Shown: positions 1 to 57,171 of the stretch, piece after piece
How the letters are laid out: the number at the start of each line of letters is the position of its first letter
Position numbering within the stretch: position 1 is the stretch's first letter
Assembly (NCBI GenBank): GCA_026392215.1
Contig: JAPLCN010000121.1
Coordinates: forward strand, 1 to 57,171
DNA: 57,171 nucleotides
DNA from: Actinomycetota bacterium
GTDB lineage: Bacteria > Actinomycetota > Humimicrobiia > Humimicrobiales > Humimicrobiaceae
Direction of reading: 5' to 3'
Made by a program: the position numbers and the translations under genes
The notes under the pieces: model-generated
The model's database searches: none
Told to the model about the DNA's origin: nothing
Seen by the model: the letters and a program-made list of their open reading frames with translations, nothing else

Positions 1-245
1 TTAGTTCAAAATTAAACAGCTGCAGGATTTTTAACTACTGGGAAGAAATTGTCGGCAAGGAAATCGCAAAAAATACAAAACCCAAAAAGTTAAAAGATAA
101 AGTTTTATATATATCAACAGTTAACCCGATCTGGGCAAGCGAGTTAAATCTTATGTCCCAGGACATAATCAGTAAAATAAATGGTTATTTAAAAGAAGAT
201 ATGGTAAACACATTAAGGGTTAAACCTGATCTTCAGGTGGAGTAA
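1..245 (+). CDS. DUF721-family protein (the small protein usually found between recF and gyrB). 3' part only; the 5' end is outside the window. Codons are phased from nt 3.
   Basis: The open frame from the window edge to TAA 243-245 reads ...NYWEEIVGKEIAKNTKPKKLKDKVLYISTVNPIWASELNLMSQDIISKINGYL.... This is the typical DUF721 pattern, and the gene sits directly upstream of gyrB. It is absent from the ORF track because it has no start in the window. Confidence 0.7.
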   Translation, partial: SSKLNSCRIFNYWEEIVGKEIAKNTKPKKLKDKVLYISTVNPIWASELNLMSQDIISKINGYLKEDMVNTLRVKPDLQVE

Positions 246-411
246 TTAATTATTTTATATTTTTATCTGCATATTTTCTAAAAGTAAGTGAAATTAATCT
301 TAAAGTTTGATATAATTAATTTAACAATTAAATGAATAGTTACATATTTCAAGCTTGAACAAAATATTATTATTTTATTTGGGTAATAAGTTTAATTTTT
401 AGCTTTTATAG

Positions 412-2364
<1,953 letters not shown>

Positions 2365-2474
2365 GTTGCAATAAACAAATAAGTGAGGGTATTTAATTTT
2401 TAAGTTGGGGACGCAGTTTTAAAACCCAGTAATAAATTTTTATATAAAAATATTTTTTAAACATAAGGAAATAA

Positions 2475-4907
2475 ATGGTTTTTGAAATCAGAGGAAAAAT
2501 AAAAAACAGAGGCATAGAAGTAGAAATGCAGGACAGTTACTTAAGCTATGCCATGAGTGTTATCATTGGCCGTGCACTTCCTGATGCCAGGGACGGCCTT
2601 AAACCTGTCCACCGCCGTATCTTATATGCAATGCTTGATATGGGAATGAGGCATAATACGCCTTTTAAGAAAAGCGCCCGTATTGTCGGTGAAGTTTTAG
2701 GCAAGTACCACCCGCATGGAGATACTGCAGTATACGATTCAATGGTAAGAATGGCGCAGGATTTTTCGATCAGATATCCTTTAGTTGACGGCCATGGAAA
2801 CTTTGGTTCAATTGATGGCGACAGTCCGGCAGCTATGCGATATACAGAGGCAAGACTTTCCGAATTTGCAGAAGAGATACTTGCTGATCTGGATAAAGAG
2901 ACTGTTGAATTTATCGACAACTTTGATGCCACTCTGCAGGAGCCTGCGATTCTTCCGGCAAAAATCCCCAACCTGCTTATAAACGGATCATCGGGTATTG
3001 CAGTTGGAATGGCAACCAATATTCCACCGCACAATCTGGGGGAAGTAATTGATGGGGTTATTGCCTATATTGATAATAAAGATATTGCGATAATGGATCT
3101 TTTAAAACACATAAAGGGGCCTGATTTTCCAACCGGTGGAAGGATCATGGGAATGAGGGGTATTGTTGACGCATATAATACAGGACGAGGAATAATAAAA
3201 GTCCGTGGCCGTATGCATATTGAACAAACTAAAAAAGGCAGACAACAGATAATTGTTAGCGAAATCCCTTACCAGGTTAACAAGACAACGCTTATAGAAA
3301 AAATAGTGGAGACAGTCAAGGATAAAAGAATAGAGGGTATAAGTGATTTAAGGGATGAATCAGATAAAAGCGGAATGAGGATAGTTATTGAAGTTAAAAG
3401 GGAAGCAGATCCAAATATTGTTGTAAATCAGCTTTTCAAGCACTCACAACTTGAATCAACTTTTGGAGTAATAATGATAGCGCTCGTTAATGGTGTTCCA
3501 AGGACCTTAAATCTTAAAGAAATTATTTCTGAATTTGTCAAGCACAGGTATGATGTTGTAGTTAAAAGAGCAAAATATGAATTAAAAAAGGCTGAAGAAA
3601 GAGCACATATACTGGAAGGTCTTCTTATTGCACTTGATAATCTTGATGCAGTAATAAAGCTTATCAGGGCGTCAAAGGACGTTCCAACAGCCAAAGCAGG
3701 CTTGATAGAAAAGTTCGGGCTTACCGAAATACAGGCACAGGCAATTCTTGATATGAGGCTGCAAAGGCTTACTGCTCTTGAACGCGAAAAAATTAAAGCC
3801 GAGCACAAGGAACTTGTTGAAAAAATTAAGCATCTTAAAGAATTGCTGGGAAGCGATGAGATGATTTATGGAGTCATAAAGGATGAATTAAAAGAAATCA
3901 AGAAAAAGTATAACGATGAAAGAAGAACTGAAATTTCCTCGGAAATATCTGATCTTGAAATAGAAGATTTAATTGCTGAAGAAGAAAATGTTATTTCCAT
4001 AACCCATAGTGGATATATTAAGAGGCTTCCCGTAATAACCTACAGAAAACAAAACAGGGGAGGCCGCGGAGTAACAGGCATGAACCTTAAAGAAGAAGAT
4101 TTTGTTAAGCATTTATTTATATCTTCAACCCATAACTATATTATGTTTTTCTCAAACTATGGAAAAGTATACAGGCTTAAAGTTTATGAGATCCCGGAAG
4201 GGAGCAAAATATCCAAAGGCAAAGCAATTGTTAATATCCTGCCGTTTAAGCCAAATGAAAAAGTTATGGCGGTAATTGCAGTTAAAGAATACGGTGAAGA
4301 AGATTACCTGATAATGGCTACGAAAAAAGGTTATGTTAAGAAGACTTCAATCAAGGCATATGATACTTCCAGAAAAGAAGGAATTGCAGCAATTACCTTA
4401 AAAGAAAAAGATGAGCTTATTGAAGTAGAAAAAACAAGCGGTAAGGATGATGTAATTCTGATTACCAAAAATGGACAGGGAATCAGATTCAACGAAACTG
4501 ATTGCAGGCATATGGGCAGAACAGCTCAGGGAGTTATCGGGATGAGGCTTGCAAAAGGCGACGAAGTTTTAGCAATGGCAGTCGTAAGAGATTTGAATAG
4601 TGATTTGTTTATTTTAACAGACAATGGTTATGGCAAAAGAACTCCAGTCTCTGATTTTTCAAGAATTCACAGAGGCGGCAAGGGTGTCAGGGCTATAATA
4701 ATTACTGAAAAGAAGGGCAAGATTGCAGGTGCCGGAATATTAAGGGAAGATTATGATGTAATGATTATGTCAACAAACGGCATCATGATAAGAGTAAATG
4801 CCAGCAGCATTTCCAAATATGGAAGGGCAAGCCAGGGAGTTAAAGTTATGAATCTGGAAGAAGGAGCCAATGTAGCTTCCACTGCATTTGCTGCACCGGA
4901 GAATTAA
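2475..4907 (+). CDS. gyrA: DNA gyrase subunit A
   Basis: 810-aa ORF with [33 protein letters not shown], the [10 protein letters not shown] active-site Tyr region and C-terminal repeated beta-pinwheel blades. AAGGAA lies upstream of the ATG. Confidence 0.96.
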
Positions 4908-5261
4908 TAAACTTGAAAATAGCTTAAATATGTTTCTTTAAACACACTGTGTAATAAAATTATTAAGATAAAATAATTTAAGAGACAAAAAAAGAAAGAA
5001 ATACTTTATCAAATTATAAGAAGCAATAGTTAATAATTATAGAAAAAGATAGCCGGCTTTTGTAAGTTTAAAGTCTTTTTATTTTTTTGTTTTAATTATG
5101 CTGTTTAAATAATATAATCATTGATATAAAAATAAGAATAAAATGATAGAAGATAAAAATGGTAGTATGTTTTTATCCTGTATTGTGTCTTATTTACTGT
5201 TTTTATATAATTTCAGAATTTATTAATAGTTTATTATTTCAAGACAGGAGGGGCAAAGTCA

Positions 5262-5648
5262 ATGGCAGATCAAAAACAAACAGTAGTTGATGCTGATTTT
5301 AATGCAAAAAGTTCAACAGGAATGGAACCTAAAATAGCATGCCTTTTAGCTTATCTTTTTAGCTGGCTGGGAGGACTCATTATCTTATTAATTGAAAAAG
5401 AAAACAAATTCGTTAAATTTCATGCTCTTCAGGCTTTAATTCTTGGAATATTAGAGTGGGCTATAATTATAGTATTTTTCTGGATTTTAGGCTGGATTCC
5501 AATTGTAGGGCTTATATTTTGGGTAATAGGCTGGTTGGGAGCAACAGCTTGTGTTGTTTTTGCAATTATAGCAATTATTAAAAGTTTCCAAGGGGAAAGA
5601 TATTACATTCCTTTCCTTAGAAAACTTGTAGATAAGTTCAATAAATAA
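5262..5648 (+). CDS. Small integral membrane protein, DUF4870-like
   Basis: 128 aa, with SD AGGAGGGG upstream. Three or four hydrophobic helices. LLAYLFSWLGGLIILLIEKENKFVKFHALQALILG resembles the DUF4870 signature (recalled, not searched). Confidence 0.6.
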   Translation: MADQKQTVVDADFNAKSSTGMEPKIACLLAYLFSWLGGLIILLIEKENKFVKFHALQALILGILEWAIIIVFFWILGWIPIVGLIFWVIGWLGATACVVFAIIAIIKSFQGERYYIPFLRKLVDKFNK

Positions 5649-5661
5649 TTTTATTTAAGTT

Positions 5662-5724
5662 TAAACTTACTGAAATAATACTTATTTGATTTGATATTTA
5701 TTGTTTCAGTAAGTTTATTTTTTT
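5662..5724 (+). terminator. Rho-independent terminator after the DUF4870-like gene
   Basis: Perfect 14-bp stem: TAAACTTACTGAAA (5662-5675) pairs with TTTCAGTAAGTTTA (5704-5717). It is followed by TTTTTTT (5718-5724). Confidence 0.75.
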
Positions 5725-5923
5725 GTTTTATAAGTTATTATTGATTTTTATTACCCGGATCCTTTAAATTCCCGATAACTTTTTAATTAAATCTCAAGAT
5801 TAAATAGAATTAGAAAAAATCGTAAATTTATTCTATAAGTAGTAAAATTAATTAAGTGATTTGTAATATTATTATTTTGCATAATCACCTTAAGTTTTGA
5901 AAAAATAATTTAAGGAGGTAAAC

Positions 5924-6385
5924 ATGGAAGTACCAATTGCTCAAAGAAGAGTAGTAAAAAGCATCAGTGAGTTTTCTGTTTTTAAAATCGCCCTAATTGT
6001 TTATCTTATTATTTTTATTCTGAATGTGATATTAGCAGCAATCTTTGCAATGATTATGCGGGCAGTTCTTCCTGCTTTAATCAATAATCTAAATAATTTT
6101 ATAGGAACTTCCGGGGTGGGCTCTTTGCTTTCAGTGTTTGGAGTCAACATTCCCGATATAAGCTCTGTCAGTACTGTTTTTGGGACTAATCTTAGTATTG
6201 GCTTTATTGTTATAACTATTGTAGCTGGACTTCTCTTTTCTGTACCCTTTGCCGCTATCGCTGCCTTCTGGGCATGGATCTTTAATGTTATTATAAAGAT
6301 CAGCGGTGGAATTGAAGTAAGATATATTGACAGAACAGCCAGAATTGAAACAAAAGCGCCAGTAAATACAGCTGTAAACCAATAA
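5924..6385 (+). CDS. Integral membrane protein, DUF3566-like (the family that follows gyrA in actinobacteria)
   Basis: 153 aa, with SD AAGGAGG upstream. N-terminal RRVVKSISEFSVFKIA and C-terminal IFNVIIKISGGIEV flank hydrophobic helices. The position is gyrA-downstream and tRNA-Ile/Ala-upstream. Family assignment is from memory. Confidence 0.55.
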   Translation: MEVPIAQRRVVKSISEFSVFKIALIVYLIIFILNVILAAIFAMIMRAVLPALINNLNNFIGTSGVGSLLSVFGVNIPDISSVSTVFGTNLSIGFIVITIVAGLLFSVPFAAIAAFWAWIFNVIIKISGGIEVRYIDRTARIETKAPVNTAVNQ

Positions 6386-6501
6386 ATATATAAATGCTGC
6401 TTAAATTTTTTGCTGATAAAAAAGCAGGAAATAAAGTTTATGCCGGATTTTTGTTGTTAAGTTTAAAGTATCGCCAGCCAATTAAACCTGCCAATTAATT
6501 A

Positions 6502-6530
6502 TTGACAAAAGTAATGTAAATTGGTACTTT
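6502..6530 (+). promoter_or_regulatory. Candidate sigma-70 promoter for the tRNA pair
   Basis: TTGACA (6502-6507), 17-nt spacer, then TGgTACTTT extended -10 (6522-6530). It lies about 27 nt upstream of tRNA-Ile. Confidence 0.45.
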
Positions 6531-6556
6531 ATCGCTTGCATATTTTTTTGGCTTGA

Positions 6557-6633
6557 GGGCGTATAGCTCAGTTGGTTAGAGCGCGTCCCTGATAAGGACG
6601 AGGTCTCTGGTTCGAATCCAGATACGCCCACCA
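6557..6633 (+). tRNA. tRNA-Ile (anticodon GAT)
   Basis: Hand-folded cloverleaf. Acceptor GGGCGTA/TACGCCC, anticodon stem CGTCC/GGACG with loop CTGATAA, T arm TCTGG-TTCGAAT-CCAGA, encoded CCA. Confidence 0.95.
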
Positions 6634-6704
6634 ATTATTATTTGATTTTTTTAAATTTTTTATATATTCTTATCATTTGTCAGAAGTGATAGGTTTCACC
6701 ACGT

Positions 6705-6780
6705 GGGGGTGTAGCTCAGCTGGGAGAGCACCTGCCTTGCAAGCAGGGGGTCAGCGGTTCGATCCCGCTCATCTCCACCA
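6705..6780 (+). tRNA. tRNA-Ala (anticodon TGC)
   Basis: Acceptor GGGGGTG/CATCTCC including the G3:U70 Ala identity pair. Anticodon stem CCTGC/GCAGG with loop CTTGCAA, T arm AGCGG-TTCGATC-CCGCT, encoded CCA. Confidence 0.95.
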
Positions 6781-7104
6781 GATTTTTTAGTAAAAAATTA
6801 TCAAAGTTATATAATTTTTTATTTCATGTTTTTCTATAATAAATATAATTATGCCTGATACTGATACATAGCTCCCGTTTTTTATTTTTAAGTAAAATAC
6901 TTTAAATAATTTTATAATTCTTCAAAAAAATACCGCGGAATAGTTTTTAAATAATAAATAATTAATTTCTGATGGACAATTCACTAAAGTTTAAAAAATT
7001 ATAAAATTTTGAGCTTATAAAACTGGAAAATTTACAAAAAAACTTAAGTTAATCACCAATAAATAATTCCATATTGATATTGAAAAATATATAATTTTAT
7101 ATTA

Positions 7105-7137
7105 TATTGAAATCAATTTCTGAAATTGATTTCAATA
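7105..7137. promoter_or_regulatory. 33-bp perfect palindrome: candidate operator (or bidirectional hairpin) upstream of the SDR/tetronate cluster
   Basis: TATTGAAATCAATTTC-T-GAAATTGATTTCAATA has 16 complementary pairs around a central T. A possible promoter overlaps its left edge: TTGAAA 7080-7085, 17-nt spacer, TATATT 7103-7108. Confidence 0.4.
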
Positions 7138-7219
7138 AGTTGTTTTATTCATCCTGGCTTTCGTTTAGTTATGAATTATTTTTTTAATTTCTAAACCTTT
7201 TATTTAAGGAGGATTTGAT

Positions 7220-8005
7220 TTGAAGCTAATAGGAAAGATAGCAATTGTGACAGGTTCAAGCAAAGGAATTGGCGCAGGCATTGCTAAGGAATTAGCTATG
7301 GAAGGCTGCAACGTAACAGTAAATTATCATGGTGATAAAGAAGGTGCTGATAAAGTAAAAGACTATATTGAGGAGAATACAAAACAAAAAGCCATTTCAG
7401 TTTATGCTGATGTAAGCAAGTTCAAAGACTGTAAATCTTTAGTTGAAGAAACATTAAAGACATTTGGTAGAATTGATATATTAGTTAATAATGCAGGAAT
7501 TGCATTTTGGAAACCGTTTTTTGAAATCACTGAAGAGATATGGGACAGCACTCTTGATACCAATCTTAAAAGCGTATACATGTTATCCCAATTAGCCGGT
7601 AAAAATATGGCAGAAAATAATGGTGGTGCCATAGTTAATATTTCATCTATTGCATCGCATGGTGCCATGGACTGTCTGGTTCCGTATTGTGCATCAAAAG
7701 GCGGTATGACTTTAATTACTAAAGCAATAGCAGTTGAACTTGCGCCATATAATATAAGAGTTAATGCATTATCCTGTGGAACTATAGATATTGAAAGAAA
7801 CAGGAAAACTGACCCCAATTATCCTGACGACTGGATTCCGTATATTCCTCTTGGAAGGGTTGGCAGTGTTGAAGATATAGCAAAACCCGTTGTATTTCTT
7901 TGCAGTGATGACTCATCATATATTACCGGGCAAAATATTTTTATATGTGGGGGAGAGGTAGATTATGTTCCGATGCCGCGTTCAGATTTTGCCAGAAAAA
8001 AATGA
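7220..8005 (+). CDS. Short-chain dehydrogenase/reductase (FabG / glucose 1-dehydrogenase-like)
   Basis: 261 aa, TTG start 7 nt after AAGGAGG. Motifs TGSSKGIGAGIA (Rossmann), NNAG and S...YCASK (catalytic). Confidence 0.85.
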   Translation: MKLIGKIAIVTGSSKGIGAGIAKELAMEGCNVTVNYHGDKEGADKVKDYIEENTKQKAISVYADVSKFKDCKSLVEETLKTFGRIDILVNNAGIAFWKPFFEITEEIWDSTLDTNLKSVYMLSQLAGKNMAENNGGAIVNISSIASHGAMDCLVPYCASKGGMTLITKAIAVELAPYNIRVNALSCGTIDIERNRKTDPNYPDDWIPYIPLGRVGSVEDIAKPVVFLCSDDSSYITGQNIFICGGEVDYVPMPRSDFARKK

Positions 8006-8052
8006 TTCAATGAAACATTATTATTAAAAAATTTATTAAGATTTTTGTTTAG

Positions 8053-9396
8053 ATGACAGAAAATATTATTTATATTGCAGATGATTTAACCGGTGCTTGT
8101 GACATAGCATCTTTTATTTGTGATTTTAAAGACACTATAAAAGTAGCAATAGATTTTTTTGAAGACAAGCTTGAAAGATTTTTGGAAAAAATAAAAGGTG
8201 TTTCTGATTTCAATATGGTTATTTCAACTAACACAAGAGATCTTGAAACAGAAATTGCATATTTAAAATTGCAAAAATTAAGTAATTTTTTAAAAGAAAT
8301 TCAAGCAGGAAATGTTTTTAAAAAAATTGATTCTGCCTTCCGGGGAAATGTAGTTTTTGAAATAAATACATTGATGGATCTACTTGATATTGATGTTTGT
8401 TTTGTCATCAATGCTATTCCATCAATAGGCAGGATTACACTTGGAGGTTTTCAGCTGATTAATGGGAAAATTTTAAATGATTCTGAGTTCAGCAAAGATC
8501 CTGTCAGTATTGCAGGAAGCTCATTTATACCGCATCTGTTTTCAGAAACCTGCAAAAAAGAATATTTAAGAAAGGCAGCCCATATTTCTCTTGAAACAGT
8601 AAGGTATGGTGATATTTTAAAGGCTGTTGAAACCAATATAAATAAGAAAATAAATATTATTTCCTTTGATTCAGTTGTAAATGAGGATATTGAAAAAATT
8701 ATAAATAATATTTATGAGAAATTTGGGAAAGCGTTATATGTTGGAACACTTGGTTTGCTTACAGCCCTAAACATGAAAATTTTTAATCATTCTGGAAACA
8801 AACTAAATAATACTGAAAATAAATCTGATTTTAAGGCAGATTCTTTAAATAAAAAACATAGAAAAAATAAATTTCATATTGTAAAAAAATTTATAGGATT
8901 TACATCAAGTAAATATGAAATTACCAAAAAGCAGATAAGGTATTTAAATAAAATATATGGTTCAGAAATAATCAAAATAAAAATTAATGATTTTTTGAAT
9001 AAAAATAATTCAGACTATTTTTTAAAAGTTCAGGATACGATTAATGAAATAATTAGCAATTTTGCCAATAACAGTTTTTTTATTGTGGCGGAATTTAAGG
9101 GCAGAAAAGAACCTGATAACCTTTCTAAAATGATTCTCAAAATAATTTCAGATATTGCTAACGGTGTTTTAAAGAAAGTTGAGATTGAAAGGTTGATATT
9201 AGTAGGAGGAGAAACAAGTTTAAATATTTTAAAATCACTGAAAGCAAAAAGTATTGAAATTAAGGGAAGAATTTCAGACGGTATTTCTTATGGAATAATT
9301 GCTGATGGATTGCTTAAAGGCAAAGAAATGGTTATTAAAGGCGGTTCAGTAGGAGAAATAAATTCGATTGAAAATATGGTAAGTTTTAAGTTTTAA
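8053..9396 (+). CDS. Four-carbon acid sugar kinase family protein (DUF1537; OtnK/DtnK-like)
   Basis: 447 aa. N-terminal IYIADDLTGACD and C-terminal LVGGETS...IKGGSVG are typical of DUF1537 kinases. A K/N-rich insertion is present mid-protein. The gene is adjacent to a pdxA-family gene. Confidence 0.8.
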   Translation: MTENIIYIADDLTGACDIASFICDFKDTIKVAIDFFEDKLERFLEKIKGVSDFNMVISTNTRDLETEIAYLKLQKLSNFLKEIQAGNVFKKIDSAFRGNVVFEINTLMDLLDIDVCFVINAIPSIGRITLGGFQLINGKILNDSEFSKDPVSIAGSSFIPHLFSETCKKEYLRKAAHISLETVRYGDILKAVETNINKKINIISFDSVVNEDIEKIINNIYEKFGKALYVGTLGLLTALNMKIFNHSGNKLNNTENKSDFKADSLNKKHRKNKFHIVKKFIGFTSSKYEITKKQIRYLNKIYGSEIIKIKINDFLNKNNSDYFLKVQDTINEIISNFANNSFFIVAEFKGRKEPDNLSKMILKIISDIANGVLKKVEIERLILVGGETSLNILKSLKAKSIEIKGRISDGISYGIIADGLLKGKEMVIKGGSVGEINSIENMVSFKF

Positions 9397-9434
9397 ACTT
9401 GTATAAATTTAAATAGATTTTGAAAGGATATTTA

Positions 9435-10436
9435 ATGCTAAAACCAATAATTGGGATAACTATGGGAGATGCAGCCGGGATAGGACCTGAAATCACAGCT
9501 AAATCTTTAAACTATAAAGAAATTTATGACGTTTGCAAGCCTTTTATTCTCGGTGATTTTAGAGTAATCAGGGATATAATTAAAATATGCAATCTTAAAT
9601 TGAATTTAAATAAAGCAGCTGATTTAAAAGACTGTAAATTTGAATTTGGCACAGTTGATGTTTTGGATTATAACGACTTAGATCCTTCAGATTTTAAATT
9701 TGGAGAAGTAAATCCTTTATGTGGAAAAGCTGCAGTAAACTATACTATTGAAGCCGGAAAAATGGCACTTGAAAATAAAATACATGCAATGGTTTCGGCT
9801 CCTCTTCATAAGGGGGCAATGAGAGCTGCCGGATATAATTATGAAGGCCAGACACAAATACTTGGAGAACTTACAAAATCAGATAATTATGGAATGATAC
9901 TTGTTCTTGAAAATCTTAATATATTAATGTATAGCACACATATGTCCTTAAGAAAGGCTTGCGATAAGGTGACTTATGAGGGAGTTTTTAAAAAAATTTT
10001 ATTAGCAAATGAAGGGCTCAAGTTTTTTAATAAAAAGAATTCAGTAATTGCAGTGGCAGCACTGAATCCTCATTCAGGGGAAGGCGGGATTTTTGGCAAT
10101 GAAGAGACAGATTTTATCGCTCCTGCTGTAAATAAAGCTAAAGAGATGGGTATAAATGTTGTAGGTCCAATTCCGGGTGACACAGTTTTTGTAAGGGCTA
10201 AAAATGGCGAGTTTGATTTGGTTATTGCAATGTATCATGATCAGGCAAATATTGTCATGAAAATTTTAGGTTTCGGTGAAGTCGTAACACTTCTGGCAGG
10301 AATTCCAATTATAAGAACATCAACAGGGCACGGAACAGCATTTGATATAGCAGGAAAAAACAAAGCTGATGAGAAAAATCTATTTAAAGCTATAGAACTT
10401 GCTGCAAAACTTGGTGTAAAAAAAATAAATAATTAA
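9435..10436 (+). CDS. PdxA-family NAD-dependent 4-phospho-hydroxyacid dehydrogenase (PdxA2-like)
   Basis: IGITMGDAAGIGPEI, SAPLHKGAM, ALNPHSGEGG, YHDQANI and RTSTGHGTAFDIAGK motifs. ATG 9435 follows AAAGGA. The ORF track opens at TTG 9420. Confidence 0.85.
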   Translation: MLKPIIGITMGDAAGIGPEITAKSLNYKEIYDVCKPFILGDFRVIRDIIKICNLKLNLNKAADLKDCKFEFGTVDVLDYNDLDPSDFKFGEVNPLCGKAAVNYTIEAGKMALENKIHAMVSAPLHKGAMRAAGYNYEGQTQILGELTKSDNYGMILVLENLNILMYSTHMSLRKACDKVTYEGVFKKILLANEGLKFFNKKNSVIAVAALNPHSGEGGIFGNEETDFIAPAVNKAKEMGINVVGPIPGDTVFVRAKNGEFDLVIAMYHDQANIVMKILGFGEVVTLLAGIPIIRTSTGHGTAFDIAGKNKADEKNLFKAIELAAKLGVKKINN

Positions 10437-10532
10437 TTTTTTAAAATTATTTTTAATTGAGGCTAACCAATTAAGCATAGCGCCTATCAGAGTTTTAAGA
10501 TTTGCAATTATTCAGGATAAAAGGAGATTTAA

Positions 10533-11114
10533 ATGTTTGAAGATTTAAAAAAAGAAATAGCAAAATATTCCAATCTGTCCTATGAAAGAAATCTTGTTGG
10601 GGCAGCAGGCGGTAATATCAGTATGAGAAAAGATAATTATTATTTAATTACTGCAGGCGGCAGATCTTTAAGGGATGTTACTACTGAAGATATAATAATT
10701 GTAGATGAAAATAATAATATAATTGAAGGAAAAGAAGGCTTAAAACCTTCAAAGGAAACTTCACTTCATATAAATATTTACAAATTCAGACCTGATATAG
10801 ATAGTGTTGTCCATGTTCATCCATCATATTGTACAGCCTACTCTATATTAAAAAAACAGGTTCCGATATTAACAGCTTCTTCAAAGTTAAAACTTAAAGA
10901 GGTTCCCATCATCGGATATGCAAATCCAGGTTCAAAAGAGCTGGCAGATTTTGTTGCAGAATGTGTTAAAAATAGTCCTCTATATGTAAAAGCTCTTACT
11001 CTTGAAGCACACGGGCTTCTTGCATGGGATAAAGGTCTGGGCAACTGTTTTGATATTGCAGAACTTGTTGAAGAAACAGCAAGAGTAGCTTTTATTGCAG
11101 AACAAATAAAATAA
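10533..11114 (+). CDS. Class II aldolase/adducin-family protein (OtnC-like decarboxylase or aldolase)
   Basis: 193 aa, with SD AAAGGAG. AAGGNISMR, PSKETSLHINIY and VVHVHPSY are metal-ligand histidine motifs of the class II aldolase fold. Confidence 0.8.
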   Translation: MFEDLKKEIAKYSNLSYERNLVGAAGGNISMRKDNYYLITAGGRSLRDVTTEDIIIVDENNNIIEGKEGLKPSKETSLHINIYKFRPDIDSVVHVHPSYCTAYSILKKQVPILTASSKLKLKEVPIIGYANPGSKELADFVAECVKNSPLYVKALTLEAHGLLAWDKGLGNCFDIAELVEETARVAFIAEQIK

Positions 11115-11191
11115 ATAATTTATAAGAATAAATATTTATAGTTTTTTAGGTAATAATTAATTATAAAAATTTTCAGGTCAGGAGGTAAATT

Positions 11192-11821
11192 ATTAAAATT
11201 TATGATCTGTCTTTGGTTATCAGCAACGAATTGCCTACTTATCCCGGGGATCCTGTTGTTTCAATAACTCCAAAAAATACCATTTCTGTTCAGGGATATA
11301 ATGTTTTAAATATCTGCATGGGAACTCATAGCGGTACTCATATTGATGCACCTTTGCATTTAATTGACAAATCAGATTCTGCTGATGAAATATTTCCTGA
11401 AAAATTTTTAGGCATGGCTTCCTTTATTGAAATTCTAAAAAATGAAAACGAGCTGATCACTCCTGTAGATTTAAAAAAATTTGATATTAAAGAAGGGGAT
11501 ATTTTAATTGTAAGAACAGGGTGGGAAGAAAATAAATACAAGGATGGTTATTTTACAAACTTTCCTTACTTTTCAGCTGATTGCGCAGATTACATTATTT
11601 TAAAAAAAGTCAAGGCTCTTGGCGCCGACATACCTTCAGTTGATGGTCCGGGGCAAAATGCCGGCTTCCATAAAAAAATACTTGCAGAGGGCATACCAAT
11701 AATTGAGGCACTTGTGAACTTAAAGCAGGTAACGGGGAAAAGAATGATGTTTAGCGCTCTTCCATTAAAAATAAAAAATTCGGATGGCAGTCCGATCAGA
11801 GCAGTTGCTTTTGAGTTATAA
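11192..11821 (+). CDS. Cyclase-family (kynurenine formamidase-like) metallohydrolase, with a probable non-canonical ATT start
   Basis: HSGTHIDAPLH is the HxGTHxDxPxH motif. The family-typical N-terminal strand (I)KIYDLS is in frame upstream of the tracked TTG 11213, directly after stop 11186-11188. GGAGG (11181-11185) sits 6 nt before ATT 11192. The gene call is solid; the start codon is tentative. Confidence 0.7.
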   Translation: MKIYDLSLVISNELPTYPGDPVVSITPKNTISVQGYNVLNICMGTHSGTHIDAPLHLIDKSDSADEIFPEKFLGMASFIEILKNENELITPVDLKKFDIKEGDILIVRTGWEENKYKDGYFTNFPYFSADCADYIILKKVKALGADIPSVDGPGQNAGFHKKILAEGIPIIEALVNLKQVTGKRMMFSALPLKIKNSDGSPIRAVAFEL

Positions 11822-11931
11822 AAGGATTAGTTAATTTATAAATAATTTAAACAGTTTGGTTTTTAATATTTTAAGTATTCATAATTATTTATTTTTATTA
11901 AAAAGGTTTTTAAGAATTAAAAGGAGAAATC

Positions 11932-12849
11932 ATGTCTGAACAGGAATTTGTTTTTGGCAGTTATCCATTCCCGCCAGATAAAAAAAGACCCGTGCATATC
12001 CGGGGAGAATTAATAAAAAATTTCATTTATCCTGCTGATGTGCCTCATTTCAGTGATTTAAACCAGTTGTTTGTAAGTACGGATAAACTTACAGTAGGAA
12101 CATGGCAGTTAGGTCCGGGCGGAACATATAATCCTCCGGATTTGCATGCCGGAGATGAAGTTTATTATCTTCTTGAAGGAACTCTTACAGAGCATAATCC
12201 GGTTCTTGGAGAATTTATAAATGTCCGCAAGGGTGAAGCCCTGCTTCTTCCTGAAGGCGGATATCATAAGGGATATAATTTTAGTCAGAAAATAATGAAA
12301 GTCCTTTATATAATTGCACCTAAAATCTGGCTGGATCAGGAACCTCCAATGGATTTTGCAGGTGAAAATATGAAAATGTATAAAGGGAAATACAACTCAA
12401 GGCTTAAAAATTATCCCCAATTCCCCCAGTGGAATGTTCATGGAACTACTGACGATATTGGCAGGTGGCCGGTTCCGGGGCCAGATTGCAGAAAAGATCC
12501 TATTCTTTTCTATCACATAACCGAAGAAAAAAAGCTTTTAAATGTGCACGGTACCCAATATCCAATGCTGATTAAATTTTTTGTCAGTAATGATCTCTGT
12601 CACATGGGAGAATTTATACTTCCTACCGGGGGGACAGGGTCAAGAGCTTCGGAACCTGATTCACATAAAGGTGATTGCTGTTTAAATGTTGAAATTGGTC
12701 CGATAACTATATTTTTAACAGAAACAAAACAAGCTTATGATGTTCAGGAAGGAGAAGCATTTTTTATTCCAGAAGGAGTAAGCTATCAGTTAATTAATTA
12801 CACCGATCACATGGTAAAAATGATCTTTTCCATAGCACCTGATATGTAA
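11932..12849 (+). CDS. Bicupin-domain protein
   Basis: 305 aa, with SD AAAGGAG. Two cupin-like segments: GGTYNPPDLHAGDEVYYLLEG...LLPEGGYH and SEPDSHKGDCCLNV...FFIPEGVSYQ. Confidence 0.6.
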   Translation: MSEQEFVFGSYPFPPDKKRPVHIRGELIKNFIYPADVPHFSDLNQLFVSTDKLTVGTWQLGPGGTYNPPDLHAGDEVYYLLEGTLTEHNPVLGEFINVRKGEALLLPEGGYHKGYNFSQKIMKVLYIIAPKIWLDQEPPMDFAGENMKMYKGKYNSRLKNYPQFPQWNVHGTTDDIGRWPVPGPDCRKDPILFYHITEEKKLLNVHGTQYPMLIKFFVSNDLCHMGEFILPTGGTGSRASEPDSHKGDCCLNVEIGPITIFLTETKQAYDVQEGEAFFIPEGVSYQLINYTDHMVKMIFSIAPDM

Positions 12850-12909
12850 ACAATTTAAGAGGCCAGGTTATAAGTAACTTTAATAAAAAAATTAAAATAA
12901 TAGGGTTTA

Positions 12910-13935
12910 ATGGAAGAAAAAATAGATATATATTTCATATCAAAAAAAGCCAAGGTTTCTCCTGCAACTGTATCAAGAGTATTTAACAGGAGTGAGCTGG
13001 TAAGCGAAAAAACAAGAAAAAAAATTCAGGAAGTTTGTGAAAAATATGATTACAAACCAAGCATTGTTGCCAGTTCAATGCGGACCAATAAAACAAAATA
13101 TATCGGTTTTGTTATTCCAAATATGACCAATCCCTTTTTTTTTGAACTGTTAAGAGGTGCTGAAGAATATGCAAGCAAAAAAGACTATTACCTTGTTGTT
13201 TTTAATTCAGAAAACAATTATGAAAAGGAACTGGTTTTTCTTGATGCTATTTTTAAAAGAAGAATTGATGGAATAATTATTTCAGGAATAGCCGGAGGCA
13301 AGAAAGATAATTTTTTTACCAGAGAGATTTTAAAGAAAAAATTGCCGTGTGTTTTAGTGGACAGATATGTTGAAGGATTAGATATTCCCAGTGTTATTAC
13401 AAACAATGTTAAAGGTGGGATACTGGCCGCTGATTATCTTCTGAAAATCAACAATAAAAGAATAGGCATAATTACTTTTGAACTCAAAATAAAAATTATT
13501 AAAGACAGGTATAATGGTTTTAAAAGAATTTTAGAGCAAAACGGGCTACTGGAGAATTTTCTGATTGAGATACCGGTTGATTCAAAAAACATTCTGGAAG
13601 AACTGGCAAGAAACAGGGATAAGATCCTGAAAAGTAAAGTTGATGCGATATTTTGTTTAAGTGATTTCATCGCCATATATTTAATGGAATTTTTAAGAAA
13701 TTCAGACATAAAGATTCCTGAAGATTTATCAGTAATAGGCTTTGATAATATAACTTATTCACAATTTGTAAGCCCGAAACTTACCACCATTGCTCAGGAT
13801 ATTTATAAAATGGGCAACTTATCTTGTGAGATGCTATTAAATAATATAAGTGAAAACAATAATAAAAATATTAAATTAAAAAATAAAATATTGGAACCCA
13901 AATTAATTATAAGAGAATCGTGTGCAGTTAGATAA
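12910..13935 (+). CDS. LacI-family transcriptional regulator
   Basis: N-terminal HTH IYFISKKAKVSPATVSRVFNRSELVSEKTRKKI plus a periplasmic-binding-protein-like core (FCLSDFIAI, VIGFDN). Confidence 0.9.
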   Translation: MEEKIDIYFISKKAKVSPATVSRVFNRSELVSEKTRKKIQEVCEKYDYKPSIVASSMRTNKTKYIGFVIPNMTNPFFFELLRGAEEYASKKDYYLVVFNSENNYEKELVFLDAIFKRRIDGIIISGIAGGKKDNFFTREILKKKLPCVLVDRYVEGLDIPSVITNNVKGGILAADYLLKINNKRIGIITFELKIKIIKDRYNGFKRILEQNGLLENFLIEIPVDSKNILEELARNRDKILKSKVDAIFCLSDFIAIYLMEFLRNSDIKIPEDLSVIGFDNITYSQFVSPKLTTIAQDIYKMGNLSCEMLLNNISENNNKNIKLKNKILEPKLIIRESCAVR

Positions 13936-13953
13936 AATTATCAGAATTTTCCA

Positions 13954-13983
13954 TTGACAAAAATTTAAGATATTGTTTATAAT
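13954..13983 (+). promoter_or_regulatory. Candidate sigma-70 promoter of the CUT2 ABC operon
   Basis: TTGACA (13954-13959), 18-nt spacer, TATAAT (13978-13983). Confidence 0.5.
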
Positions 13984-14000
13984 TGCTAATATATTAATGG

Positions 14001-14024
14001 AACTGGTTACAGAAACCAGTTACA
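14001..14024. promoter_or_regulatory. Candidate LacI-type operator: inverted repeat AACTGGTT-acaga-AACCAGTT
   Basis: The 8-bp arms lie 18-38 nt downstream of the -10 box. GAAACCAGTTACA (14012-14024) recurs exactly on the opposite strand at 21736-21748, in the next LacI promoter region. Confidence 0.45.
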
Positions 14025-14175
14025 TTTGTTTTTTTAAAGAGACTTTATTTTTTAATAATAAAAGATTTGGAACTTATTATTTTTAAAACTTTTTTAGTAC
14101 TTTTGTTATAGAGGTTTTTGGCTAGAACATAAGCCTTTATTCAAATTATTTGATTGAAAAATAGCGAGGTGCCAA

Positions 14176-15678
14176 TTGCCGGAAAATGATTATTTATTAG
14201 AGATGAATAATATTTCAAAAGAGTTTCCAGGAGTTAGAGCTTTAGACAATGTCAGCTTAAAGTTAAGAAAAGGTGAAGTTTTTGCGCTTGTCGGTGAAAA
14301 TGGAGCCGGTAAATCAACTATTATTAAAATTCTTTCAGGTTTTTATTCCAATGATGCAGGTGAAATAAGGCTTAATGGTGAAAAAGTAAACATTAGAAAC
14401 CCGAAAAATGCCATAGATTTGGGAATTAATACAATTTATCAGGAAACTTCACTGGTACCGGAAATAACAGTTGCAGAAAATATTTTTCTTGGAAAGCAGC
14501 CTGTATCAAAATTGGGAAAAATAAACTGGAAAAAAATGAACAATGAATCTGAAAGAATTTTGAAAGATTTATCCATCCATTTAAATCCGAAAGCACTTGT
14601 CAGTGAGCTTTCTGCAGCTCAATGTCAGCTTGTTGAAATTGCAAAAGCATTTTCGAGCTCTGCAAAAATAATAATAATGGATGAACCGACTTCTGCAATT
14701 ACAGAGGAAGATACTATCAATCTTTTTAATTTAATTAAGACGATTAAAAAGTCCGGAAATTCGGTAATATATATTTCGCACAGATTAAAAGAGATTTTTG
14801 AAATTGCAGATTATGTCATGGTTTTAAGAGACGGTAAAGCTGCCAAATACTTGAAAGTAAGTGAAACTAATGAAGATGAGATTATAAAGTACATGGTTGG
14901 AAGAGATTTGGGAGATATATTTGGTGAAAAAAGTTATGAATCAAAAGATAATGTGGTTTTGGAAGTAGGGAATTTAACAAAAAATGGTAAATTTGAGAAT
15001 ATAAGTTTTAACTTAAAAGAAGGAGAAATTCTGGGTTTATCCGGGTTGATTGGAGCCGGAAGAAGCGAGGTTGTAAGAGCAATTTATGGTCTGGACAGAC
15101 CGGATAGTGGTTTTATCCATATTGGCGGTAAGAAAGTAACAATAAAAAGTTCAGCAGACGGCATTAAGCATGGGATTACATTTGTTTCCGAGGACAGAAG
15201 GACAGAAAGCATTATCCAGAGGTTTACTGTTAAAGCTAATATTACAATTTTATTACTGAAATTAATAGTTTCGAAATTAGGGATAATAAGCAATAAAAAA
15301 GAGAATGAGCTCTCGGCAAAATATGTAAGAAAGTTTAATATTAGAACTCCTTCTTTAGAACAACTGGCTATGAATCTTAGTGGCGGAAATCAACAGAAAG
15401 TAGCTCTTGCCAAATGCTTGTCTACAAGTCCTAAAATCTTAATTTTAGACGAACCTACAAAAGGTATCGATGTTGGTGCAAAAAAGGAAATTCATAGCTT
15501 GATAAAAGAACTTGCTAATGAAGGCATGTCAATAATATTAGTCTCTTCTGAACTTCCGGAAATTATCGGTATGTGTCACAGGGTTATTGTAATAAGGGAA
15601 GGCAAGTTAATGAAAATATTTAATAAAAATGAACTTAATGAAGAAAGTTTAATGGCTGCAGCTGTTGGTAACATTTAA
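14176..15678 (+). CDS. Sugar ABC transporter ATP-binding protein, duplicated ATPase (RbsA/MglA-type, CUT2)
   Basis: 500 aa with two ABC cassettes: GENGAGKST / LSAAQCQ...IIIMDEPT and LSGGNQQK...ILILDEPT. TTG start after GAGGTG. Confidence 0.9.
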   Translation: MPENDYLLEMNNISKEFPGVRALDNVSLKLRKGEVFALVGENGAGKSTIIKILSGFYSNDAGEIRLNGEKVNIRNPKNAIDLGINTIYQETSLVPEITVAENIFLGKQPVSKLGKINWKKMNNESERILKDLSIHLNPKALVSELSAAQCQLVEIAKAFSSSAKIIIMDEPTSAITEEDTINLFNLIKTIKKSGNSVIYISHRLKEIFEIADYVMVLRDGKAAKYLKVSETNEDEIIKYMVGRDLGDIFGEKSYESKDNVVLEVGNLTKNGKFENISFNLKEGEILGLSGLIGAGRSEVVRAIYGLDRPDSGFIHIGGKKVTIKSSADGIKHGITFVSEDRRTESIIQRFTVKANITILLLKLIVSKLGIISNKKENELSAKYVRKFNIRTPSLEQLAMNLSGGNQQKVALAKCLSTSPKILILDEPTKGIDVGAKKEIHSLIKELANEGMSIILVSSELPEIIGMCHRVIVIREGKLMKIFNKNELNEESLMAAAVGNI

Positions 15679-15691
15679 TAAAAGGGAAAAT

Positions 15692-16672
15692 ATGGATGAA
15701 ATAGCAGAAAATAAAAAAAGCTCGAATTTCTCAAAAGGATTAAAAAGATTTTTTTATGACCAAACCATCCTGGTAATTTTTATTGTACTTGTAATAATAA
15801 TTTCTATCGCATCTCCAAATTTTCTAAGAATAAGCAATATCTTTAATATTTTAAGGCAGGTAACAGTTTTAGGGATAATGGCTTGCGGGATGACAATAGT
15901 TGTTATTGGCAAAGGTATAGACCTTTCTTCTGCCTCAATTTTAGCTTTGGCTGCTGTAGTAAATGTTATGCTTCAGCAATTTGGTTACTGGCCGGCAGCT
16001 CTAGCAGGTGTTTCAGTCGCTATTGCATGCGGATTTGTTAATGGTTTTTTAATCGGTAGAATAAAAGCAAATTTTGTTATTGTAACATTAGGCACTCAAA
16101 TACTGTTTACATCAATTGCTTTAATAATTTCTCAAGGCAGGAATTTAAGTTCAAGACCTGAAAAAATATTCAGCTATATAGCTGACGAAAGCATATTAGG
16201 AGTTCCTGTTATTGCATGGTTTCTATTATTAATAATGGTTGTTGCCGGAATTTTACTTCAAAAAACAAGTTCAGGAAGAAGATTATACGCAACCGGATTA
16301 AATGATAAGGCTGCACTTGTTGCAGGGATAAATGTTTCAAATATAGTAATGAGCACTTATGTTATTAATGGATTATTGGTAGGTATAGCTTCGGTGGTTT
16401 TATGTTCAAGGTTGCCTCGAATACGAGTTGGTACAGCAGCAGATTATTTATTTGATGTAATTACTATAGTTGTTTTAGGTGGGACGTCTCTATCGGGCGG
16501 TATTGGTAACATTTACAAAACTGCTATAGGATTACTATTATTTGCAGTAATAAATAACGCAATGGCTCTGTTAACTGTTCCATATGAATTTCAGCAATTG
16601 ACAAGAGGTATAATTCTGATTATTGCTGTACTTTACGATGAATTCAATAGGAGAAAGAGGGCACTATATTGA
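15692..16672 (+). CDS. Sugar ABC transporter permease (RbsC-like)
   Basis: Polytopic membrane protein of the BPD-2 family (GIDLSSASILALAA, GGTSLSGGIG). ATG 15692 follows AAGGGAA. The ORF track opens at TTG 15665. Confidence 0.85.
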   Translation: MDEIAENKKSSNFSKGLKRFFYDQTILVIFIVLVIIISIASPNFLRISNIFNILRQVTVLGIMACGMTIVVIGKGIDLSSASILALAAVVNVMLQQFGYWPAALAGVSVAIACGFVNGFLIGRIKANFVIVTLGTQILFTSIALIISQGRNLSSRPEKIFSYIADESILGVPVIAWFLLLIMVVAGILLQKTSSGRRLYATGLNDKAALVAGINVSNIVMSTYVINGLLVGIASVVLCSRLPRIRVGTAADYLFDVITIVVLGGTSLSGGIGNIYKTAIGLLLFAVINNAMALLTVPYEFQQLTRGIILIIAVLYDEFNRRKRALY

Positions 16673-17625
16673 AATCCAATAAAGATAAAATTCTTAATTT
16701 TTTTATTAATCAGAAGCTATTATTTATCATTATTGCTCTTATAATTATTTTAACAGCAAAGGACAAAAGCTTTTTTACTGTAAAAAGCCTTGTTAGCATA
16801 TTAGACCACGTAACTATCCAGGGAATAATGGCAGCAGGAATGACAATATTGCTAATAAGCGGATCTTTTGATTTATCAGTTGGATCTGTGCTTGCTATGT
16901 CCGGAATTGCTACAATAATGCTTCAAAGATATGGGATGCTCGTATCAATTTCAGGAGGACTTTTAACCGGAGTTGTTATTGGTGCAATAAACGGAGCTCT
17001 AGTTGTAAAAGGGAAAATAAATGCTTTTATTGCTACCTTGGGTACATTTATTATTTTTAGAGGTTTAGGATTAGGTTTAACCCATGGGCCAATAAAAGGT
17101 ACTATTGAGAATTTCCCGAAAATCGCTCAAGGTAGTTTATTTGGAATTCCCAATAATATATTTTTTCTGGCAATTACTTATTTGGTGGTATGGTATGTTT
17201 TAAAATATACTAAATTCGGCAGAAATGACTATGCCATAGGAAGTAATCCGCTTTCAGCAAGAACTGCAGGAATAAATGTTAATCTTAATACATTTTTTTA
17301 TTTTGTTGCATGTTCTTTTGCGGCTGCAGTTGCCGGAGTGCTTCTTTCATCCAAAGTAAACACAGGGAATCCAGTTTTTGGTGATAATGTCCCCATGCTT
17401 GTAATTGCTGCGGCAGTATTGGGAGGAACTAGTTTATTTGGTGGCAAAGGTGGCGTCATAGGTACAATCCAGGGTGTAATTATATTAGGTTTGGTAGAAA
17501 GAGCCATGGTTATATTTAATGTAGATACTAATTATCAACTTCTTGTTAGAGGGTCAATATTATTAGCGGTAATAATTACTGATGCAGTAACTTCAAACAG
17601 GCAACGTAAATTATTAACTGCTTAA
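16669..17625 (+). CDS. Sugar ABC transporter permease (RbsC-like, second copy)
   Basis: Paralog of the previous gene (SFDLSVGSVLAMSG, GGTSLFGGKGG). Its TTG start overlaps the upstream TGA (ATATTGA). Confidence 0.85.
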   Translation: MKSNKDKILNFFINQKLLFIIIALIIILTAKDKSFFTVKSLVSILDHVTIQGIMAAGMTILLISGSFDLSVGSVLAMSGIATIMLQRYGMLVSISGGLLTGVVIGAINGALVVKGKINAFIATLGTFIIFRGLGLGLTHGPIKGTIENFPKIAQGSLFGIPNNIFFLAITYLVVWYVLKYTKFGRNDYAIGSNPLSARTAGINVNLNTFFYFVACSFAAAVAGVLLSSKVNTGNPVFGDNVPMLVIAAAVLGGTSLFGGKGGVIGTIQGVIILGLVERAMVIFNVDTNYQLLVRGSILLAVIITDAVTSNRQRKLLTA

Positions 17626-17694
17626 TGAGGGGGTGGTTGAAGAAATATTTATAATTTATTTTTTAAATAAACACAAAACAAGAAAGGAAGAAAA

Positions 17695-18741
17695 ATGTTT
17701 AAAAAAGTAACAACAGTACTATTAATTGCAGTATTTGCAGTTTCACTCGTTTTAGTAGGTGCTGGCTGTAAAGCAGCAACCACTGCAACTACAGCTGCTG
17801 CTGAAACAACTGCTGTAGCTAAAAAAATCACAGTTGGTTTTTCACTGCCGTTTATTGAGGATAGTCCATATTGCTTTCCTTATGCAACTGCGTTAAAGAA
17901 AGAAGCTGCAGCAAGAGGTTGGGAATTAGTTATGACTGATGCAAAAGGTGATGTTAATACCCAGGCTAACCAGATAGAAGATATGGTTTCTAAAGGACTG
18001 GACGGATTAATGATCATGCCTGTTGACGCTAAAGGGATTGTTGCAGTAATTCAGAAAGTTGGAAAAGAAACCGGAGGTAAATTACCTATAATTACTTCTA
18101 ACGTTATGACAGACCCTTCTGAACTTCCGGAACTAAAGGGTTTTACTGGTCCCAACAGTTATCTTGAAGGCAAACTCATGGGTGCAACATATATTAAAAT
18201 ACTTAAGGATAAAGGTTTAGCAACAGTTAATTATGCTGAAATGACCGGTACAGCAGGTTATTCAGCTGCTATTGATCGTGAAAAAGGTTTTGACGATGCT
18301 CTTAAAGAAGCTAATGCTACAGATATGTTCGTCAGATTAGACTTACAACCTGGTGACTGGTCACCTGATAAGGGCCAGACAATTACTGAAAACTGGTTAA
18401 CTACATTTGGTGATAAATTACAATTAATTTATTCTCATAATGATGGTATGGCAATTGGTATTGTAAAAGCATTGAAAAATGCTGGCAAAAAACCTGGAGA
18501 TATTCTAACAAATGGTTGCGATGGCCAGACTGAAGCAGTTCAAAATGTTATTGACGGCTGGATGACATTTACAGTATTTCAATCACCAGCAGAAGATGCT
18601 GCAACTTCAATGAGAACCATGGAAAAAATACTTAAAGGTGAAAAAACAGAGTACTTTGTTTACATGGATACTCCTATAATTGATGCATCAAATGCTAAAG
18701 AATATTTACCAAAGGTTACGGAAATCTGGAGTGGAAAATAA
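17695..18741 (+). CDS. Sugar ABC substrate-binding lipoprotein (RbsB-like, CUT2)
   Basis: Signal peptide with lipobox LVGAGC (Cys25) and a Thr/Ala-rich linker (KAATTATTAAAETTAVA). Periplasmic-binding fold type I. SD GAAAGGAAG. Confidence 0.85.
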   Translation: MFKKVTTVLLIAVFAVSLVLVGAGCKAATTATTAAAETTAVAKKITVGFSLPFIEDSPYCFPYATALKKEAAARGWELVMTDAKGDVNTQANQIEDMVSKGLDGLMIMPVDAKGIVAVIQKVGKETGGKLPIITSNVMTDPSELPELKGFTGPNSYLEGKLMGATYIKILKDKGLATVNYAEMTGTAGYSAAIDREKGFDDALKEANATDMFVRLDLQPGDWSPDKGQTITENWLTTFGDKLQLIYSHNDGMAIGIVKALKNAGKKPGDILTNGCDGQTEAVQNVIDGWMTFTVFQSPAEDAATSMRTMEKILKGEKTEYFVYMDTPIIDASNAKEYLPKVTEIWSGK

Positions 18742-18794
18742 TTCTTAAGAAAGTTATTTTTTACTTTGTTTGATTGAGGATTGAGGTTTTAATT

Positions 18795-18829
18795 ATATGG
18801 CCTAATACAAAAACAGTATTAGGCCATAT
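18795..18829 (+). terminator. Strong intercistronic hairpin after the SBP gene (partial terminator or mRNA stabiliser)
   Basis: Perfect 14-bp stem: ATATGGCCTAATAC (18795-18808) pairs with GTATTAGGCCATAT (18816-18829), loop AAAAACA. The downstream T-tract is weak. Confidence 0.6.
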
Positions 18830-18863
18830 TCAATATACCATTGTTATGTCTGGAGGAAGTCAG

Positions 18864-20180
18864 ATGGTATTAAATGCAACAGGTGTTTGGACTGAAGTTA
18901 ATTATGGAGATGCTCCAAAATATGTGGCTCCAAAAAATAACGAAATAGTTATTGAGAAAAAAGATAGAGAAATACTTAAAAAGTTAGCACTTAAAATCTT
19001 AAATATTGCACAAAAAGATATAGAAAAAGAAAAAAAAGATTTATGGTATGCGCATAATTCCTTAAAGGATGTAAGGCCGTTAATATTAACTGATGTTGAA
19101 AATGGCTGGAACGAAATAATAACAGAGAGAGATTTAGAGTGCAGCGGCAGTCTTGCCCGCAGGTGGGAAGTTGTATTAAGAAAAGAAATATTCTGGGGTA
19201 ATTCCATTAAAGATGACAAACCAGTAGAGCCAATATTTGAATTAGGCTATACATATAAAGAAAGCAGCCTGGGTGTAAGTGAAGAATATCATGGCGGTAA
19301 AAGTGGAGGATCTTATACGTGGAGTGCTCCAATTAAAAATTTGGATGATTTAAGCAAGCTTCATTTTTCAAATATTAAAATTGACTATAAAACAACATTA
19401 CATGCATTCAGTATTGCAAATGATATTTTTAAGGATATTTTAAATGTAAGAATTAGAAATCCATGGTGGTGGAGCTGGGGGTTAACTTATGATGCAGTCA
19501 AGCTTATCGGATTGCAGAATTTATTGATATATTTCTACGATAATCCTGAGTTGCTACATAAAGTAATGAAATTTATCAGAGATAATGGTTTAAATAAACT
19601 GGATTTTCTGGAAAAAAGCCATTTATTATCTTTAAATAATAATTCATCTTATGTTGGTTCCGGCGGAACAGGTTATAGCAGAGAATTGCCAAAAGAAGAT
19701 ATTTTTACAAGTGGAATAAAAACGGGAGACTTATGGGGTTTTTGTGAAAGCCAGGAGACAGGACAAGTCTCACCTCAAATGTTTGAAGAGTTTGTTTTTC
19801 AATATCAATTACCTTTCCTGAAAAGATTCGGTCTTAATTGCTATGGGTGCTGCGAACCGCTAGATAAAAGGTGGCACATAGTAAAAAAAGCCCCAAATTT
19901 AAGGAGAGTGTCGGTTTCAGCATGGGCTGATCCTATAAAAATGGCTGAATTTTTAGCAAATAAATATGTATATTCATATAAGCCAAATCCAGCTGAACTG
20001 GCAGTTCCTGATATAAATGAAGATAGCATTAGATCAAAAATTAAGAATATATTAAATATTACTAAAGGATGTGTTCTTGAAATTATCATGAAGGATAACC
20101 ACACTTTAGGTAAAAATCCAAAAAATATAATAAATTGGACCAGAATAGTACGGGAAGAAATAAACAAACTTTATAGTTAA
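18864..20180 (+). CDS. Conserved hypothetical enzyme, distantly UroD-superfamily-like
   Basis: ATG 18864 lies 6 nt after GGAGGA. The tracked upstream extension (18774-18863) contains the hairpin. The segment VSPQMFEEFVFQYQLPFLKRF...CYGCCEPL resembles the UroD/MtaA core (SPxxFxEFxxPY). Function is uncertain. Confidence 0.45.
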   Translation: MVLNATGVWTEVNYGDAPKYVAPKNNEIVIEKKDREILKKLALKILNIAQKDIEKEKKDLWYAHNSLKDVRPLILTDVENGWNEIITERDLECSGSLARRWEVVLRKEIFWGNSIKDDKPVEPIFELGYTYKESSLGVSEEYHGGKSGGSYTWSAPIKNLDDLSKLHFSNIKIDYKTTLHAFSIANDIFKDILNVRIRNPWWWSWGLTYDAVKLIGLQNLLIYFYDNPELLHKVMKFIRDNGLNKLDFLEKSHLLSLNNNSSYVGSGGTGYSRELPKEDIFTSGIKTGDLWGFCESQETGQVSPQMFEEFVFQYQLPFLKRFGLNCYGCCEPLDKRWHIVKKAPNLRRVSVSAWADPIKMAEFLANKYVYSYKPNPAELAVPDINEDSIRSKIKNILNITKGCVLEIIMKDNHTLGKNPKNIINWTRIVREEINKLYS

Positions 20181-20238
20181 AATATTAAATTTTTTAAATT
20201 ATATTTTAATAAATTTAATAAACAAGAAAGGAAAGTAA

Positions 20239-21630
20239 ATGTTTTATAAGGACAAAAAAACAAAAGTAGGCCTTATTGTTACAATGTCCCTTGATACTAC
20301 GTGGCCGGATAGTGTTATAAATAAGGTAAAAAGTTACCTCCCGCTTGCAAAAAAGACCCTGGAAAAAACAGGTGCTTTAGTTTTTGAATGTGGAGAAATT
20401 GCCAGAACAGCAAAAGAAATGTCTGAACAGGGAGAAAAATTAAGAAGAGAAGGAATTAATGCTTTAGTCATTTATGTTGGAACCTGGACCTATTCAAGTA
20501 CATCAATCATGGCTGCAATAAAGGCAGATGTTCCTGTCATAGTCTGGGCAAATGACAGCTTGGATACTTTTGGCATAGTTGGTGGTTCGATAGTAAGAGG
20601 AGCCTTAGATGAGGTTGGAATTATTAATTACCTTGTCTACGGGAAATTTGAAGAGGAACGTGTTTTAAAAGAATTAAAAACTTTAATTAATGGAATTGCA
20701 GGAGCAACAAAGCTGAGAGGAATGATTTATGGTGAAGGCGGAAGCAGATGTATGGGAATGTATACGGCAAGAATAGATGCTTCAGAATGGATGACTAAAT
20801 TTGGAATAGATGTTGATGGTTTTGAGCAGGTAGATGTAATAGAAATAGCAAGCAGGATATCCGATGCTGATGCAAATAAATTTCTTGCATGGATGGAAAA
20901 AGAATTTGGAGGAATTGAAGCTAAAGAAGAAGTAATGCTTGCACAAATTAAATTATATATGGCTTTAAGAGAAATAATTAAGGGGAAAAATTATGATTTC
21001 ATATCTGTTAAGTGTCTTCCCGAAATGCCTGTGTGCTATACGACATTCTGTATAGCACATACACTTTTAAATGATACGTCGGATGACGGTTTTGGTGGAA
21101 AAATATCTTTTGTTGCAGCATGTGAAGCTGATTCAAATGGTGCCTTAACAATGCAGATTTTAAATAATATTACCGGTGATACAACAATGTTTACGGATGT
21201 TTTGTATTATGATTATAAAGAGAATGTAATTAGAATGTGCAATTGTGGAGCTCAACCTACAGATTTTGCAAAATCAAGAAAGGATGTTGTCTGGGTTTCA
21301 GAAGGGCTTAGAGAATTTAACTGGAAAATGGGTGGTTGCTGTCCCAGATATATCGGTGCACCAGGAAAAGTTACTATTGCCAGACTTAGTAGAATTAAAG
21401 GGGAATACGTAATGCTTATAATAACAGGACAGGCTCTTGAAACACCTCTTGAAAAGATTAACGAAACAAATTCACAGCAGCCTCATGTTTTTGTAAAACT
21501 GGATTGTAAACCTGAAAACTTTATTAAAGATTTAAGAGCAAATCATGTCCATGTTGTTAAAGGTGATTGCAAAAAAGAGTTAATTACTACATGTGAAGTA
21601 CTTGGAATCAGGCCTATAGTTCCGGAATAA
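20239..21630 (+). CDS. L-fucose / L-arabinose isomerase-like sugar isomerase
   Basis: 463 aa, with SD AAGGAAAG. N-terminal Rossmann-like VGLIVT...VIYVGTW and C-terminal ...CNCGAQP...ANHVHVVKGDCKKEL, as in the FucI/AraA superfamily. Confidence 0.7.
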   Translation: MFYKDKKTKVGLIVTMSLDTTWPDSVINKVKSYLPLAKKTLEKTGALVFECGEIARTAKEMSEQGEKLRREGINALVIYVGTWTYSSTSIMAAIKADVPVIVWANDSLDTFGIVGGSIVRGALDEVGIINYLVYGKFEEERVLKELKTLINGIAGATKLRGMIYGEGGSRCMGMYTARIDASEWMTKFGIDVDGFEQVDVIEIASRISDADANKFLAWMEKEFGGIEAKEEVMLAQIKLYMALREIIKGKNYDFISVKCLPEMPVCYTTFCIAHTLLNDTSDDGFGGKISFVAACEADSNGALTMQILNNITGDTTMFTDVLYYDYKENVIRMCNCGAQPTDFAKSRKDVVWVSEGLREFNWKMGGCCPRYIGAPGKVTIARLSRIKGEYVMLIITGQALETPLEKINETNSQQPHVFVKLDCKPENFIKDLRANHVHVVKGDCKKELITTCEVLGIRPIVPE

Positions 21631-21694
21631 GTAATTATTTTTTTGTTTCATATTTGGTTTATTAAATTATTTTTGTTTAAAAAAATTATTTTTA

Positions 21695-21748
21695 TTGACC
21701 AGTTGCAGTAATTAATTTATAATGTAAGCTGTTACTGTAACTGGTTTC
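21695..21748 (+). promoter_or_regulatory. Candidate promoter with flanking ACCAGTT-type operator sites for the second LacI regulon
   Basis: TTGACC (21695-21700), 17-nt spacer, TATAAT (21718-21723). ACCAGTT overlaps the -35 box (21698-21704). TGTAACTGGTTTC (21736-21748) is the reverse complement of 14012-14024. Confidence 0.5.
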
Positions 21749-21834
21749 ATTATATATATGTTTTTAAAACATATTATAATATTTTTGTTTTTGTTAAAAA
21801 AAGATTTTGATTTTAGGAAAATATTATTTTGATT

Positions 21835-22887
21835 ATGAATAAAAAAAATAAAACCCCTAAAGTTAACATATATTATATTGCTAAAGAAGTCGGAGTATCT
21901 GTAGCTACTATTTCGAGATTTTTTAATAATGAAACACTTGTTAAAGAATCTACAAAGACTAAAATTCTGAAAGTTTGCCAGAAATATAATTACAAACCTT
22001 CAAAAATAGCGAGCGCCATTACAACTAAAAGCACCAAATCGATTGCATTTATTGTTCCGAGCTTAAAAGATCCGACTTTTGTTGAATTAATCAGCGGGGC
22101 AGAACTTGCAATGTCTAAAAAGGGTTATAGCATGACTCTTTTTAACACCAGGCAGAATATTTTCAGGGAAAGAGAAATAATTGATACTCTGGACTCCATG
22201 ATTATTGATGGTGTAATTTTTTCAGGTGTATATGGGGGGGAAGAAGAAAAAATATTTATATCAGAGGTTCAGAAAAGAAATATTCCCATAATATTAGTTG
22301 ACAGGATCATACCTGACATAAATATCCCGTTTGTGATGAGTAATGATTATCTGGGGGGAAAACTGGCAGCAAAATTTATTCTGGAAAATAATCACAAAAA
22401 AATAGGAATTGTTACTTATTTCAGGAAAGTATTTATTTTTAACGAAAGAGTACAGGGATTTATTGATGTTTTAAAACAAGCAGGAATTAATGAAATTTTT
22501 ATTGAGGAAGTTCCATTGGAATATAATAAAATTGAAGAAGCGCTTATTGAGAAAAAAGATTTTATTTTAAAAAGTGATGTAACAGCTATTTTTTGTGTTG
22601 CAGATTCCATCGCAATTTTTTTAAGCAGAATCTTAATGGAAGACAAAATAAAAATTCCGGATGAAATTTCTATCATGGGTTACGATAATTTGTTTTTTTC
22701 AAATTATTTAGTTCCAGGACTTACCACAATTAATCACGACATGTATGAAATTGGCAAAATGGCTGCAGAAAATTTAATTCATAGACTGGAAACCGGACGT
22801 TTTAAAAACAAAAAGATTGTAATTGATCCGGTGCTGTTACCCCGGGATTCTGTAAAAAATTTAAAAAATGGGAATTTAAACAGGTAA
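21835..22887 (+). CDS. LacI-family transcriptional regulator (second copy)
   Basis: HTH IYYIAKEVGVSVATISRFFNNETLVKESTKTKI, very similar to the HTH of 12910-13935. Sugar-binding core (FCVADSIAI, IMGYDN). The ORF track opens at TTG 21829. Confidence 0.9.
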   Translation: MNKKNKTPKVNIYYIAKEVGVSVATISRFFNNETLVKESTKTKILKVCQKYNYKPSKIASAITTKSTKSIAFIVPSLKDPTFVELISGAELAMSKKGYSMTLFNTRQNIFREREIIDTLDSMIIDGVIFSGVYGGEEEKIFISEVQKRNIPIILVDRIIPDINIPFVMSNDYLGGKLAAKFILENNHKKIGIVTYFRKVFIFNERVQGFIDVLKQAGINEIFIEEVPLEYNKIEEALIEKKDFILKSDVTAIFCVADSIAIFLSRILMEDKIKIPDEISIMGYDNLFFSNYLVPGLTTINHDMYEIGKMAAENLIHRLETGRFKNKKIVIDPVLLPRDSVKNLKNGNLNR

Positions 22888-22942
22888 ATCCATTTTTTTA
22901 TTTATTATTTAATTTTTTATTATAATAAAATATTAACATCAG

Positions 22943-23962
22943 ATGGAATATAAAATTTTAGGTAAGACAGGACTCACAGTATCTTCAATTGCATTTGGTG
23001 CACTTCAGTTTGCCAGAATAGATCGGAAGGAAGCCATCAATCTTGTTCATTTGGCATATGATTACGGAATTAACTTAATTGATACCGCACACAATTATCC
23101 CGGAAGCGAAGAGATTTTAGGAGAAGCACTTAAAAACATAAGAGATAAAATCTATATTATTACAAAGTCTTTAAGCAGAAATAAAAAAGAATTTTTAAAT
23201 GATTTCAATATGAGTTTAAAGAAACTTAATACTGATTATATAGATATATTTATGTTTCACAGCATATCGAAAGAAAATGAATTTGAATTATTAAAAAATG
23301 AAGGAATCATAGAAGCTTTAGTGAAAGAAAAGAAAAAAGGCAAAGTCAGATTTATAGGGTTTTCATGCCACAATCCTCAAGTAATTGACAGATTCTATGA
23401 ACTGGATGATTTTTCAACATTAATGGTGCCTTTAAATTTTATGACTGGCGAGTATGTGCAAAAACAGATATATGAAAAATTTGAACAATTTAATATAGGT
23501 CTTCTTGCTATGAAACCGTTTGGAGGCGGCAGGCTGGCAGATATAGAATTATGTTTTAAATTTTTAAGGAATTATCCAAAATTTATCCCAGTTGCTGGAA
23601 TGCAGAATTTGAAAGAATTAGAGGAAAATATCAAATATCTTGGACAGGCAGATTTGCTAAATGAAAATGATAAAGAAAAAATAAAAAAAATTTCCCAGGA
23701 ACTCGGCACCAAGTTTTGCAGGCAATGCGGTTATTGCATGCCCTGTCCAAAAAACATTAGTATTACGGATGTTAATTTTATAAAAGTATATTATAAGCAA
23801 ATGCCAATGGATAAATTCTACAATATGGGTCTTAAGGAAATTGTAAAAACAGCAAAAACATGCACCGAATGCGGAGAATGTTCAGAAAAGTGTCCATTCA
23901 ATCTTGATGTGCCTGCTATTATTAAAGAAAATATAGAATTTTATGAAAGCATAAGTATCTGA
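22943..23962 (+). CDS. Aldo/keto reductase with a C-terminal 4Fe-4S cluster-binding domain
   Basis: AKR core (GINLIDTAHNYPGSEE, DYIDIFMFH) plus CRQCGYCMPCP and CTECGECSEKCP cysteine motifs. Confidence 0.8.
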   Translation: MEYKILGKTGLTVSSIAFGALQFARIDRKEAINLVHLAYDYGINLIDTAHNYPGSEEILGEALKNIRDKIYIITKSLSRNKKEFLNDFNMSLKKLNTDYIDIFMFHSISKENEFELLKNEGIIEALVKEKKKGKVRFIGFSCHNPQVIDRFYELDDFSTLMVPLNFMTGEYVQKQIYEKFEQFNIGLLAMKPFGGGRLADIELCFKFLRNYPKFIPVAGMQNLKELEENIKYLGQADLLNENDKEKIKKISQELGTKFCRQCGYCMPCPKNISITDVNFIKVYYKQMPMDKFYNMGLKEIVKTAKTCTECGECSEKCPFNLDVPAIIKENIEFYESISI

Positions 23963-24017
23963 ATATTTAAATTATTATTTTTACAGATAAATAATTATTT
24001 TCAATAAAGGAGAAATT

Positions 24018-24941
24018 ATGGAATTTCAGGAAAAATTTAATTATGGGGGATGGAAAAATTGTCTAAGACTAAGCAACGGTAAAATTGAATTGGTTGCCAC
24101 TACTGATGTTGGACCAAGAATTATAAGATTTGCAGAAGTAAATGGTAAAAATCTGCTCAAGGAATTCAAAAATCAGTTAGGATTAACTGGTGGAGATGAC
24201 TGGAGATCTTATGGAGGAATAAGATTCTGGCATGGACCTGAAGCTGTTCCCAGGTGTTATTATCCTGATAATTTTCCGGTTGAATATTCGTGGGATGGAA
24301 AGACACTTAAATTAAGTCAGGAAACAGAAAAAACAACAGGCATTAAAAAGGAAATAGAAGTTAGTTTGGATGAGAAAAGTAATCATGCTAAATTAGTTTA
24401 CAGGCTTATTAATAATAATTTATGGGATATTGAGCTTGCGCCCTGGGCGATTTCTGTAATGGCAGAGGGTTCCATGGCAATTGTACCACATGAACCTTTT
24501 CAATTATGGGAAGAAAACTTTTCTCCTGTAAGACCATTAACTTTATGGGCTTATACAAAAATGCAGGATCCCAGATGGACCTGGGGGGATAAATATATCA
24601 GATTAAGACAGGATCCAAAATCAACTTCGAGACAGAAAATTGGAGTTTTAAATTCAGCTGGATGGATTGCAAGTTACAATAAAGGTGAGATTTTAATAAA
24701 AAGATATGGTTATGATCCCGAATATGATTACCCTGATTTTGGATGCAATACTGAAATATATACTGACCCTGATATTCTGGAACTTGAAACACTGGGCCCC
24801 CTGGTAATATTAGAACCTGGAGCAGAAATAGAATATACTGAACACTTGTTTTATTTTAAGGCAACCATTGAAAACACTGATAAATCCATTGATGATAATT
24901 TAATTCCATTAGTAAAAGAAACTGATAAATTTTTAAAATAA
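24018..24941 (+). CDS. Hypothetical protein, possibly mutarotase-like beta-sandwich
   Basis: 307 aa, with SD AAAGGAG. No motif that I can assign confidently. Its position in a sugar operon and a beta-rich sequence (GPRIIRF, IRFWHGPE, LAPWAISVM) suggest an aldose-epimerase-like fold. Coding status is likely; function is a guess. Confidence 0.4.
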   Translation: MEFQEKFNYGGWKNCLRLSNGKIELVATTDVGPRIIRFAEVNGKNLLKEFKNQLGLTGGDDWRSYGGIRFWHGPEAVPRCYYPDNFPVEYSWDGKTLKLSQETEKTTGIKKEIEVSLDEKSNHAKLVYRLINNNLWDIELAPWAISVMAEGSMAIVPHEPFQLWEENFSPVRPLTLWAYTKMQDPRWTWGDKYIRLRQDPKSTSRQKIGVLNSAGWIASYNKGEILIKRYGYDPEYDYPDFGCNTEIYTDPDILELETLGPLVILEPGAEIEYTEHLFYFKATIENTDKSIDDNLIPLVKETDKFLK

Positions 24942-24967
24942 ATAAGAAAATTTTGTTAGGAGGGTTT

Positions 24968-26188
24968 ATGGATAGTAAAAATATAAAATCTTTTGCAAGA
25001 CAGGCTCTGGAGGCAGATAAAGGCATCCTTCATCTACTGCCAGCATGGGTTCCAAGATCATTCTGTATTCCGGGAAGAAGGCTTAAGCTTCATGTCGATG
25101 ATTTATTTGCACTGGGTACAAATAGAGGCGGCATAGATGAAAGATGGTTTGCGTCAACCTGCCCTGCTGATAACGGTCCTGGTACTCCCAAAGATGAAGG
25201 CTTAAGTTATGTCTACTGCAATAAAGAAAAAGTGCTCCTTAAAGATATTATTGCTGAAATGGGGGCAGAAATACTCGGCTACAGGATAATGAATAAGTGG
25301 AAAGGACTTAAAGTTTTTGCTAAATTCTTTGACAACATGGATGCTCTTCCGCACCATGTACACCTTGGGGAATCTCATGCCAAAAATGTAGGTATGGAGG
25401 GCAAGCCTGAAGCATACTATTTCCCGCCGCAGGTTAACTTTACTGAAAATAATTTTCCTTATACTTTCTTCGGTCTTGAGCCGGGAACAACCAAAGAAGA
25501 GGTAAGAAAATGTCTTGAAAATTTTGAAAAGGGAGATAACAAAATAACGAACCTTTCTAAAGCTTACAGGCTTGAGCCTGGTACAGGATGGCTTCTCCCT
25601 CCTGGAATACTTCATGCACCAGGATCGCTTTGCTCATTTGAACCTCAATGGGCATCTGATGTATATGGCATGTATCAGTCAGTTGTTGCAAACAAACCCA
25701 TAGACAGATCACTTTTAGTTAAAGATGTTCCGGATAAGTATAAAAATGATCTGGATTATATAATGGACATACTTGACTGGGACTTGAATGTTGATCCTAA
25801 CTTCAAGGAAAGGTTTTATTTGGAGCCAATACCAGTAGGATCTACCAAAGATAAAGGATACGTGGAAAAATGGGTAGTATATGGAAAAGTTCATGGCAAA
25901 GAAGTATTTAGCGCAAAAGAGCTGACTGTATATTCCGGAACTAAAGTTACAATAAAAGATAGCGGAGCTTATGGCTTTATTACAGTTCAAGGCCACGGAA
26001 AAATAAACGATGTTGACTTTGAATCGCCAAATATGATCAGATTTGGTGATATTACAAAAGACGAGTTCTTCGTGCCATACCCGTCAGCTGTAAAGGGAGT
26101 AACTATTGAAAATAATGGCTGCGAGCCAATAGTAATGCTTAAATTCTTTGGACCGGACAATAATCCTGATATGCCGGATAAGAAATAA
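24968..26188 (+). CDS. Class I phosphomannose-isomerase-like cupin sugar isomerase
   Basis: LPHHVHLGESH...GKPEAYYF...PPGILHAPGSLCSFEPQWASD parallels the PMI metal-binding pattern (QxH..KPE..HA..E..SD). GGAGG lies 4 nt before ATG 24968. The ORF track opens at TTG 24953. Confidence 0.55.
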   Translation: MDSKNIKSFARQALEADKGILHLLPAWVPRSFCIPGRRLKLHVDDLFALGTNRGGIDERWFASTCPADNGPGTPKDEGLSYVYCNKEKVLLKDIIAEMGAEILGYRIMNKWKGLKVFAKFFDNMDALPHHVHLGESHAKNVGMEGKPEAYYFPPQVNFTENNFPYTFFGLEPGTTKEEVRKCLENFEKGDNKITNLSKAYRLEPGTGWLLPPGILHAPGSLCSFEPQWASDVYGMYQSVVANKPIDRSLLVKDVPDKYKNDLDYIMDILDWDLNVDPNFKERFYLEPIPVGSTKDKGYVEKWVVYGKVHGKEVFSAKELTVYSGTKVTIKDSGAYGFITVQGHGKINDVDFESPNMIRFGDITKDEFFVPYPSAVKGVTIENNGCEPIVMLKFFGPDNNPDMPDKK

Positions 26189-26193
26189 TGTAA

Positions 26194-26214
26194 TCAGATA
26201 TTTAAAATATCTGA
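26194..26214. promoter_or_regulatory. 21-bp perfect palindrome between the PMI-like and TIM-barrel genes
   Basis: TCAGATATTT-A-AAATATCTGA has 10 complementary pairs. It starts 6 nt after the stop of the upstream gene and ends 47 nt before the next start. Confidence 0.35.
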
Positions 26215-26260
26215 AAGTATTTGGATTTTAAATATTAATTTACAAAAGGGAGGCGTTTTC

Positions 26261-27211
26261 ATGAAGCTTCAAAACTTTGAAATTAAAAATAAAGAAATCA
26301 GAGAAAAATTTACTCAGCTTAAGAAAAAGAACCCTGATTTATTTAAAAACAGATTAAAATTTTCATGGTCAAACTGGGGATTTGGCCAGGAAAGCCTTGA
26401 AGATTCTGTAAAACGCCTAAGTAAATTTGGTGTAAAATTTATTGAGCTGCACGGAAATTTATATGGTAAGGATTTAGGTTATAAGCCTAAGGAAGTAAAT
26501 AAAATATTATCTTCTTATGGAGTAAAAGTAAGTGGAATCTGCGGCATGTATTCAGCAGATAATGATTTATCTTCAAGTAAGCCGTTGATTAGGCAGAATG
26601 CAATTGATTATACTTATAGAAATGTTGAATTTGGCGCAGAAGTCGGGGCTAAATATTTCCTTGTAGTTCCTGCAGCGGTTGGCAGGCCAGTAAAATATGA
26701 TGATATGGAATTTGAGCGTTCTGTTGAAACATTAAAAATTGCTGCAAATGTTTTTGTAAAGACAAAAATAAGGGGTGCTGTTGAACCAATCAGGTCTGCT
26801 GAAACAAGCATTGTACATTCTTTTGAAGATGCAAAAAAATATATTGCAGCTGTTGCAAGCCCTGGTATTGCGCACATAAACGGAGATGTTTATCACATGC
26901 TTGTTGAAGAAAAACATATAGGAGAAGCAATAGTAAATGCAAAAGGCATGCTTACCAATCTTCACATGGCAGATTCAAACAGGTGTGCGCTTGGTGAAGG
27001 GTTTATGGATCTTGACATCATTATCATGGCCCTTTACAGCATTGGTTATAACAATGATGAGCACTGCTTCCTTTCAGCCGAGCCTTTAGGTCCTGGGGGA
27101 GATCCTTATCCCGCCATGTATGGCAAACCGGATAGCGGAAAATTAGATAAGCTTGTTAAGAGCTCTATTGATTATTTTACTCAAAGAGAATCAGAGTTGT
27201 TAAGCTTGTAG
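26261..27211 (+). CDS. Sugar phosphate isomerase/epimerase (xylose-isomerase-like TIM barrel)
   Basis: 316 aa, with SD AAGGGAGG. FIELHG, AVEPIR, HINGDVYHM and HMADSNR are typical AP-endonuclease-2 / xylose-isomerase-like barrel metal motifs. Confidence 0.75.
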   Translation: MKLQNFEIKNKEIREKFTQLKKKNPDLFKNRLKFSWSNWGFGQESLEDSVKRLSKFGVKFIELHGNLYGKDLGYKPKEVNKILSSYGVKVSGICGMYSADNDLSSSKPLIRQNAIDYTYRNVEFGAEVGAKYFLVVPAAVGRPVKYDDMEFERSVETLKIAANVFVKTKIRGAVEPIRSAETSIVHSFEDAKKYIAAVASPGIAHINGDVYHMLVEEKHIGEAIVNAKGMLTNLHMADSNRCALGEGFMDLDIIIMALYSIGYNNDEHCFLSAEPLGPGGDPYPAMYGKPDSGKLDKLVKSSIDYFTQRESELLSL

Positions 27212-27273
27212 TTTTATTTAAAAATTTTTTTAAAAATAAATATAAATATATTTTTAGGTGAAAGGGAACTTTC

Positions 27274-28956
27274 ATGAGCCAGGAAAAATATGTAATAGGA
27301 CTTGATTTCGGAACTGATTCCGTAAGAGCAGTTCTTGTTAACGCAGGTAACGGTTTTGAAGCTGCAACTTCTGTCTCTAACTATAAAAGATGGAGCCAGG
27401 GAAAGTATTCTGATGCACAAAAAAATCAGTTCAGGCATCACCCGCTTGACTACCTTCAGTCTATGGAGGAAGTAATAATAAATACTTTAAAATTAATGCC
27501 AGAGGATACTTTCAGAAATGTAATTGGAATAGGCGTTGATACAACAGGTTCAACTCCCGGCCCTATAGATAAGGATGGCAAAGTTTTAGCACTTCGTGAA
27601 GACTTTATGGAAAATCCCAATGCAATGTTTGTTTTATGGAAAGACCATACTGCAGTAAAAGAAGCAGAGCTAATAAATAAAAAAGCCAGATCATGGGAAG
27701 GCGGCCCTGATTATACCAAGTACGAGGGAGGAGTATATTCATCAGAATGGTTCTGGGCAAAAATGCTTCACATAATCAAAGAAGACTCTAAAGTCAGAGA
27801 AACTGCGTATTCCTGGGTGGAGCTTTGCGACTGGATTCCGGCAGTGCTTACGGGTAGTGAAAAGCCCCAAAATATTAAAAGAAGCCGCTGCGCTGCAGGC
27901 CATAAGGCAATGTGGCATAAAGATTGGGGAGGGCTTCCCCCGGATGATTTCCTGGCCTTTATCGATCCTCTGCTTAAAGGTATGCGCGAAAGACTATACA
28001 GCGAAACCTATACTTCAGATAAAAGTGCGGGCAGTCTCACAAAAGAGTGGGCAGACAGGTTAGGTTTAACTGAAAACACCGCAGTAACAGTTGGTGCTTT
28101 TGATGTTCATATGGGCGTAGTAGGAGCTCAAATAAAGGAAAAAGTTTTTGTTAAGGTAGTAGGGACATCATGCTGTGATATTGTAATTGGTCCAAAGCAA
28201 AAAAAAGAAAAACTGATCTCCGGAATATGCGGCCAGGTGGACGGCTCTGTCATACCGGGTATGATTGGCTATGAAGCAGGCCAGTCCTCATTCGGGGATG
28301 TTTATGCCTGGTTTAAATCTATACTTTCATGGCCATTAGTAAATATATTAAAAGATACAGATATAATAAGCAAAGATATTGCAGTTAAATTATCTGCTGA
28401 TGTTGAAGACAAAATAATTAAAAAAATTGAGGAAGAAGCAGAAAAGCTTTCCCCTAAAGACAGCACACTTATTTCTCTTGACTGGCTAAATGGCCGGCGA
28501 ACTCCTTATGCAGATCAAAAGCTTAAGGGAGCCATAATAGGACTGTCCCTTGGAACAAATGCAATAAAGTTGTATAGATCACTTGTTGAAGCCACTGCAT
28601 TTGGCTCAAAAGCAATAGTAGACAGATTTACCAAAGAGGGAATTGAAATAGAAGAAGTGGTTGCAATTGGCGGAATATCTCAAAAATCTCCTCTTGTCAT
28701 GCAAATATTATCAGATGTGCTTGACATGCCGGTTAAGGTTGTAAAGTCATCGCAAGCTGTTGCACTTGGCGCTTCCATATTCGGCGCTGTAGCAGCAGGA
28801 TATTACAAAGATATTTATGAAGCCCAGAAGCAAATGGCAAGCAAGTTTTTAAAGGTGTATAACCCGATACCTGAAAATGCAATAATATACAAAAGCTTGT
28901 ACGGGAAATATATTGAGGCAGGAAGTGTACTGGAAAGCCTGTTAAAAGGCTTGTAA
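27274..28956 (+). CDS. araB: Ribulokinase (FGGY family)
   Basis: 560 aa. YVIGLDFGTDSVRAVLV N-terminus, GVDTTGSTPGP and GGISQKSPLVMQILSDVL match ribulokinase length and motifs. Confidence 0.85.
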   Translation: MSQEKYVIGLDFGTDSVRAVLVNAGNGFEAATSVSNYKRWSQGKYSDAQKNQFRHHPLDYLQSMEEVIINTLKLMPEDTFRNVIGIGVDTTGSTPGPIDKDGKVLALREDFMENPNAMFVLWKDHTAVKEAELINKKARSWEGGPDYTKYEGGVYSSEWFWAKMLHIIKEDSKVRETAYSWVELCDWIPAVLTGSEKPQNIKRSRCAAGHKAMWHKDWGGLPPDDFLAFIDPLLKGMRERLYSETYTSDKSAGSLTKEWADRLGLTENTAVTVGAFDVHMGVVGAQIKEKVFVKVVGTSCCDIVIGPKQKKEKLISGICGQVDGSVIPGMIGYEAGQSSFGDVYAWFKSILSWPLVNILKDTDIISKDIAVKLSADVEDKIIKKIEEEAEKLSPKDSTLISLDWLNGRRTPYADQKLKGAIIGLSLGTNAIKLYRSLVEATAFGSKAIVDRFTKEGIEIEEVVAIGGISQKSPLVMQILSDVLDMPVKVVKSSQAVALGASIFGAVAAGYYKDIYEAQKQMASKFLKVYNPIPENAIIYKSLYGKYIEAGSVLESLLKGL

Positions 28957-29114
28957 ATTCAAATTGCGTATATTTGTATTAAAACGTATTGGAATATATT
29001 GGTAAATGTAAATATTATTTACTGCAACCGGCTGGGTTTTAAACAAATTCTTATCTTTATAGGCTGAACTAAAGGACAATAAATAAAAAATTAAGTCTGA
29101 CTAAATTAAATAGT

Positions 29115-29840
29115 ATGAATAATGAAAAGTATCTGAAATTAAAAGATACAGTTTATGAAGCAAATATGGACCTTGTTAGTAAGGGTCTTGTAATATATAC
29201 ATTTGGCAATGTTTCGCAGATAGACAGAAAAACCGGTATTGTTGCAATAAAACCAAGCGGAGTTGACTACGACAAACTTTCACCTGATGATATAGTGCTT
29301 TTAGATCTTTTGGGAAATATTATTGACAGCCGCTTAAAACCATCCTCTGATACAAAAACACATCTTAAACTTTACAGCGAGTTTCCTGAAATAGGAGCAG
29401 TTGTTCATACTCATTCAAGATATGCAACTGCTTTTGCACAGGCAAAACTACCAGTAAAATGCCTTGGTACAACTCACAGTGATTACTTTTATGGTGATAT
29501 TCCATGCACTGATGTTATAGAAGATGAGATGTTAGTTAAAGATTATGAAGAAGAAACCGGTAATCTTATTGTTCATACTTTTAAGGCTCAAAATATAGAT
29601 TACCATATGATGAAAGCATGTCTTGTTGCCTGTCATGGCCCTTTTACCTGGGGAAAAGATGCAGAAGAAGCCATATTTATCAGTGTAATGCTTGAGGAAA
29701 TTGCAATGCAGAATTATATAACATATTTACTTAATCCTGATATTTCAAGCATTAAAAAAACGCTTATGGATAAGCATTATTTTAGAAAACATGGCAAAAA
29801 TGCTTATTACGGGCAAAAGCATGAAAAACTGTCAAAATAA
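29115..29840 (+). CDS. araD: L-ribulose-5-phosphate 4-epimerase
   Basis: 241 aa. LKDTVYEANMDLVSKGLVIYTFGNVS, IKPSGVDYD, PSSDTKTHLKLY and VVHTHS match the AraD class II aldolase-fold signature. Confidence 0.85.
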   Translation: MNNEKYLKLKDTVYEANMDLVSKGLVIYTFGNVSQIDRKTGIVAIKPSGVDYDKLSPDDIVLLDLLGNIIDSRLKPSSDTKTHLKLYSEFPEIGAVVHTHSRYATAFAQAKLPVKCLGTTHSDYFYGDIPCTDVIEDEMLVKDYEEETGNLIVHTFKAQNIDYHMMKACLVACHGPFTWGKDAEEAIFISVMLEEIAMQNYITYLLNPDISSIKKTLMDKHYFRKHGKNAYYGQKHEKLSK

Positions 29841-29924
29841 GGGAATGCTATTTTGTTTTTAAGAGTTTTTATTTGTTTATTTTAGATTAAAATAATTTTT
29901 ATTAACGGGTAATCGATAATTTGT

Positions 29925-30923
29925 ATGACATCTAAAGAAATTATATTAAATATACTTTCAAAAAAAGATACACCCAGGTGCGGGATAGCAAATCCGGTAT
30001 CTTCAACAACTGTTAAGCAAATGGAAATGACGAACTCCTTCTTTCCTGAAGCTCACTACGATGCAAAGAAAATGTATGAGCTTGCAAGAGCAAACTACGA
30101 AATTTTAGGATTTGACGGGATAATGCCTGTTTTTTCAGTTGTAATTGAACCCTATGCTTTAGATTGTAAAGTTGACTGGGGAAGGCCTGATATGATGCCG
30201 CAGATTTTAGGCAAATTATGGAAAGGCTATGATGATATAATAATTAAGGAAGATTTTCTTTCAAACCATGCAGTAAAAGCTGTTCTTAAATGTATCTCTA
30301 TGCTTAAAAAAAATTATCCTGGTGTTGCCATAATCGGCAAGGTTTTTGGGCCCTGGACTCTTGGCTACGATTTTTTTGGGGTAGAGGATTTTCTTATTAA
30401 AACCATAACGCAGCCAGAAGAAGTTAAAAGTATCTTAAACAAATTAAGTGAAGTTACTGTTAAATTTGCCAATGCCCAGATTGAGGCCGGCGCAGATGTA
30501 ATTACAGTAGCAGACCATGCTACTAAAGATTTATGCAGCCCTCTGGCTTACAGGGATTTTTTAATTTCAATTCATACAATGCTTGCTAAAGAAATTAAAG
30601 CTAAAGTCATGCTTCATATTTGCGGAGATACTTTAGACAGGATTGAATATATTTCACAAACAAAAGTGGCTTCATTTCATTTTGAATCTAAAGTGGATGC
30701 ATGCAAAGCTGTTAAAATAGCAAATGGCAGAATCAAACTTATAGGAAATATTAACAACCCTACTACACTGCTTTTTAAAAAACCCGCAGACGTAAGACGT
30801 GAAGTCGAGTATGCGATAAAATGCGGTGTAGATATTATAGGTCCGGAATGTGCAGTCCCGCTGACAACACCTCTTGAGAACCTTAAAGAAATTTCTTTGA
30901 CAGTCAGAAACTATAAATATTGA
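29925..30923 (+). CDS. MtaA/MtbA-type (UroD-fold) zinc-dependent methylcobamide methyltransferase
   Basis: 332 aa. LHICGD (H-x-C) plus the downstream GPECAV cysteine match the MtaA Zn triad spacing. UroD-like core VADHATKDLCSPLAYRDF. Confidence 0.75.
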   Translation: MTSKEIILNILSKKDTPRCGIANPVSSTTVKQMEMTNSFFPEAHYDAKKMYELARANYEILGFDGIMPVFSVVIEPYALDCKVDWGRPDMMPQILGKLWKGYDDIIIKEDFLSNHAVKAVLKCISMLKKNYPGVAIIGKVFGPWTLGYDFFGVEDFLIKTITQPEEVKSILNKLSEVTVKFANAQIEAGADVITVADHATKDLCSPLAYRDFLISIHTMLAKEIKAKVMLHICGDTLDRIEYISQTKVASFHFESKVDACKAVKIANGRIKLIGNINNPTTLLFKKPADVRREVEYAIKCGVDIIGPECAVPLTTPLENLKEISLTVRNYKY

Positions 30924-31041
30924 CTTTTTAATATGTTTAATTTCTTTAGTTTTTTTTATTAAAATATACTTCATATTATTAATTTCCAGAACTTTCTTGA
31001 CTATTAGTATGTATTGGTTATACTTATTAAGGGTGAGTATT

Positions 31042-31317
31042 ATGAAATCAAAATATATGAGAATTAATTTGACTATTCCTGAAGAGAATTTAAACCAGAT
31101 TGACGAGTTCTGCAAAGGAGAAAACATCAGCAGGAGTGAATTTGTCAGAGAAGCATCTTCCAGCTTTATGGCTTTTAAAACTGAAGAAAAAGATAAAGAA
31201 AAAATCAGAGAGAATAGGCTTAAAGCTATGCTAATGATGGCAGAATTCAGAAAAAAAAGTACTTTTACAGGAGGCACTGAAATTATCAGAAAATTCAGAG
31301 ATGAACGAAATAGATAA
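31042..31317 (+). CDS. vapB: Ribbon-helix-helix (CopG-like) antitoxin
   Basis: MKSKYMRINLTIPEENLNQIDEFCKGENISRSEFVREA is a classic RHH beta-alpha-alpha. GGGTGAG lies upstream of ATG 31042. The gene overlaps the PIN gene by 17 nt. Confidence 0.7.
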   Translation: MKSKYMRINLTIPEENLNQIDEFCKGENISRSEFVREASSSFMAFKTEEKDKEKIRENRLKAMLMMAEFRKKSTFTGGTEIIRKFRDERNR

Positions 31318-31777
31318 TTTAAAAGAAATATTTAAAACTAATAAAGTAAATTATTTTGTTATTGATGCCTGCGTAGGTGTTAAATGGTTTTCTGCAGAAA
31401 ATGAAGATAAAGTTGAGTATGCAAAACTAATTCAAAGAAAAAATACTAATGCAGAACTTGAAATTGTAATACCGGATTTATTTATTTACGAAATATTAAA
31501 TGCGTTACTTTTAAAGAAAAAATTATCTACTGAAGATTTAAAATATGTGACATATGCAATGGATTTAATGTATTTAAATATTGTTACTCCGGATGACAGA
31601 CTGCTTGATTCTGCTATAGAATTTGCCTGTAATTTGGGTCTTACTTATTATGATGCAATTTATTTGGCACTCGCTAAAAGGATAGAAACATTTCTTATTA
31701 CTGAAGATAAAAAAATTTTATCTCATTCTGATAAATTCGGATTTATAAAAAGTCTGGACTATATTAATAAAATATAA
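31301..31777 (+). CDS. vapC: PIN-domain ribonuclease toxin
   Basis: 158 aa. N-terminal YFVIDACV (first acidic residue), later ...YEILNAL... and TYYDAIYLALA...LITEDKK acidic positions are typical of VapC. Confidence 0.75.
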   Translation: MNEIDNLKEIFKTNKVNYFVIDACVGVKWFSAENEDKVEYAKLIQRKNTNAELEIVIPDLFIYEILNALLLKKKLSTEDLKYVTYAMDLMYLNIVTPDDRLLDSAIEFACNLGLTYYDAIYLALAKRIETFLITEDKKILSHSDKFGFIKSLDYINKI

Positions 31778-32091
31778 ATACAATATTGTTTTCCCTTATT
31801 AATACAAGCTAAAATTTGGAAATCATTGATAATTGTTTTAGATAAAAAATCCATGACTTATTAAATAAAATTTAATAAGCAGTACCTCTTTTAGCTTGAA
31901 ATAATATAAATAAATGACTATATTTAATAAGTATAGATAATTATTTATTAAATTCACTCAATTAATTTAAATTATTATCAAAATAAAAATTTTAGATAAT
32001 TACAAATTTAAATAATTCCAACCTAGTAACCTTTTTTACAATATATTAATTTTTAAAATAAATTTTATAAATTTTTTTCAAAGGAAGAAAA

Positions 32092-33516
32092 ATGGAGCAT
32101 TATAAACCTAAAATCGGACTGGTATTTTTTGCAGCAAGATGGTTTGAAGAAGTAGTTCTTGGTGCAGGAGAGAACTCAAAAGAATTTTCAAGGTTCTTAA
32201 ATAAAGATACGGGCAAAATCAAGGACGCGCTGTCAAAAGAAAATGAAGTCGTAAGCTTTCCTGTTGTTACTTCCATGGGAAAAGCCTGGACAGTCAGTGA
32301 AAAAATTCTTGCACAAAATCTGGACGCAGTAGTATTTTGCTCAATGGTCTGGACGGAAGATGAGTATCTCCTGGCTTTTAAAGATGTTATGAAAATAAAG
32401 CCATCCATCATATGGGGTTTTACACCTTATAAAAATTCTCCTGAAAAAAGCGATATTATGACTTTGTTTAAAAATTCAGGTATTGTGGGAACCGTTCAAG
32501 GATTTAACGTTGTTGTAAAGATGGGAGTAAAACCATTTTATGTTTTTGGAAGCGTTTTAGACCCGGAACCGGTAACTAAAATAAATAAAATTACCAAAGC
32601 AGCCAAAGTATTTAAAGAATTAAAAAAAACAAAGCTTGGTATCCTGCCTTACAGAAATTTTCAGATGATTGTAACTTATGTTGATGAATTCAGACTATAT
32701 TCTCAGATCGGGCCAGTAGTTGAATATATTTCGTGCCTTCAGTTAAAAAATGCAACAGATACAATTCCGGACAGCAAAACGATTGATTATGTTAAAGAAA
32801 TAAAAAGTAAGTTTAAAATAGATTCAAAAATAACCCAGGAAAATTTATTTAAATCTGCAAAAGCAGCTTTGGGATTTGAAAAAATCATATTTGATAATAA
32901 ATTGGACGGCATTGCTTTAAGTGATCTTATCCCTGAACTTCATGAAGTTATGGGGCTGCGCCCCTGCTTATATACAGAAAAACTTGCCAAATCAGAAAAA
33001 GTAGTTGGAAATGAAGGTGATCTTGGCGGGACCACTGCAATGATGATTTTAAGAAAGCTTACCGGCAGTCCAGTCATGTTTACTGAAATATTCAATCTTG
33101 ACTATGAAAAGAATACTATTGGTGCCGGCCATGCCGGCCCGTCAAATTACATGACTGCTCAAAGTGATGATAAAGTTACCATTACTCCTGACTATGAGTT
33201 AATGGATGCAACTTCTGATATCGGTGGAGTATGGATGGAATTTATCGGTAAGCCGGGAAGAGTGACTATTCTTAATTTTATCTGTACCCTGGACAATTTC
33301 CAGATGACAATATTAAATGGGCAGTCTTTAGGCGGCAGTGTCAGATTTGATGGCTATCCTCACTATGCAATAAAAATAGATCCAAAAATGATTGATTTTC
33401 TTAATTCAAATGCTCTTAATGGAACAAGCCATCACTGGGCAGTTGTAAATGGAGATGTTAAAGAAGAGTTGTCTTATCTTGCTGACATGCTTTGTGTAAA
33501 AAAGGTTTTACTTTGA
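32092..33516 (+). CDS. L-fucose / L-arabinose isomerase-like sugar isomerase (second copy)
   Basis: 474 aa, with SD AAAGGAAG. IGLVFFAA...VVFCSMVW and ...GAGHAGP...GTSHHWAVVNGDVKEEL parallel 20239-21630. Confidence 0.65.
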   Translation: MEHYKPKIGLVFFAARWFEEVVLGAGENSKEFSRFLNKDTGKIKDALSKENEVVSFPVVTSMGKAWTVSEKILAQNLDAVVFCSMVWTEDEYLLAFKDVMKIKPSIIWGFTPYKNSPEKSDIMTLFKNSGIVGTVQGFNVVVKMGVKPFYVFGSVLDPEPVTKINKITKAAKVFKELKKTKLGILPYRNFQMIVTYVDEFRLYSQIGPVVEYISCLQLKNATDTIPDSKTIDYVKEIKSKFKIDSKITQENLFKSAKAALGFEKIIFDNKLDGIALSDLIPELHEVMGLRPCLYTEKLAKSEKVVGNEGDLGGTTAMMILRKLTGSPVMFTEIFNLDYEKNTIGAGHAGPSNYMTAQSDDKVTITPDYELMDATSDIGGVWMEFIGKPGRVTILNFICTLDNFQMTILNGQSLGGSVRFDGYPHYAIKIDPKMIDFLNSNALNGTSHHWAVVNGDVKEELSYLADMLCVKKVLL

Positions 33517-33649
33517 TAAATAACTTATGAAAGATGACTTTTAAACAAAATAAAAATAAATAGAAGCAGTTTTAAATTTTAACGTTAGTTTTAGAAATAT
33601 TAAATTTATTAATTATCTGTTTATACTAATAAATAATTAAAAAGCGGAA

Positions 33650-34786
33650 ATGACTCCGAAAGAGAGAATAACTTTGGCATTTCAAAACAGGAAACCTGAC
33701 AGGGTGCCTGTTTCTCCTGAATTATGGGATGTTATTCCCATAAAAGTTTCAGGAAGACCTTTTTATGAATATAGCGCGACTTCTTTCGGAAAATTTCCAT
33801 TATGGAAAGCCCAGATTGATGCTTATAAGTTTTTTGAATGTGAGGCATGGATACCTGTTGAACCGGGTCCGTCGGAAAGACAAAAAGAAATGATTTCTGC
33901 CAAGTCTTATTTTGTTAACCCTGATTTAATCCAGACGGAAGTCACTTATAAAACAAGTAAAGGCAATCTTAAGGAAATTAAGCATTCAGTGTTTGATTAC
34001 GATATGTGGTCTTTGAAGCGCCTGGTAGAAAATCTATTTGAAGACATGCCTAAATATGAAGAATATTTTTTTGAGAATCCTTCAAAGTTGGATTACGAAA
34101 TAATAAATGAAGCATACAAGGAAACTGGTGATTACGGAATTTGTGAAGGTAATGTAGGCAATACCTTTTTTGAGTTTTTAACTCTTGCCAGGGAAGGCGG
34201 AGCAGTTCAGGTGATTTTTGATTTAAATGACAATCCTGATTTTTTTATACCAATCCAAAAAAGATATATTGATTATGTAAGTGAGGTTGCAGAAGAAATT
34301 ATTAAAAACACCCAGGTGGATGGTATTTTTTTAAACTGCGGCAGTTCTGTCTTAACTGTTGTCAGCCCAGAGATTTTTAAAATCTGGGATTTGCCGCTTA
34401 TAAAAAAAATAGGGGGTATCGCTAAAAAACATGGAAAGATTTTTCATTATCACCTTCATGGCAAAGGAAGAGCATTGCTGGGTTATCTTGTTGATGCAGG
34501 CGTAAATATGATGTGTCCACTTGAAAAATCCCCCAAAGGTGATTTTGATTTGAAAGAAGTTAAAGATAAATTTGGGAATAGGCTTGCAGTTAAGGGTAAC
34601 ATAGATCCATTTTTTTTAAACAAAGCAAGTTTTGAAGAGATTGATTTTGAAGTAAAGAAATGTATTGAAGATGCAGGTAAAAATGGCGGCTTTGTTCTGG
34701 CATCAGGTGATGGAGTTTTAAAAGATACTCCGTTTGAGAATATAAGAAAAATGGTTGAAGCATGTAAAAAATATGGAAAATATTGA
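33650..34786 (+). CDS. UroD-superfamily protein (methyltransferase-like; no MtaA Zn triad)
   Basis: 378 aa. N-terminal TPKERITLAFQNRKPDRVPVSPELW is typical of the family. Core SPEIFKIWDLPLIKKI...HYHLHGKG...LKGNIDP...GGFVLASGDG. Confidence 0.7.
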   Translation: MTPKERITLAFQNRKPDRVPVSPELWDVIPIKVSGRPFYEYSATSFGKFPLWKAQIDAYKFFECEAWIPVEPGPSERQKEMISAKSYFVNPDLIQTEVTYKTSKGNLKEIKHSVFDYDMWSLKRLVENLFEDMPKYEEYFFENPSKLDYEIINEAYKETGDYGICEGNVGNTFFEFLTLAREGGAVQVIFDLNDNPDFFIPIQKRYIDYVSEVAEEIIKNTQVDGIFLNCGSSVLTVVSPEIFKIWDLPLIKKIGGIAKKHGKIFHYHLHGKGRALLGYLVDAGVNMMCPLEKSPKGDFDLKEVKDKFGNRLAVKGNIDPFFLNKASFEEIDFEVKKCIEDAGKNGGFVLASGDGVLKDTPFENIRKMVEACKKYGKY

Positions 34787-34960
34787 AGATTCAGATAATC
34801 TTAATAATTTTAAAAATTAATAAATATTTAAAGGTTATTTTTTAAGATCAGAAACAAATAATTAAATAACTTAATTTATAAAAAATAAAATTAACAAAAA
34901 AGGAGGAGAAAATTAATTAAGGTTGGAGTTTATTAAATTAAAGCAAAAGAGAGGTAAAGA

Positions 34961-36388
34961 ATGAGATTAAATTTAATAAAAGTTATTGCTCTTTTTGCTG
35001 TCCTGGGTCTCTTATTAACACTGGGGTTTGGATGCAAAAGTAAAACCACAGAAACAACAGCTGCACAAAGCACGGCTGCTGAAACTACAGCAGCTGCCGA
35101 AACTACAGCTGCAGAGACAACCAAGGCTGCAACGGAAACAACATCCGGCGAACCTGTTAAGCTTGTATTCTGGTGGTGGGGGGAGCAGGAAGCACCGGGA
35201 CTTGAAAAATGGTTGAAAGAAACTGTTGATTTATATCAGAAGGCACATCCGAATGTTACAATTGAAACTGTTCTTCAATCTACAGAAACATTGGTTTCAG
35301 CATTTAAATCTGCAGCTGCAGCACAGCAGGGTCCTGACATACAATATTTCTGGGGCGGCATATTCACAATCGAAGATGCATGGGCAGGAAGTATTGTCCC
35401 AATTTCAGATTACATACCTGCTGATGAGCTAAAGCATTATTACACAAGTTATGAACAGCAGTTTGATGGAAAAACCTGGGGTGCAGTATGGTATACAGTT
35501 CCAAACCCGATTGTTTACAACAAGCAAATCTTTAAAGATGCAGGCCTTGATCCTGAAAATTTCCCAAAAACATGGGATGAATTTCTTGCAGCATGTAAAG
35601 CTATCCAGGCTAAAGGTATTGTTCCATTCAGTGTTGGAAATAAAGAAGGATTTGCAGGCGCATGGCTTGCTTCATATATTGGAATCCAGAATCTTGACAG
35701 CCCTGCAGATTTGATGGCTCCCGCAATAGGCAAAGCAAAATATACTGATGAGAAATATGCAGCATGGTGGAAGAGACTTGCTGAACTTCGGGATAACAAG
35801 TATATAAATAAGGATATCAACTCGCTTGAATTTTATCAGGGCCAGGATAACTTTAAAAAAGGAAATGCAGGCTTTACTTTAACCGTTGGTTCAGGTGCTG
35901 TTGATTTTGTTAAAACCATGGGCACAGATAAAGTAGGAATTGCAACAATGCCAGTCTGGGGTACCGGAAAATATGCTGGACCACTTCAGTTGAGCTCTCA
36001 AACAGTTGGCATTACTTCCTGGTCAAAATATCCAAAAGAATCTGCTGATTTTATAATGTTCATGCATACTCCTGACAGGGTAAATGCAATGTATAAAATG
36101 AGCGGAGCATTTCCTGCTGATGACAGGTTTGATCCGAGTCTTCTTTCAACAGATCAGGAAAAGAAAATTGCCAAACTTGCATCAGAGAATGTTTCTCCAT
36201 GGGGAGAAAATTATATTCCCTCTCAATTTGATGAGCAGGCATATTACTTTGGAGTTCAGGATTTCTTTAATGGCAAAACTCCGGAAGATATGGCTAAAAA
36301 ATGCCAGGAAATTATAGAGAAGTGGCAGAAAGAGCAGCCTGATTCAGTTAAGAATTTTGAAAAATGGTATGCTTCTTTTACAAAATAA
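34961..36388 (+). CDS. CUT1-family sugar ABC substrate-binding lipoprotein
   Basis: 475 aa. Lipobox LGFGC (Cys25) and a long Thr/Ala/Glu linker. MalE-like fold (VKLVFWWWG, GPDIQYFWGG). Confidence 0.85.
   Translation: MRLNLIKVIALFAVLGLLLTLGFGCKSKTTETTAAQSTAAETTAAAETTAAETTKAATETTSGEPVKLVFWWWGEQEAPGLEKWLKETVDLYQKAHPNVTIETVLQSTETLVSAFKSAAAAQQGPDIQYFWGGIFTIEDAWAGSIVPISDYIPADELKHYYTSYEQQFDGKTWGAVWYTVPNPIVYNKQIFKDAGLDPENFPKTWDEFLAACKAIQAKGIVPFSVGNKEGFAGAWLASYIGIQNLDSPADLMAPAIGKAKYTDEKYAAWWKRLAELRDNKYINKDINSLEFYQGQDNFKKGNAGFTLTVGSGAVDFVKTMGTDKVGIATMPVWGTGKYAGPLQLSSQTVGITSWSKYPKESADFIMFMHTPDRVNAMYKMSGAFPADDRFDPSLLSTDQEKKIAKLASENVSPWGENYIPSQFDEQAYYFGVQDFFNGKTPEDMAKKCQEIIEKWQKEQPDSVKNFEKWYASFTK
35040..35150 (+). 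repeat. Imperfect tandem repeats encoding the (E)TTAA linker of the lipoprotein
   Basis: GAAACTACAGCAGCTGCC / GAAACTACAGCTGCAGAG / ACAACCAAGGCTGCAACG units encode TTETTAAQSTAAETTAAAETTAAETTKAATETT. A shorter analogue lies at 17770-17826 in the other SBP gene. Confidence 0.5.
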
Positions 36389-36402
36389 GCAATGCAATAT
36401 GT

Positions 36403-36436
36403 AAAGCAAATATAGTTGCAGAACCATATTTGCTTT
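36403..36436 (+). terminator. Hairpin directly after the SBP gene (partial terminator or stabiliser)
   Basis: Perfect 11-bp stem: AAAGCAAATAT (36403-36413) pairs with ATATTTGCTTT (36426-36436), with a 12-nt loop. The T-tract is weak. Confidence 0.55.
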
Positions 36437-36475
36437 GATTTAAAGTAATTTTAATAGATTTAAAGATACAATCCA

Positions 36476-36588
36476 GGCGGTCTGGCTAAAGGGTTAAAAT
36501 TGATTTTAAAAGTTAATTAAGTAATTTTTTATAAGTTACAAAATTAATTCGGGAAAATTAATAAAAACAATTAATCAGCCAGGCCGCC
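36476..36588. repeat. GC-rich 12-nt terminal inverted repeat enclosing about 89 nt of AT-rich sequence (structured RNA or MITE-like element)
   Basis: GGCGGTCTGGCT (36476-36487) pairs with AGCCAGGCCGCC (36577-36588): 11 Watson-Crick pairs plus one G-U as RNA. It sits in an unusual 400-nt gap between the SBP and permease genes. Confidence 0.4.
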
Positions 36589-36788
36589 AAAAAAATATTT
36601 TTAAAGCATTAAGATAATAAAAAAATGAAATTTGAAATAATTTCCTGATTCTGGAAGTAATTTTATAAGTTATAAACAGCATTTTTAAACTTAAAGAACA
36701 ATTATAATTATTAATATATATTAAGAAATATAAACAATAATCATTATTAATATCATTAATTAAAAACAAGTTAGAAAAACAAATATTT

Positions 36789-37661
36789 ATGAAAACTAAA
36801 AGAAGAAACATAATAGAAATAATCCTTTTTCTGCTGCCGGCTTTGATAATAATAGGATTTGTCTTCTTTTTCCCGATAATAAGGGTAATCCAGTACAGCT
36901 TTGACAGGGTTAATCCCAGGAAATTATCTTTTATAGGCCTGACAAACTATAAAATCCTGTTTACCGATGATGTTTTTCTTTCCGGCATAAAGAATAATTT
37001 TATCCTGCTTGTTGCCGTTCCGATAATAATATTTTTATCAGTTTTTTTTGCTATCCTGCTTTATGAAAAAATGGGTGGCTGGAAGTTTTACAGGTTTGTG
37101 CTTTTTTTGCCTTACATACTTGCTATTCCTGTAGTGGGCGTAGTTTTCAGCTATATTTTTCAATTAAACGGACTGCTGAATTTTCTTCTGGAAAAGGTGG
37201 GGCTTAAATTTCTGATGGCAGACTGGCTCGGTTCTTCGAACTGGGCATTATGGACTGTAATGTTTGTAATTATATGGAAGGAGCTTGGTTTTGGGATTGT
37301 CCTGGTTTTTGCAAGGCTGATGAGCGTTCCCAAGGATCTGTATGAAGCTGCTGAAATTGACGGAGCTAACTGGGTTCAGAAGCACATTCATGTAACTATA
37401 CCCCAAACAAGGAATGTTGTTTCTTTCCTGACAGTTATCACGATTATTACAATGCTGTCATGGGTATTTAATTACGTATATGTCATGACTCTTGGAGGTC
37501 CTGGCACTTCAACGATGGTTGCGGAATATTATATTTATCAGACAGCTTTCAGGTACCAGAATATGGGCCTAGCTTCTGCAGCTTCAGTAATACTTTTCGT
37601 GATTACTTTTATTTTTGTAATTATTCAAACAAGGGTTAGAGGAAGAGAAGAAGTAGAATAA
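36789..37661 (+). CDS. CUT1 sugar ABC permease (MalF/UgpA-like)
   Basis: 290 aa, six TM helices. EAA-loop region LYEAAEIDGANWVQKHIHVTIPQT. Confidence 0.85.
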   Translation: MKTKRRNIIEIILFLLPALIIIGFVFFFPIIRVIQYSFDRVNPRKLSFIGLTNYKILFTDDVFLSGIKNNFILLVAVPIIIFLSVFFAILLYEKMGGWKFYRFVLFLPYILAIPVVGVVFSYIFQLNGLLNFLLEKVGLKFLMADWLGSSNWALWTVMFVIIWKELGFGIVLVFARLMSVPKDLYEAAEIDGANWVQKHIHVTIPQTRNVVSFLTVITIITMLSWVFNYVYVMTLGGPGTSTMVAEYYIYQTAFRYQNMGLASAASVILFVITFIFVIIQTRVRGREEVE

Positions 37662-38519
37662 ATGGAAAAAGTAAAACAAAAAGAATATAAAGTTAGAAAA
37701 AATTATTTTGCTTTTTTTGGCAGGCAGCTTTTACTTATAATCCTTACAATTATTTCTTTGTACCCGGTGTTCTTCATGCTGATAACTGCAATAAAATCAA
37801 AGGAAGAATATGTATTTAATAAATTCGGTTTCCCTAAAGCGCTTGCCTTGAATAATTTTTTTGAAGTATTTATAGGTAAAAATTTTGGCCAGTGGTTTGT
37901 AAATTCAATAGTGCTTAGCATTGGATCAGTTATTCTCTCTCTTGTTCTGGCTATTCTTGCTTCATACGCACTTGCAAGATACCAGTTCAAGATAAGGGAT
38001 ACTATTTTAAATTTTATCATTTCTCTCATGGTTATTCCTCCCGTCATAATGGTTGTCCCATTATTTGTATTTATGTCAAAAATTAAGCTGATAAACTCAC
38101 TTCCCGGGGTTATATTGATTTATGCAGGGCTGACTTTACCCTTCTCAATATATCTCTTAACTACTTTTTTCAGATCCATACCACAGGCAATAATGGACAG
38201 CTCTTATATTGACGGATGCTCATCACTCAGGACTTTAACCAGTATTGTTATGCCGCTTTCAAAGCCTCCTATCATTACTCTTATAGTTGTGAATTCCTTA
38301 TGGGTCTGGAATGAACTTATGATTGCTCTTATTTTTCTGCAGAAAGATGAGCTTAAAACACTTATGGTGGGCATAACTGTTTTCAAATCAAGATATAACA
38401 TAAATATACCGTTAACAATGATGGGCCTTGTTGTTATTACAATCCCTATGGTTGCACTTTATCTATTCGGCCAGAAATATTTTGTTCAGGGGCTTGTTTC
38501 CGGGTCTTTAAAAGAATAA
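37662..38519 (+). CDS. CUT1 sugar ABC permease (MalG/UgpE-like)
   Basis: 285 aa. Its start abuts the upstream stop. EAA-loop region IMDSSYIDGCSSLRTLTSIVMPLSKP and C-terminal FGQKYFVQGLVSGSLKE. Confidence 0.85.
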   Translation: MEKVKQKEYKVRKNYFAFFGRQLLLIILTIISLYPVFFMLITAIKSKEEYVFNKFGFPKALALNNFFEVFIGKNFGQWFVNSIVLSIGSVILSLVLAILASYALARYQFKIRDTILNFIISLMVIPPVIMVVPLFVFMSKIKLINSLPGVILIYAGLTLPFSIYLLTTFFRSIPQAIMDSSYIDGCSSLRTLTSIVMPLSKPPIITLIVVNSLWVWNELMIALIFLQKDELKTLMVGITVFKSRYNINIPLTMMGLVVITIPMVALYLFGQKYFVQGLVSGSLKE

Positions 38520-38677
38520 AGAAGGAAAATTAAAGAGTAATAGTAAAATGTAGCTTCACTTATTAGTGTTTAAATGAATTATACGGGAATTTAATTTAAC
38601 TTGATATCATTTGGTTATTTTGAAATTTAATAAAATTAATTTAAATTATAATAATAGTTTATTCTTAAGGGAAAATT

Positions 38678-39850
38678 TTGGAAAATTCAAAAGAATTGAT
38701 GATAAAGACACTAAATCTTCAAAAAACAGCCAGAATTCCTGTTGCACCACACTGGTGGGGTATTTACAAATATGAAGCTCTCGGCCTTGATTATAAGAAA
38801 GATGCCTGGAAAGAAGGAGAAAAATTATCTGAAGTTTATGTAAAATTTTATGAAAAATTTAAACCTGACTGGTTTCATCTTCATATTGGAACTCCAAAAT
38901 ATTTTAAAGACTGTGAAATTATAAATCAAAATGGAAAAAGCTACTTAAAAATAGCTGATAAATTCAGAGATTTAAAAAAAGAAGATAAATATTTTTCTTC
39001 AAATTCATCTGAAGATGAGGAAATAATAGATTTTCCTGATTATCTTCTCGGTTCCAGATGCTTTAAACCAAAAGTTGACTTGTCAAATATAAAAAAGATT
39101 GATGATTTTATAAAAAGATATATTCATATGAGTGCTCAGGAAATAATAGAGATGGGATATACCGACCATATTCCTCAAATTGTTTCCAGATATGGCAAGG
39201 ATGTTTTTATAGCTGTTCATATTCCTTCAGCTATTTGTGAAATTTTTGATCCTACTACAGGCTATCTTGGCTTTGAACAGGGTCTTATGTCTTTTTATGA
39301 TTATCCTAAAGAGATGAAATATTTTCTTGAAAGATGTTATGAAGAACAGCTTGAATGGGCAAAAGCATATGCAAAAGCCGGGGTGCATTCTTTTATTATT
39401 TCCGAAAGTTTTATTTCCCCCGATCTGGCAAATCCTGAAATCTATAGGAAATTTATGAAATCCATTCATTCGGAATATTTTATGGAAATAAAGAATTATG
39501 GCTTAATTCCAATTTGCATGTTTTGGGGAGATGCTGTGCCATTGCTTGATGATTATACTGAAACTAACGTTATGGCAATTATGTTTGAAGAAAGCAAGAA
39601 GGGATTTAATTTGGACATAAAGAAAATAAGAGATGCAATAGGGAGTAAAGTATGTGTTTTTGGAAATCTTGATTCTATTTATTTGTTAAGAGAAGGAAGC
39701 ACTGAGGAAATTAAGAATGAAGTAATAAAGCAGGCAAAAGGTGCAAGATATAATTTTATAATTTCCAACGGAAGTCCTGTAACGCCGGATACACCGGAAA
39801 AAAATCTGAAAAGTTTAATTAACTCTGGAAAGGATCTCAAATGGCAATAA
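38678..39850 (+). CDS. UroD-superfamily protein (divergent; no MtaA Zn triad)
   Basis: 390 aa. TTG start 5 nt after AAGGGA. N-terminal SKELMIKTLNLQKTARIPVAPHWWG and core SPDLANPEIYRKFMKSI...GNLDS...NFIISNGSPV. Confidence 0.6.
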   Translation: MENSKELMIKTLNLQKTARIPVAPHWWGIYKYEALGLDYKKDAWKEGEKLSEVYVKFYEKFKPDWFHLHIGTPKYFKDCEIINQNGKSYLKIADKFRDLKKEDKYFSSNSSEDEEIIDFPDYLLGSRCFKPKVDLSNIKKIDDFIKRYIHMSAQEIIEMGYTDHIPQIVSRYGKDVFIAVHIPSAICEIFDPTTGYLGFEQGLMSFYDYPKEMKYFLERCYEEQLEWAKAYAKAGVHSFIISESFISPDLANPEIYRKFMKSIHSEYFMEIKNYGLIPICMFWGDAVPLLDDYTETNVMAIMFEESKKGFNLDIKKIRDAIGSKVCVFGNLDSIYLLREGSTEEIKNEVIKQAKGARYNFIISNGSPVTPDTPEKNLKSLINSGKDLKWQ

Positions 39851-40950
39851 CCTCTAAAGAAAGAATGCAGATAGCAATGGATCATAAAGAACCGGACAGG
39901 GTGCCCTATCAGGCAACTTTTGTACCCGAAATGGATAAATTGCTAAGGCAAAAATATGCTAAGGAGATTGAGAGGATAAAGGGAAAGACTACTGAAAAAT
40001 ACCAGGGAATGACTGAACTGGATATATTGTTTGAACATGACATGCTTCTTTTAACTTATGGAATTTCTACCGGATATTACAGGAATACCCAGGAGGATAC
40101 CTACATGGATGAATGGGGAATAACATGGAGAAAAATACCTTATAAGACACCTAATGGCATAGGGCATTATACTGAAATAATTAAGTTTCCACTGGCAGAT
40201 GATGATGCAATAAACTCATATGTTCCTCCTGATCCGGACAACGAAGACATGACTTATGCAGAGGAAGTAATCAGATATTACGGCAAAGAAAAATATATAT
40301 GCGGAATAATAGACTGCTCTGTATTTGAAGCTCTTAAATATTTAAGAGGAATAACGCAAAGCCTTATTGATATTGTAGCAAACAAAGATCTGGCACATAA
40401 AATTATGGACATGTCAGTTGATTATCATTTAAAGCTTGGTTTTAAACTGATTGAAAGAGGAGTTGATTTGTTATGGCTTGCAGATGATCTGGGCGGTGAA
40501 CATAAGCTTTTAATATCCCCGAAAACTTTCAGGGAAATGGTAAAACCAAAGTTAGGCTACATGATAGGAGAGTTAAAAAAGAAAAACAGGAACATTAAAA
40601 TTGCTTTTCATAGCGATGGCTATATAGAGCCGCTAATTGATGATCTGATTGATGTCGGGGTAGATTTGCTTAATCCTATCCAGCCAGAATCCATGGATCC
40701 GGCTTTCATTAAAAAAAGATTCGGCAGCAGGATTTCTTTATGGGCAACAGTTTCCACCCAGAAAACTCTGCCTTTCGGAACTCCACAGGATGTTGAAAAT
40801 GAGATAAAGGAAAGAATTAAGACCTGCGCGCCGGGCGGAGGATTTCTAATAGCCCCTACTCATAATATTCAGCTGGATACGTCTTTTGAAAATATTGAAG
40901 CATTTTACAGTTCAATTAAAAAATATGGCAGTTATCCGGTGAAGCTGTAA
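39841..40950 (+). CDS. UroD-superfamily protein (FHSDG subtype)
   Basis: 369 aa. Overlaps the upstream gene by 10 nt (ATGGCAATAA). TSKERMQIAMDHKEPDRVPYQ, SPKTFREMVKPKL, IAFHSDGYI, LLNPIQP and GGGFLIAPTHNI. Confidence 0.7.
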   Translation: MAITSKERMQIAMDHKEPDRVPYQATFVPEMDKLLRQKYAKEIERIKGKTTEKYQGMTELDILFEHDMLLLTYGISTGYYRNTQEDTYMDEWGITWRKIPYKTPNGIGHYTEIIKFPLADDDAINSYVPPDPDNEDMTYAEEVIRYYGKEKYICGIIDCSVFEALKYLRGITQSLIDIVANKDLAHKIMDMSVDYHLKLGFKLIERGVDLLWLADDLGGEHKLLISPKTFREMVKPKLGYMIGELKKKNRNIKIAFHSDGYIEPLIDDLIDVGVDLLNPIQPESMDPAFIKKRFGSRISLWATVSTQKTLPFGTPQDVENEIKERIKTCAPGGGFLIAPTHNIQLDTSFENIEAFYSSIKKYGSYPVKL

Positions 40951-41122
40951 TTTTAAATAAAAATAAATTCGATAACAAAATGATTTTTTAACAATAAAAC
41001 CGACGTAATTTTTGAACTGACATAGCTTTATTAAAGCCGGCTAATCAGCAGTTATTAATAACGAAAAAAGATAAAAAGAATACTAAAATTCAAGACAATA
41101 TATTAGAAAGTGAGAATCTTAA

Positions 41123-41773
41123 ATGGCTATTGAAGAAATAAAAAAAGAACTTTATAACAATGTTCTTTCAGGGGATTTTGAATTAACCAAAGAACTTGCA
41201 TTAAAGGCAATTTCAGAAGGCGTTAACCCGCTTGAAGCCATTAATTCCTATCTGGTTCCTGCAATAGAGCTTGTTGGTGAAAAATTCGGCAGGAAAGAAT
41301 ATTTTCTTCCTGATCTGATGAGAAGTGCTAATGCAATGAAAAGCGCCCTTGATATTTTCGAAACGGAAATTCATAAAAGCGGTATTGAAAGGAAGTCCCA
41401 GGGCAAAATAGTTATAGGAACTGTAAAAGGAGATATCCATGAGATCGGCAAGTCAATTGTTGCCGCTCTTCTTTCTGCTAAGGGATTTGATGTTATTGAT
41501 GTTGGAATTGATGTATGTTCTGATATATTTATTAATAAGGTAATTGAAAAAAAAGCTGATATTCTTGCCATGTCTGCCCTTCTGCCGATAACAATGCCTT
41601 ATCAGGCGGCAGTGATTGAAGAGCTTAAAAAAAGAGGTATTAGAGATAAGGTTAAAGTAATGGTTGGCGGTGCTCCCGTTACACAGGAGCATGCAGATAA
41701 AATTGGTGCTGATGGCTATGCTGATAATGCAGTAGATGCTGTTAAGCTGGCAGAAAGCCTGATGAAGCAATAA
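41123..41773 (+). CDS. Cobalamin-binding corrinoid protein (MtbC/MttC/MtgC-like)
   Basis: 216 aa. An N-terminal helical B12-binding-2 cap, then GDIHEIG (DxHxxG), MSALLPITM (SxL) and VMVGGAPV (GG) in a Rossmann domain. Confidence 0.9.
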   Translation: MAIEEIKKELYNNVLSGDFELTKELALKAISEGVNPLEAINSYLVPAIELVGEKFGRKEYFLPDLMRSANAMKSALDIFETEIHKSGIERKSQGKIVIGTVKGDIHEIGKSIVAALLSAKGFDVIDVGIDVCSDIFINKVIEKKADILAMSALLPITMPYQAAVIEELKKRGIRDKVKVMVGGAPVTQEHADKIGADGYADNAVDAVKLAESLMKQ

Positions 41774-41831
41774 AAGTTTAATGGTTTTCAATATATTAAA
41801 ATAATTTTTTTATAAAATTAGGGAGGAAAGA

Positions 41832-43307
41832 ATGCCTATCAGAGGACTTAAAGGCGGAATGCTTAAATTCTTATCAGAGGGTGATTTAAAAGCAATTCAT
41901 ATTGCAACAGTTGAAATATTAAGTGAAATTGGTGTTAAGATGGAATACGAGCCAGCTCTTGAAATTTTCAAGGATTTTGGCGCTGAAGTTGATTTTAAGA
42001 ATAAGATTGTTAAAATCGGCGAAGATTTGTTAAGGAAAGGGCTTTCAAGTGCTCCTTCTGCTTTTACCCTTCATGGAAAAACTGAAGATACTGATATAAA
42101 AGTTGATCCTGAAAGGGTATATACAATTGGAGGTTCATCCGCACTTAACGTTTTTGATCTTGATGGAAATTACAGACCAGCTGTTTTTGATGATTTAATT
42201 AAACTTACTCTTCTTCAGAATAAAATGGAAAATCTGCATATAATGCATGCAATTGTTATTCCTTCTGATATCGAGGAATATGGCGTAGACAGATTATTAT
42301 TTGCCGGGACATTTCCATATACTTCCAGAAATTATTATTCCCAATCTCAAACCGGTGCGGATGGAGTTGGAGAACAGTTAAAAATGGCTGCAGTTTTTCA
42401 GGGAAGCGAAGATGCTGTCAGGAAAAATCCGATGTTTACAGAAGTAGTTTGTATGGTTAGCCCTCTTAAGCATGAAAAGGTAAACAGTGAAGTAATAATC
42501 GAGTGTGCAAAAAATAATATTCCTGTTTATATTGAGGTGGATGCAATGCCGGGAGGAACTACTCCGGCGCCAATAGCAGGATGCCTTGTAGAACAAAATG
42601 CAAATATTCTGGCCGGGATTGTGCTGGCTCAACTTATCAAACCTGGCACCTCATGTATTTATTCCATTGCATCAGGACTTATGGATATGACAAGCGGAGG
42701 TTACTCTGGAGCAGCTCCTGAAACCAATTTGCTTCATTGCTGCACTGCCCAAGTTGCCCATTATTATAATCTGCCATTTCAGGGCGGAACAGGAATAGAT
42801 GCAAAAATTTCTGATGCACAGGCAGGCTATGAAAGAGCCTTGCAGGTTTTAAGCAATGCGCTTGCAGGAACAAACTTTATCCATCTTTCATTTGGCATGA
42901 TGGAAATGATGATGCTGGCAAGTTATGAGCAGGTAGTAATTGATAATGAAATCATGGGGGCAACTTATAGAATGCTAAAAGGCGTTGAGGTAAATGACTC
43001 TGCGCTGTCAGTTGACTTGCTAAGAAAAACAGGCCATGGGGGTCACTTCCTTAATTATAAGGAAACTGCAGAATATGTAAGAAGAAATAACTGGATTCCA
43101 AAAATTACCAATAGAGACTCGTGGAGTACATGGCAGGCAATGGGAGCGAAAAGCATGAGAGAACTTGCCAATGAGGAAGCAAAAAGAATACTTCAGGAAA
43201 ATACTGAACCTGTAATTTCAAAAGAGCAAACTGAAGAAATTTTAAAAATGGCAAAATCCTATCACAAACAAGCCCAGGAAAGACTAAGAAAACAGGAAGG
43301 CAAATAA
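41832..43307 (+). CDS. MttB-superfamily (trimethylamine methyltransferase family) protein, non-pyrrolysine type
   Basis: 491-aa uninterrupted ORF, with SD AGGGAGGAAAG. LSEGDLKAIHIATVEILSEIGV N-terminus and family-like core (VSPL, EVDAMPGGTTPAP, GAAPETNLL, QGGTGIDAK, ASYEQVVIDNEI). No in-frame TAG. Confidence 0.9.
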   Translation: MPIRGLKGGMLKFLSEGDLKAIHIATVEILSEIGVKMEYEPALEIFKDFGAEVDFKNKIVKIGEDLLRKGLSSAPSAFTLHGKTEDTDIKVDPERVYTIGGSSALNVFDLDGNYRPAVFDDLIKLTLLQNKMENLHIMHAIVIPSDIEEYGVDRLLFAGTFPYTSRNYYSQSQTGADGVGEQLKMAAVFQGSEDAVRKNPMFTEVVCMVSPLKHEKVNSEVIIECAKNNIPVYIEVDAMPGGTTPAPIAGCLVEQNANILAGIVLAQLIKPGTSCIYSIASGLMDMTSGGYSGAAPETNLLHCCTAQVAHYYNLPFQGGTGIDAKISDAQAGYERALQVLSNALAGTNFIHLSFGMMEMMMLASYEQVVIDNEIMGATYRMLKGVEVNDSALSVDLLRKTGHGGHFLNYKETAEYVRRNNWIPKITNRDSWSTWQAMGAKSMRELANEEAKRILQENTEPVISKEQTEEILKMAKSYHKQAQERLRKQEGK

Positions 43308-43313
43308 TTTATA

Positions 43314-44570
43314 ATGACAGATGAAAAAAGTTCAGGATTTTTTGAAGGGAGATTTTACAATAAAAAAGCCCTTAAACTAAAAATTCTGGATTTAATAAGA
43401 AACAAAGGCCTGATTACCAAGCAGCAAATTGCAAAAGAGCTTGGGATAAATATTACTACTGTAAGTGATCTGGTAAACCAGTTTAAAGATAAAAACAGAA
43501 TAATTAAAGAAACAGGTGATGGCAGTTCTTCCGGCGGCAGAAAACCTAAAGTTTACACAATAAATAGTGAGCTGGGTTATATAGTTGGAATTGATGTCGG
43601 GGGCACAAACACGCGAGGGATTCTAACAGATTTATCCGGTAGTTTAATTCATTACCTTAAAGTTAAAACAAAAGCCCGGGAAGGCAAGGATGCAGTACTT
43701 GCGAGGGTTATTTCAGTTGTAAATGAACTTATAACTCTGGCAAAAATTCCGCGGGAAAAGCTTTTTGGAATCGGCATGTCAATTTCGGGTATTATTAATT
43801 CGTATGAAGGAATAAGTATTTTTTGCCCGAATATTCCCGGCTGGGAAAATTTCCCGATAAAACAAATTATGGAAAAAGAATTTAATATACCGGTTTGCAT
43901 TGATGACAGTGTAAGGTGCGCGGCAGTTGCTGAAAAAAGGTTTGGTATTGCAAAAGACCACGATAACTTTATTTTTATCAGTATCGGCAAAGGAATTGGA
44001 ATGGGTGCTTTTATTGATGGCAAAATATACCGGGGAAGCATGGGGCTTGCCGGAGAGCTTGGCCATATTACTGTTTCCGAAGACGGGCCGCTCTGCAACT
44101 GCGGAAATAAAGGCTGCCTTGAAGCTATAGCTTCTGGTCCCGGGATACTGAAAAGGGCGCAGGAAGGAATAAAAAACGGCATAGTTACTTCTATTTCAAA
44201 AGAAATAAATAATAATTTTGAAAAACTTTCAGTAGAAATTATTTCAAGGGCGGCAAATGAGGGGGATAAGTTTGCTTATTATCTGATAAACAGAACCGGT
44301 GAGTATATTGGAATTGCAATTGCAGCAGCATTAAATCTTTTCGGCTCTGATCTTGTTGTATTGTGGGGAGGCATACTTGAGTGTGGGGATATAATTCTGG
44401 ATGCCATTAAAAGAACAGTAAAAATGAGAGCCCTTGAATTTATTTCAAAAAGAGTCAGGATTGAAAAAACCAGCATTGGAGACAACATAGCAGCTCTGGG
44501 TGCTGCTCAAACATTTATTGATATGCTTTACAGTGAATCAGATTATAATATATTGCTTAAAAAGTTTTAA
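43314..44570 (+). CDS. ROK-family transcriptional regulator
   Basis: 418 aa. N-terminal winged HTH (ILDLIRNKGLITKQQIAKELGINITTVSDLVNQF). ROK sugar-kinase-like core with GIDVGGTN and the Zn motif GHITVSEDGPLCNCGNKGCLEA. Confidence 0.85.
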   Translation: MTDEKSSGFFEGRFYNKKALKLKILDLIRNKGLITKQQIAKELGINITTVSDLVNQFKDKNRIIKETGDGSSSGGRKPKVYTINSELGYIVGIDVGGTNTRGILTDLSGSLIHYLKVKTKAREGKDAVLARVISVVNELITLAKIPREKLFGIGMSISGIINSYEGISIFCPNIPGWENFPIKQIMEKEFNIPVCIDDSVRCAAVAEKRFGIAKDHDNFIFISIGKGIGMGAFIDGKIYRGSMGLAGELGHITVSEDGPLCNCGNKGCLEAIASGPGILKRAQEGIKNGIVTSISKEINNNFEKLSVEIISRAANEGDKFAYYLINRTGEYIGIAIAAALNLFGSDLVVLWGGILECGDIILDAIKRTVKMRALEFISKRVRIEKTSIGDNIAALGAAQTFIDMLYSESDYNILLKKF

Positions 44571-44801
44571 TTCTTAAATGTAAAAGTTAATTGAAGGGTA
44601 CCGCCTGTTAATTATTGTAAATTTTTTGAGATTATATTAATAGTTTTATAATAATTATAATTTTATATATTTACATAAATAACTTAATATTATTATTTAT
44701 TATAATTTTAAAAAATTATATATTTTAGTATCATCATATTGTATAATTTAAAAAAATTTCATATAAATTATTTATATAATTATTAAAATAATAAGTAATA
44801 A

Positions 44802-45656
44802 GTGAAAAAATTAGTATTCTTCAATACCAAGGGCGGAACCGGCAAAACAACTTTTTGCTTTAATTATGGCTACTATCTTGCAGCCAGAAGGAAGAAAAAA
44901 GTTTTAATGATGGATTTTGATCCGCAGGCAAACCTGACATTCTCTTTTGGAAAAGCTCCTTCCGGCAGTACCGGGAGTAATCTTGATTCTTTAATTTTAA
45001 ATTATTTAAAAGGTGAAAAGAAAAAACTTAAAGATTATCTTCTTAAAATAACGCCCAATCTTCATCTTTTGCCTTGCTCAAATAATATATCTCTGATTGA
45101 GGAGTATATTACCAATCATGTAGTAAATAAAACAAATATTGAATCAGTTAAAAATCCGGCGGCTGAAAGAAACAATATTTTATTAAATATTTTAAGTGAA
45201 GTTGTTAAACCATATGAATTTGATTATGTTTTAATTGACAGCCAGCCTAACTTTTCCCTACTTTCAACAACTGCAATTGTTTTTGCGGAAAACATTCTGA
45301 TTGTTTTAAAGCCCGACTTATATTCTTTAATTGATATGGAATATTTGAAAAAAATAATCAAAAACCTCAATAAAAAATTTTCAGCAAATGTAAATATTGC
45401 CGGTGTAATCATCAATGCTTACGAAGGAAGAAAAAAAATAGCAATTTCTACAGTTAAAGATATTGAGGAAAAATATGGCAAAGAGGTGAAGATATTTAAT
45501 CAGAAAATTAAATATCTTTGCCAATATCAAAGCTCAATTTTTTTAAAAAATGAGCCTGTATTTAACAGCTTCCCGAAATCAGAAGCGTCAGATAATATAT
45601 TAAGCCTTTTCAGTGAAATTGATAAGGAATTGTCTTTTGGCAGAAGCAGTTTATGA
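44802..45656 (+). CDS. ParA/MinD-family P-loop ATPase (orphan; no ParB partner in the window)
   Basis: The GTG start is required to include the deviant Walker A FNTKGGTGKTT. MMDFDPQANLT and the Walker B VLIDSQPN are also present. Confidence 0.8.
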   Translation: MKKLVFFNTKGGTGKTTFCFNYGYYLAARRKKKVLMMDFDPQANLTFSFGKAPSGSTGSNLDSLILNYLKGEKKKLKDYLLKITPNLHLLPCSNNISLIEEYITNHVVNKTNIESVKNPAAERNNILLNILSEVVKPYEFDYVLIDSQPNFSLLSTTAIVFAENILIVLKPDLYSLIDMEYLKKIIKNLNKKFSANVNIAGVIINAYEGRKKIAISTVKDIEEKYGKEVKIFNQKIKYLCQYQSSIFLKNEPVFNSFPKSEASDNILSLFSEIDKELSFGRSSL

Positions 45657-45721
45657 TAATAATTATTTTTTGATGGTTATTTTTTAATTAGATTATAAAA
45701 TTATTTTTCAAGGAGATTTTT

Positions 45722-46138
45722 ATGGTAGACTCTAGTTTTTATCTGGATGAAGATTCAAACGGTAAATCAGCTAATCAAAGAGCTGATATGCAGAAAACTT
45801 TACTTACAATTAAAGGAAACACCGCTAAAATCGAAGGCAAATTAAAGATTTCAAATTCAATAGAAATTAACTGCGAAGTTATTGGAGAACTTAATGTTGA
45901 TGGAAAATTAATAATACAGCAATCCGGTTATGTTAATGCAGACGTAAAAACAAATGATGCTATCATTAACGGGGCTTATGAAGGCAATATGGAAGCTGCA
46001 GGCAATGTTCAAATCACCGAAACCGGGAAAACAAAAGCCAATATTAAAACTGATTCACTGATTATTGAAAAGGGTGGAATATTCACCGGTAAGGTAGAAA
46101 GAATTACAGCCAGCTCAGACGGAAAAAGTGATGGGTAA
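45722..46138 (+). CDS. Bactofilin-family cytoskeletal protein
   Basis: 138 aa, with SD AAGGAG. Repetitive beta-helix core IEGKLKISNSIEINCEVIGELNVDGKLIIQQSGYVNADVKTNDAIINGAYEGNMEAAGNVQITETGKTKANIKTDSLIIEKGGIFTGKV is typical of DUF583/bactofilin. Confidence 0.8.
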   Translation: MVDSSFYLDEDSNGKSANQRADMQKTLLTIKGNTAKIEGKLKISNSIEINCEVIGELNVDGKLIIQQSGYVNADVKTNDAIINGAYEGNMEAAGNVQITETGKTKANIKTDSLIIEKGGIFTGKVERITASSDGKSDG

Positions 46139-46690
46139 TTGAGGATTAAATTATTTAAAATCTCGACAATGTTAATGCTTATATCTATTTTATTGATTTC
46201 AATCTTGTTGACTTCATGCTTTATTCCTTTTAAAGGGTTCAGTGATAATGGTAATGGTGCAGCCACATCTACATCGGAAGCACTAAGCAAGGCTGAAGAT
46301 TTCACCCTGCTTGACCTTAACAATAACAAGGTATCCTTGTCTGATTTTAAAGGCAAGGTTGTAGTCTTAAACTTCTGGGCTACTTGGTGCCCTCCCTGTA
46401 TCGCAGAGGCACCTGATCTTGTTGAAGTTTCTAAAGCTTATAAGGATAAGGGCGTGCAGTTCATTGGAGTTTCCGATGATGATGTTTCTGCTCTTAAAAA
46501 GTTTGTCAGTGATTATGGAATAGAGTATCCGATACTTCTGGATGGTTCAGTTGATCGGATAATGCCTAAATGGGGCATATCTGCAATCCCAACCACGTTC
46601 ATACTGAACGGAAATGGTGAAATAGTTTTTAAAAAAGTTGGAATGATGTCCAGAGAGCAATTAATAAATGCCATAGAACAAAGTCTATAA
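46139..46690 (+). CDS. TlpA/ResA-like thiol-disulfide oxidoreductase lipoprotein
   Basis: Signal peptide with lipobox LLTSC. Thioredoxin fold with FWATWCPPC active site. The start is TTG 46139 (abutting the bactofilin stop) or ATG 46169. Confidence 0.8.
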   Translation: MRIKLFKISTMLMLISILLISILLTSCFIPFKGFSDNGNGAATSTSEALSKAEDFTLLDLNNNKVSLSDFKGKVVVLNFWATWCPPCIAEAPDLVEVSKAYKDKGVQFIGVSDDDVSALKKFVSDYGIEYPILLDGSVDRIMPKWGISAIPTTFILNGNGEIVFKKVGMMSREQLINAIEQSL

Positions 46691-46746
46691 ATGTTAGAGC
46701 CAGGATTTTAGCGCCTTCATTATAATGGTGTTAATAATTTGGCCTA

Positions 46747-46775
46747 TTGACTTTATTGATGCAGCTTGCTAACAT
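46747..46775 (+). promoter_or_regulatory. Possible promoter at the head of the trp leader region
   Basis: TTGACT (46747-46752), 17-nt spacer, TAACAT (46770-46775). Many alternative AT-rich hexamers exist downstream. Confidence 0.3.
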
Positions 46776-46945
46776 CTTAAAAATATAAGTTAAAGGTTTT
46801 TTATTTTTATTGTTGCTGAAAATTAAAATGATTAGAATTATTGCAAATAAAAAATTATATTCAATAAATTTAAGTCAGGATAATAATTATCCCAAAAAAT
46901 TAATTAGCAGAATACTGGGGCTTAAAGACAATTCCTTCTGGCGAA

Positions 46946-46964
46946 GCTAAACTAAAAGTTTAGC
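46946..46964 (+). terminator. Small hairpin followed by a T-rich tract (tlpA terminator or first leader element)
   Basis: GCTAAAC-TAAAA-GTTTAGC is a 7-bp stem, followed by CTTTCTTTT. Confidence 0.4.
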
Positions 46965-47148
46965 CTTTCTTTTACCATTTAAAAATTTTTCTTAACTTTT
47001 TATTTTTTACTTTTAATCTTTGCTTTTGTTAATTTAACATTAATGTCCAGTTTATTTTGATATTAATAAATAATAAAAAATTAGTTTATTAATATTTATT
47101 TTTAATAGTTTAAAAATAATTTAAATAAAATATATATTTAAGATTAAG

Positions 47149-47206
47149 AAGAGTATTTCTAAAGGCTAAACTTTACAAAGCCAATTTGAAATACTCTTTT
47201 TTATTT
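47149..47206 (+). terminator. Terminator-type hairpin in the trpE leader (candidate attenuator)
   Basis: Perfect 11-bp stem: AAGAGTATTTC (47149-47159) pairs with GAAATACTCTT (47188-47198). Apical extension GGCT/AGCC. It is followed by TTTTATTT and ends 50 nt before the trpE ATG. Confidence 0.65.
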
Positions 47207-47255
47207 ATCAAAACACTTTGAATTTTTTAAAAATTAATAAAAAGGTAAGGATAAA

Positions 47256-48761
47256 ATGTATTACCCGACAAAAAAGGAATATTTGGAGAAATCTGAAGAC
47301 TATAACTTAATACCTGTTTACAAGGAGTATATAGTAGATACTGAAACTCCAACTTCCATCTTTATAAAAGCTGGTGGATTAAATAAAGAAATGTTTCTGC
47401 TGGAAAGCATTGAAGGTGAAAAAAATATTTCCCGCTATTCTATTATTGGAATCAGCTATAATGCAGTCTTTAAATTTGAAAATGAGATTCTAACTTTTAA
47501 AGATAGTGAAAGTGATAAAGTTGAAATAAAAACCACCGACCCCTTAATTGAACTGGAAAAAATGATGAAAGGTTACCGCTTATATAAAAATCCAAATTTA
47601 AATCATTTTACAGGTGGTGCTGTAGGTTATCTTGGATATGATCTGGTCCATTATTTTGAGAATATACCTCTTCCGGAATCTGAAATGTTTTTTCCTGAAA
47701 TTATGCTTTATCTTACTGACTTGATAATAGTTTTTGATCATTTGTTAAATAGAATGAAGATTATTTCTACAGTAAAAATCGGGGAAAAAATAAGTGCTGA
47801 AGATGATTACCTTAAGTCCATAGAGAGCATTGAACATGTAGAAAGAATGATATTTAAGGAAAATGAGTTTAAAGCTATTAATAATAAAATTTTTTTAAAA
47901 TCAGATTTTAATAACCCAGGTAAAATTAATTTTAATTCAAATCTAAGTAAAGATGAGTTTTTAAAAGCTGTCCTGAAAGCAAAAAAATATATAGTTGACG
48001 GTGAGATTTTTCAAGTAGTTTTGTCTCAAAGATTTTCTACAAATGAATTTTCAGAGCCGTTTGATATATATAGAGCGCTAAGAACCATTAACCCATCACC
48101 GTATATGTATTATATAAATTTTGGAAATTTTAAGGTTATAGGTTCTTCTCCTGAACCATTATTAAAAATAAATGGTAAAAAAGTATTAACTTATCCAATT
48201 GCGGGCACAAGAAAAAGAGGGAGAACTCCAAAGGAAGACAAAATCTTAATTAACGAGCTGCTAAATGATGAAAAAGAAAAGGCTGAGCATAATATGCTTG
48301 TTGATCTTTCCCGAAATGACTTGGGAAGAGTTTGCAAGTACGGCAGCGTAAAGGTGAAAAAATATATGAATATTGAAAAATATTCTAATGTTCTCCATTT
48401 AGTCTCAAGAGTTGAAGGGATTCTTGATAAGAATAAAACAATTTATGATGCGATCAAGAGTGTTTTTCCTGCAGGAACTTTATCAGGAGCACCAAAAATA
48501 AGGGCAATGCAAATTATCAGTGAACTGGAACCTGACAGAAGAAATCTTTACGGAGGTATGATAGGTTATTTTGGCTATGATGGCAGCTTAAATACATGCA
48601 TAACAATTAGGACAGCAGTTATATGTGGTAAAACTGCTTATATACAAGCTGGGGCAGGTATTGTTTATGACTCAATACCCGAAAACGAATGGGAAGAAAC
48701 AATAAATAAAGCAAGTGCTCTTTTTAATTCAGTCAATGCAGTCCGCCAGGCAAAAAATTAA
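47256..48761 (+). CDS. trpE: Anthranilate synthase component I
   Basis: 501 aa. LLESIEGEKNISRYSIIG, FQVVLSQRF, NPSPYMYY, GTLSGAPK and GAGIVYDS motifs. Confidence 0.95.
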   Translation: MYYPTKKEYLEKSEDYNLIPVYKEYIVDTETPTSIFIKAGGLNKEMFLLESIEGEKNISRYSIIGISYNAVFKFENEILTFKDSESDKVEIKTTDPLIELEKMMKGYRLYKNPNLNHFTGGAVGYLGYDLVHYFENIPLPESEMFFPEIMLYLTDLIIVFDHLLNRMKIISTVKIGEKISAEDDYLKSIESIEHVERMIFKENEFKAINNKIFLKSDFNNPGKINFNSNLSKDEFLKAVLKAKKYIVDGEIFQVVLSQRFSTNEFSEPFDIYRALRTINPSPYMYYINFGNFKVIGSSPEPLLKINGKKVLTYPIAGTRKRGRTPKEDKILINELLNDEKEKAEHNMLVDLSRNDLGRVCKYGSVKVKKYMNIEKYSNVLHLVSRVEGILDKNKTIYDAIKSVFPAGTLSGAPKIRAMQIISELEPDRRNLYGGMIGYFGYDGSLNTCITIRTAVICGKTAYIQAGAGIVYDSIPENEWEETINKASALFNSVNAVRQAKN

Positions 48762-48801
48762 ACCATAACAGAAATAATGAATTTTAATAAGGAGAAGCAA
48801 A

Positions 48802-49818
48802 ATGTTAATTGAGATTATTGAAAAAATAATAAGATATGAAAACTTAAATATGGAAGAGGCTTATAGCGTGATGGAATACATAATGGATGGCAAATCAAAT
48901 GAAAGCCAGGTAGCATCATTTCTTACTGCGCTGCAAATGAAAGGCGTAAATATTGATGAAATAAGCGGTTTTTCCAAAGCAATGCTGGCAAAAGCAATAA
49001 AAGTAAAAAGCAAATATGAAGATGTTGTAGATACCTGCGGCACTGGTGGCGATAAAAAAAATACATTTAATATTTCGACAACCGCAGCATTCATAGCAGC
49101 AGGAGCTGGTGTAATTGTAGCAAAACATGGCAACAGGTGTGTTTCCAGTAAAAGCGGCAGCGCTGATGTTCTTGAAGAGTTGGGTGTAAATTTGGATATT
49201 GAAATCAGTGATGTAGAAAGCTGTATTGATAATATTGGTATTGGATTTATTTTTGCACCAAAGGCTCACATTGCAATGAAAAATGTAGCAAAGGTTAGAA
49301 AAGATTTAGGGATTAAAACAGTTTTTAATATACTTGGGCCAATTACCAATCCTGCAATGGCTAATGGGAGAGTTCTGGGTGTTTTTGATGAAAAGTTAAT
49401 GGATTTAATGATTTATTCACTTAAAAATATTGGAGTAAAAAGAGCATTTGTTGTATATGGTCTTGAGACCTTAGATGAGCTTTCGGTATCAGGGAATAGT
49501 ATGGTTGCTGAATTAAATAATGGCAGGATAACTAAATATATTCTCAGCCCTGAAGAATTAGGATTTAAGAAGTATGAAGTCAGTGAATTAAAAGGTGGAG
49601 ATCCAAAAGAAAATGCCAGGATTTTAATAGATATTTTAACAGGTAAAGATAAAGGTGCTAAAAGAGAATCATCTATTTTAAACGCAGCTGCTGCAATTGT
49701 TGCGGGAGGGAAAGCCGATAATTTAAATGATGGTGTAAAACTTGCAATAGATTCAATTGAAAGCGGGAAAGCGTTAAATAAATTAAACCAGTTAATAGAA
49801 TATACCAATAAATTTTAA
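48802..49818 (+). CDS. trpD: Anthranilate phosphoribosyltransferase
   Basis: 338 aa. VDTCGTGGDKKNTFNISTTAAF, KHGNRCVSSKSGSADVLE and FNILGPITNPA. Confidence 0.95.
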   Translation: MLIEIIEKIIRYENLNMEEAYSVMEYIMDGKSNESQVASFLTALQMKGVNIDEISGFSKAMLAKAIKVKSKYEDVVDTCGTGGDKKNTFNISTTAAFIAAGAGVIVAKHGNRCVSSKSGSADVLEELGVNLDIEISDVESCIDNIGIGFIFAPKAHIAMKNVAKVRKDLGIKTVFNILGPITNPAMANGRVLGVFDEKLMDLMIYSLKNIGVKRAFVVYGLETLDELSVSGNSMVAELNNGRITKYILSPEELGFKKYEVSELKGGDPKENARILIDILTGKDKGAKRESSILNAAAAIVAGGKADNLNDGVKLAIDSIESGKALNKLNQLIEYTNKF

Positions 49819-49851
49819 TTATTAAATATTGGACAATGTAAAAGGTACGGC

Positions 49852-50667
49852 ATGGATTACTTAAAAAATATATTAGCAGGTAAAAAAAATGAGATAAAAG
49901 AGCTTAGTAAAAGCTATGGAGTGAGTACAACAATGCTTCATATTGAAAAGCAAAAAAAGAATTCGGATTTTATAAATAACATTAAGAAAAATAAAGTAAA
50001 TATAATTGCTGAAATTAAAAAAGCATCTCCATCTAAAGGTATATTTAATGATAACTTAAATGTTGGTGAGGTTGCATCGCTTTATAATAAGCATAAAAGT
50101 TTTATTTGTGGTATTTCAGTAATCACTGAACCCATTTATTTTAAAGGCGATACAGGATTTATTAAAAAAGTTAAGAGGTTTTCAGATATTCCAATTTTAA
50201 GAAAAGATTTTATTTTTCATGAAAACCAAATTTATGAAAGCCTTGAACTGGGAGTCAGCTGTATTTTACTTATAAGCTCAATATTGGGTGTAAAAAAATT
50301 AAAAACCCTGTATGAAAAATCAAAAGAAATTGGACTTGATGTGCTGGTTGAAGTTCATAGTAAAGATGAATTTGACAGAGCATTTGATTGCGGTGCAAGT
50401 TTAATTGGAATAAACAACAGAAATCTTAAAAGTATGGAAATAAATTTAAACACTGTAATTGAAATATATAGATATGCTTGTAAAAAAAATATTAAAAATA
50501 AAATAATAGTATGTGAAAGTGGTGTAGAAGATATTAAGTTTATAAAAGAAATGTATTCAGAAGGAATTTACACTTTTTTAATAGGCAGTTATTTTATGAA
50601 AAGCAGCAACCTTGGAAAAACTTTGGATGATTTTGAAATAAGTTTAAAAAAAGAAAATTTAATTTAG
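49852..50667 (+). CDS. trpC: Indole-3-glycerol phosphate synthase
   Basis: 271 aa. IAEIKKASPSKG, ILRKDFI, LVEVHS, IGINNRNL and ESG motifs. Confidence 0.9.
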   Translation: MDYLKNILAGKKNEIKELSKSYGVSTTMLHIEKQKKNSDFINNIKKNKVNIIAEIKKASPSKGIFNDNLNVGEVASLYNKHKSFICGISVITEPIYFKGDTGFIKKVKRFSDIPILRKDFIFHENQIYESLELGVSCILLISSILGVKKLKTLYEKSKEIGLDVLVEVHSKDEFDRAFDCGASLIGINNRNLKSMEINLNTVIEIYRYACKKNIKNKIIVCESGVEDIKFIKEMYSEGIYTFLIGSYFMKSSNLGKTLDDFEISLKKENLI

Positions 50668-50752
50668 TTTTTAAGGATTTTTTAAGAGATATTTAAAATT
50701 TCTTTGTTTAAAAAATTTAAGATAAAAATATTAAAGACAAAATGGTATAAAA

Positions 50753-51055
50753 ATGGTTTGGGTTAAAATATGCGGCATAACAAATATTGAAGATGCTGAC
50801 AGGATTTCCAATTTGAATAGTGATGCGATTGGATTTATTTTTTCGTCTGCCAGCTTAAGAAAAATAGATTACCTAAAAGCAAAAAAAATAATTAGTTTTT
50901 TAAAAAACAAGTATGAAATAAGTTTAAATAAATTAGATGCTAATTTTACTGAGAAGGGGAAAATACCATTATTTGTTGGTGTATTTGTAAATGAGGCCAT
51001 TGACAGTGTAGTTGAAAAGGTTATTTCACTTGATCTTGACTTGAAAAAGAAATAA
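50753..51055 (+). CDS. trpF: Phosphoribosylanthranilate isomerase, N-terminal part of a split or frameshifted gene
   Basis: VKICGITNIEDA (catalytic Cys), AIGFIF and VGVFVNE. It ends LDLDLKKK-stop exactly where the canonical QLHG strand is expected. The stop overlaps the next ATG (TAATG). Confidence 0.75.
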   Translation: MVWVKICGITNIEDADRISNLNSDAIGFIFSSASLRKIDYLKAKKIISFLKNKYEISLNKLDANFTEKGKIPLFVGVFVNEAIDSVVEKVISLDLDLKKK

Positions 51056-51489
51056 TGTTATTTAGCAGCAAGAGTAGTTCTGTTAACAAAAAAAATAACC
51101 TGGTAAATAAAGTTAAAAAAGTTAATTTAATCAAGGCGTTAAGAGTAAATGACAATATTAAAACTGTAAATGAAGAAGTATTTCAAAAAATTTCAGAAAT
51201 TAGCGTTTTAGCTGATTATTTTTTACTTGATAAATGCAGGGATAAAATGTATGGAGGAACTGGTGAAACCTTTAACTGGAGTGCATTGGAAAATTTTGGC
51301 AGGTATTTCCAAATTATACTTTCGGGTGGTTTGTGTCCGGAAAATGTAGCAGAAGCCATAAGAATTGTTAGACCATTTGGAGTTGATGCTTCTTCTAAAT
51401 TAGAAATTATACCAGGCAAAAAAGATATTGAAAAAGTAAGCGCTTTTATTAAAAATGCGAAATCCTGGCAATCTGGTTACTGTTTTTAG
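51055..51489 (+). CDS. trpF: Phosphoribosylanthranilate isomerase, C-terminal part of a split or frameshifted gene
   Basis: A K/N/S-rich 30-aa head, then IKALRV, ADYFLLD (catalytic Asp), YGGTGETFNW, ILSGGLCPENVAEAI and PFGVDASS. Its reading frame is -1 relative to the N-terminal part and is open from 51040. Confidence 0.75.
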   Translation: MLFSSKSSSVNKKNNLVNKVKKVNLIKALRVNDNIKTVNEEVFQKISEISVLADYFLLDKCRDKMYGGTGETFNWSALENFGRYFQIILSGGLCPENVAEAIRIVRPFGVDASSKLEIIPGKKDIEKVSAFIKNAKSWQSGYCF

Positions 51490-51552
51490 TTCGATTATTT
51501 TAATTTTTATTTGAGATACAAGTTATTAAAAAATTAAGGGAAGAAGGGAATT

Positions 51553-52809
51553 ATGGATGATAAAAAAGGGAGAGCTATTATAAATAAAACCATTAAGGCT
51601 AAAAAAGAAAATAAAAAAATAAAATTCTTAAAAGGTTATTTTGGGGATTATGGTGGAAGATTTGTACCTGAAATATTAATTGATGCTTTAGAAGAACTTG
51701 AGAAAAAATACAAGTTAGCAAAAAGAGACAAACAGTTTCATGAAGAGCTTAATTACTATTTAAAGAATTATGCAGGAAGACCAACCCCGCTTTATTTTGC
51801 GAAAAGACTAACCGATTACATTGGAGGAGCTAAAATTTATTTAAAAAGAGAAGACCTCTGTCATCTTGGAGCTCATAAAATAAATAATACGCTTGGCCAG
51901 GTTTTGCTTGCAAAAAAAATGAACAAGCAGAATATTATTGCAGAAACAGGTGCAGGGCAGCATGGAGTATCAACAGCAGCAGTTGCTGCATTATTTAATA
52001 TGAAATGTAAAATATTTATGGGTAGTGTTGATATTGAAAGACAGCATCCCAATGTTGAAAGAATGAAGCTTTTAGGTGCTGAAGTTGTTGAAGTAAAGTC
52101 AGGAAGCAGGACATTAAAAGATGCAGTAAATGAAGCAATAAGGTATTGGGTATCTAATATTGATGACACTTATTATGTCTTAGGTTCAGTTGTAGGACCT
52201 CATCCTTATCCGACAATTGTCAGAGATTTTCAGTCAGTAATTGGAATAGAAACAAAAAGGCAGATAAAAAGATTTGAAGGGAGATTACCGGACTATATTA
52301 TTGCCTGTGTTGGGGGTGGAAGCAACTCAATGGGGATTTTTTATCCATTTTTAAGAGAAACAGACAAAGTAAAATTAATAGGGATAGAAGCTGGTGGGAA
52401 AGGAATAGAAAGCGGGTTGCATGGCGCTTCTCTTACATCAGGCGAAAAAGGAATTTTTCAGGGTACTCTTAGCAATGTGCTGCAGGACAGTTTTGGTCAA
52501 ATTAAAGAAGCATATTCCATATCAGCAGGGCTTGACTATCCGGGGGTAGGACCTGAACATGCTTATTTAAAAGAAAAGGGAAAAGTAAAATACGATTATA
52601 TTCTTGATCATGAAGCTGTTAATGCCTTTAAAACTTTATCAGAGCTGGAAGGAATTATCCCGGCGCTTGAAAGTTCTCATGCCGTAGCGTATGCAATGAA
52701 GATTGCCTCAAATTTAGAAAAGGATAAGATAATAATTGTAAATTTATCCGGCAGGGGAGATAAAGACATGGAATCAGTAAGCAAGTTTTTTACAAACCAA
52801 TTAATTTAA
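51553..52809 (+). CDS. trpB: Tryptophan synthase beta chain
   Basis: 418 aa. [30 protein letters not shown] (PLP Lys), GAGQHGV and GGGSN. It has a K-rich extension of about 25 aa before the canonical start of homology. Confidence 0.95.
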
Positions 52810-52838
52810 AAATTTTTAGCAGAGACCAGGGAGAAAAA

Positions 52839-53708
52839 ATGGTTAAAGATATGTTTAATCAGGTTATAAATAAAACTAATTCAAATAAAAGCAATAAAAA
52901 TATTGGTAGTAAAAGCAAAATAGAAAAAATTTTTGAATATTTAGAAAATAAAAATCAAAAAGGATTTATTCCTTTTGTTACATGCGGATATCCCAATATC
53001 AATGATTATATTAAATTAGTAAGTGTTTTGGAAAAAAATGGTGCTGATATCATTGAAATTGGCATCCCTTTTTCTGACCCGCTTGCCGATGGCCCGGTTA
53101 TTCAATCTACTTCAAAAATAGCACTGGATAACGGGATAAATACAGATATTGTTTTTAACTCAATTAAAGAAATTAGAGAAAAAAGCAGCATACCCATTGT
53201 CTTACTTACTTATTTCAATACAGTGTATAGATACGGAATTGATAATTTTTTGAACAATGCATCAAGTGTCGGAGTAGATGGTCTTATTATACCGGATTTG
53301 CCTTTGGAGGAATTTTATAACTATAAAAATTATTTTGAAAATAGCCCCTTAGATAATATATTGCTTGCTTCACTTAAATCAAGCCAGGAAAGACTTAAAA
53401 AAATAAGCAGCCTGACCAAGGGATTTTTGTATTGTGTTTCAGTCAAAGGAGTAACCGGAGTTAGAAACAATATTGACAGTGAGGTCATTGAATTTTTAAA
53501 AAGATTGAAGAAAATAACTCAAATCCCCCTGGCTTTAGGATTTGGCATTTCAACAATTGAGCAGATTAATGAAGTAAAAAAACATTGTGACGCTATAATA
53601 ATGGGGAGCAAGATATTATCAGTTCTGCTAAATGCAAATGATTTCAATGAGGGTCTGGAAAGTGTTTCAAAACTGGTTTATGAGGTAAACTTGGTTTTAA
53701 AGAGTTAA
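52839..53708 (+). CDS. trpA: Tryptophan synthase alpha chain
   Basis: 289 aa. FIPFVTCGYP, IIEIGIPFSDPLADGPVIQ, DGLIIPDLP and GFGIS. It has a K/N-rich N-terminal extension. Confidence 0.9.
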   Translation: MVKDMFNQVINKTNSNKSNKNIGSKSKIEKIFEYLENKNQKGFIPFVTCGYPNINDYIKLVSVLEKNGADIIEIGIPFSDPLADGPVIQSTSKIALDNGINTDIVFNSIKEIREKSSIPIVLLTYFNTVYRYGIDNFLNNASSVGVDGLIIPDLPLEEFYNYKNYFENSPLDNILLASLKSSQERLKKISSLTKGFLYCVSVKGVTGVRNNIDSEVIEFLKRLKKITQIPLALGFGISTIEQINEVKKHCDAIIMGSKILSVLLNANDFNEGLESVSKLVYEVNLVLKS

Positions 53709-53771
53709 GCATCCGCTATAAATAAATATTTATTGTTACTTAAAAAATATGAAAAAAATATTTAAAATTTA

Positions 53772-54377
53772 ATGGAAAATTTAAAGATGAAAAAGCAGAC
53801 AGCAAGACAATTAGACGTTTTAATAATTGATAATTATGATTCTTTTACTTTTAATTTAGCCCAATGTATTGGAAATTTTGGTAAAAATATAAAAGTGTTT
53901 AGAAATGATAAGATAAGCCTTGCGGGTATTGAAGATCTTTCTCCATTAAGGATTGTAATTTCTCCGGGTCCTGGAAGACCTAAAGATGCAGGTATTTCAA
54001 ATGATGTTATCAGATATTTTTGCGAGAAGATCCCCATTTTAGGGGTATGCTTGGGGCATCAGTGTATCGGTGAGGTTTTCGGAGGCAGGATAATAAATTC
54101 CGGTAAGATTATTCATGGTAAAACTTCTTTGATTTACCATGATGGCAAAACTATATTTAAAAACATTACAAACCCTTTTAAAGCGGCAAGATATCATTCA
54201 CTGATAATAGAAAGAAAATCAATTCCATCATCTTTTGAAATCACAGCCAATACAGACGATGGAATTGTAATGGGGATAAGACATAAGAATTATAATATTG
54301 AAGGAGTTCAGTTTCATCCTGAATCTTTTCTAACACCATCAGGAGAAAAAATTCTTGAAAATTTTATAAACTTTTAA
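53772..54377 (+). CDS. trpG: Anthranilate synthase component II (glutamine amidotransferase; TrpG/PabA)
   Basis: 201 aa. LIIDNYDSFT, ISPGPG, GVCLGHQ (catalytic Cys) and GVQFHPES. Unusually, it is placed after trpA. Confidence 0.9.
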   Translation: MENLKMKKQTARQLDVLIIDNYDSFTFNLAQCIGNFGKNIKVFRNDKISLAGIEDLSPLRIVISPGPGRPKDAGISNDVIRYFCEKIPILGVCLGHQCIGEVFGGRIINSGKIIHGKTSLIYHDGKTIFKNITNPFKAARYHSLIIERKSIPSSFEITANTDDGIVMGIRHKNYNIEGVQFHPESFLTPSGEKILENFINF

Positions 54378-54485
54378 GAGATTTTTTATCAGCAAGATTT
54401 ATAGATCTTTTGGGTTGGTAAAAAGAGAGTTAAAAAAATTACTTAAAAGTGGTACTATTATACGAGCAATAGTGATGAATGAACT

Positions 54486-54644
54486 ATGCCGTTAAATATA
54501 TACAGGTTTTTCAGTTATTTCAGAACTGACTGGAACTATATTTTTGGAAGTGTTTTTCTAACTACTCTTCCTGTTCTGCTATTGTACATCTTTGGCCAGA
54601 AATATATAATTGAGGGCATGACCAGCGGCGCTGTAAAAGGCTAA
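54486..54644 (+). pseudogene. Remnant: C-terminal 52 codons of a CUT1 (MalG-like) ABC permease
   Basis: It translates to MPLNIYRFFSYFRTDWNYIFGSVFLTTLPVLLLYIFGQKYIIEGMTSGAVKG-stop, the characteristic last TM helix plus the Q(K/R)xF(I/V)xGxxxGAVKG tail. Compare 37662-38519, which ends FGQKYFVQGLVSGSLKE. A TGA lies two codons (6 nt) upstream in frame. It is too short for the ORF track. Confidence 0.6.
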
Positions 54645-54671
54645 TATCAAATTGGAGAGGGGAGCATCCTG

Positions 54672-55469
54672 ATGCGTACAGTAAAATTTGAACAACTTCG
54701 CCCTAAAGAAATTTGCGATGAAAAAGAAAGATTTTCTGTAGTTTATTTGCCTATTGGTCCTTTAGAGTGGCATGGACCACATCTTCCAGTTGGCATGGAT
54801 CCATTAAATGCGGAAGCAGTAAGCAGACTTGTAGCAGAGAATATAGGAGGCGTTGTGCTACCAACATTTTATTGGGGTACAGAGAGGGAACGAGAACCAG
54901 AGATGTATAAAAGTATTGGCTTTAAAGAGGATGAATGGATTATTGGGATGGATTTCCCAGCCAATATTATGCCAAGTTTTTATGCTTCAGAGGATACATT
55001 TGGGATTGCTGTCAGGGAATATTTAAATTTATTGGTTAAACAGAAATATAAATTAATAGTTATAGTGAACGGGCATGGTGCAGAAAACCATATTAGCGTA
55101 TTAAATAGGCTGGCAAAAGAGTTTACTGCTGAAACTGAAAGTACAGTACTTTATGTAATGGCTATAATAAATGATGAAAATGTTGAAAAGGATTTTGGAC
55201 ATGCAACAAAACTCGAGACATCTATTCTTAAATATCTCTACCCTGAATCCCTTGATTTAAGTCTGCTTCCGCCAAGGGATGAGAAGTTATATAACCTGGA
55301 TTATGCAGTTGTAGATGGTGAAACCTTTGGTGGTAATCCTACAAGTGACTTTTCTGTAAGGCATGATCCTAGAGACGCAACAATTGAAATTGGAAGAAAC
55401 AGTATTGGAAGAGCAGTGAAAGTAATTTCAGAAATGGTAATTGATAAATGGCAAGAAATTAATAAATAG
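54672..55469 (+). CDS. Creatininase-family amidohydrolase
   Basis: 265 aa, with SD GGAGAGGGGAG. YLPIGPLEWHGPHLPVGMD, NGHG and GHATKLETS are creatinine amidohydrolase family metal and active-site motifs. Confidence 0.8.
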   Translation: MRTVKFEQLRPKEICDEKERFSVVYLPIGPLEWHGPHLPVGMDPLNAEAVSRLVAENIGGVVLPTFYWGTEREREPEMYKSIGFKEDEWIIGMDFPANIMPSFYASEDTFGIAVREYLNLLVKQKYKLIVIVNGHGAENHISVLNRLAKEFTAETESTVLYVMAIINDENVEKDFGHATKLETSILKYLYPESLDLSLLPPRDEKLYNLDYAVVDGETFGGNPTSDFSVRHDPRDATIEIGRNSIGRAVKVISEMVIDKWQEINK

Positions 55470-55475
55470 ATAAAG

Positions 55476-55514
55476 AGGATATTTCCAAAGTCTAAGTAGC
55501 CTTGGAAATATCCT
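55476..55514 (+). terminator. Hairpin immediately after the creatininase-family gene
   Basis: Perfect 13-bp stem: AGGATATTTCCAA (55476-55488) pairs with TTGGAAATATCCT (55502-55514). The downstream tract is short (TTT). Confidence 0.5.
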
Positions 55515-55726
55515 TTACTGGTATGCTATGCAGAACGCTCCCATTTTTAAATAAGAGATGAATGCAAAAAGGAACATAAGTGAAATAGTGATTCAGACAT
55601 AGAGAAATATAACTAAAATTTTAGTTCAAATTTATCTTCCCTTTTAAATTTTTACCATAAATTCAGAAAAGTTGTAAGTTTTACTTAAAATTGGATAAAT
55701 AATATATATAATTAATCCATATAATT

Positions 55727-56046
55727 ATGAATAATGAAGATCTAAAACCTGATGAAATAAAAAAAATTATCTTTGATCTATCAGAAAGGCGCTCAAAGCT
55801 GCAGCATAAGCTTCTTTCACCTGATGCTATGACTCAAGGCTGCATTCATATAATATACAAGAAATGCGGCAAAGAAAGCTGCCACTGCAAAGACGGCATT
55901 ACAAAAAATATAATAAAAGACTTGCAAACTTAAGAAAAATAAATGAAGAAATATTTTCATATCTAAGGTATTTAAGGGGTATAAATACAACTGTGTATGA
56001 AAAACAATATGGGCATTTGCAGTACGGCGTAGTGATCTGCTCATGA
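55727..56046 (+). pseudogene. Degraded DUF6788-like gene (frameshifted or internally deleted)
   Basis: ORF 55727-55933 reads ...ERRSKLQHKLLSPDAMTQGCIHIIYKKCGKESCHCKDG, matching the remembered DUF6788 pattern (coiled N-terminus, GS..Y.KCGK..C.C..G). It then stops. A second frame (55864-56046) continues with KRLANLRKINEEIF. The conserved HGPY segment is missing. Confidence 0.35.
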
Positions 56047-56241
56047 GCGTCTGCTATCCCCACCCACATTCCATAGCAGGATAAAAGCATTTTAGATTTT
56101 CTGGCCTTTAGATAAATCTCTATGCCTATTTTTCTTACCTTATATTAAATTTAAAAAAATAATATTGGAAAGTTTTTAAAAAAATAGTAAAATAATTATT
56201 ATTTAAACCGCTTTAATAATCACGTTATTTTCTAATTAAAA

Positions 56242-57171
56242 ATGACAAAGTTAAAAGATGTAGCCGAAAAAGCTGAAGTATCTCTTGCAACTGCTTCTCT
56301 TGCATTAAATAACAGTGATCTTGTCAGTAAAAAAACCAGGCAAAAAGTTAAGGAATGGGCAAAAAAGCTGGAATACCATCCTAATATTTATGCTCAAAAG
56401 CTTGCACGGCAGAAAAGCTACAATATAAGCATAATGATTAATTCCGACTATTTCTTCCAATCCCCCAAATTATACTATTTAAGAATAATAAGCGGTATTA
56501 TCCGGGAAGCAGGAAACACTGAATATACAATAAGTTTTTCTTTTTTCAGCGAGAACGAAAAAGAAAAAAACATTATTCAAATCAGCAAATTAAATACTGC
56601 CAGCGTAGATGGAATACTGGTTCTTGATATAATTAGCAGGGATACTCTTGACTTGCTTAGAAACGGCAAAAATATCCCAATAGTTTTGATTGATAACCAT
56701 AAAAATTATGATGATATGTTTGGCGTTGACAATGATGATTTTGGCGGGGCTTACAAAGCTGTAGAATATTTTATTAAAAATGGGCATACAAAAATAGGTT
56801 ATATTGGTACACCTGATTCACACCCGCTTGGTTTTCAGAGCTGGAGTGGACTGAAAAAAGCTCTTTCTGATAATAATATTGAAGAATGCTGTGTATATAA
56901 AAAATGCAATTTTGATATAAAAAGCGGCAAAAAAGCTATGAGCTTTATTTTAAATGATTATGATAAAAGTAATTTTCCCACTGCTTTTTTCTGTTTAAAT
57001 GACTATATTGCAATTGGAGCAATAGAGGAATTAAAAAAGAAAGGATTCAGAGTTCCCGAAAATATTTCCATAATCGGAATGGATGACATGGAAATATCAA
57101 CCGAAATTGAACCTCCACTTTCAACTATAAGAATAAAAATGGAAGATATGGGAGTAATCGGGGTTAGAAAA
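56242..57171 (+). CDS. LacI-family transcriptional regulator (third copy). 5' part only; it runs off the window end.
   Basis: ATG 56242 is followed by 310 open codons to the window edge. HTH MTKLKDVAEKAEVSLATASLALNNSDLVSKKTRQKV and core FCLNDYIAIGA, IIGMDD. It is missing from the ORF track because it has no stop in the window. Confidence 0.85.
   Translation, partial: MTKLKDVAEKAEVSLATASLALNNSDLVSKKTRQKVKEWAKKLEYHPNIYAQKLARQKSYNISIMINSDYFFQSPKLYYLRIISGIIREAGNTEYTISFSFFSENEKEKNIIQISKLNTASVDGILVLDIISRDTLDLLRNGKNIPIVLIDNHKNYDDMFGVDNDDFGGAYKAVEYFIKNGHTKIGYIGTPDSHPLGFQSWSGLKKALSDNNIEECCVYKKCNFDIKSGKKAMSFILNDYDKSNFPTAFFCLNDYIAIGAIEELKKKGFRVPENISIIGMDDMEISTEIEPPLSTIRIKMEDMGVIGVRK

Follow-up and report, generated by a model that had tools for sequence, protein, structure and literature searches.

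Gene content of the locus

The stretch analysed here (the window) is 57,171 nucleotides long. Between positions 32092 and 44570 the ORF list contains ten co-oriented genes, all on the + strand, in the order SftI/FucI-like isomerase, UroD-like protein, CUT1 solute-binding protein (SBP), two permeases, two overlapping UroD-like proteins, corrinoid protein, non-pyrrolysine MttB protein and ROK regulator. All ten had been proposed in an earlier sequence-only reading and were found again where it had placed them, on the same strand.

32092-33516, +: aldose-ketose isomerase (Iso2) of the SftI/FucI/AraA superfamily, first gene of the operon; NCBIfam SftI, 99 bits
33650-34786, +: UroD-fold protein 1 (UroD1); PF01208, 85 bits; H/H/D at the MtaA zinc-ligand positions
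34961-36388, +: CUT1 SBP, probable lipoprotein; SBP_bac_1 and SBP_bac_8, 102 bits
36476-36603, +: long-range hairpin, GGCGGTCTGGCT ... AGCCAGGCCGCC, then A7TAT5; read directly from the sequence
36789-37661, +: CUT1 ABC permease 1, UgpA/MalF-like; BPD_transp_1; NCBIfam UgpA, 116 bits
37662-38519, +: CUT1 ABC permease 2, GlcU/UgpE/MalG-like; BPD_transp_1
38678-39850, +: UroD-fold protein 2 (UroD2); PF01208, 91 bits; PDB MtaA 4ay7, 50.8 bits
39841-40950, +: UroD-fold protein 3 (UroD3); H/D/H at the zinc positions; 10-nt overlap with UroD2
41123-41773, +: 216-aa corrinoid (B12-binding) protein, presumed methyl carrier; PF02310 and PF02607; DxHxxG, SxL and GG motifs
41832-43307, +: non-pyrrolysine MttB-superfamily methyltransferase of an uncharacterised clade; PF06253, 327 bits; TIGR02369, 399 bits
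43314-44570, +: ROK-family regulator, NagC/Mlc-like; N-terminal winged-helix HTH and ROK domain, 225 bits

Pfam and NCBIfam searches bore out the UroD, SBP, permease, corrinoid, MttB and ROK assignments. The junctions read from the sequence include the 10-nt overlap already described for UroD2 and UroD3, which direct reading located at 39841-39850 and which suggests translational coupling, a 0-nt junction, permease 2 beginning one base past the stop codon of permease 1, and 6 nt between MttB and the ROK gene 3' of it. Because of these tight junctions, and since an intrinsic terminator scan called none in the three larger intergenic gaps, the gene order is operon-like. The hairpin, which falls within the 400 nt that separate the SBP gene from the permease genes and was not called by the scan, may be an mRNA stabiliser or a partial terminator. 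The signal of the SBP ends in LGFGC and is followed by a T/A/E-rich linker; its closest PDB relatives are oligosaccharide binders. No CUT1 ABC ATPase gene was found in the locus, and CUT1 systems usually lack one there. At the end of the window, a partial ORF is LacI-like by its N-terminal sequence.

Iso2 had been called FucI-like. It matched the sulfoquinovose isomerase SftI over nearly its full length (99 bits, E 2e-28) and also L-arabinose isomerase, both below cutoff, but had no Pfam match above threshold (AraA_central and Fucose_iso_C were sub-threshold); a PDB sequence search gave no match. It shares 53 bits with a paralogue in an upstream pentose-type catabolic operon (20239-29840, +):

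20239-21630, +: SftI/FucI-like isomerase, matching the Pfam fucose-isomerase domains
21829-22887, +: LacI
22943-23962, +: aldo-keto reductase with a 4Fe-4S domain
24018-24941, +: TTE1925-type mutarotase
24953-26188, +: 411-aa protein, no family given
26261-27211, +: keto-sugar epimerase-like TIM barrel
27274-28956, +: ribulokinase AraB; 724 bits, cutoff 428
29115-29840, +: AraD; 344 bits, cutoff 257

By its adjacency, this operon may serve the same pathway as the one at 32092-44570.

Methyltransferases, corrinoid protein and UroD-fold proteins

The MttB gene is uninterrupted, as the sequence-only reading had it: the protein gave a full-length match to MTTB (PF06253), and internal stops are absent. 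It scored below the TIGR02369 cutoff (525 bits) and has Gly at the pyrrolysine position of the alignment. Its clade (43-93% identity) spans about nine phyla. In MtgB, glycine betaine is contacted by Y97 and F356 through cation-pi interactions and by R312 and H348 at the carboxylate (PMC13080624). R312 is conserved in all five characterised non-pyrrolysine MttB members, the substrates of which are all acidic quaternary amines (PMC13080624). In contrast, the protein studied here has S102/Q317/L352/M360 at the MtgB substrate positions, a signature found in 60 of 68 clade members, Gln replacing the arginine that binds the carboxylate; Arg occurs at the R312 position in none of the 68. Residues were mapped onto MtgB by pairwise alignment at about 35% identity, with the R312 column well anchored by the flanking motifs P..G..D.K..DAQAGYE. 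This replacement makes an uncharged substrate likely for the clade and a classical acidic betaine unlikely for the present enzyme.

In the corrinoid protein, the motifs previously claimed were read from the translation as GDIHEIG, SAL and GG. It stayed below the cutoff of both the MtgC model (217 bits against 310) and TIGR02370 (211 bits against 215).

The three UroD-fold proteins of the sequence-only reading were confirmed, but two more had escaped it:

29925-30923, +: UroD0, MtaA/CmuA-family methylcobamide methyltransferase; NF004889, 253 bits, cutoff 244
18774-20180, +: unk468, cryptic fifth UroD-superfamily protein; hhalign against the UroD set, 95.7% probability; AF2 fold

UroD1-3 match PF01208 at 83-91 bits, mostly through the C-terminal half, and their relationship to characterised enzymes is very remote. 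In UroD2 the three zinc positions of the alignment are occupied by M/W/S, so that the zinc ligands are absent. The UroD1 subfamily is common to the Actinomycetota and one Anaerolineae locus; that of UroD2 is found in Anaerolineae loci too. UroD0, 85 nt after araD, matched PDB 4ay7 over its full length (154.7 bits), LHICGD and GPECAV aligning with the MtaA zinc motifs, and its zinc triad H-x-C ... C is intact. By these features it is a candidate methyltransferase II (MT-II). The sequence-only reading had seen neither a pterin-binding MT-II nor a RamA-type activase in the window; a scan of + strand ORFs of at least 100 aa over the 57 kb indeed revealed no RamA-type reductive activase and no pterin-binding MT-II, but UroD0, of the MtaA type, had been overlooked. 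No counterpart of UroD0 was found near MttB in the other loci compared.

The last gene of a CUT2 sugar ABC operon (12910-18741) encodes unk468, which contains an invariant Cys-rich motif, NCYGCCEP. Pfam, NCBIfam and PDB sequence searches gave no match, while its AF2 model (pLDDT 85) resembles the UroD, MtaA and MetE folds; it has more than 3600 homologues. Pairs of UroD-like and unk468-family genes also stand beside CUT2 sugar ABC transporters where a B12-binding gene is absent within 8 kb (L074, L075). Thus, UroD paralogues may be doing corrinoid-independent chemistry. Characterised corrinoid enzymes of the UroD superfamily include methylases of CoM and demethylases of the O-, S- and halogen type (PMC10418091).

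Conserved linkage in other phyla

The association of methyl-transfer and sugar genes that had been noticed at this locus recurs elsewhere. Orthologues of the SBP (47-50% identity), of the permeases (52-66%; 54-64% across phyla for permease 1) and of the ROK regulator (45-56%) adjoin MttB orthologues in Actinomycetota (L001, L006, L064, L073), Anaerolineae (L013/L065, L057) and Spirochaetota (L030, L032, L034, L035, L044); unrelated CUT1 SBPs in those loci share only 21-28% identity. Within Actinomycetota and Anaerolineae, the ROK orthologues that accompany MttB share 45-89% identity. Orthologues of Iso2 (73-75%) come first in the same cluster at L005 and L006, and the one at L073 scored 830 bits. 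Reciprocally, MttB genes were present beside all three SBP homologues looked up (P0197, P0179, P0134), each flanked by two to three MttB genes and UroD-like genes, with corrinoid-protein genes also near P0197 and P0134. Neighbours were counted in 47 MttB-clade loci flanked by 5 kb or more, from about nine phyla, and 40 had a sugar-type neighbour of some kind. From the orthologous neighbours, the reciprocal result and this count, we conclude that the linkage is not due to chance and that the methyl-transfer and sugar-type genes are one conserved functional unit.

The most widespread partners of the clade are DegT or class-III aminotransferases (30/47) and Hyi/IolO-like TIM barrels, which are keto-sugar isomerase-like (21/47). 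UroD-like genes (24/47), CUT1 genes (14/47) and corrinoid genes (13/47, all in Actinomycetota or Anaerolineae, adjoining MttB) were also found. In Firmicutes, the gene order at L067 is LacI-DegT-TIM-MttB-SBP-permease-permease-UroD-ROK, and an SftI-like isomerase gene lies close by. Neither the window nor the Actinomycetota loci (0/4, plus L064 and L073) have an aminotransferase gene, so that a reading in terms of N-methyl groups is imported from other phyla. No betaine-type transporter was present among the annotated recurrent neighbour families (clusters 22-25, of 3 loci each, excepted).

Proposed pathway and alternatives

We propose, with a probability of about one-half, that the operon is inducible and serves the uptake and demethylation of an uncharged, carbohydrate-like methylated compound. 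Given the aminotransferase neighbours in other phyla and the N-demethylation catalysed by every characterised MttB, the compound most likely carries its methyl group on nitrogen, as an amino sugar, aminocyclitol or amino-polyol would when N-methylated. We know of no abundant natural N-methyl amino sugar that would explain the wide distribution. Control is probably exerted by the ROK regulator that the operon encodes. The compound would be imported by the lipoprotein SBP and the two CUT1 permeases, with an ATPase supplied in trans. The MttB-clade enzyme, as methyltransferase I (MT-I), would transfer the methyl group to Co(I) of the adjacent corrinoid protein, and a UroD/MtaA-fold enzyme, for which the zinc-containing UroD0 is the best candidate, would unload methyl-Co(III) onto an acceptor that may be a thiol or tetrahydrofolate. 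UroD1-3 might catalyse additional demethylations or act upon the skeleton of the sugar. Iso2 would isomerise the demethylated product, which would then be fed into central metabolism, the isomerase, AraB and AraD encoded next door being a possible route. What the sequences show are the gene families, their motifs, the conserved synteny and the divergent pocket; the catalytic steps, the direction in which methyl groups flow, the acceptor and the substrate are inferred.

As one example, the sequence-only reading had suggested that O-methyl groups are taken anaerobically off imported sugars before isomerisation and phosphorylation. In such a pathway, O-methyl sugars or O-methyl cyclitols (such as 2-O-methyl-fucose, 2-O-methyl-xylose, methyl-arabinose or pinitol) would be demethylated by UroD-fold proteins, as ether-cleaving MT-I enzymes loading the corrinoid protein. 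The three to five UroD-fold paralogues present in each Actinomycetota locus, the lack of an aminotransferase in this lineage and the adjoining isomerase, AraB, AraD and mutarotase genes would suit it, and the UroD superfamily includes characterised O-demethylases, OdmB and VdmB (PMC10418091). Furthermore, carbohydrates are known to be O-demethylated only by an aerobic P450 (PMC6292453), which leaves an anaerobic route as an open niche. However, it gives no role to MttB, the most conserved element, for which O-methyl activity is not known; UroD1-3 are very remote from characterised enzymes, and on chemical grounds the leaving groups offered by the alkyl methyl ethers of sugars are much poorer than those of the aryl methyl ethers that known O-demethylases use. 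We found no positive evidence for such a substrate, and the aminotransferase link, which had been missed and which it leaves unexplained, favours N-methyl, as does the chemistry of characterised MttB. We consider it doubtful.

It is unlikely that the UroD-fold proteins, and possibly also the MttB-clade protein where no corrinoid gene is adjacent (34/47 loci), are sugar-modifying TIM-barrel enzymes such as decarboxylases or metal-dependent transferases, in which case the corrinoid protein would be needed just for MttB catalysis or for a different process. The pairs with unk468 beside CUT2 transporters, the lack of zinc ligands in UroD2, the non-canonical ones of UroD1 and UroD3 and the MttB-clade loci without an adjacent corrinoid gene speak for this. 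Against it, the corrinoid gene lies immediately 5' of MttB in those Actinomycetota and Anaerolineae loci that have one, UroD0 passes its subfamily cutoff with an intact triad, and MttB-family enzymes of aerobic marine bacteria are reported to use corrinoid partners (PMC12478193).

We find it quite improbable that MttB and the corrinoid protein are an ordinary demethylase of choline, glycine betaine, carnitine or a similar quaternary amine among unrelated sugar genes, with the CUT1 system importing a plain oligosaccharide. All characterised non-pyrrolysine MttB proteins act on quaternary amines (PMC13080624), MtgC is the best NCBIfam match of the corrinoid protein, and SBP homologues are labelled raffinose/melibiose-type binders in source databases. 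However, the clade as a whole has no Arg312 equivalent, scores stayed below the equivalog cutoffs for MtgC and MttB, betaine-type transporters did not appear among the annotated neighbours, and the SBP, permeases and MttB have stayed adjacent across three phyla, as the reciprocal result also indicates. An S-methyl substrate such as a 5-methylthio-pentose, demethylated by a zinc-dependent MtaA/MtsA-type thioether reaction and then passed to a pentose-type isomerase/kinase/epimerase route, is highly improbable: an MtaA-type gene does directly follow araB/araD, and a role in the metabolism of methyl-sulfur or methyl-selenium compounds has been proposed for bacterial MtaA-like clusters (PMC10418091), but the S-methyl reading accounts neither for MttB nor for the aminotransferases of other phyla, and UroD0 is without counterpart near MttB in other loci.

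A search of the available literature found no description of this gene cluster or of such a pathway; the sequence-only reading had known of none either. The MttB family is so far known only for betaine-type amines. Here, a presumed B12-dependent demethylation module is built into a probable sugar-uptake operon. The same wiring recurs in three bacterial phyla or more, which suggests that a sugar-like compound loses its methyl groups by a route not yet described.

Gene content of the region at 32092-44570

The window is AT-rich (GC about 33%), starts with gyrB and gyrA and carries every ORF that we took as a gene on the + strand. Several of its proteins have their nearest relatives in metagenome-assembled genomes labelled Actinomycetota or Candidatus Humimicrobiaceae. 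Ten ORFs had been described at 32092-44570 in the sequence-only reading, and all of them were found at these coordinates. HMM searches (Pfam, NCBIfam) bore out the families assigned to the three UroD-fold proteins (UroD1-3), the sugar-binding protein (SBP) and its two permeases, the corrinoid protein, the MttB-superfamily protein and the ROK regulator. For the isomerase, which had been called FucI-like, the superfamily stood (99 bits with the SftI model) but there was no Pfam match above threshold, and the matches to arabinose and fucose isomerase models were weak.

Genes of the region (coordinates, strand, product)
32092-33516, +, SftI/FucI-like isomerase; matches the SftI model nearly end to end, 99 bits
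33650-34786, +, UroD1; URO-D fold (Pfam)
34961-36388, +, CUT1 binding protein (SBP), SBP_bac_1-type
36789-37661, +, CUT1 permease 1 (Pfam/NCBIfam)
37662-38519, +, CUT1 permease 2; begins at the base after permease 1
38678-39850, +, UroD2; URO-D fold (Pfam)
39841-40950, +, UroD3; URO-D fold (Pfam)
41123-41773, +, corrinoid protein with both B12-binding domains
41832-43307, +, MttB-superfamily protein; MTTB over the full length, 327 bits
43314-44570, +, ROK regulator; N-terminal winged helix followed by ROK

The 10-nt overlap reported for UroD2 and UroD3 was seen at 39841-39850, and the MttB and ROK genes are spaced by 6 nt. A scan for intrinsic terminators called none in the gaps at 36389-36788, 38520-38677 and 40951-41122. 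By eye, a 12-bp GC-rich stem (GGCGGTCTGGCT / AGCCAGGCCGCC) around a loop of about 90 nt, followed by A7TAT5, was seen at 36476-36603. The gap that holds it, which separates the SBP and permease genes, is unusually long (400 nt), and the stem may be an mRNA-processing or stabilising element. The only Rfam elements in the window were two tRNAs, with no cobalamin riboswitch, and a 10-mer comparison of the intergenic regions for a common operator motif gave AT-rich noise only.

The SBP_bac_1-type binding protein and the two MalF/MalG-type permeases identify a CUT1 importer, the ATPase of which is not encoded at the locus. The regulator contains HTH_24 at residues 20-63 and ROK at residues 91-401 (225 bits); it scored 206 bits with the NagC model and 167 bits with the Mlc model, both under the equivalog cutoffs.

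Substrate pocket and genomic neighbours of the MttB clade

The MttB-superfamily protein matched PF06253 with 327.5 bits (cutoff 25), its residues 11-471 aligning to model positions 31-489 of 500. Its ORF of 491 aa is indeed uninterrupted, with no internal stop and no in-frame UAG. It belongs to the non-pyrrolysine branch, having Gly opposite the X of 'GSXSDAK' in 7xcl (pyrrolysine in Methanosarcina MttB). The model for the Pyl-type trimethylamine methyltransferase, TIGR02369, gave 399.3 bits against a cutoff of 525, and no Pyl codon is present. In the corrinoid protein, the expected motifs (DxHxxG, SxL and GG) were read in the translation as GDIHEIG, SAL and GG, as had been noted, and PF02310 and PF02607 were both above cutoff. 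This protein scored slightly under the cutoff of TIGR02370 (211.1 versus 215.3 bits) and well under that of the MtgC-specific model (217 versus 310 bits).

A 2026 study of Desulfitobacterium MtgB reported that Y97 and F356 hold glycine betaine by cation-pi contacts, while R312 and H348 bind its carboxylate (PMC13080624). R312 is common to all characterised non-Pyl members (MtgB, MtpB, MtcB, MtyB and the phosphocholine enzyme MthB), and the authors tied this conservation to the acidic group found in every known substrate (PMC13080624). We mapped the pocket residues through HMMER alignments to the sequence of the MtgB structure (about 35% identity) and found that Y97, R312, H348 and F356 are replaced by S102, Q317, L352 and M360 in the window MttB. 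The exact S/Q/L/M signature was present in 60 of the 68 aligned clade sequences; at the R312 column, Gln was found in 63/68 and Arg in 0/68, and the extra MttB paralogues at related loci were likewise devoid of Arg at this position. The assignment of the R312 column is reliable because its flanks are strongly conserved (P-x-x-G-G ... D-x-K-x-x-D-A-Q-A-G-Y-E), while that of the columns for Y97, H348 and F356 is less certain. The pocket of the clade is thus distinct, conserved among its members and devoid of the Arg that binds the acidic group, which fits an uncharged substrate. Judged from the pocket residues, glycine betaine and other acidic betaines are unlikely substrates.

The linkage of this gene to sugar genes was checked in a survey of 61 genome loci with a flank of up to 10 kb, to which 12 loci fetched by protein look-up were added. 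The 61 loci were compared with all window proteins; locus ORFs were clustered, overlaps being resolved by score, and high-GC ORFs were called with a home-made procedure. The clade proved to be large and uncharacterised: a sister genome has a member with 93% identity to the window MttB, while members from Anaerolineae, Spirochaetota, Planctomycetota, Armatimonadota, Lentisphaerota, Poribacteria, 'Hebobacteria' and Clostridia share 43-63%. In three phyla, the MttB orthologue has orthologues of the SBP and permeases as immediate neighbours, namely in Actinomycetota (loci L001, L006, L064 and L073), Anaerolineae (L013/L065 and L057) and Spirochaetota (L030, L032, L034, L035 and L044). The SBP orthologues adjacent to MttB share 47-50% identity with the window SBP, compared with 21-28% for unrelated CUT1 SBPs in the same data, and the permeases share 52-66%. 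ROK orthologues (45-89% identity) occur in Actinomycetota and Anaerolineae. In the reverse test, all three SBP homologues looked up on long contigs were flanked by 2-3 MttB genes, UroD-like genes and sugar-type enzymes, with corrinoid-protein genes nearby in 2/3. The full order of isomerase, three UroD genes, corrinoid protein, MttB and ROK is repeated in four Actinomycetota loci (L005, L006, L064 and L073; MttB identity 77-79%), and in the 93% relative (L062), which has five UroD genes, synteny reaches the trp operon. Chance juxtaposition is excluded by the orthologous transporter and regulator that accompany MttB in three phyla and by the 3/3 reverse look-ups.

Neighbours of MttB-clade genes at the 47 loci flanked by 5 kb or more
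DegT/DnrJ/EryC1-type or class-III aminotransferase: 30/47 loci, in six phyla; 0/4 Actinomycetota loci
UroD-like gene: 24/47 loci, several subfamilies
Xylose-isomerase-like TIM barrel, resembling hydroxypyruvate/2-oxo-tetronate isomerase or the keto-sugar epimerase IolO: 21/47 loci
CUT1 transporter: 14/47 loci
Corrinoid-protein gene: 13/47 loci, Actinomycetota and Anaerolineae only
SSF symporter: 4/47 loci, Planctomycetota only
At least one sugar-type neighbour of any kind: 40/47 loci

The typical order is DegT-TIM-MttB in Planctomycetota and Armatimonadota, LacI-DegT-TIM-UroD-SBP-permease-permease-MttB-MttB in Spirochaetota, and ROK | SBP-permease-permease-corrinoid-MttB-UroD-DUF4432-aminotransferase-TIM in Anaerolineae. 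One Firmicutes genome has LacI-DegT-TIM-MttB-SBP-permease-permease-UroD-ROK, with an SftI-like isomerase nearby. No betaine-type transporter was found among the annotated recurrent neighbour families.

Two or three divergent MttB paralogues surround the same transporter at several loci (L006 at 12816-16600, L030, L032, L034, L044 and L070-L073), sometimes with a second corrinoid protein; multiple paralogues would fit a stepwise removal of several methyl groups. At other loci (L069 at 4453-7605, L012, L024-L027, L036, L053 and L061), belonging to at least three phyla, the MttB-clade gene adjoins a gene for a protein of about 1050 aa that had no match in Pfam or NCBIfam. A DegT aminotransferase is also present at some of these loci, and the large protein may be a new glycoside hydrolase or a binding protein for the same substrate.

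UroD-fold proteins and candidate partners of the corrinoid protein

Two further UroD-fold genes were found in the window, upstream of the region.

Additional UroD-fold genes (coordinates, strand, product)
29925-30923, +, UroD0, MtaA/CmuA-family methyltransferase; NF004889 253.1 bits, zinc triad
18774-20180, +, unk468, cryptic UroD-superfamily protein, recognised by profile and model comparison

The sequence-only reading had stated that the window contains neither a RamA-type activase nor a pterin-binding MT II (the enzyme that unloads the methyl group from the corrinoid protein). Our scan agreed, as no pterin-binding methyltransferase and no RACE/RamA activase was found among the + strand ORFs of at least 100 aa in the 57-kb window, but UroD0, an MtaA-type candidate for MT II, had been overlooked. 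UroD0 belongs to the MtaA/CmuA subfamily (253.1 bits with NF004889, cutoff 244), although it scored slightly under the cutoff of TIGR01463 (230.5 versus 235.4 bits). Its alignment with Methanosarcina mazei MtaA (PDB 4ay7; 154.7 bits) spans the whole protein, and the zinc triad H-x-C ... C is intact, LHICGD and GPECAV aligning with the MtaA motifs of 4ay7. Because UroD0 passes the subfamily cutoff and keeps the triad, a candidate for unloading the methyl-corrinoid is present 1.2 kb upstream of the region. We know of no coenzyme M in the host bacterium.

UroD1, UroD2 and UroD3, which have H/H/D, M/W/S and H/D/H, respectively, at the zinc columns of MtaA, are without the triad and are not MtaA/CmuA members (53-75 bits versus cutoffs of 235-244). 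By sequence they are members of the URO-D Pfam superfamily only, with remote similarity to any characterised member.

UroD0 is separated from the region by a toxin-antitoxin pair, and its gene starts 85 nt downstream of bona fide araB and araD genes (AraB, ribulokinase, 724 bits; AraD, L-ribulose-5-phosphate 4-epimerase, 344 bits; each above cutoff). The same operon encodes a second SftI/FucI-like isomerase, a LacI regulator, a 4Fe-4S-containing aldo-keto reductase, a mutarotase and a TIM barrel resembling keto-sugar epimerases. The toxin-antitoxin pair, between UroD0 and the isomerase that heads the region, consists of an RHH (CopG/HicB-like) antitoxin and a PIN-domain toxin (30997-31777); in the 93% relative, there is instead of this pair a HicA-type module that follows the cluster downstream. 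In the locus of another relative (L003), a 671-aa ORF upstream of the cluster was considered as the activase and rejected, since it is DUF3604/PHP-like and not RamA/RACE.

The protein unk468 had no sequence match in Pfam, NCBIfam or the PDB, and its family comprises more than 3600 homologues described as 'hypothetical proteins'. Comparison with the UroD set by hhalign gave a probability of 95.7%, and its AF2 model (pLDDT 85) resembles UroD, MtaA and MetE. An invariant Cys-rich motif, NCYGCCEP, stands at the position of the zinc motif of MtaA. The gene ends a CUT2 sugar ABC operon in the window; in other genomes, its homologues directly follow a URO-D gene and adjoin CUT2 sugar ABC transporters, and no corrinoid gene is close by.

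Other observations concern the remainder of the window. An aldo-keto reductase fused to a C-terminal 4Fe-4S dicluster domain (22943-23962) is unusual in a sugar operon. An imperfect palindrome (ACCAGTTGCAGTAA ... TTACTGTAACTGGT) covers a promoter-like TTGACC ... TATAAT at about 21700-21760, upstream of the second LacI gene, and is a candidate operator. No family was found in Pfam, NCBIfam or the PDB for the 411-aa product of 24953-26188, in the pentose-type operon, and a UroD-like protein was ruled out. The cluster at 7220-12849 (SDR, four-carbon acid sugar kinase with SBD_N/NBD_C, PdxA-like dehydrogenase, class II aldolase, cyclase and cupin) is of the sugar-acid type and resembles tetronate (threonate/erythronate) catabolic genes. 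In the trp operon, trpF (PRA isomerase; 50753-51489) is split into ORFs 50753-51055 and 51055-51489, while the L062 relative has a single 305-aa product; the gene may be frameshifted or a pseudogene, or the split may stem from a sequencing error. The incomplete ORF that closes the window is LacI-like, as judged from its N-terminal sequence.

Proposed pathway and comparison with known systems

The best-supported reading is that the region is a catabolic operon for a methylated, uncharged, carbohydrate-like compound, probably controlled by the ROK regulator. From the observed gene families, motifs, synteny and pocket divergence, we infer the following catalytic steps: the compound would be imported by the CUT1 system, its methyl group would be moved by the MttB-clade enzyme to the adjacent corrinoid protein and from there by a UroD/MtaA-fold enzyme to an acceptor, and the demethylated skeleton would be isomerised and enter central metabolism. 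We hold it possible, with a probability of about 0.4, that the MttB clade as a whole, found in nine phyla or more, removes methyl groups from an uncharged compound of carbohydrate type that CUT1 or SSF carriers import, the skeleton being then transaminated or isomerised. The substrate would most plausibly be an N-methylated amino sugar, aminocyclitol or amino-polyol, because all characterised MttB members carry out N-methyl chemistry and because, outside Actinomycetota, the genes of the clade are almost always accompanied by sugar-type aminotransferases and keto-sugar isomerase-like enzymes. Demethylation would in that case be followed by transamination to a keto sugar and by isomerisation. 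The argument for N-methyl chemistry is weaker for the window itself because its lineage is without an aminotransferase.

In place of this enzyme, the lineage of the window has isomerases and three to five UroD paralogues, so that O-methyl (or even S-methyl) chemistry performed by UroD proteins stays a live rival. For the earlier proposal of an O-methyl sugar as substrate, our analysis found no positive evidence. Some UroD-fold proteins may also act on sugars independently of corrinoids, since at two other loci (L074 and L075), where no B12-binding gene is near, pairs of UroD-like and cryptic UroD genes adjoin sugar ABC transporters.

By analogy, a catabolic operon of the kind proposed here would follow the scheme of the three-component corrinoid methyltransferases (MtgB/MtgC/MtgA, MttB/MttC/MtbA and the O-demethylases). 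Like the systems MtgB/MtgC/MtgA of Desulfitobacterium hafniense and MtpB, MtcB, MtyB and MthB of Eubacterium limosum, it has a Pyl-free TIM barrel of the MttB superfamily, with the gene for a small cognate corrinoid protein as direct neighbour, and presumably uses a Co(I)/methyl-Co(III) relay. Among proteins of known structure, MtgB is the closest to the window MttB (256 bits). The operon differs from these systems by having no pterin-binding MtgA/MtqA-type methyltransferase or activase nearby, by a CUT1 sugar-type ABC transporter in place of a betaine carrier, and by its neighbours, which are sugar or amino-sugar enzymes and ROK/LacI regulators. The methanogen MttB/MttC/MtbA system belongs to the same superfamily (233 bits to PDB 7xcl), and a candidate for a UroD-fold unloader of the MtaA/MtbA type is likewise available (29925-30923), but the window protein is without pyrrolysine and its host is a bacterium.

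The four-component O-demethylases of acetogens and Desulfitobacterium, which act on aryl methyl ethers, consist of a UroD-fold MT I (the enzyme that loads the methyl group onto the corrinoid protein), a corrinoid protein, an MT II and an ATP-dependent activating enzyme. As in these systems, UroD-fold proteins are encoded beside the corrinoid protein in the window, where the role would also be an anaerobic catabolic demethylation. The four components are not encoded together, the tetrahydrofolate-methylating MT II and the activating enzyme being absent, and an MttB protein is present. The type 1 mlp clusters of anaerobic bacteria (Kountz and Balskus, bioRxiv 2023) resemble the region in having several MtaA-like UroD paralogues, one corrinoid protein and no tetrahydrofolate methyltransferase; they carry a Ram/RACE activase, absent from the window, and their suggested substrates are methyl-sulfur or methyl-selenium compounds (PMC10418091). 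Compared by gene content, the region may be distinct from these clusters. The terms MttB, sugar, carbohydrate and ABC transporter do not occur in the main text of that study (PMC10418091). The P450 that acts on 6-O-methyl-galactose likewise demethylates a sugar and so opens it to catabolism, but this route is aerobic, oxidative and formaldehyde-releasing, and its proteins are unrelated to those of the window (PMC6292453). It was the only carbohydrate demethylation in the literature searched (PMC6292453), and within this incomplete coverage no study turned up that connects MttB, UroD or corrinoid proteins with sugar ABC loci, methylated sugars or cyclitols. The MttB clade, its predicted substrate class and the cluster architecture conserved across phyla thus appear to be new.

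Non-Pyl MttB genes in metagenome-assembled genomes are routinely taken as markers of the demethylation of quaternary amines such as betaine, choline and carnitine (e.g. PMC10805028). A large clade with another pocket and a sugar-type context would make this inference wrong for many genomes of Actinomycetota, Chloroflexota, Planctomycetota, Armatimonadota and Spirochaetota. The cluster provides a directly testable set of proteins, with the SBP for the ligand and MttB with its corrinoid protein for the activity. If correct, the pathway would represent the first substrate class of the MttB superfamily beyond trimethylamine and acidic quaternary amines and the first corrinoid-dependent route joining sugar catabolism to methylotrophy, and the new UroD-fold families, including the cryptic Cys-rich one, would be further sugar-associated methyl-transfer enzymes. 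Should a methylated sugar or amino sugar prove to be the substrate, the cluster would allow an oxygen-independent opening of methyl-blocked carbohydrates, for which the described route is the aerobic P450 only, and would add a source of methyl groups for anaerobic C1 metabolism in sediments.
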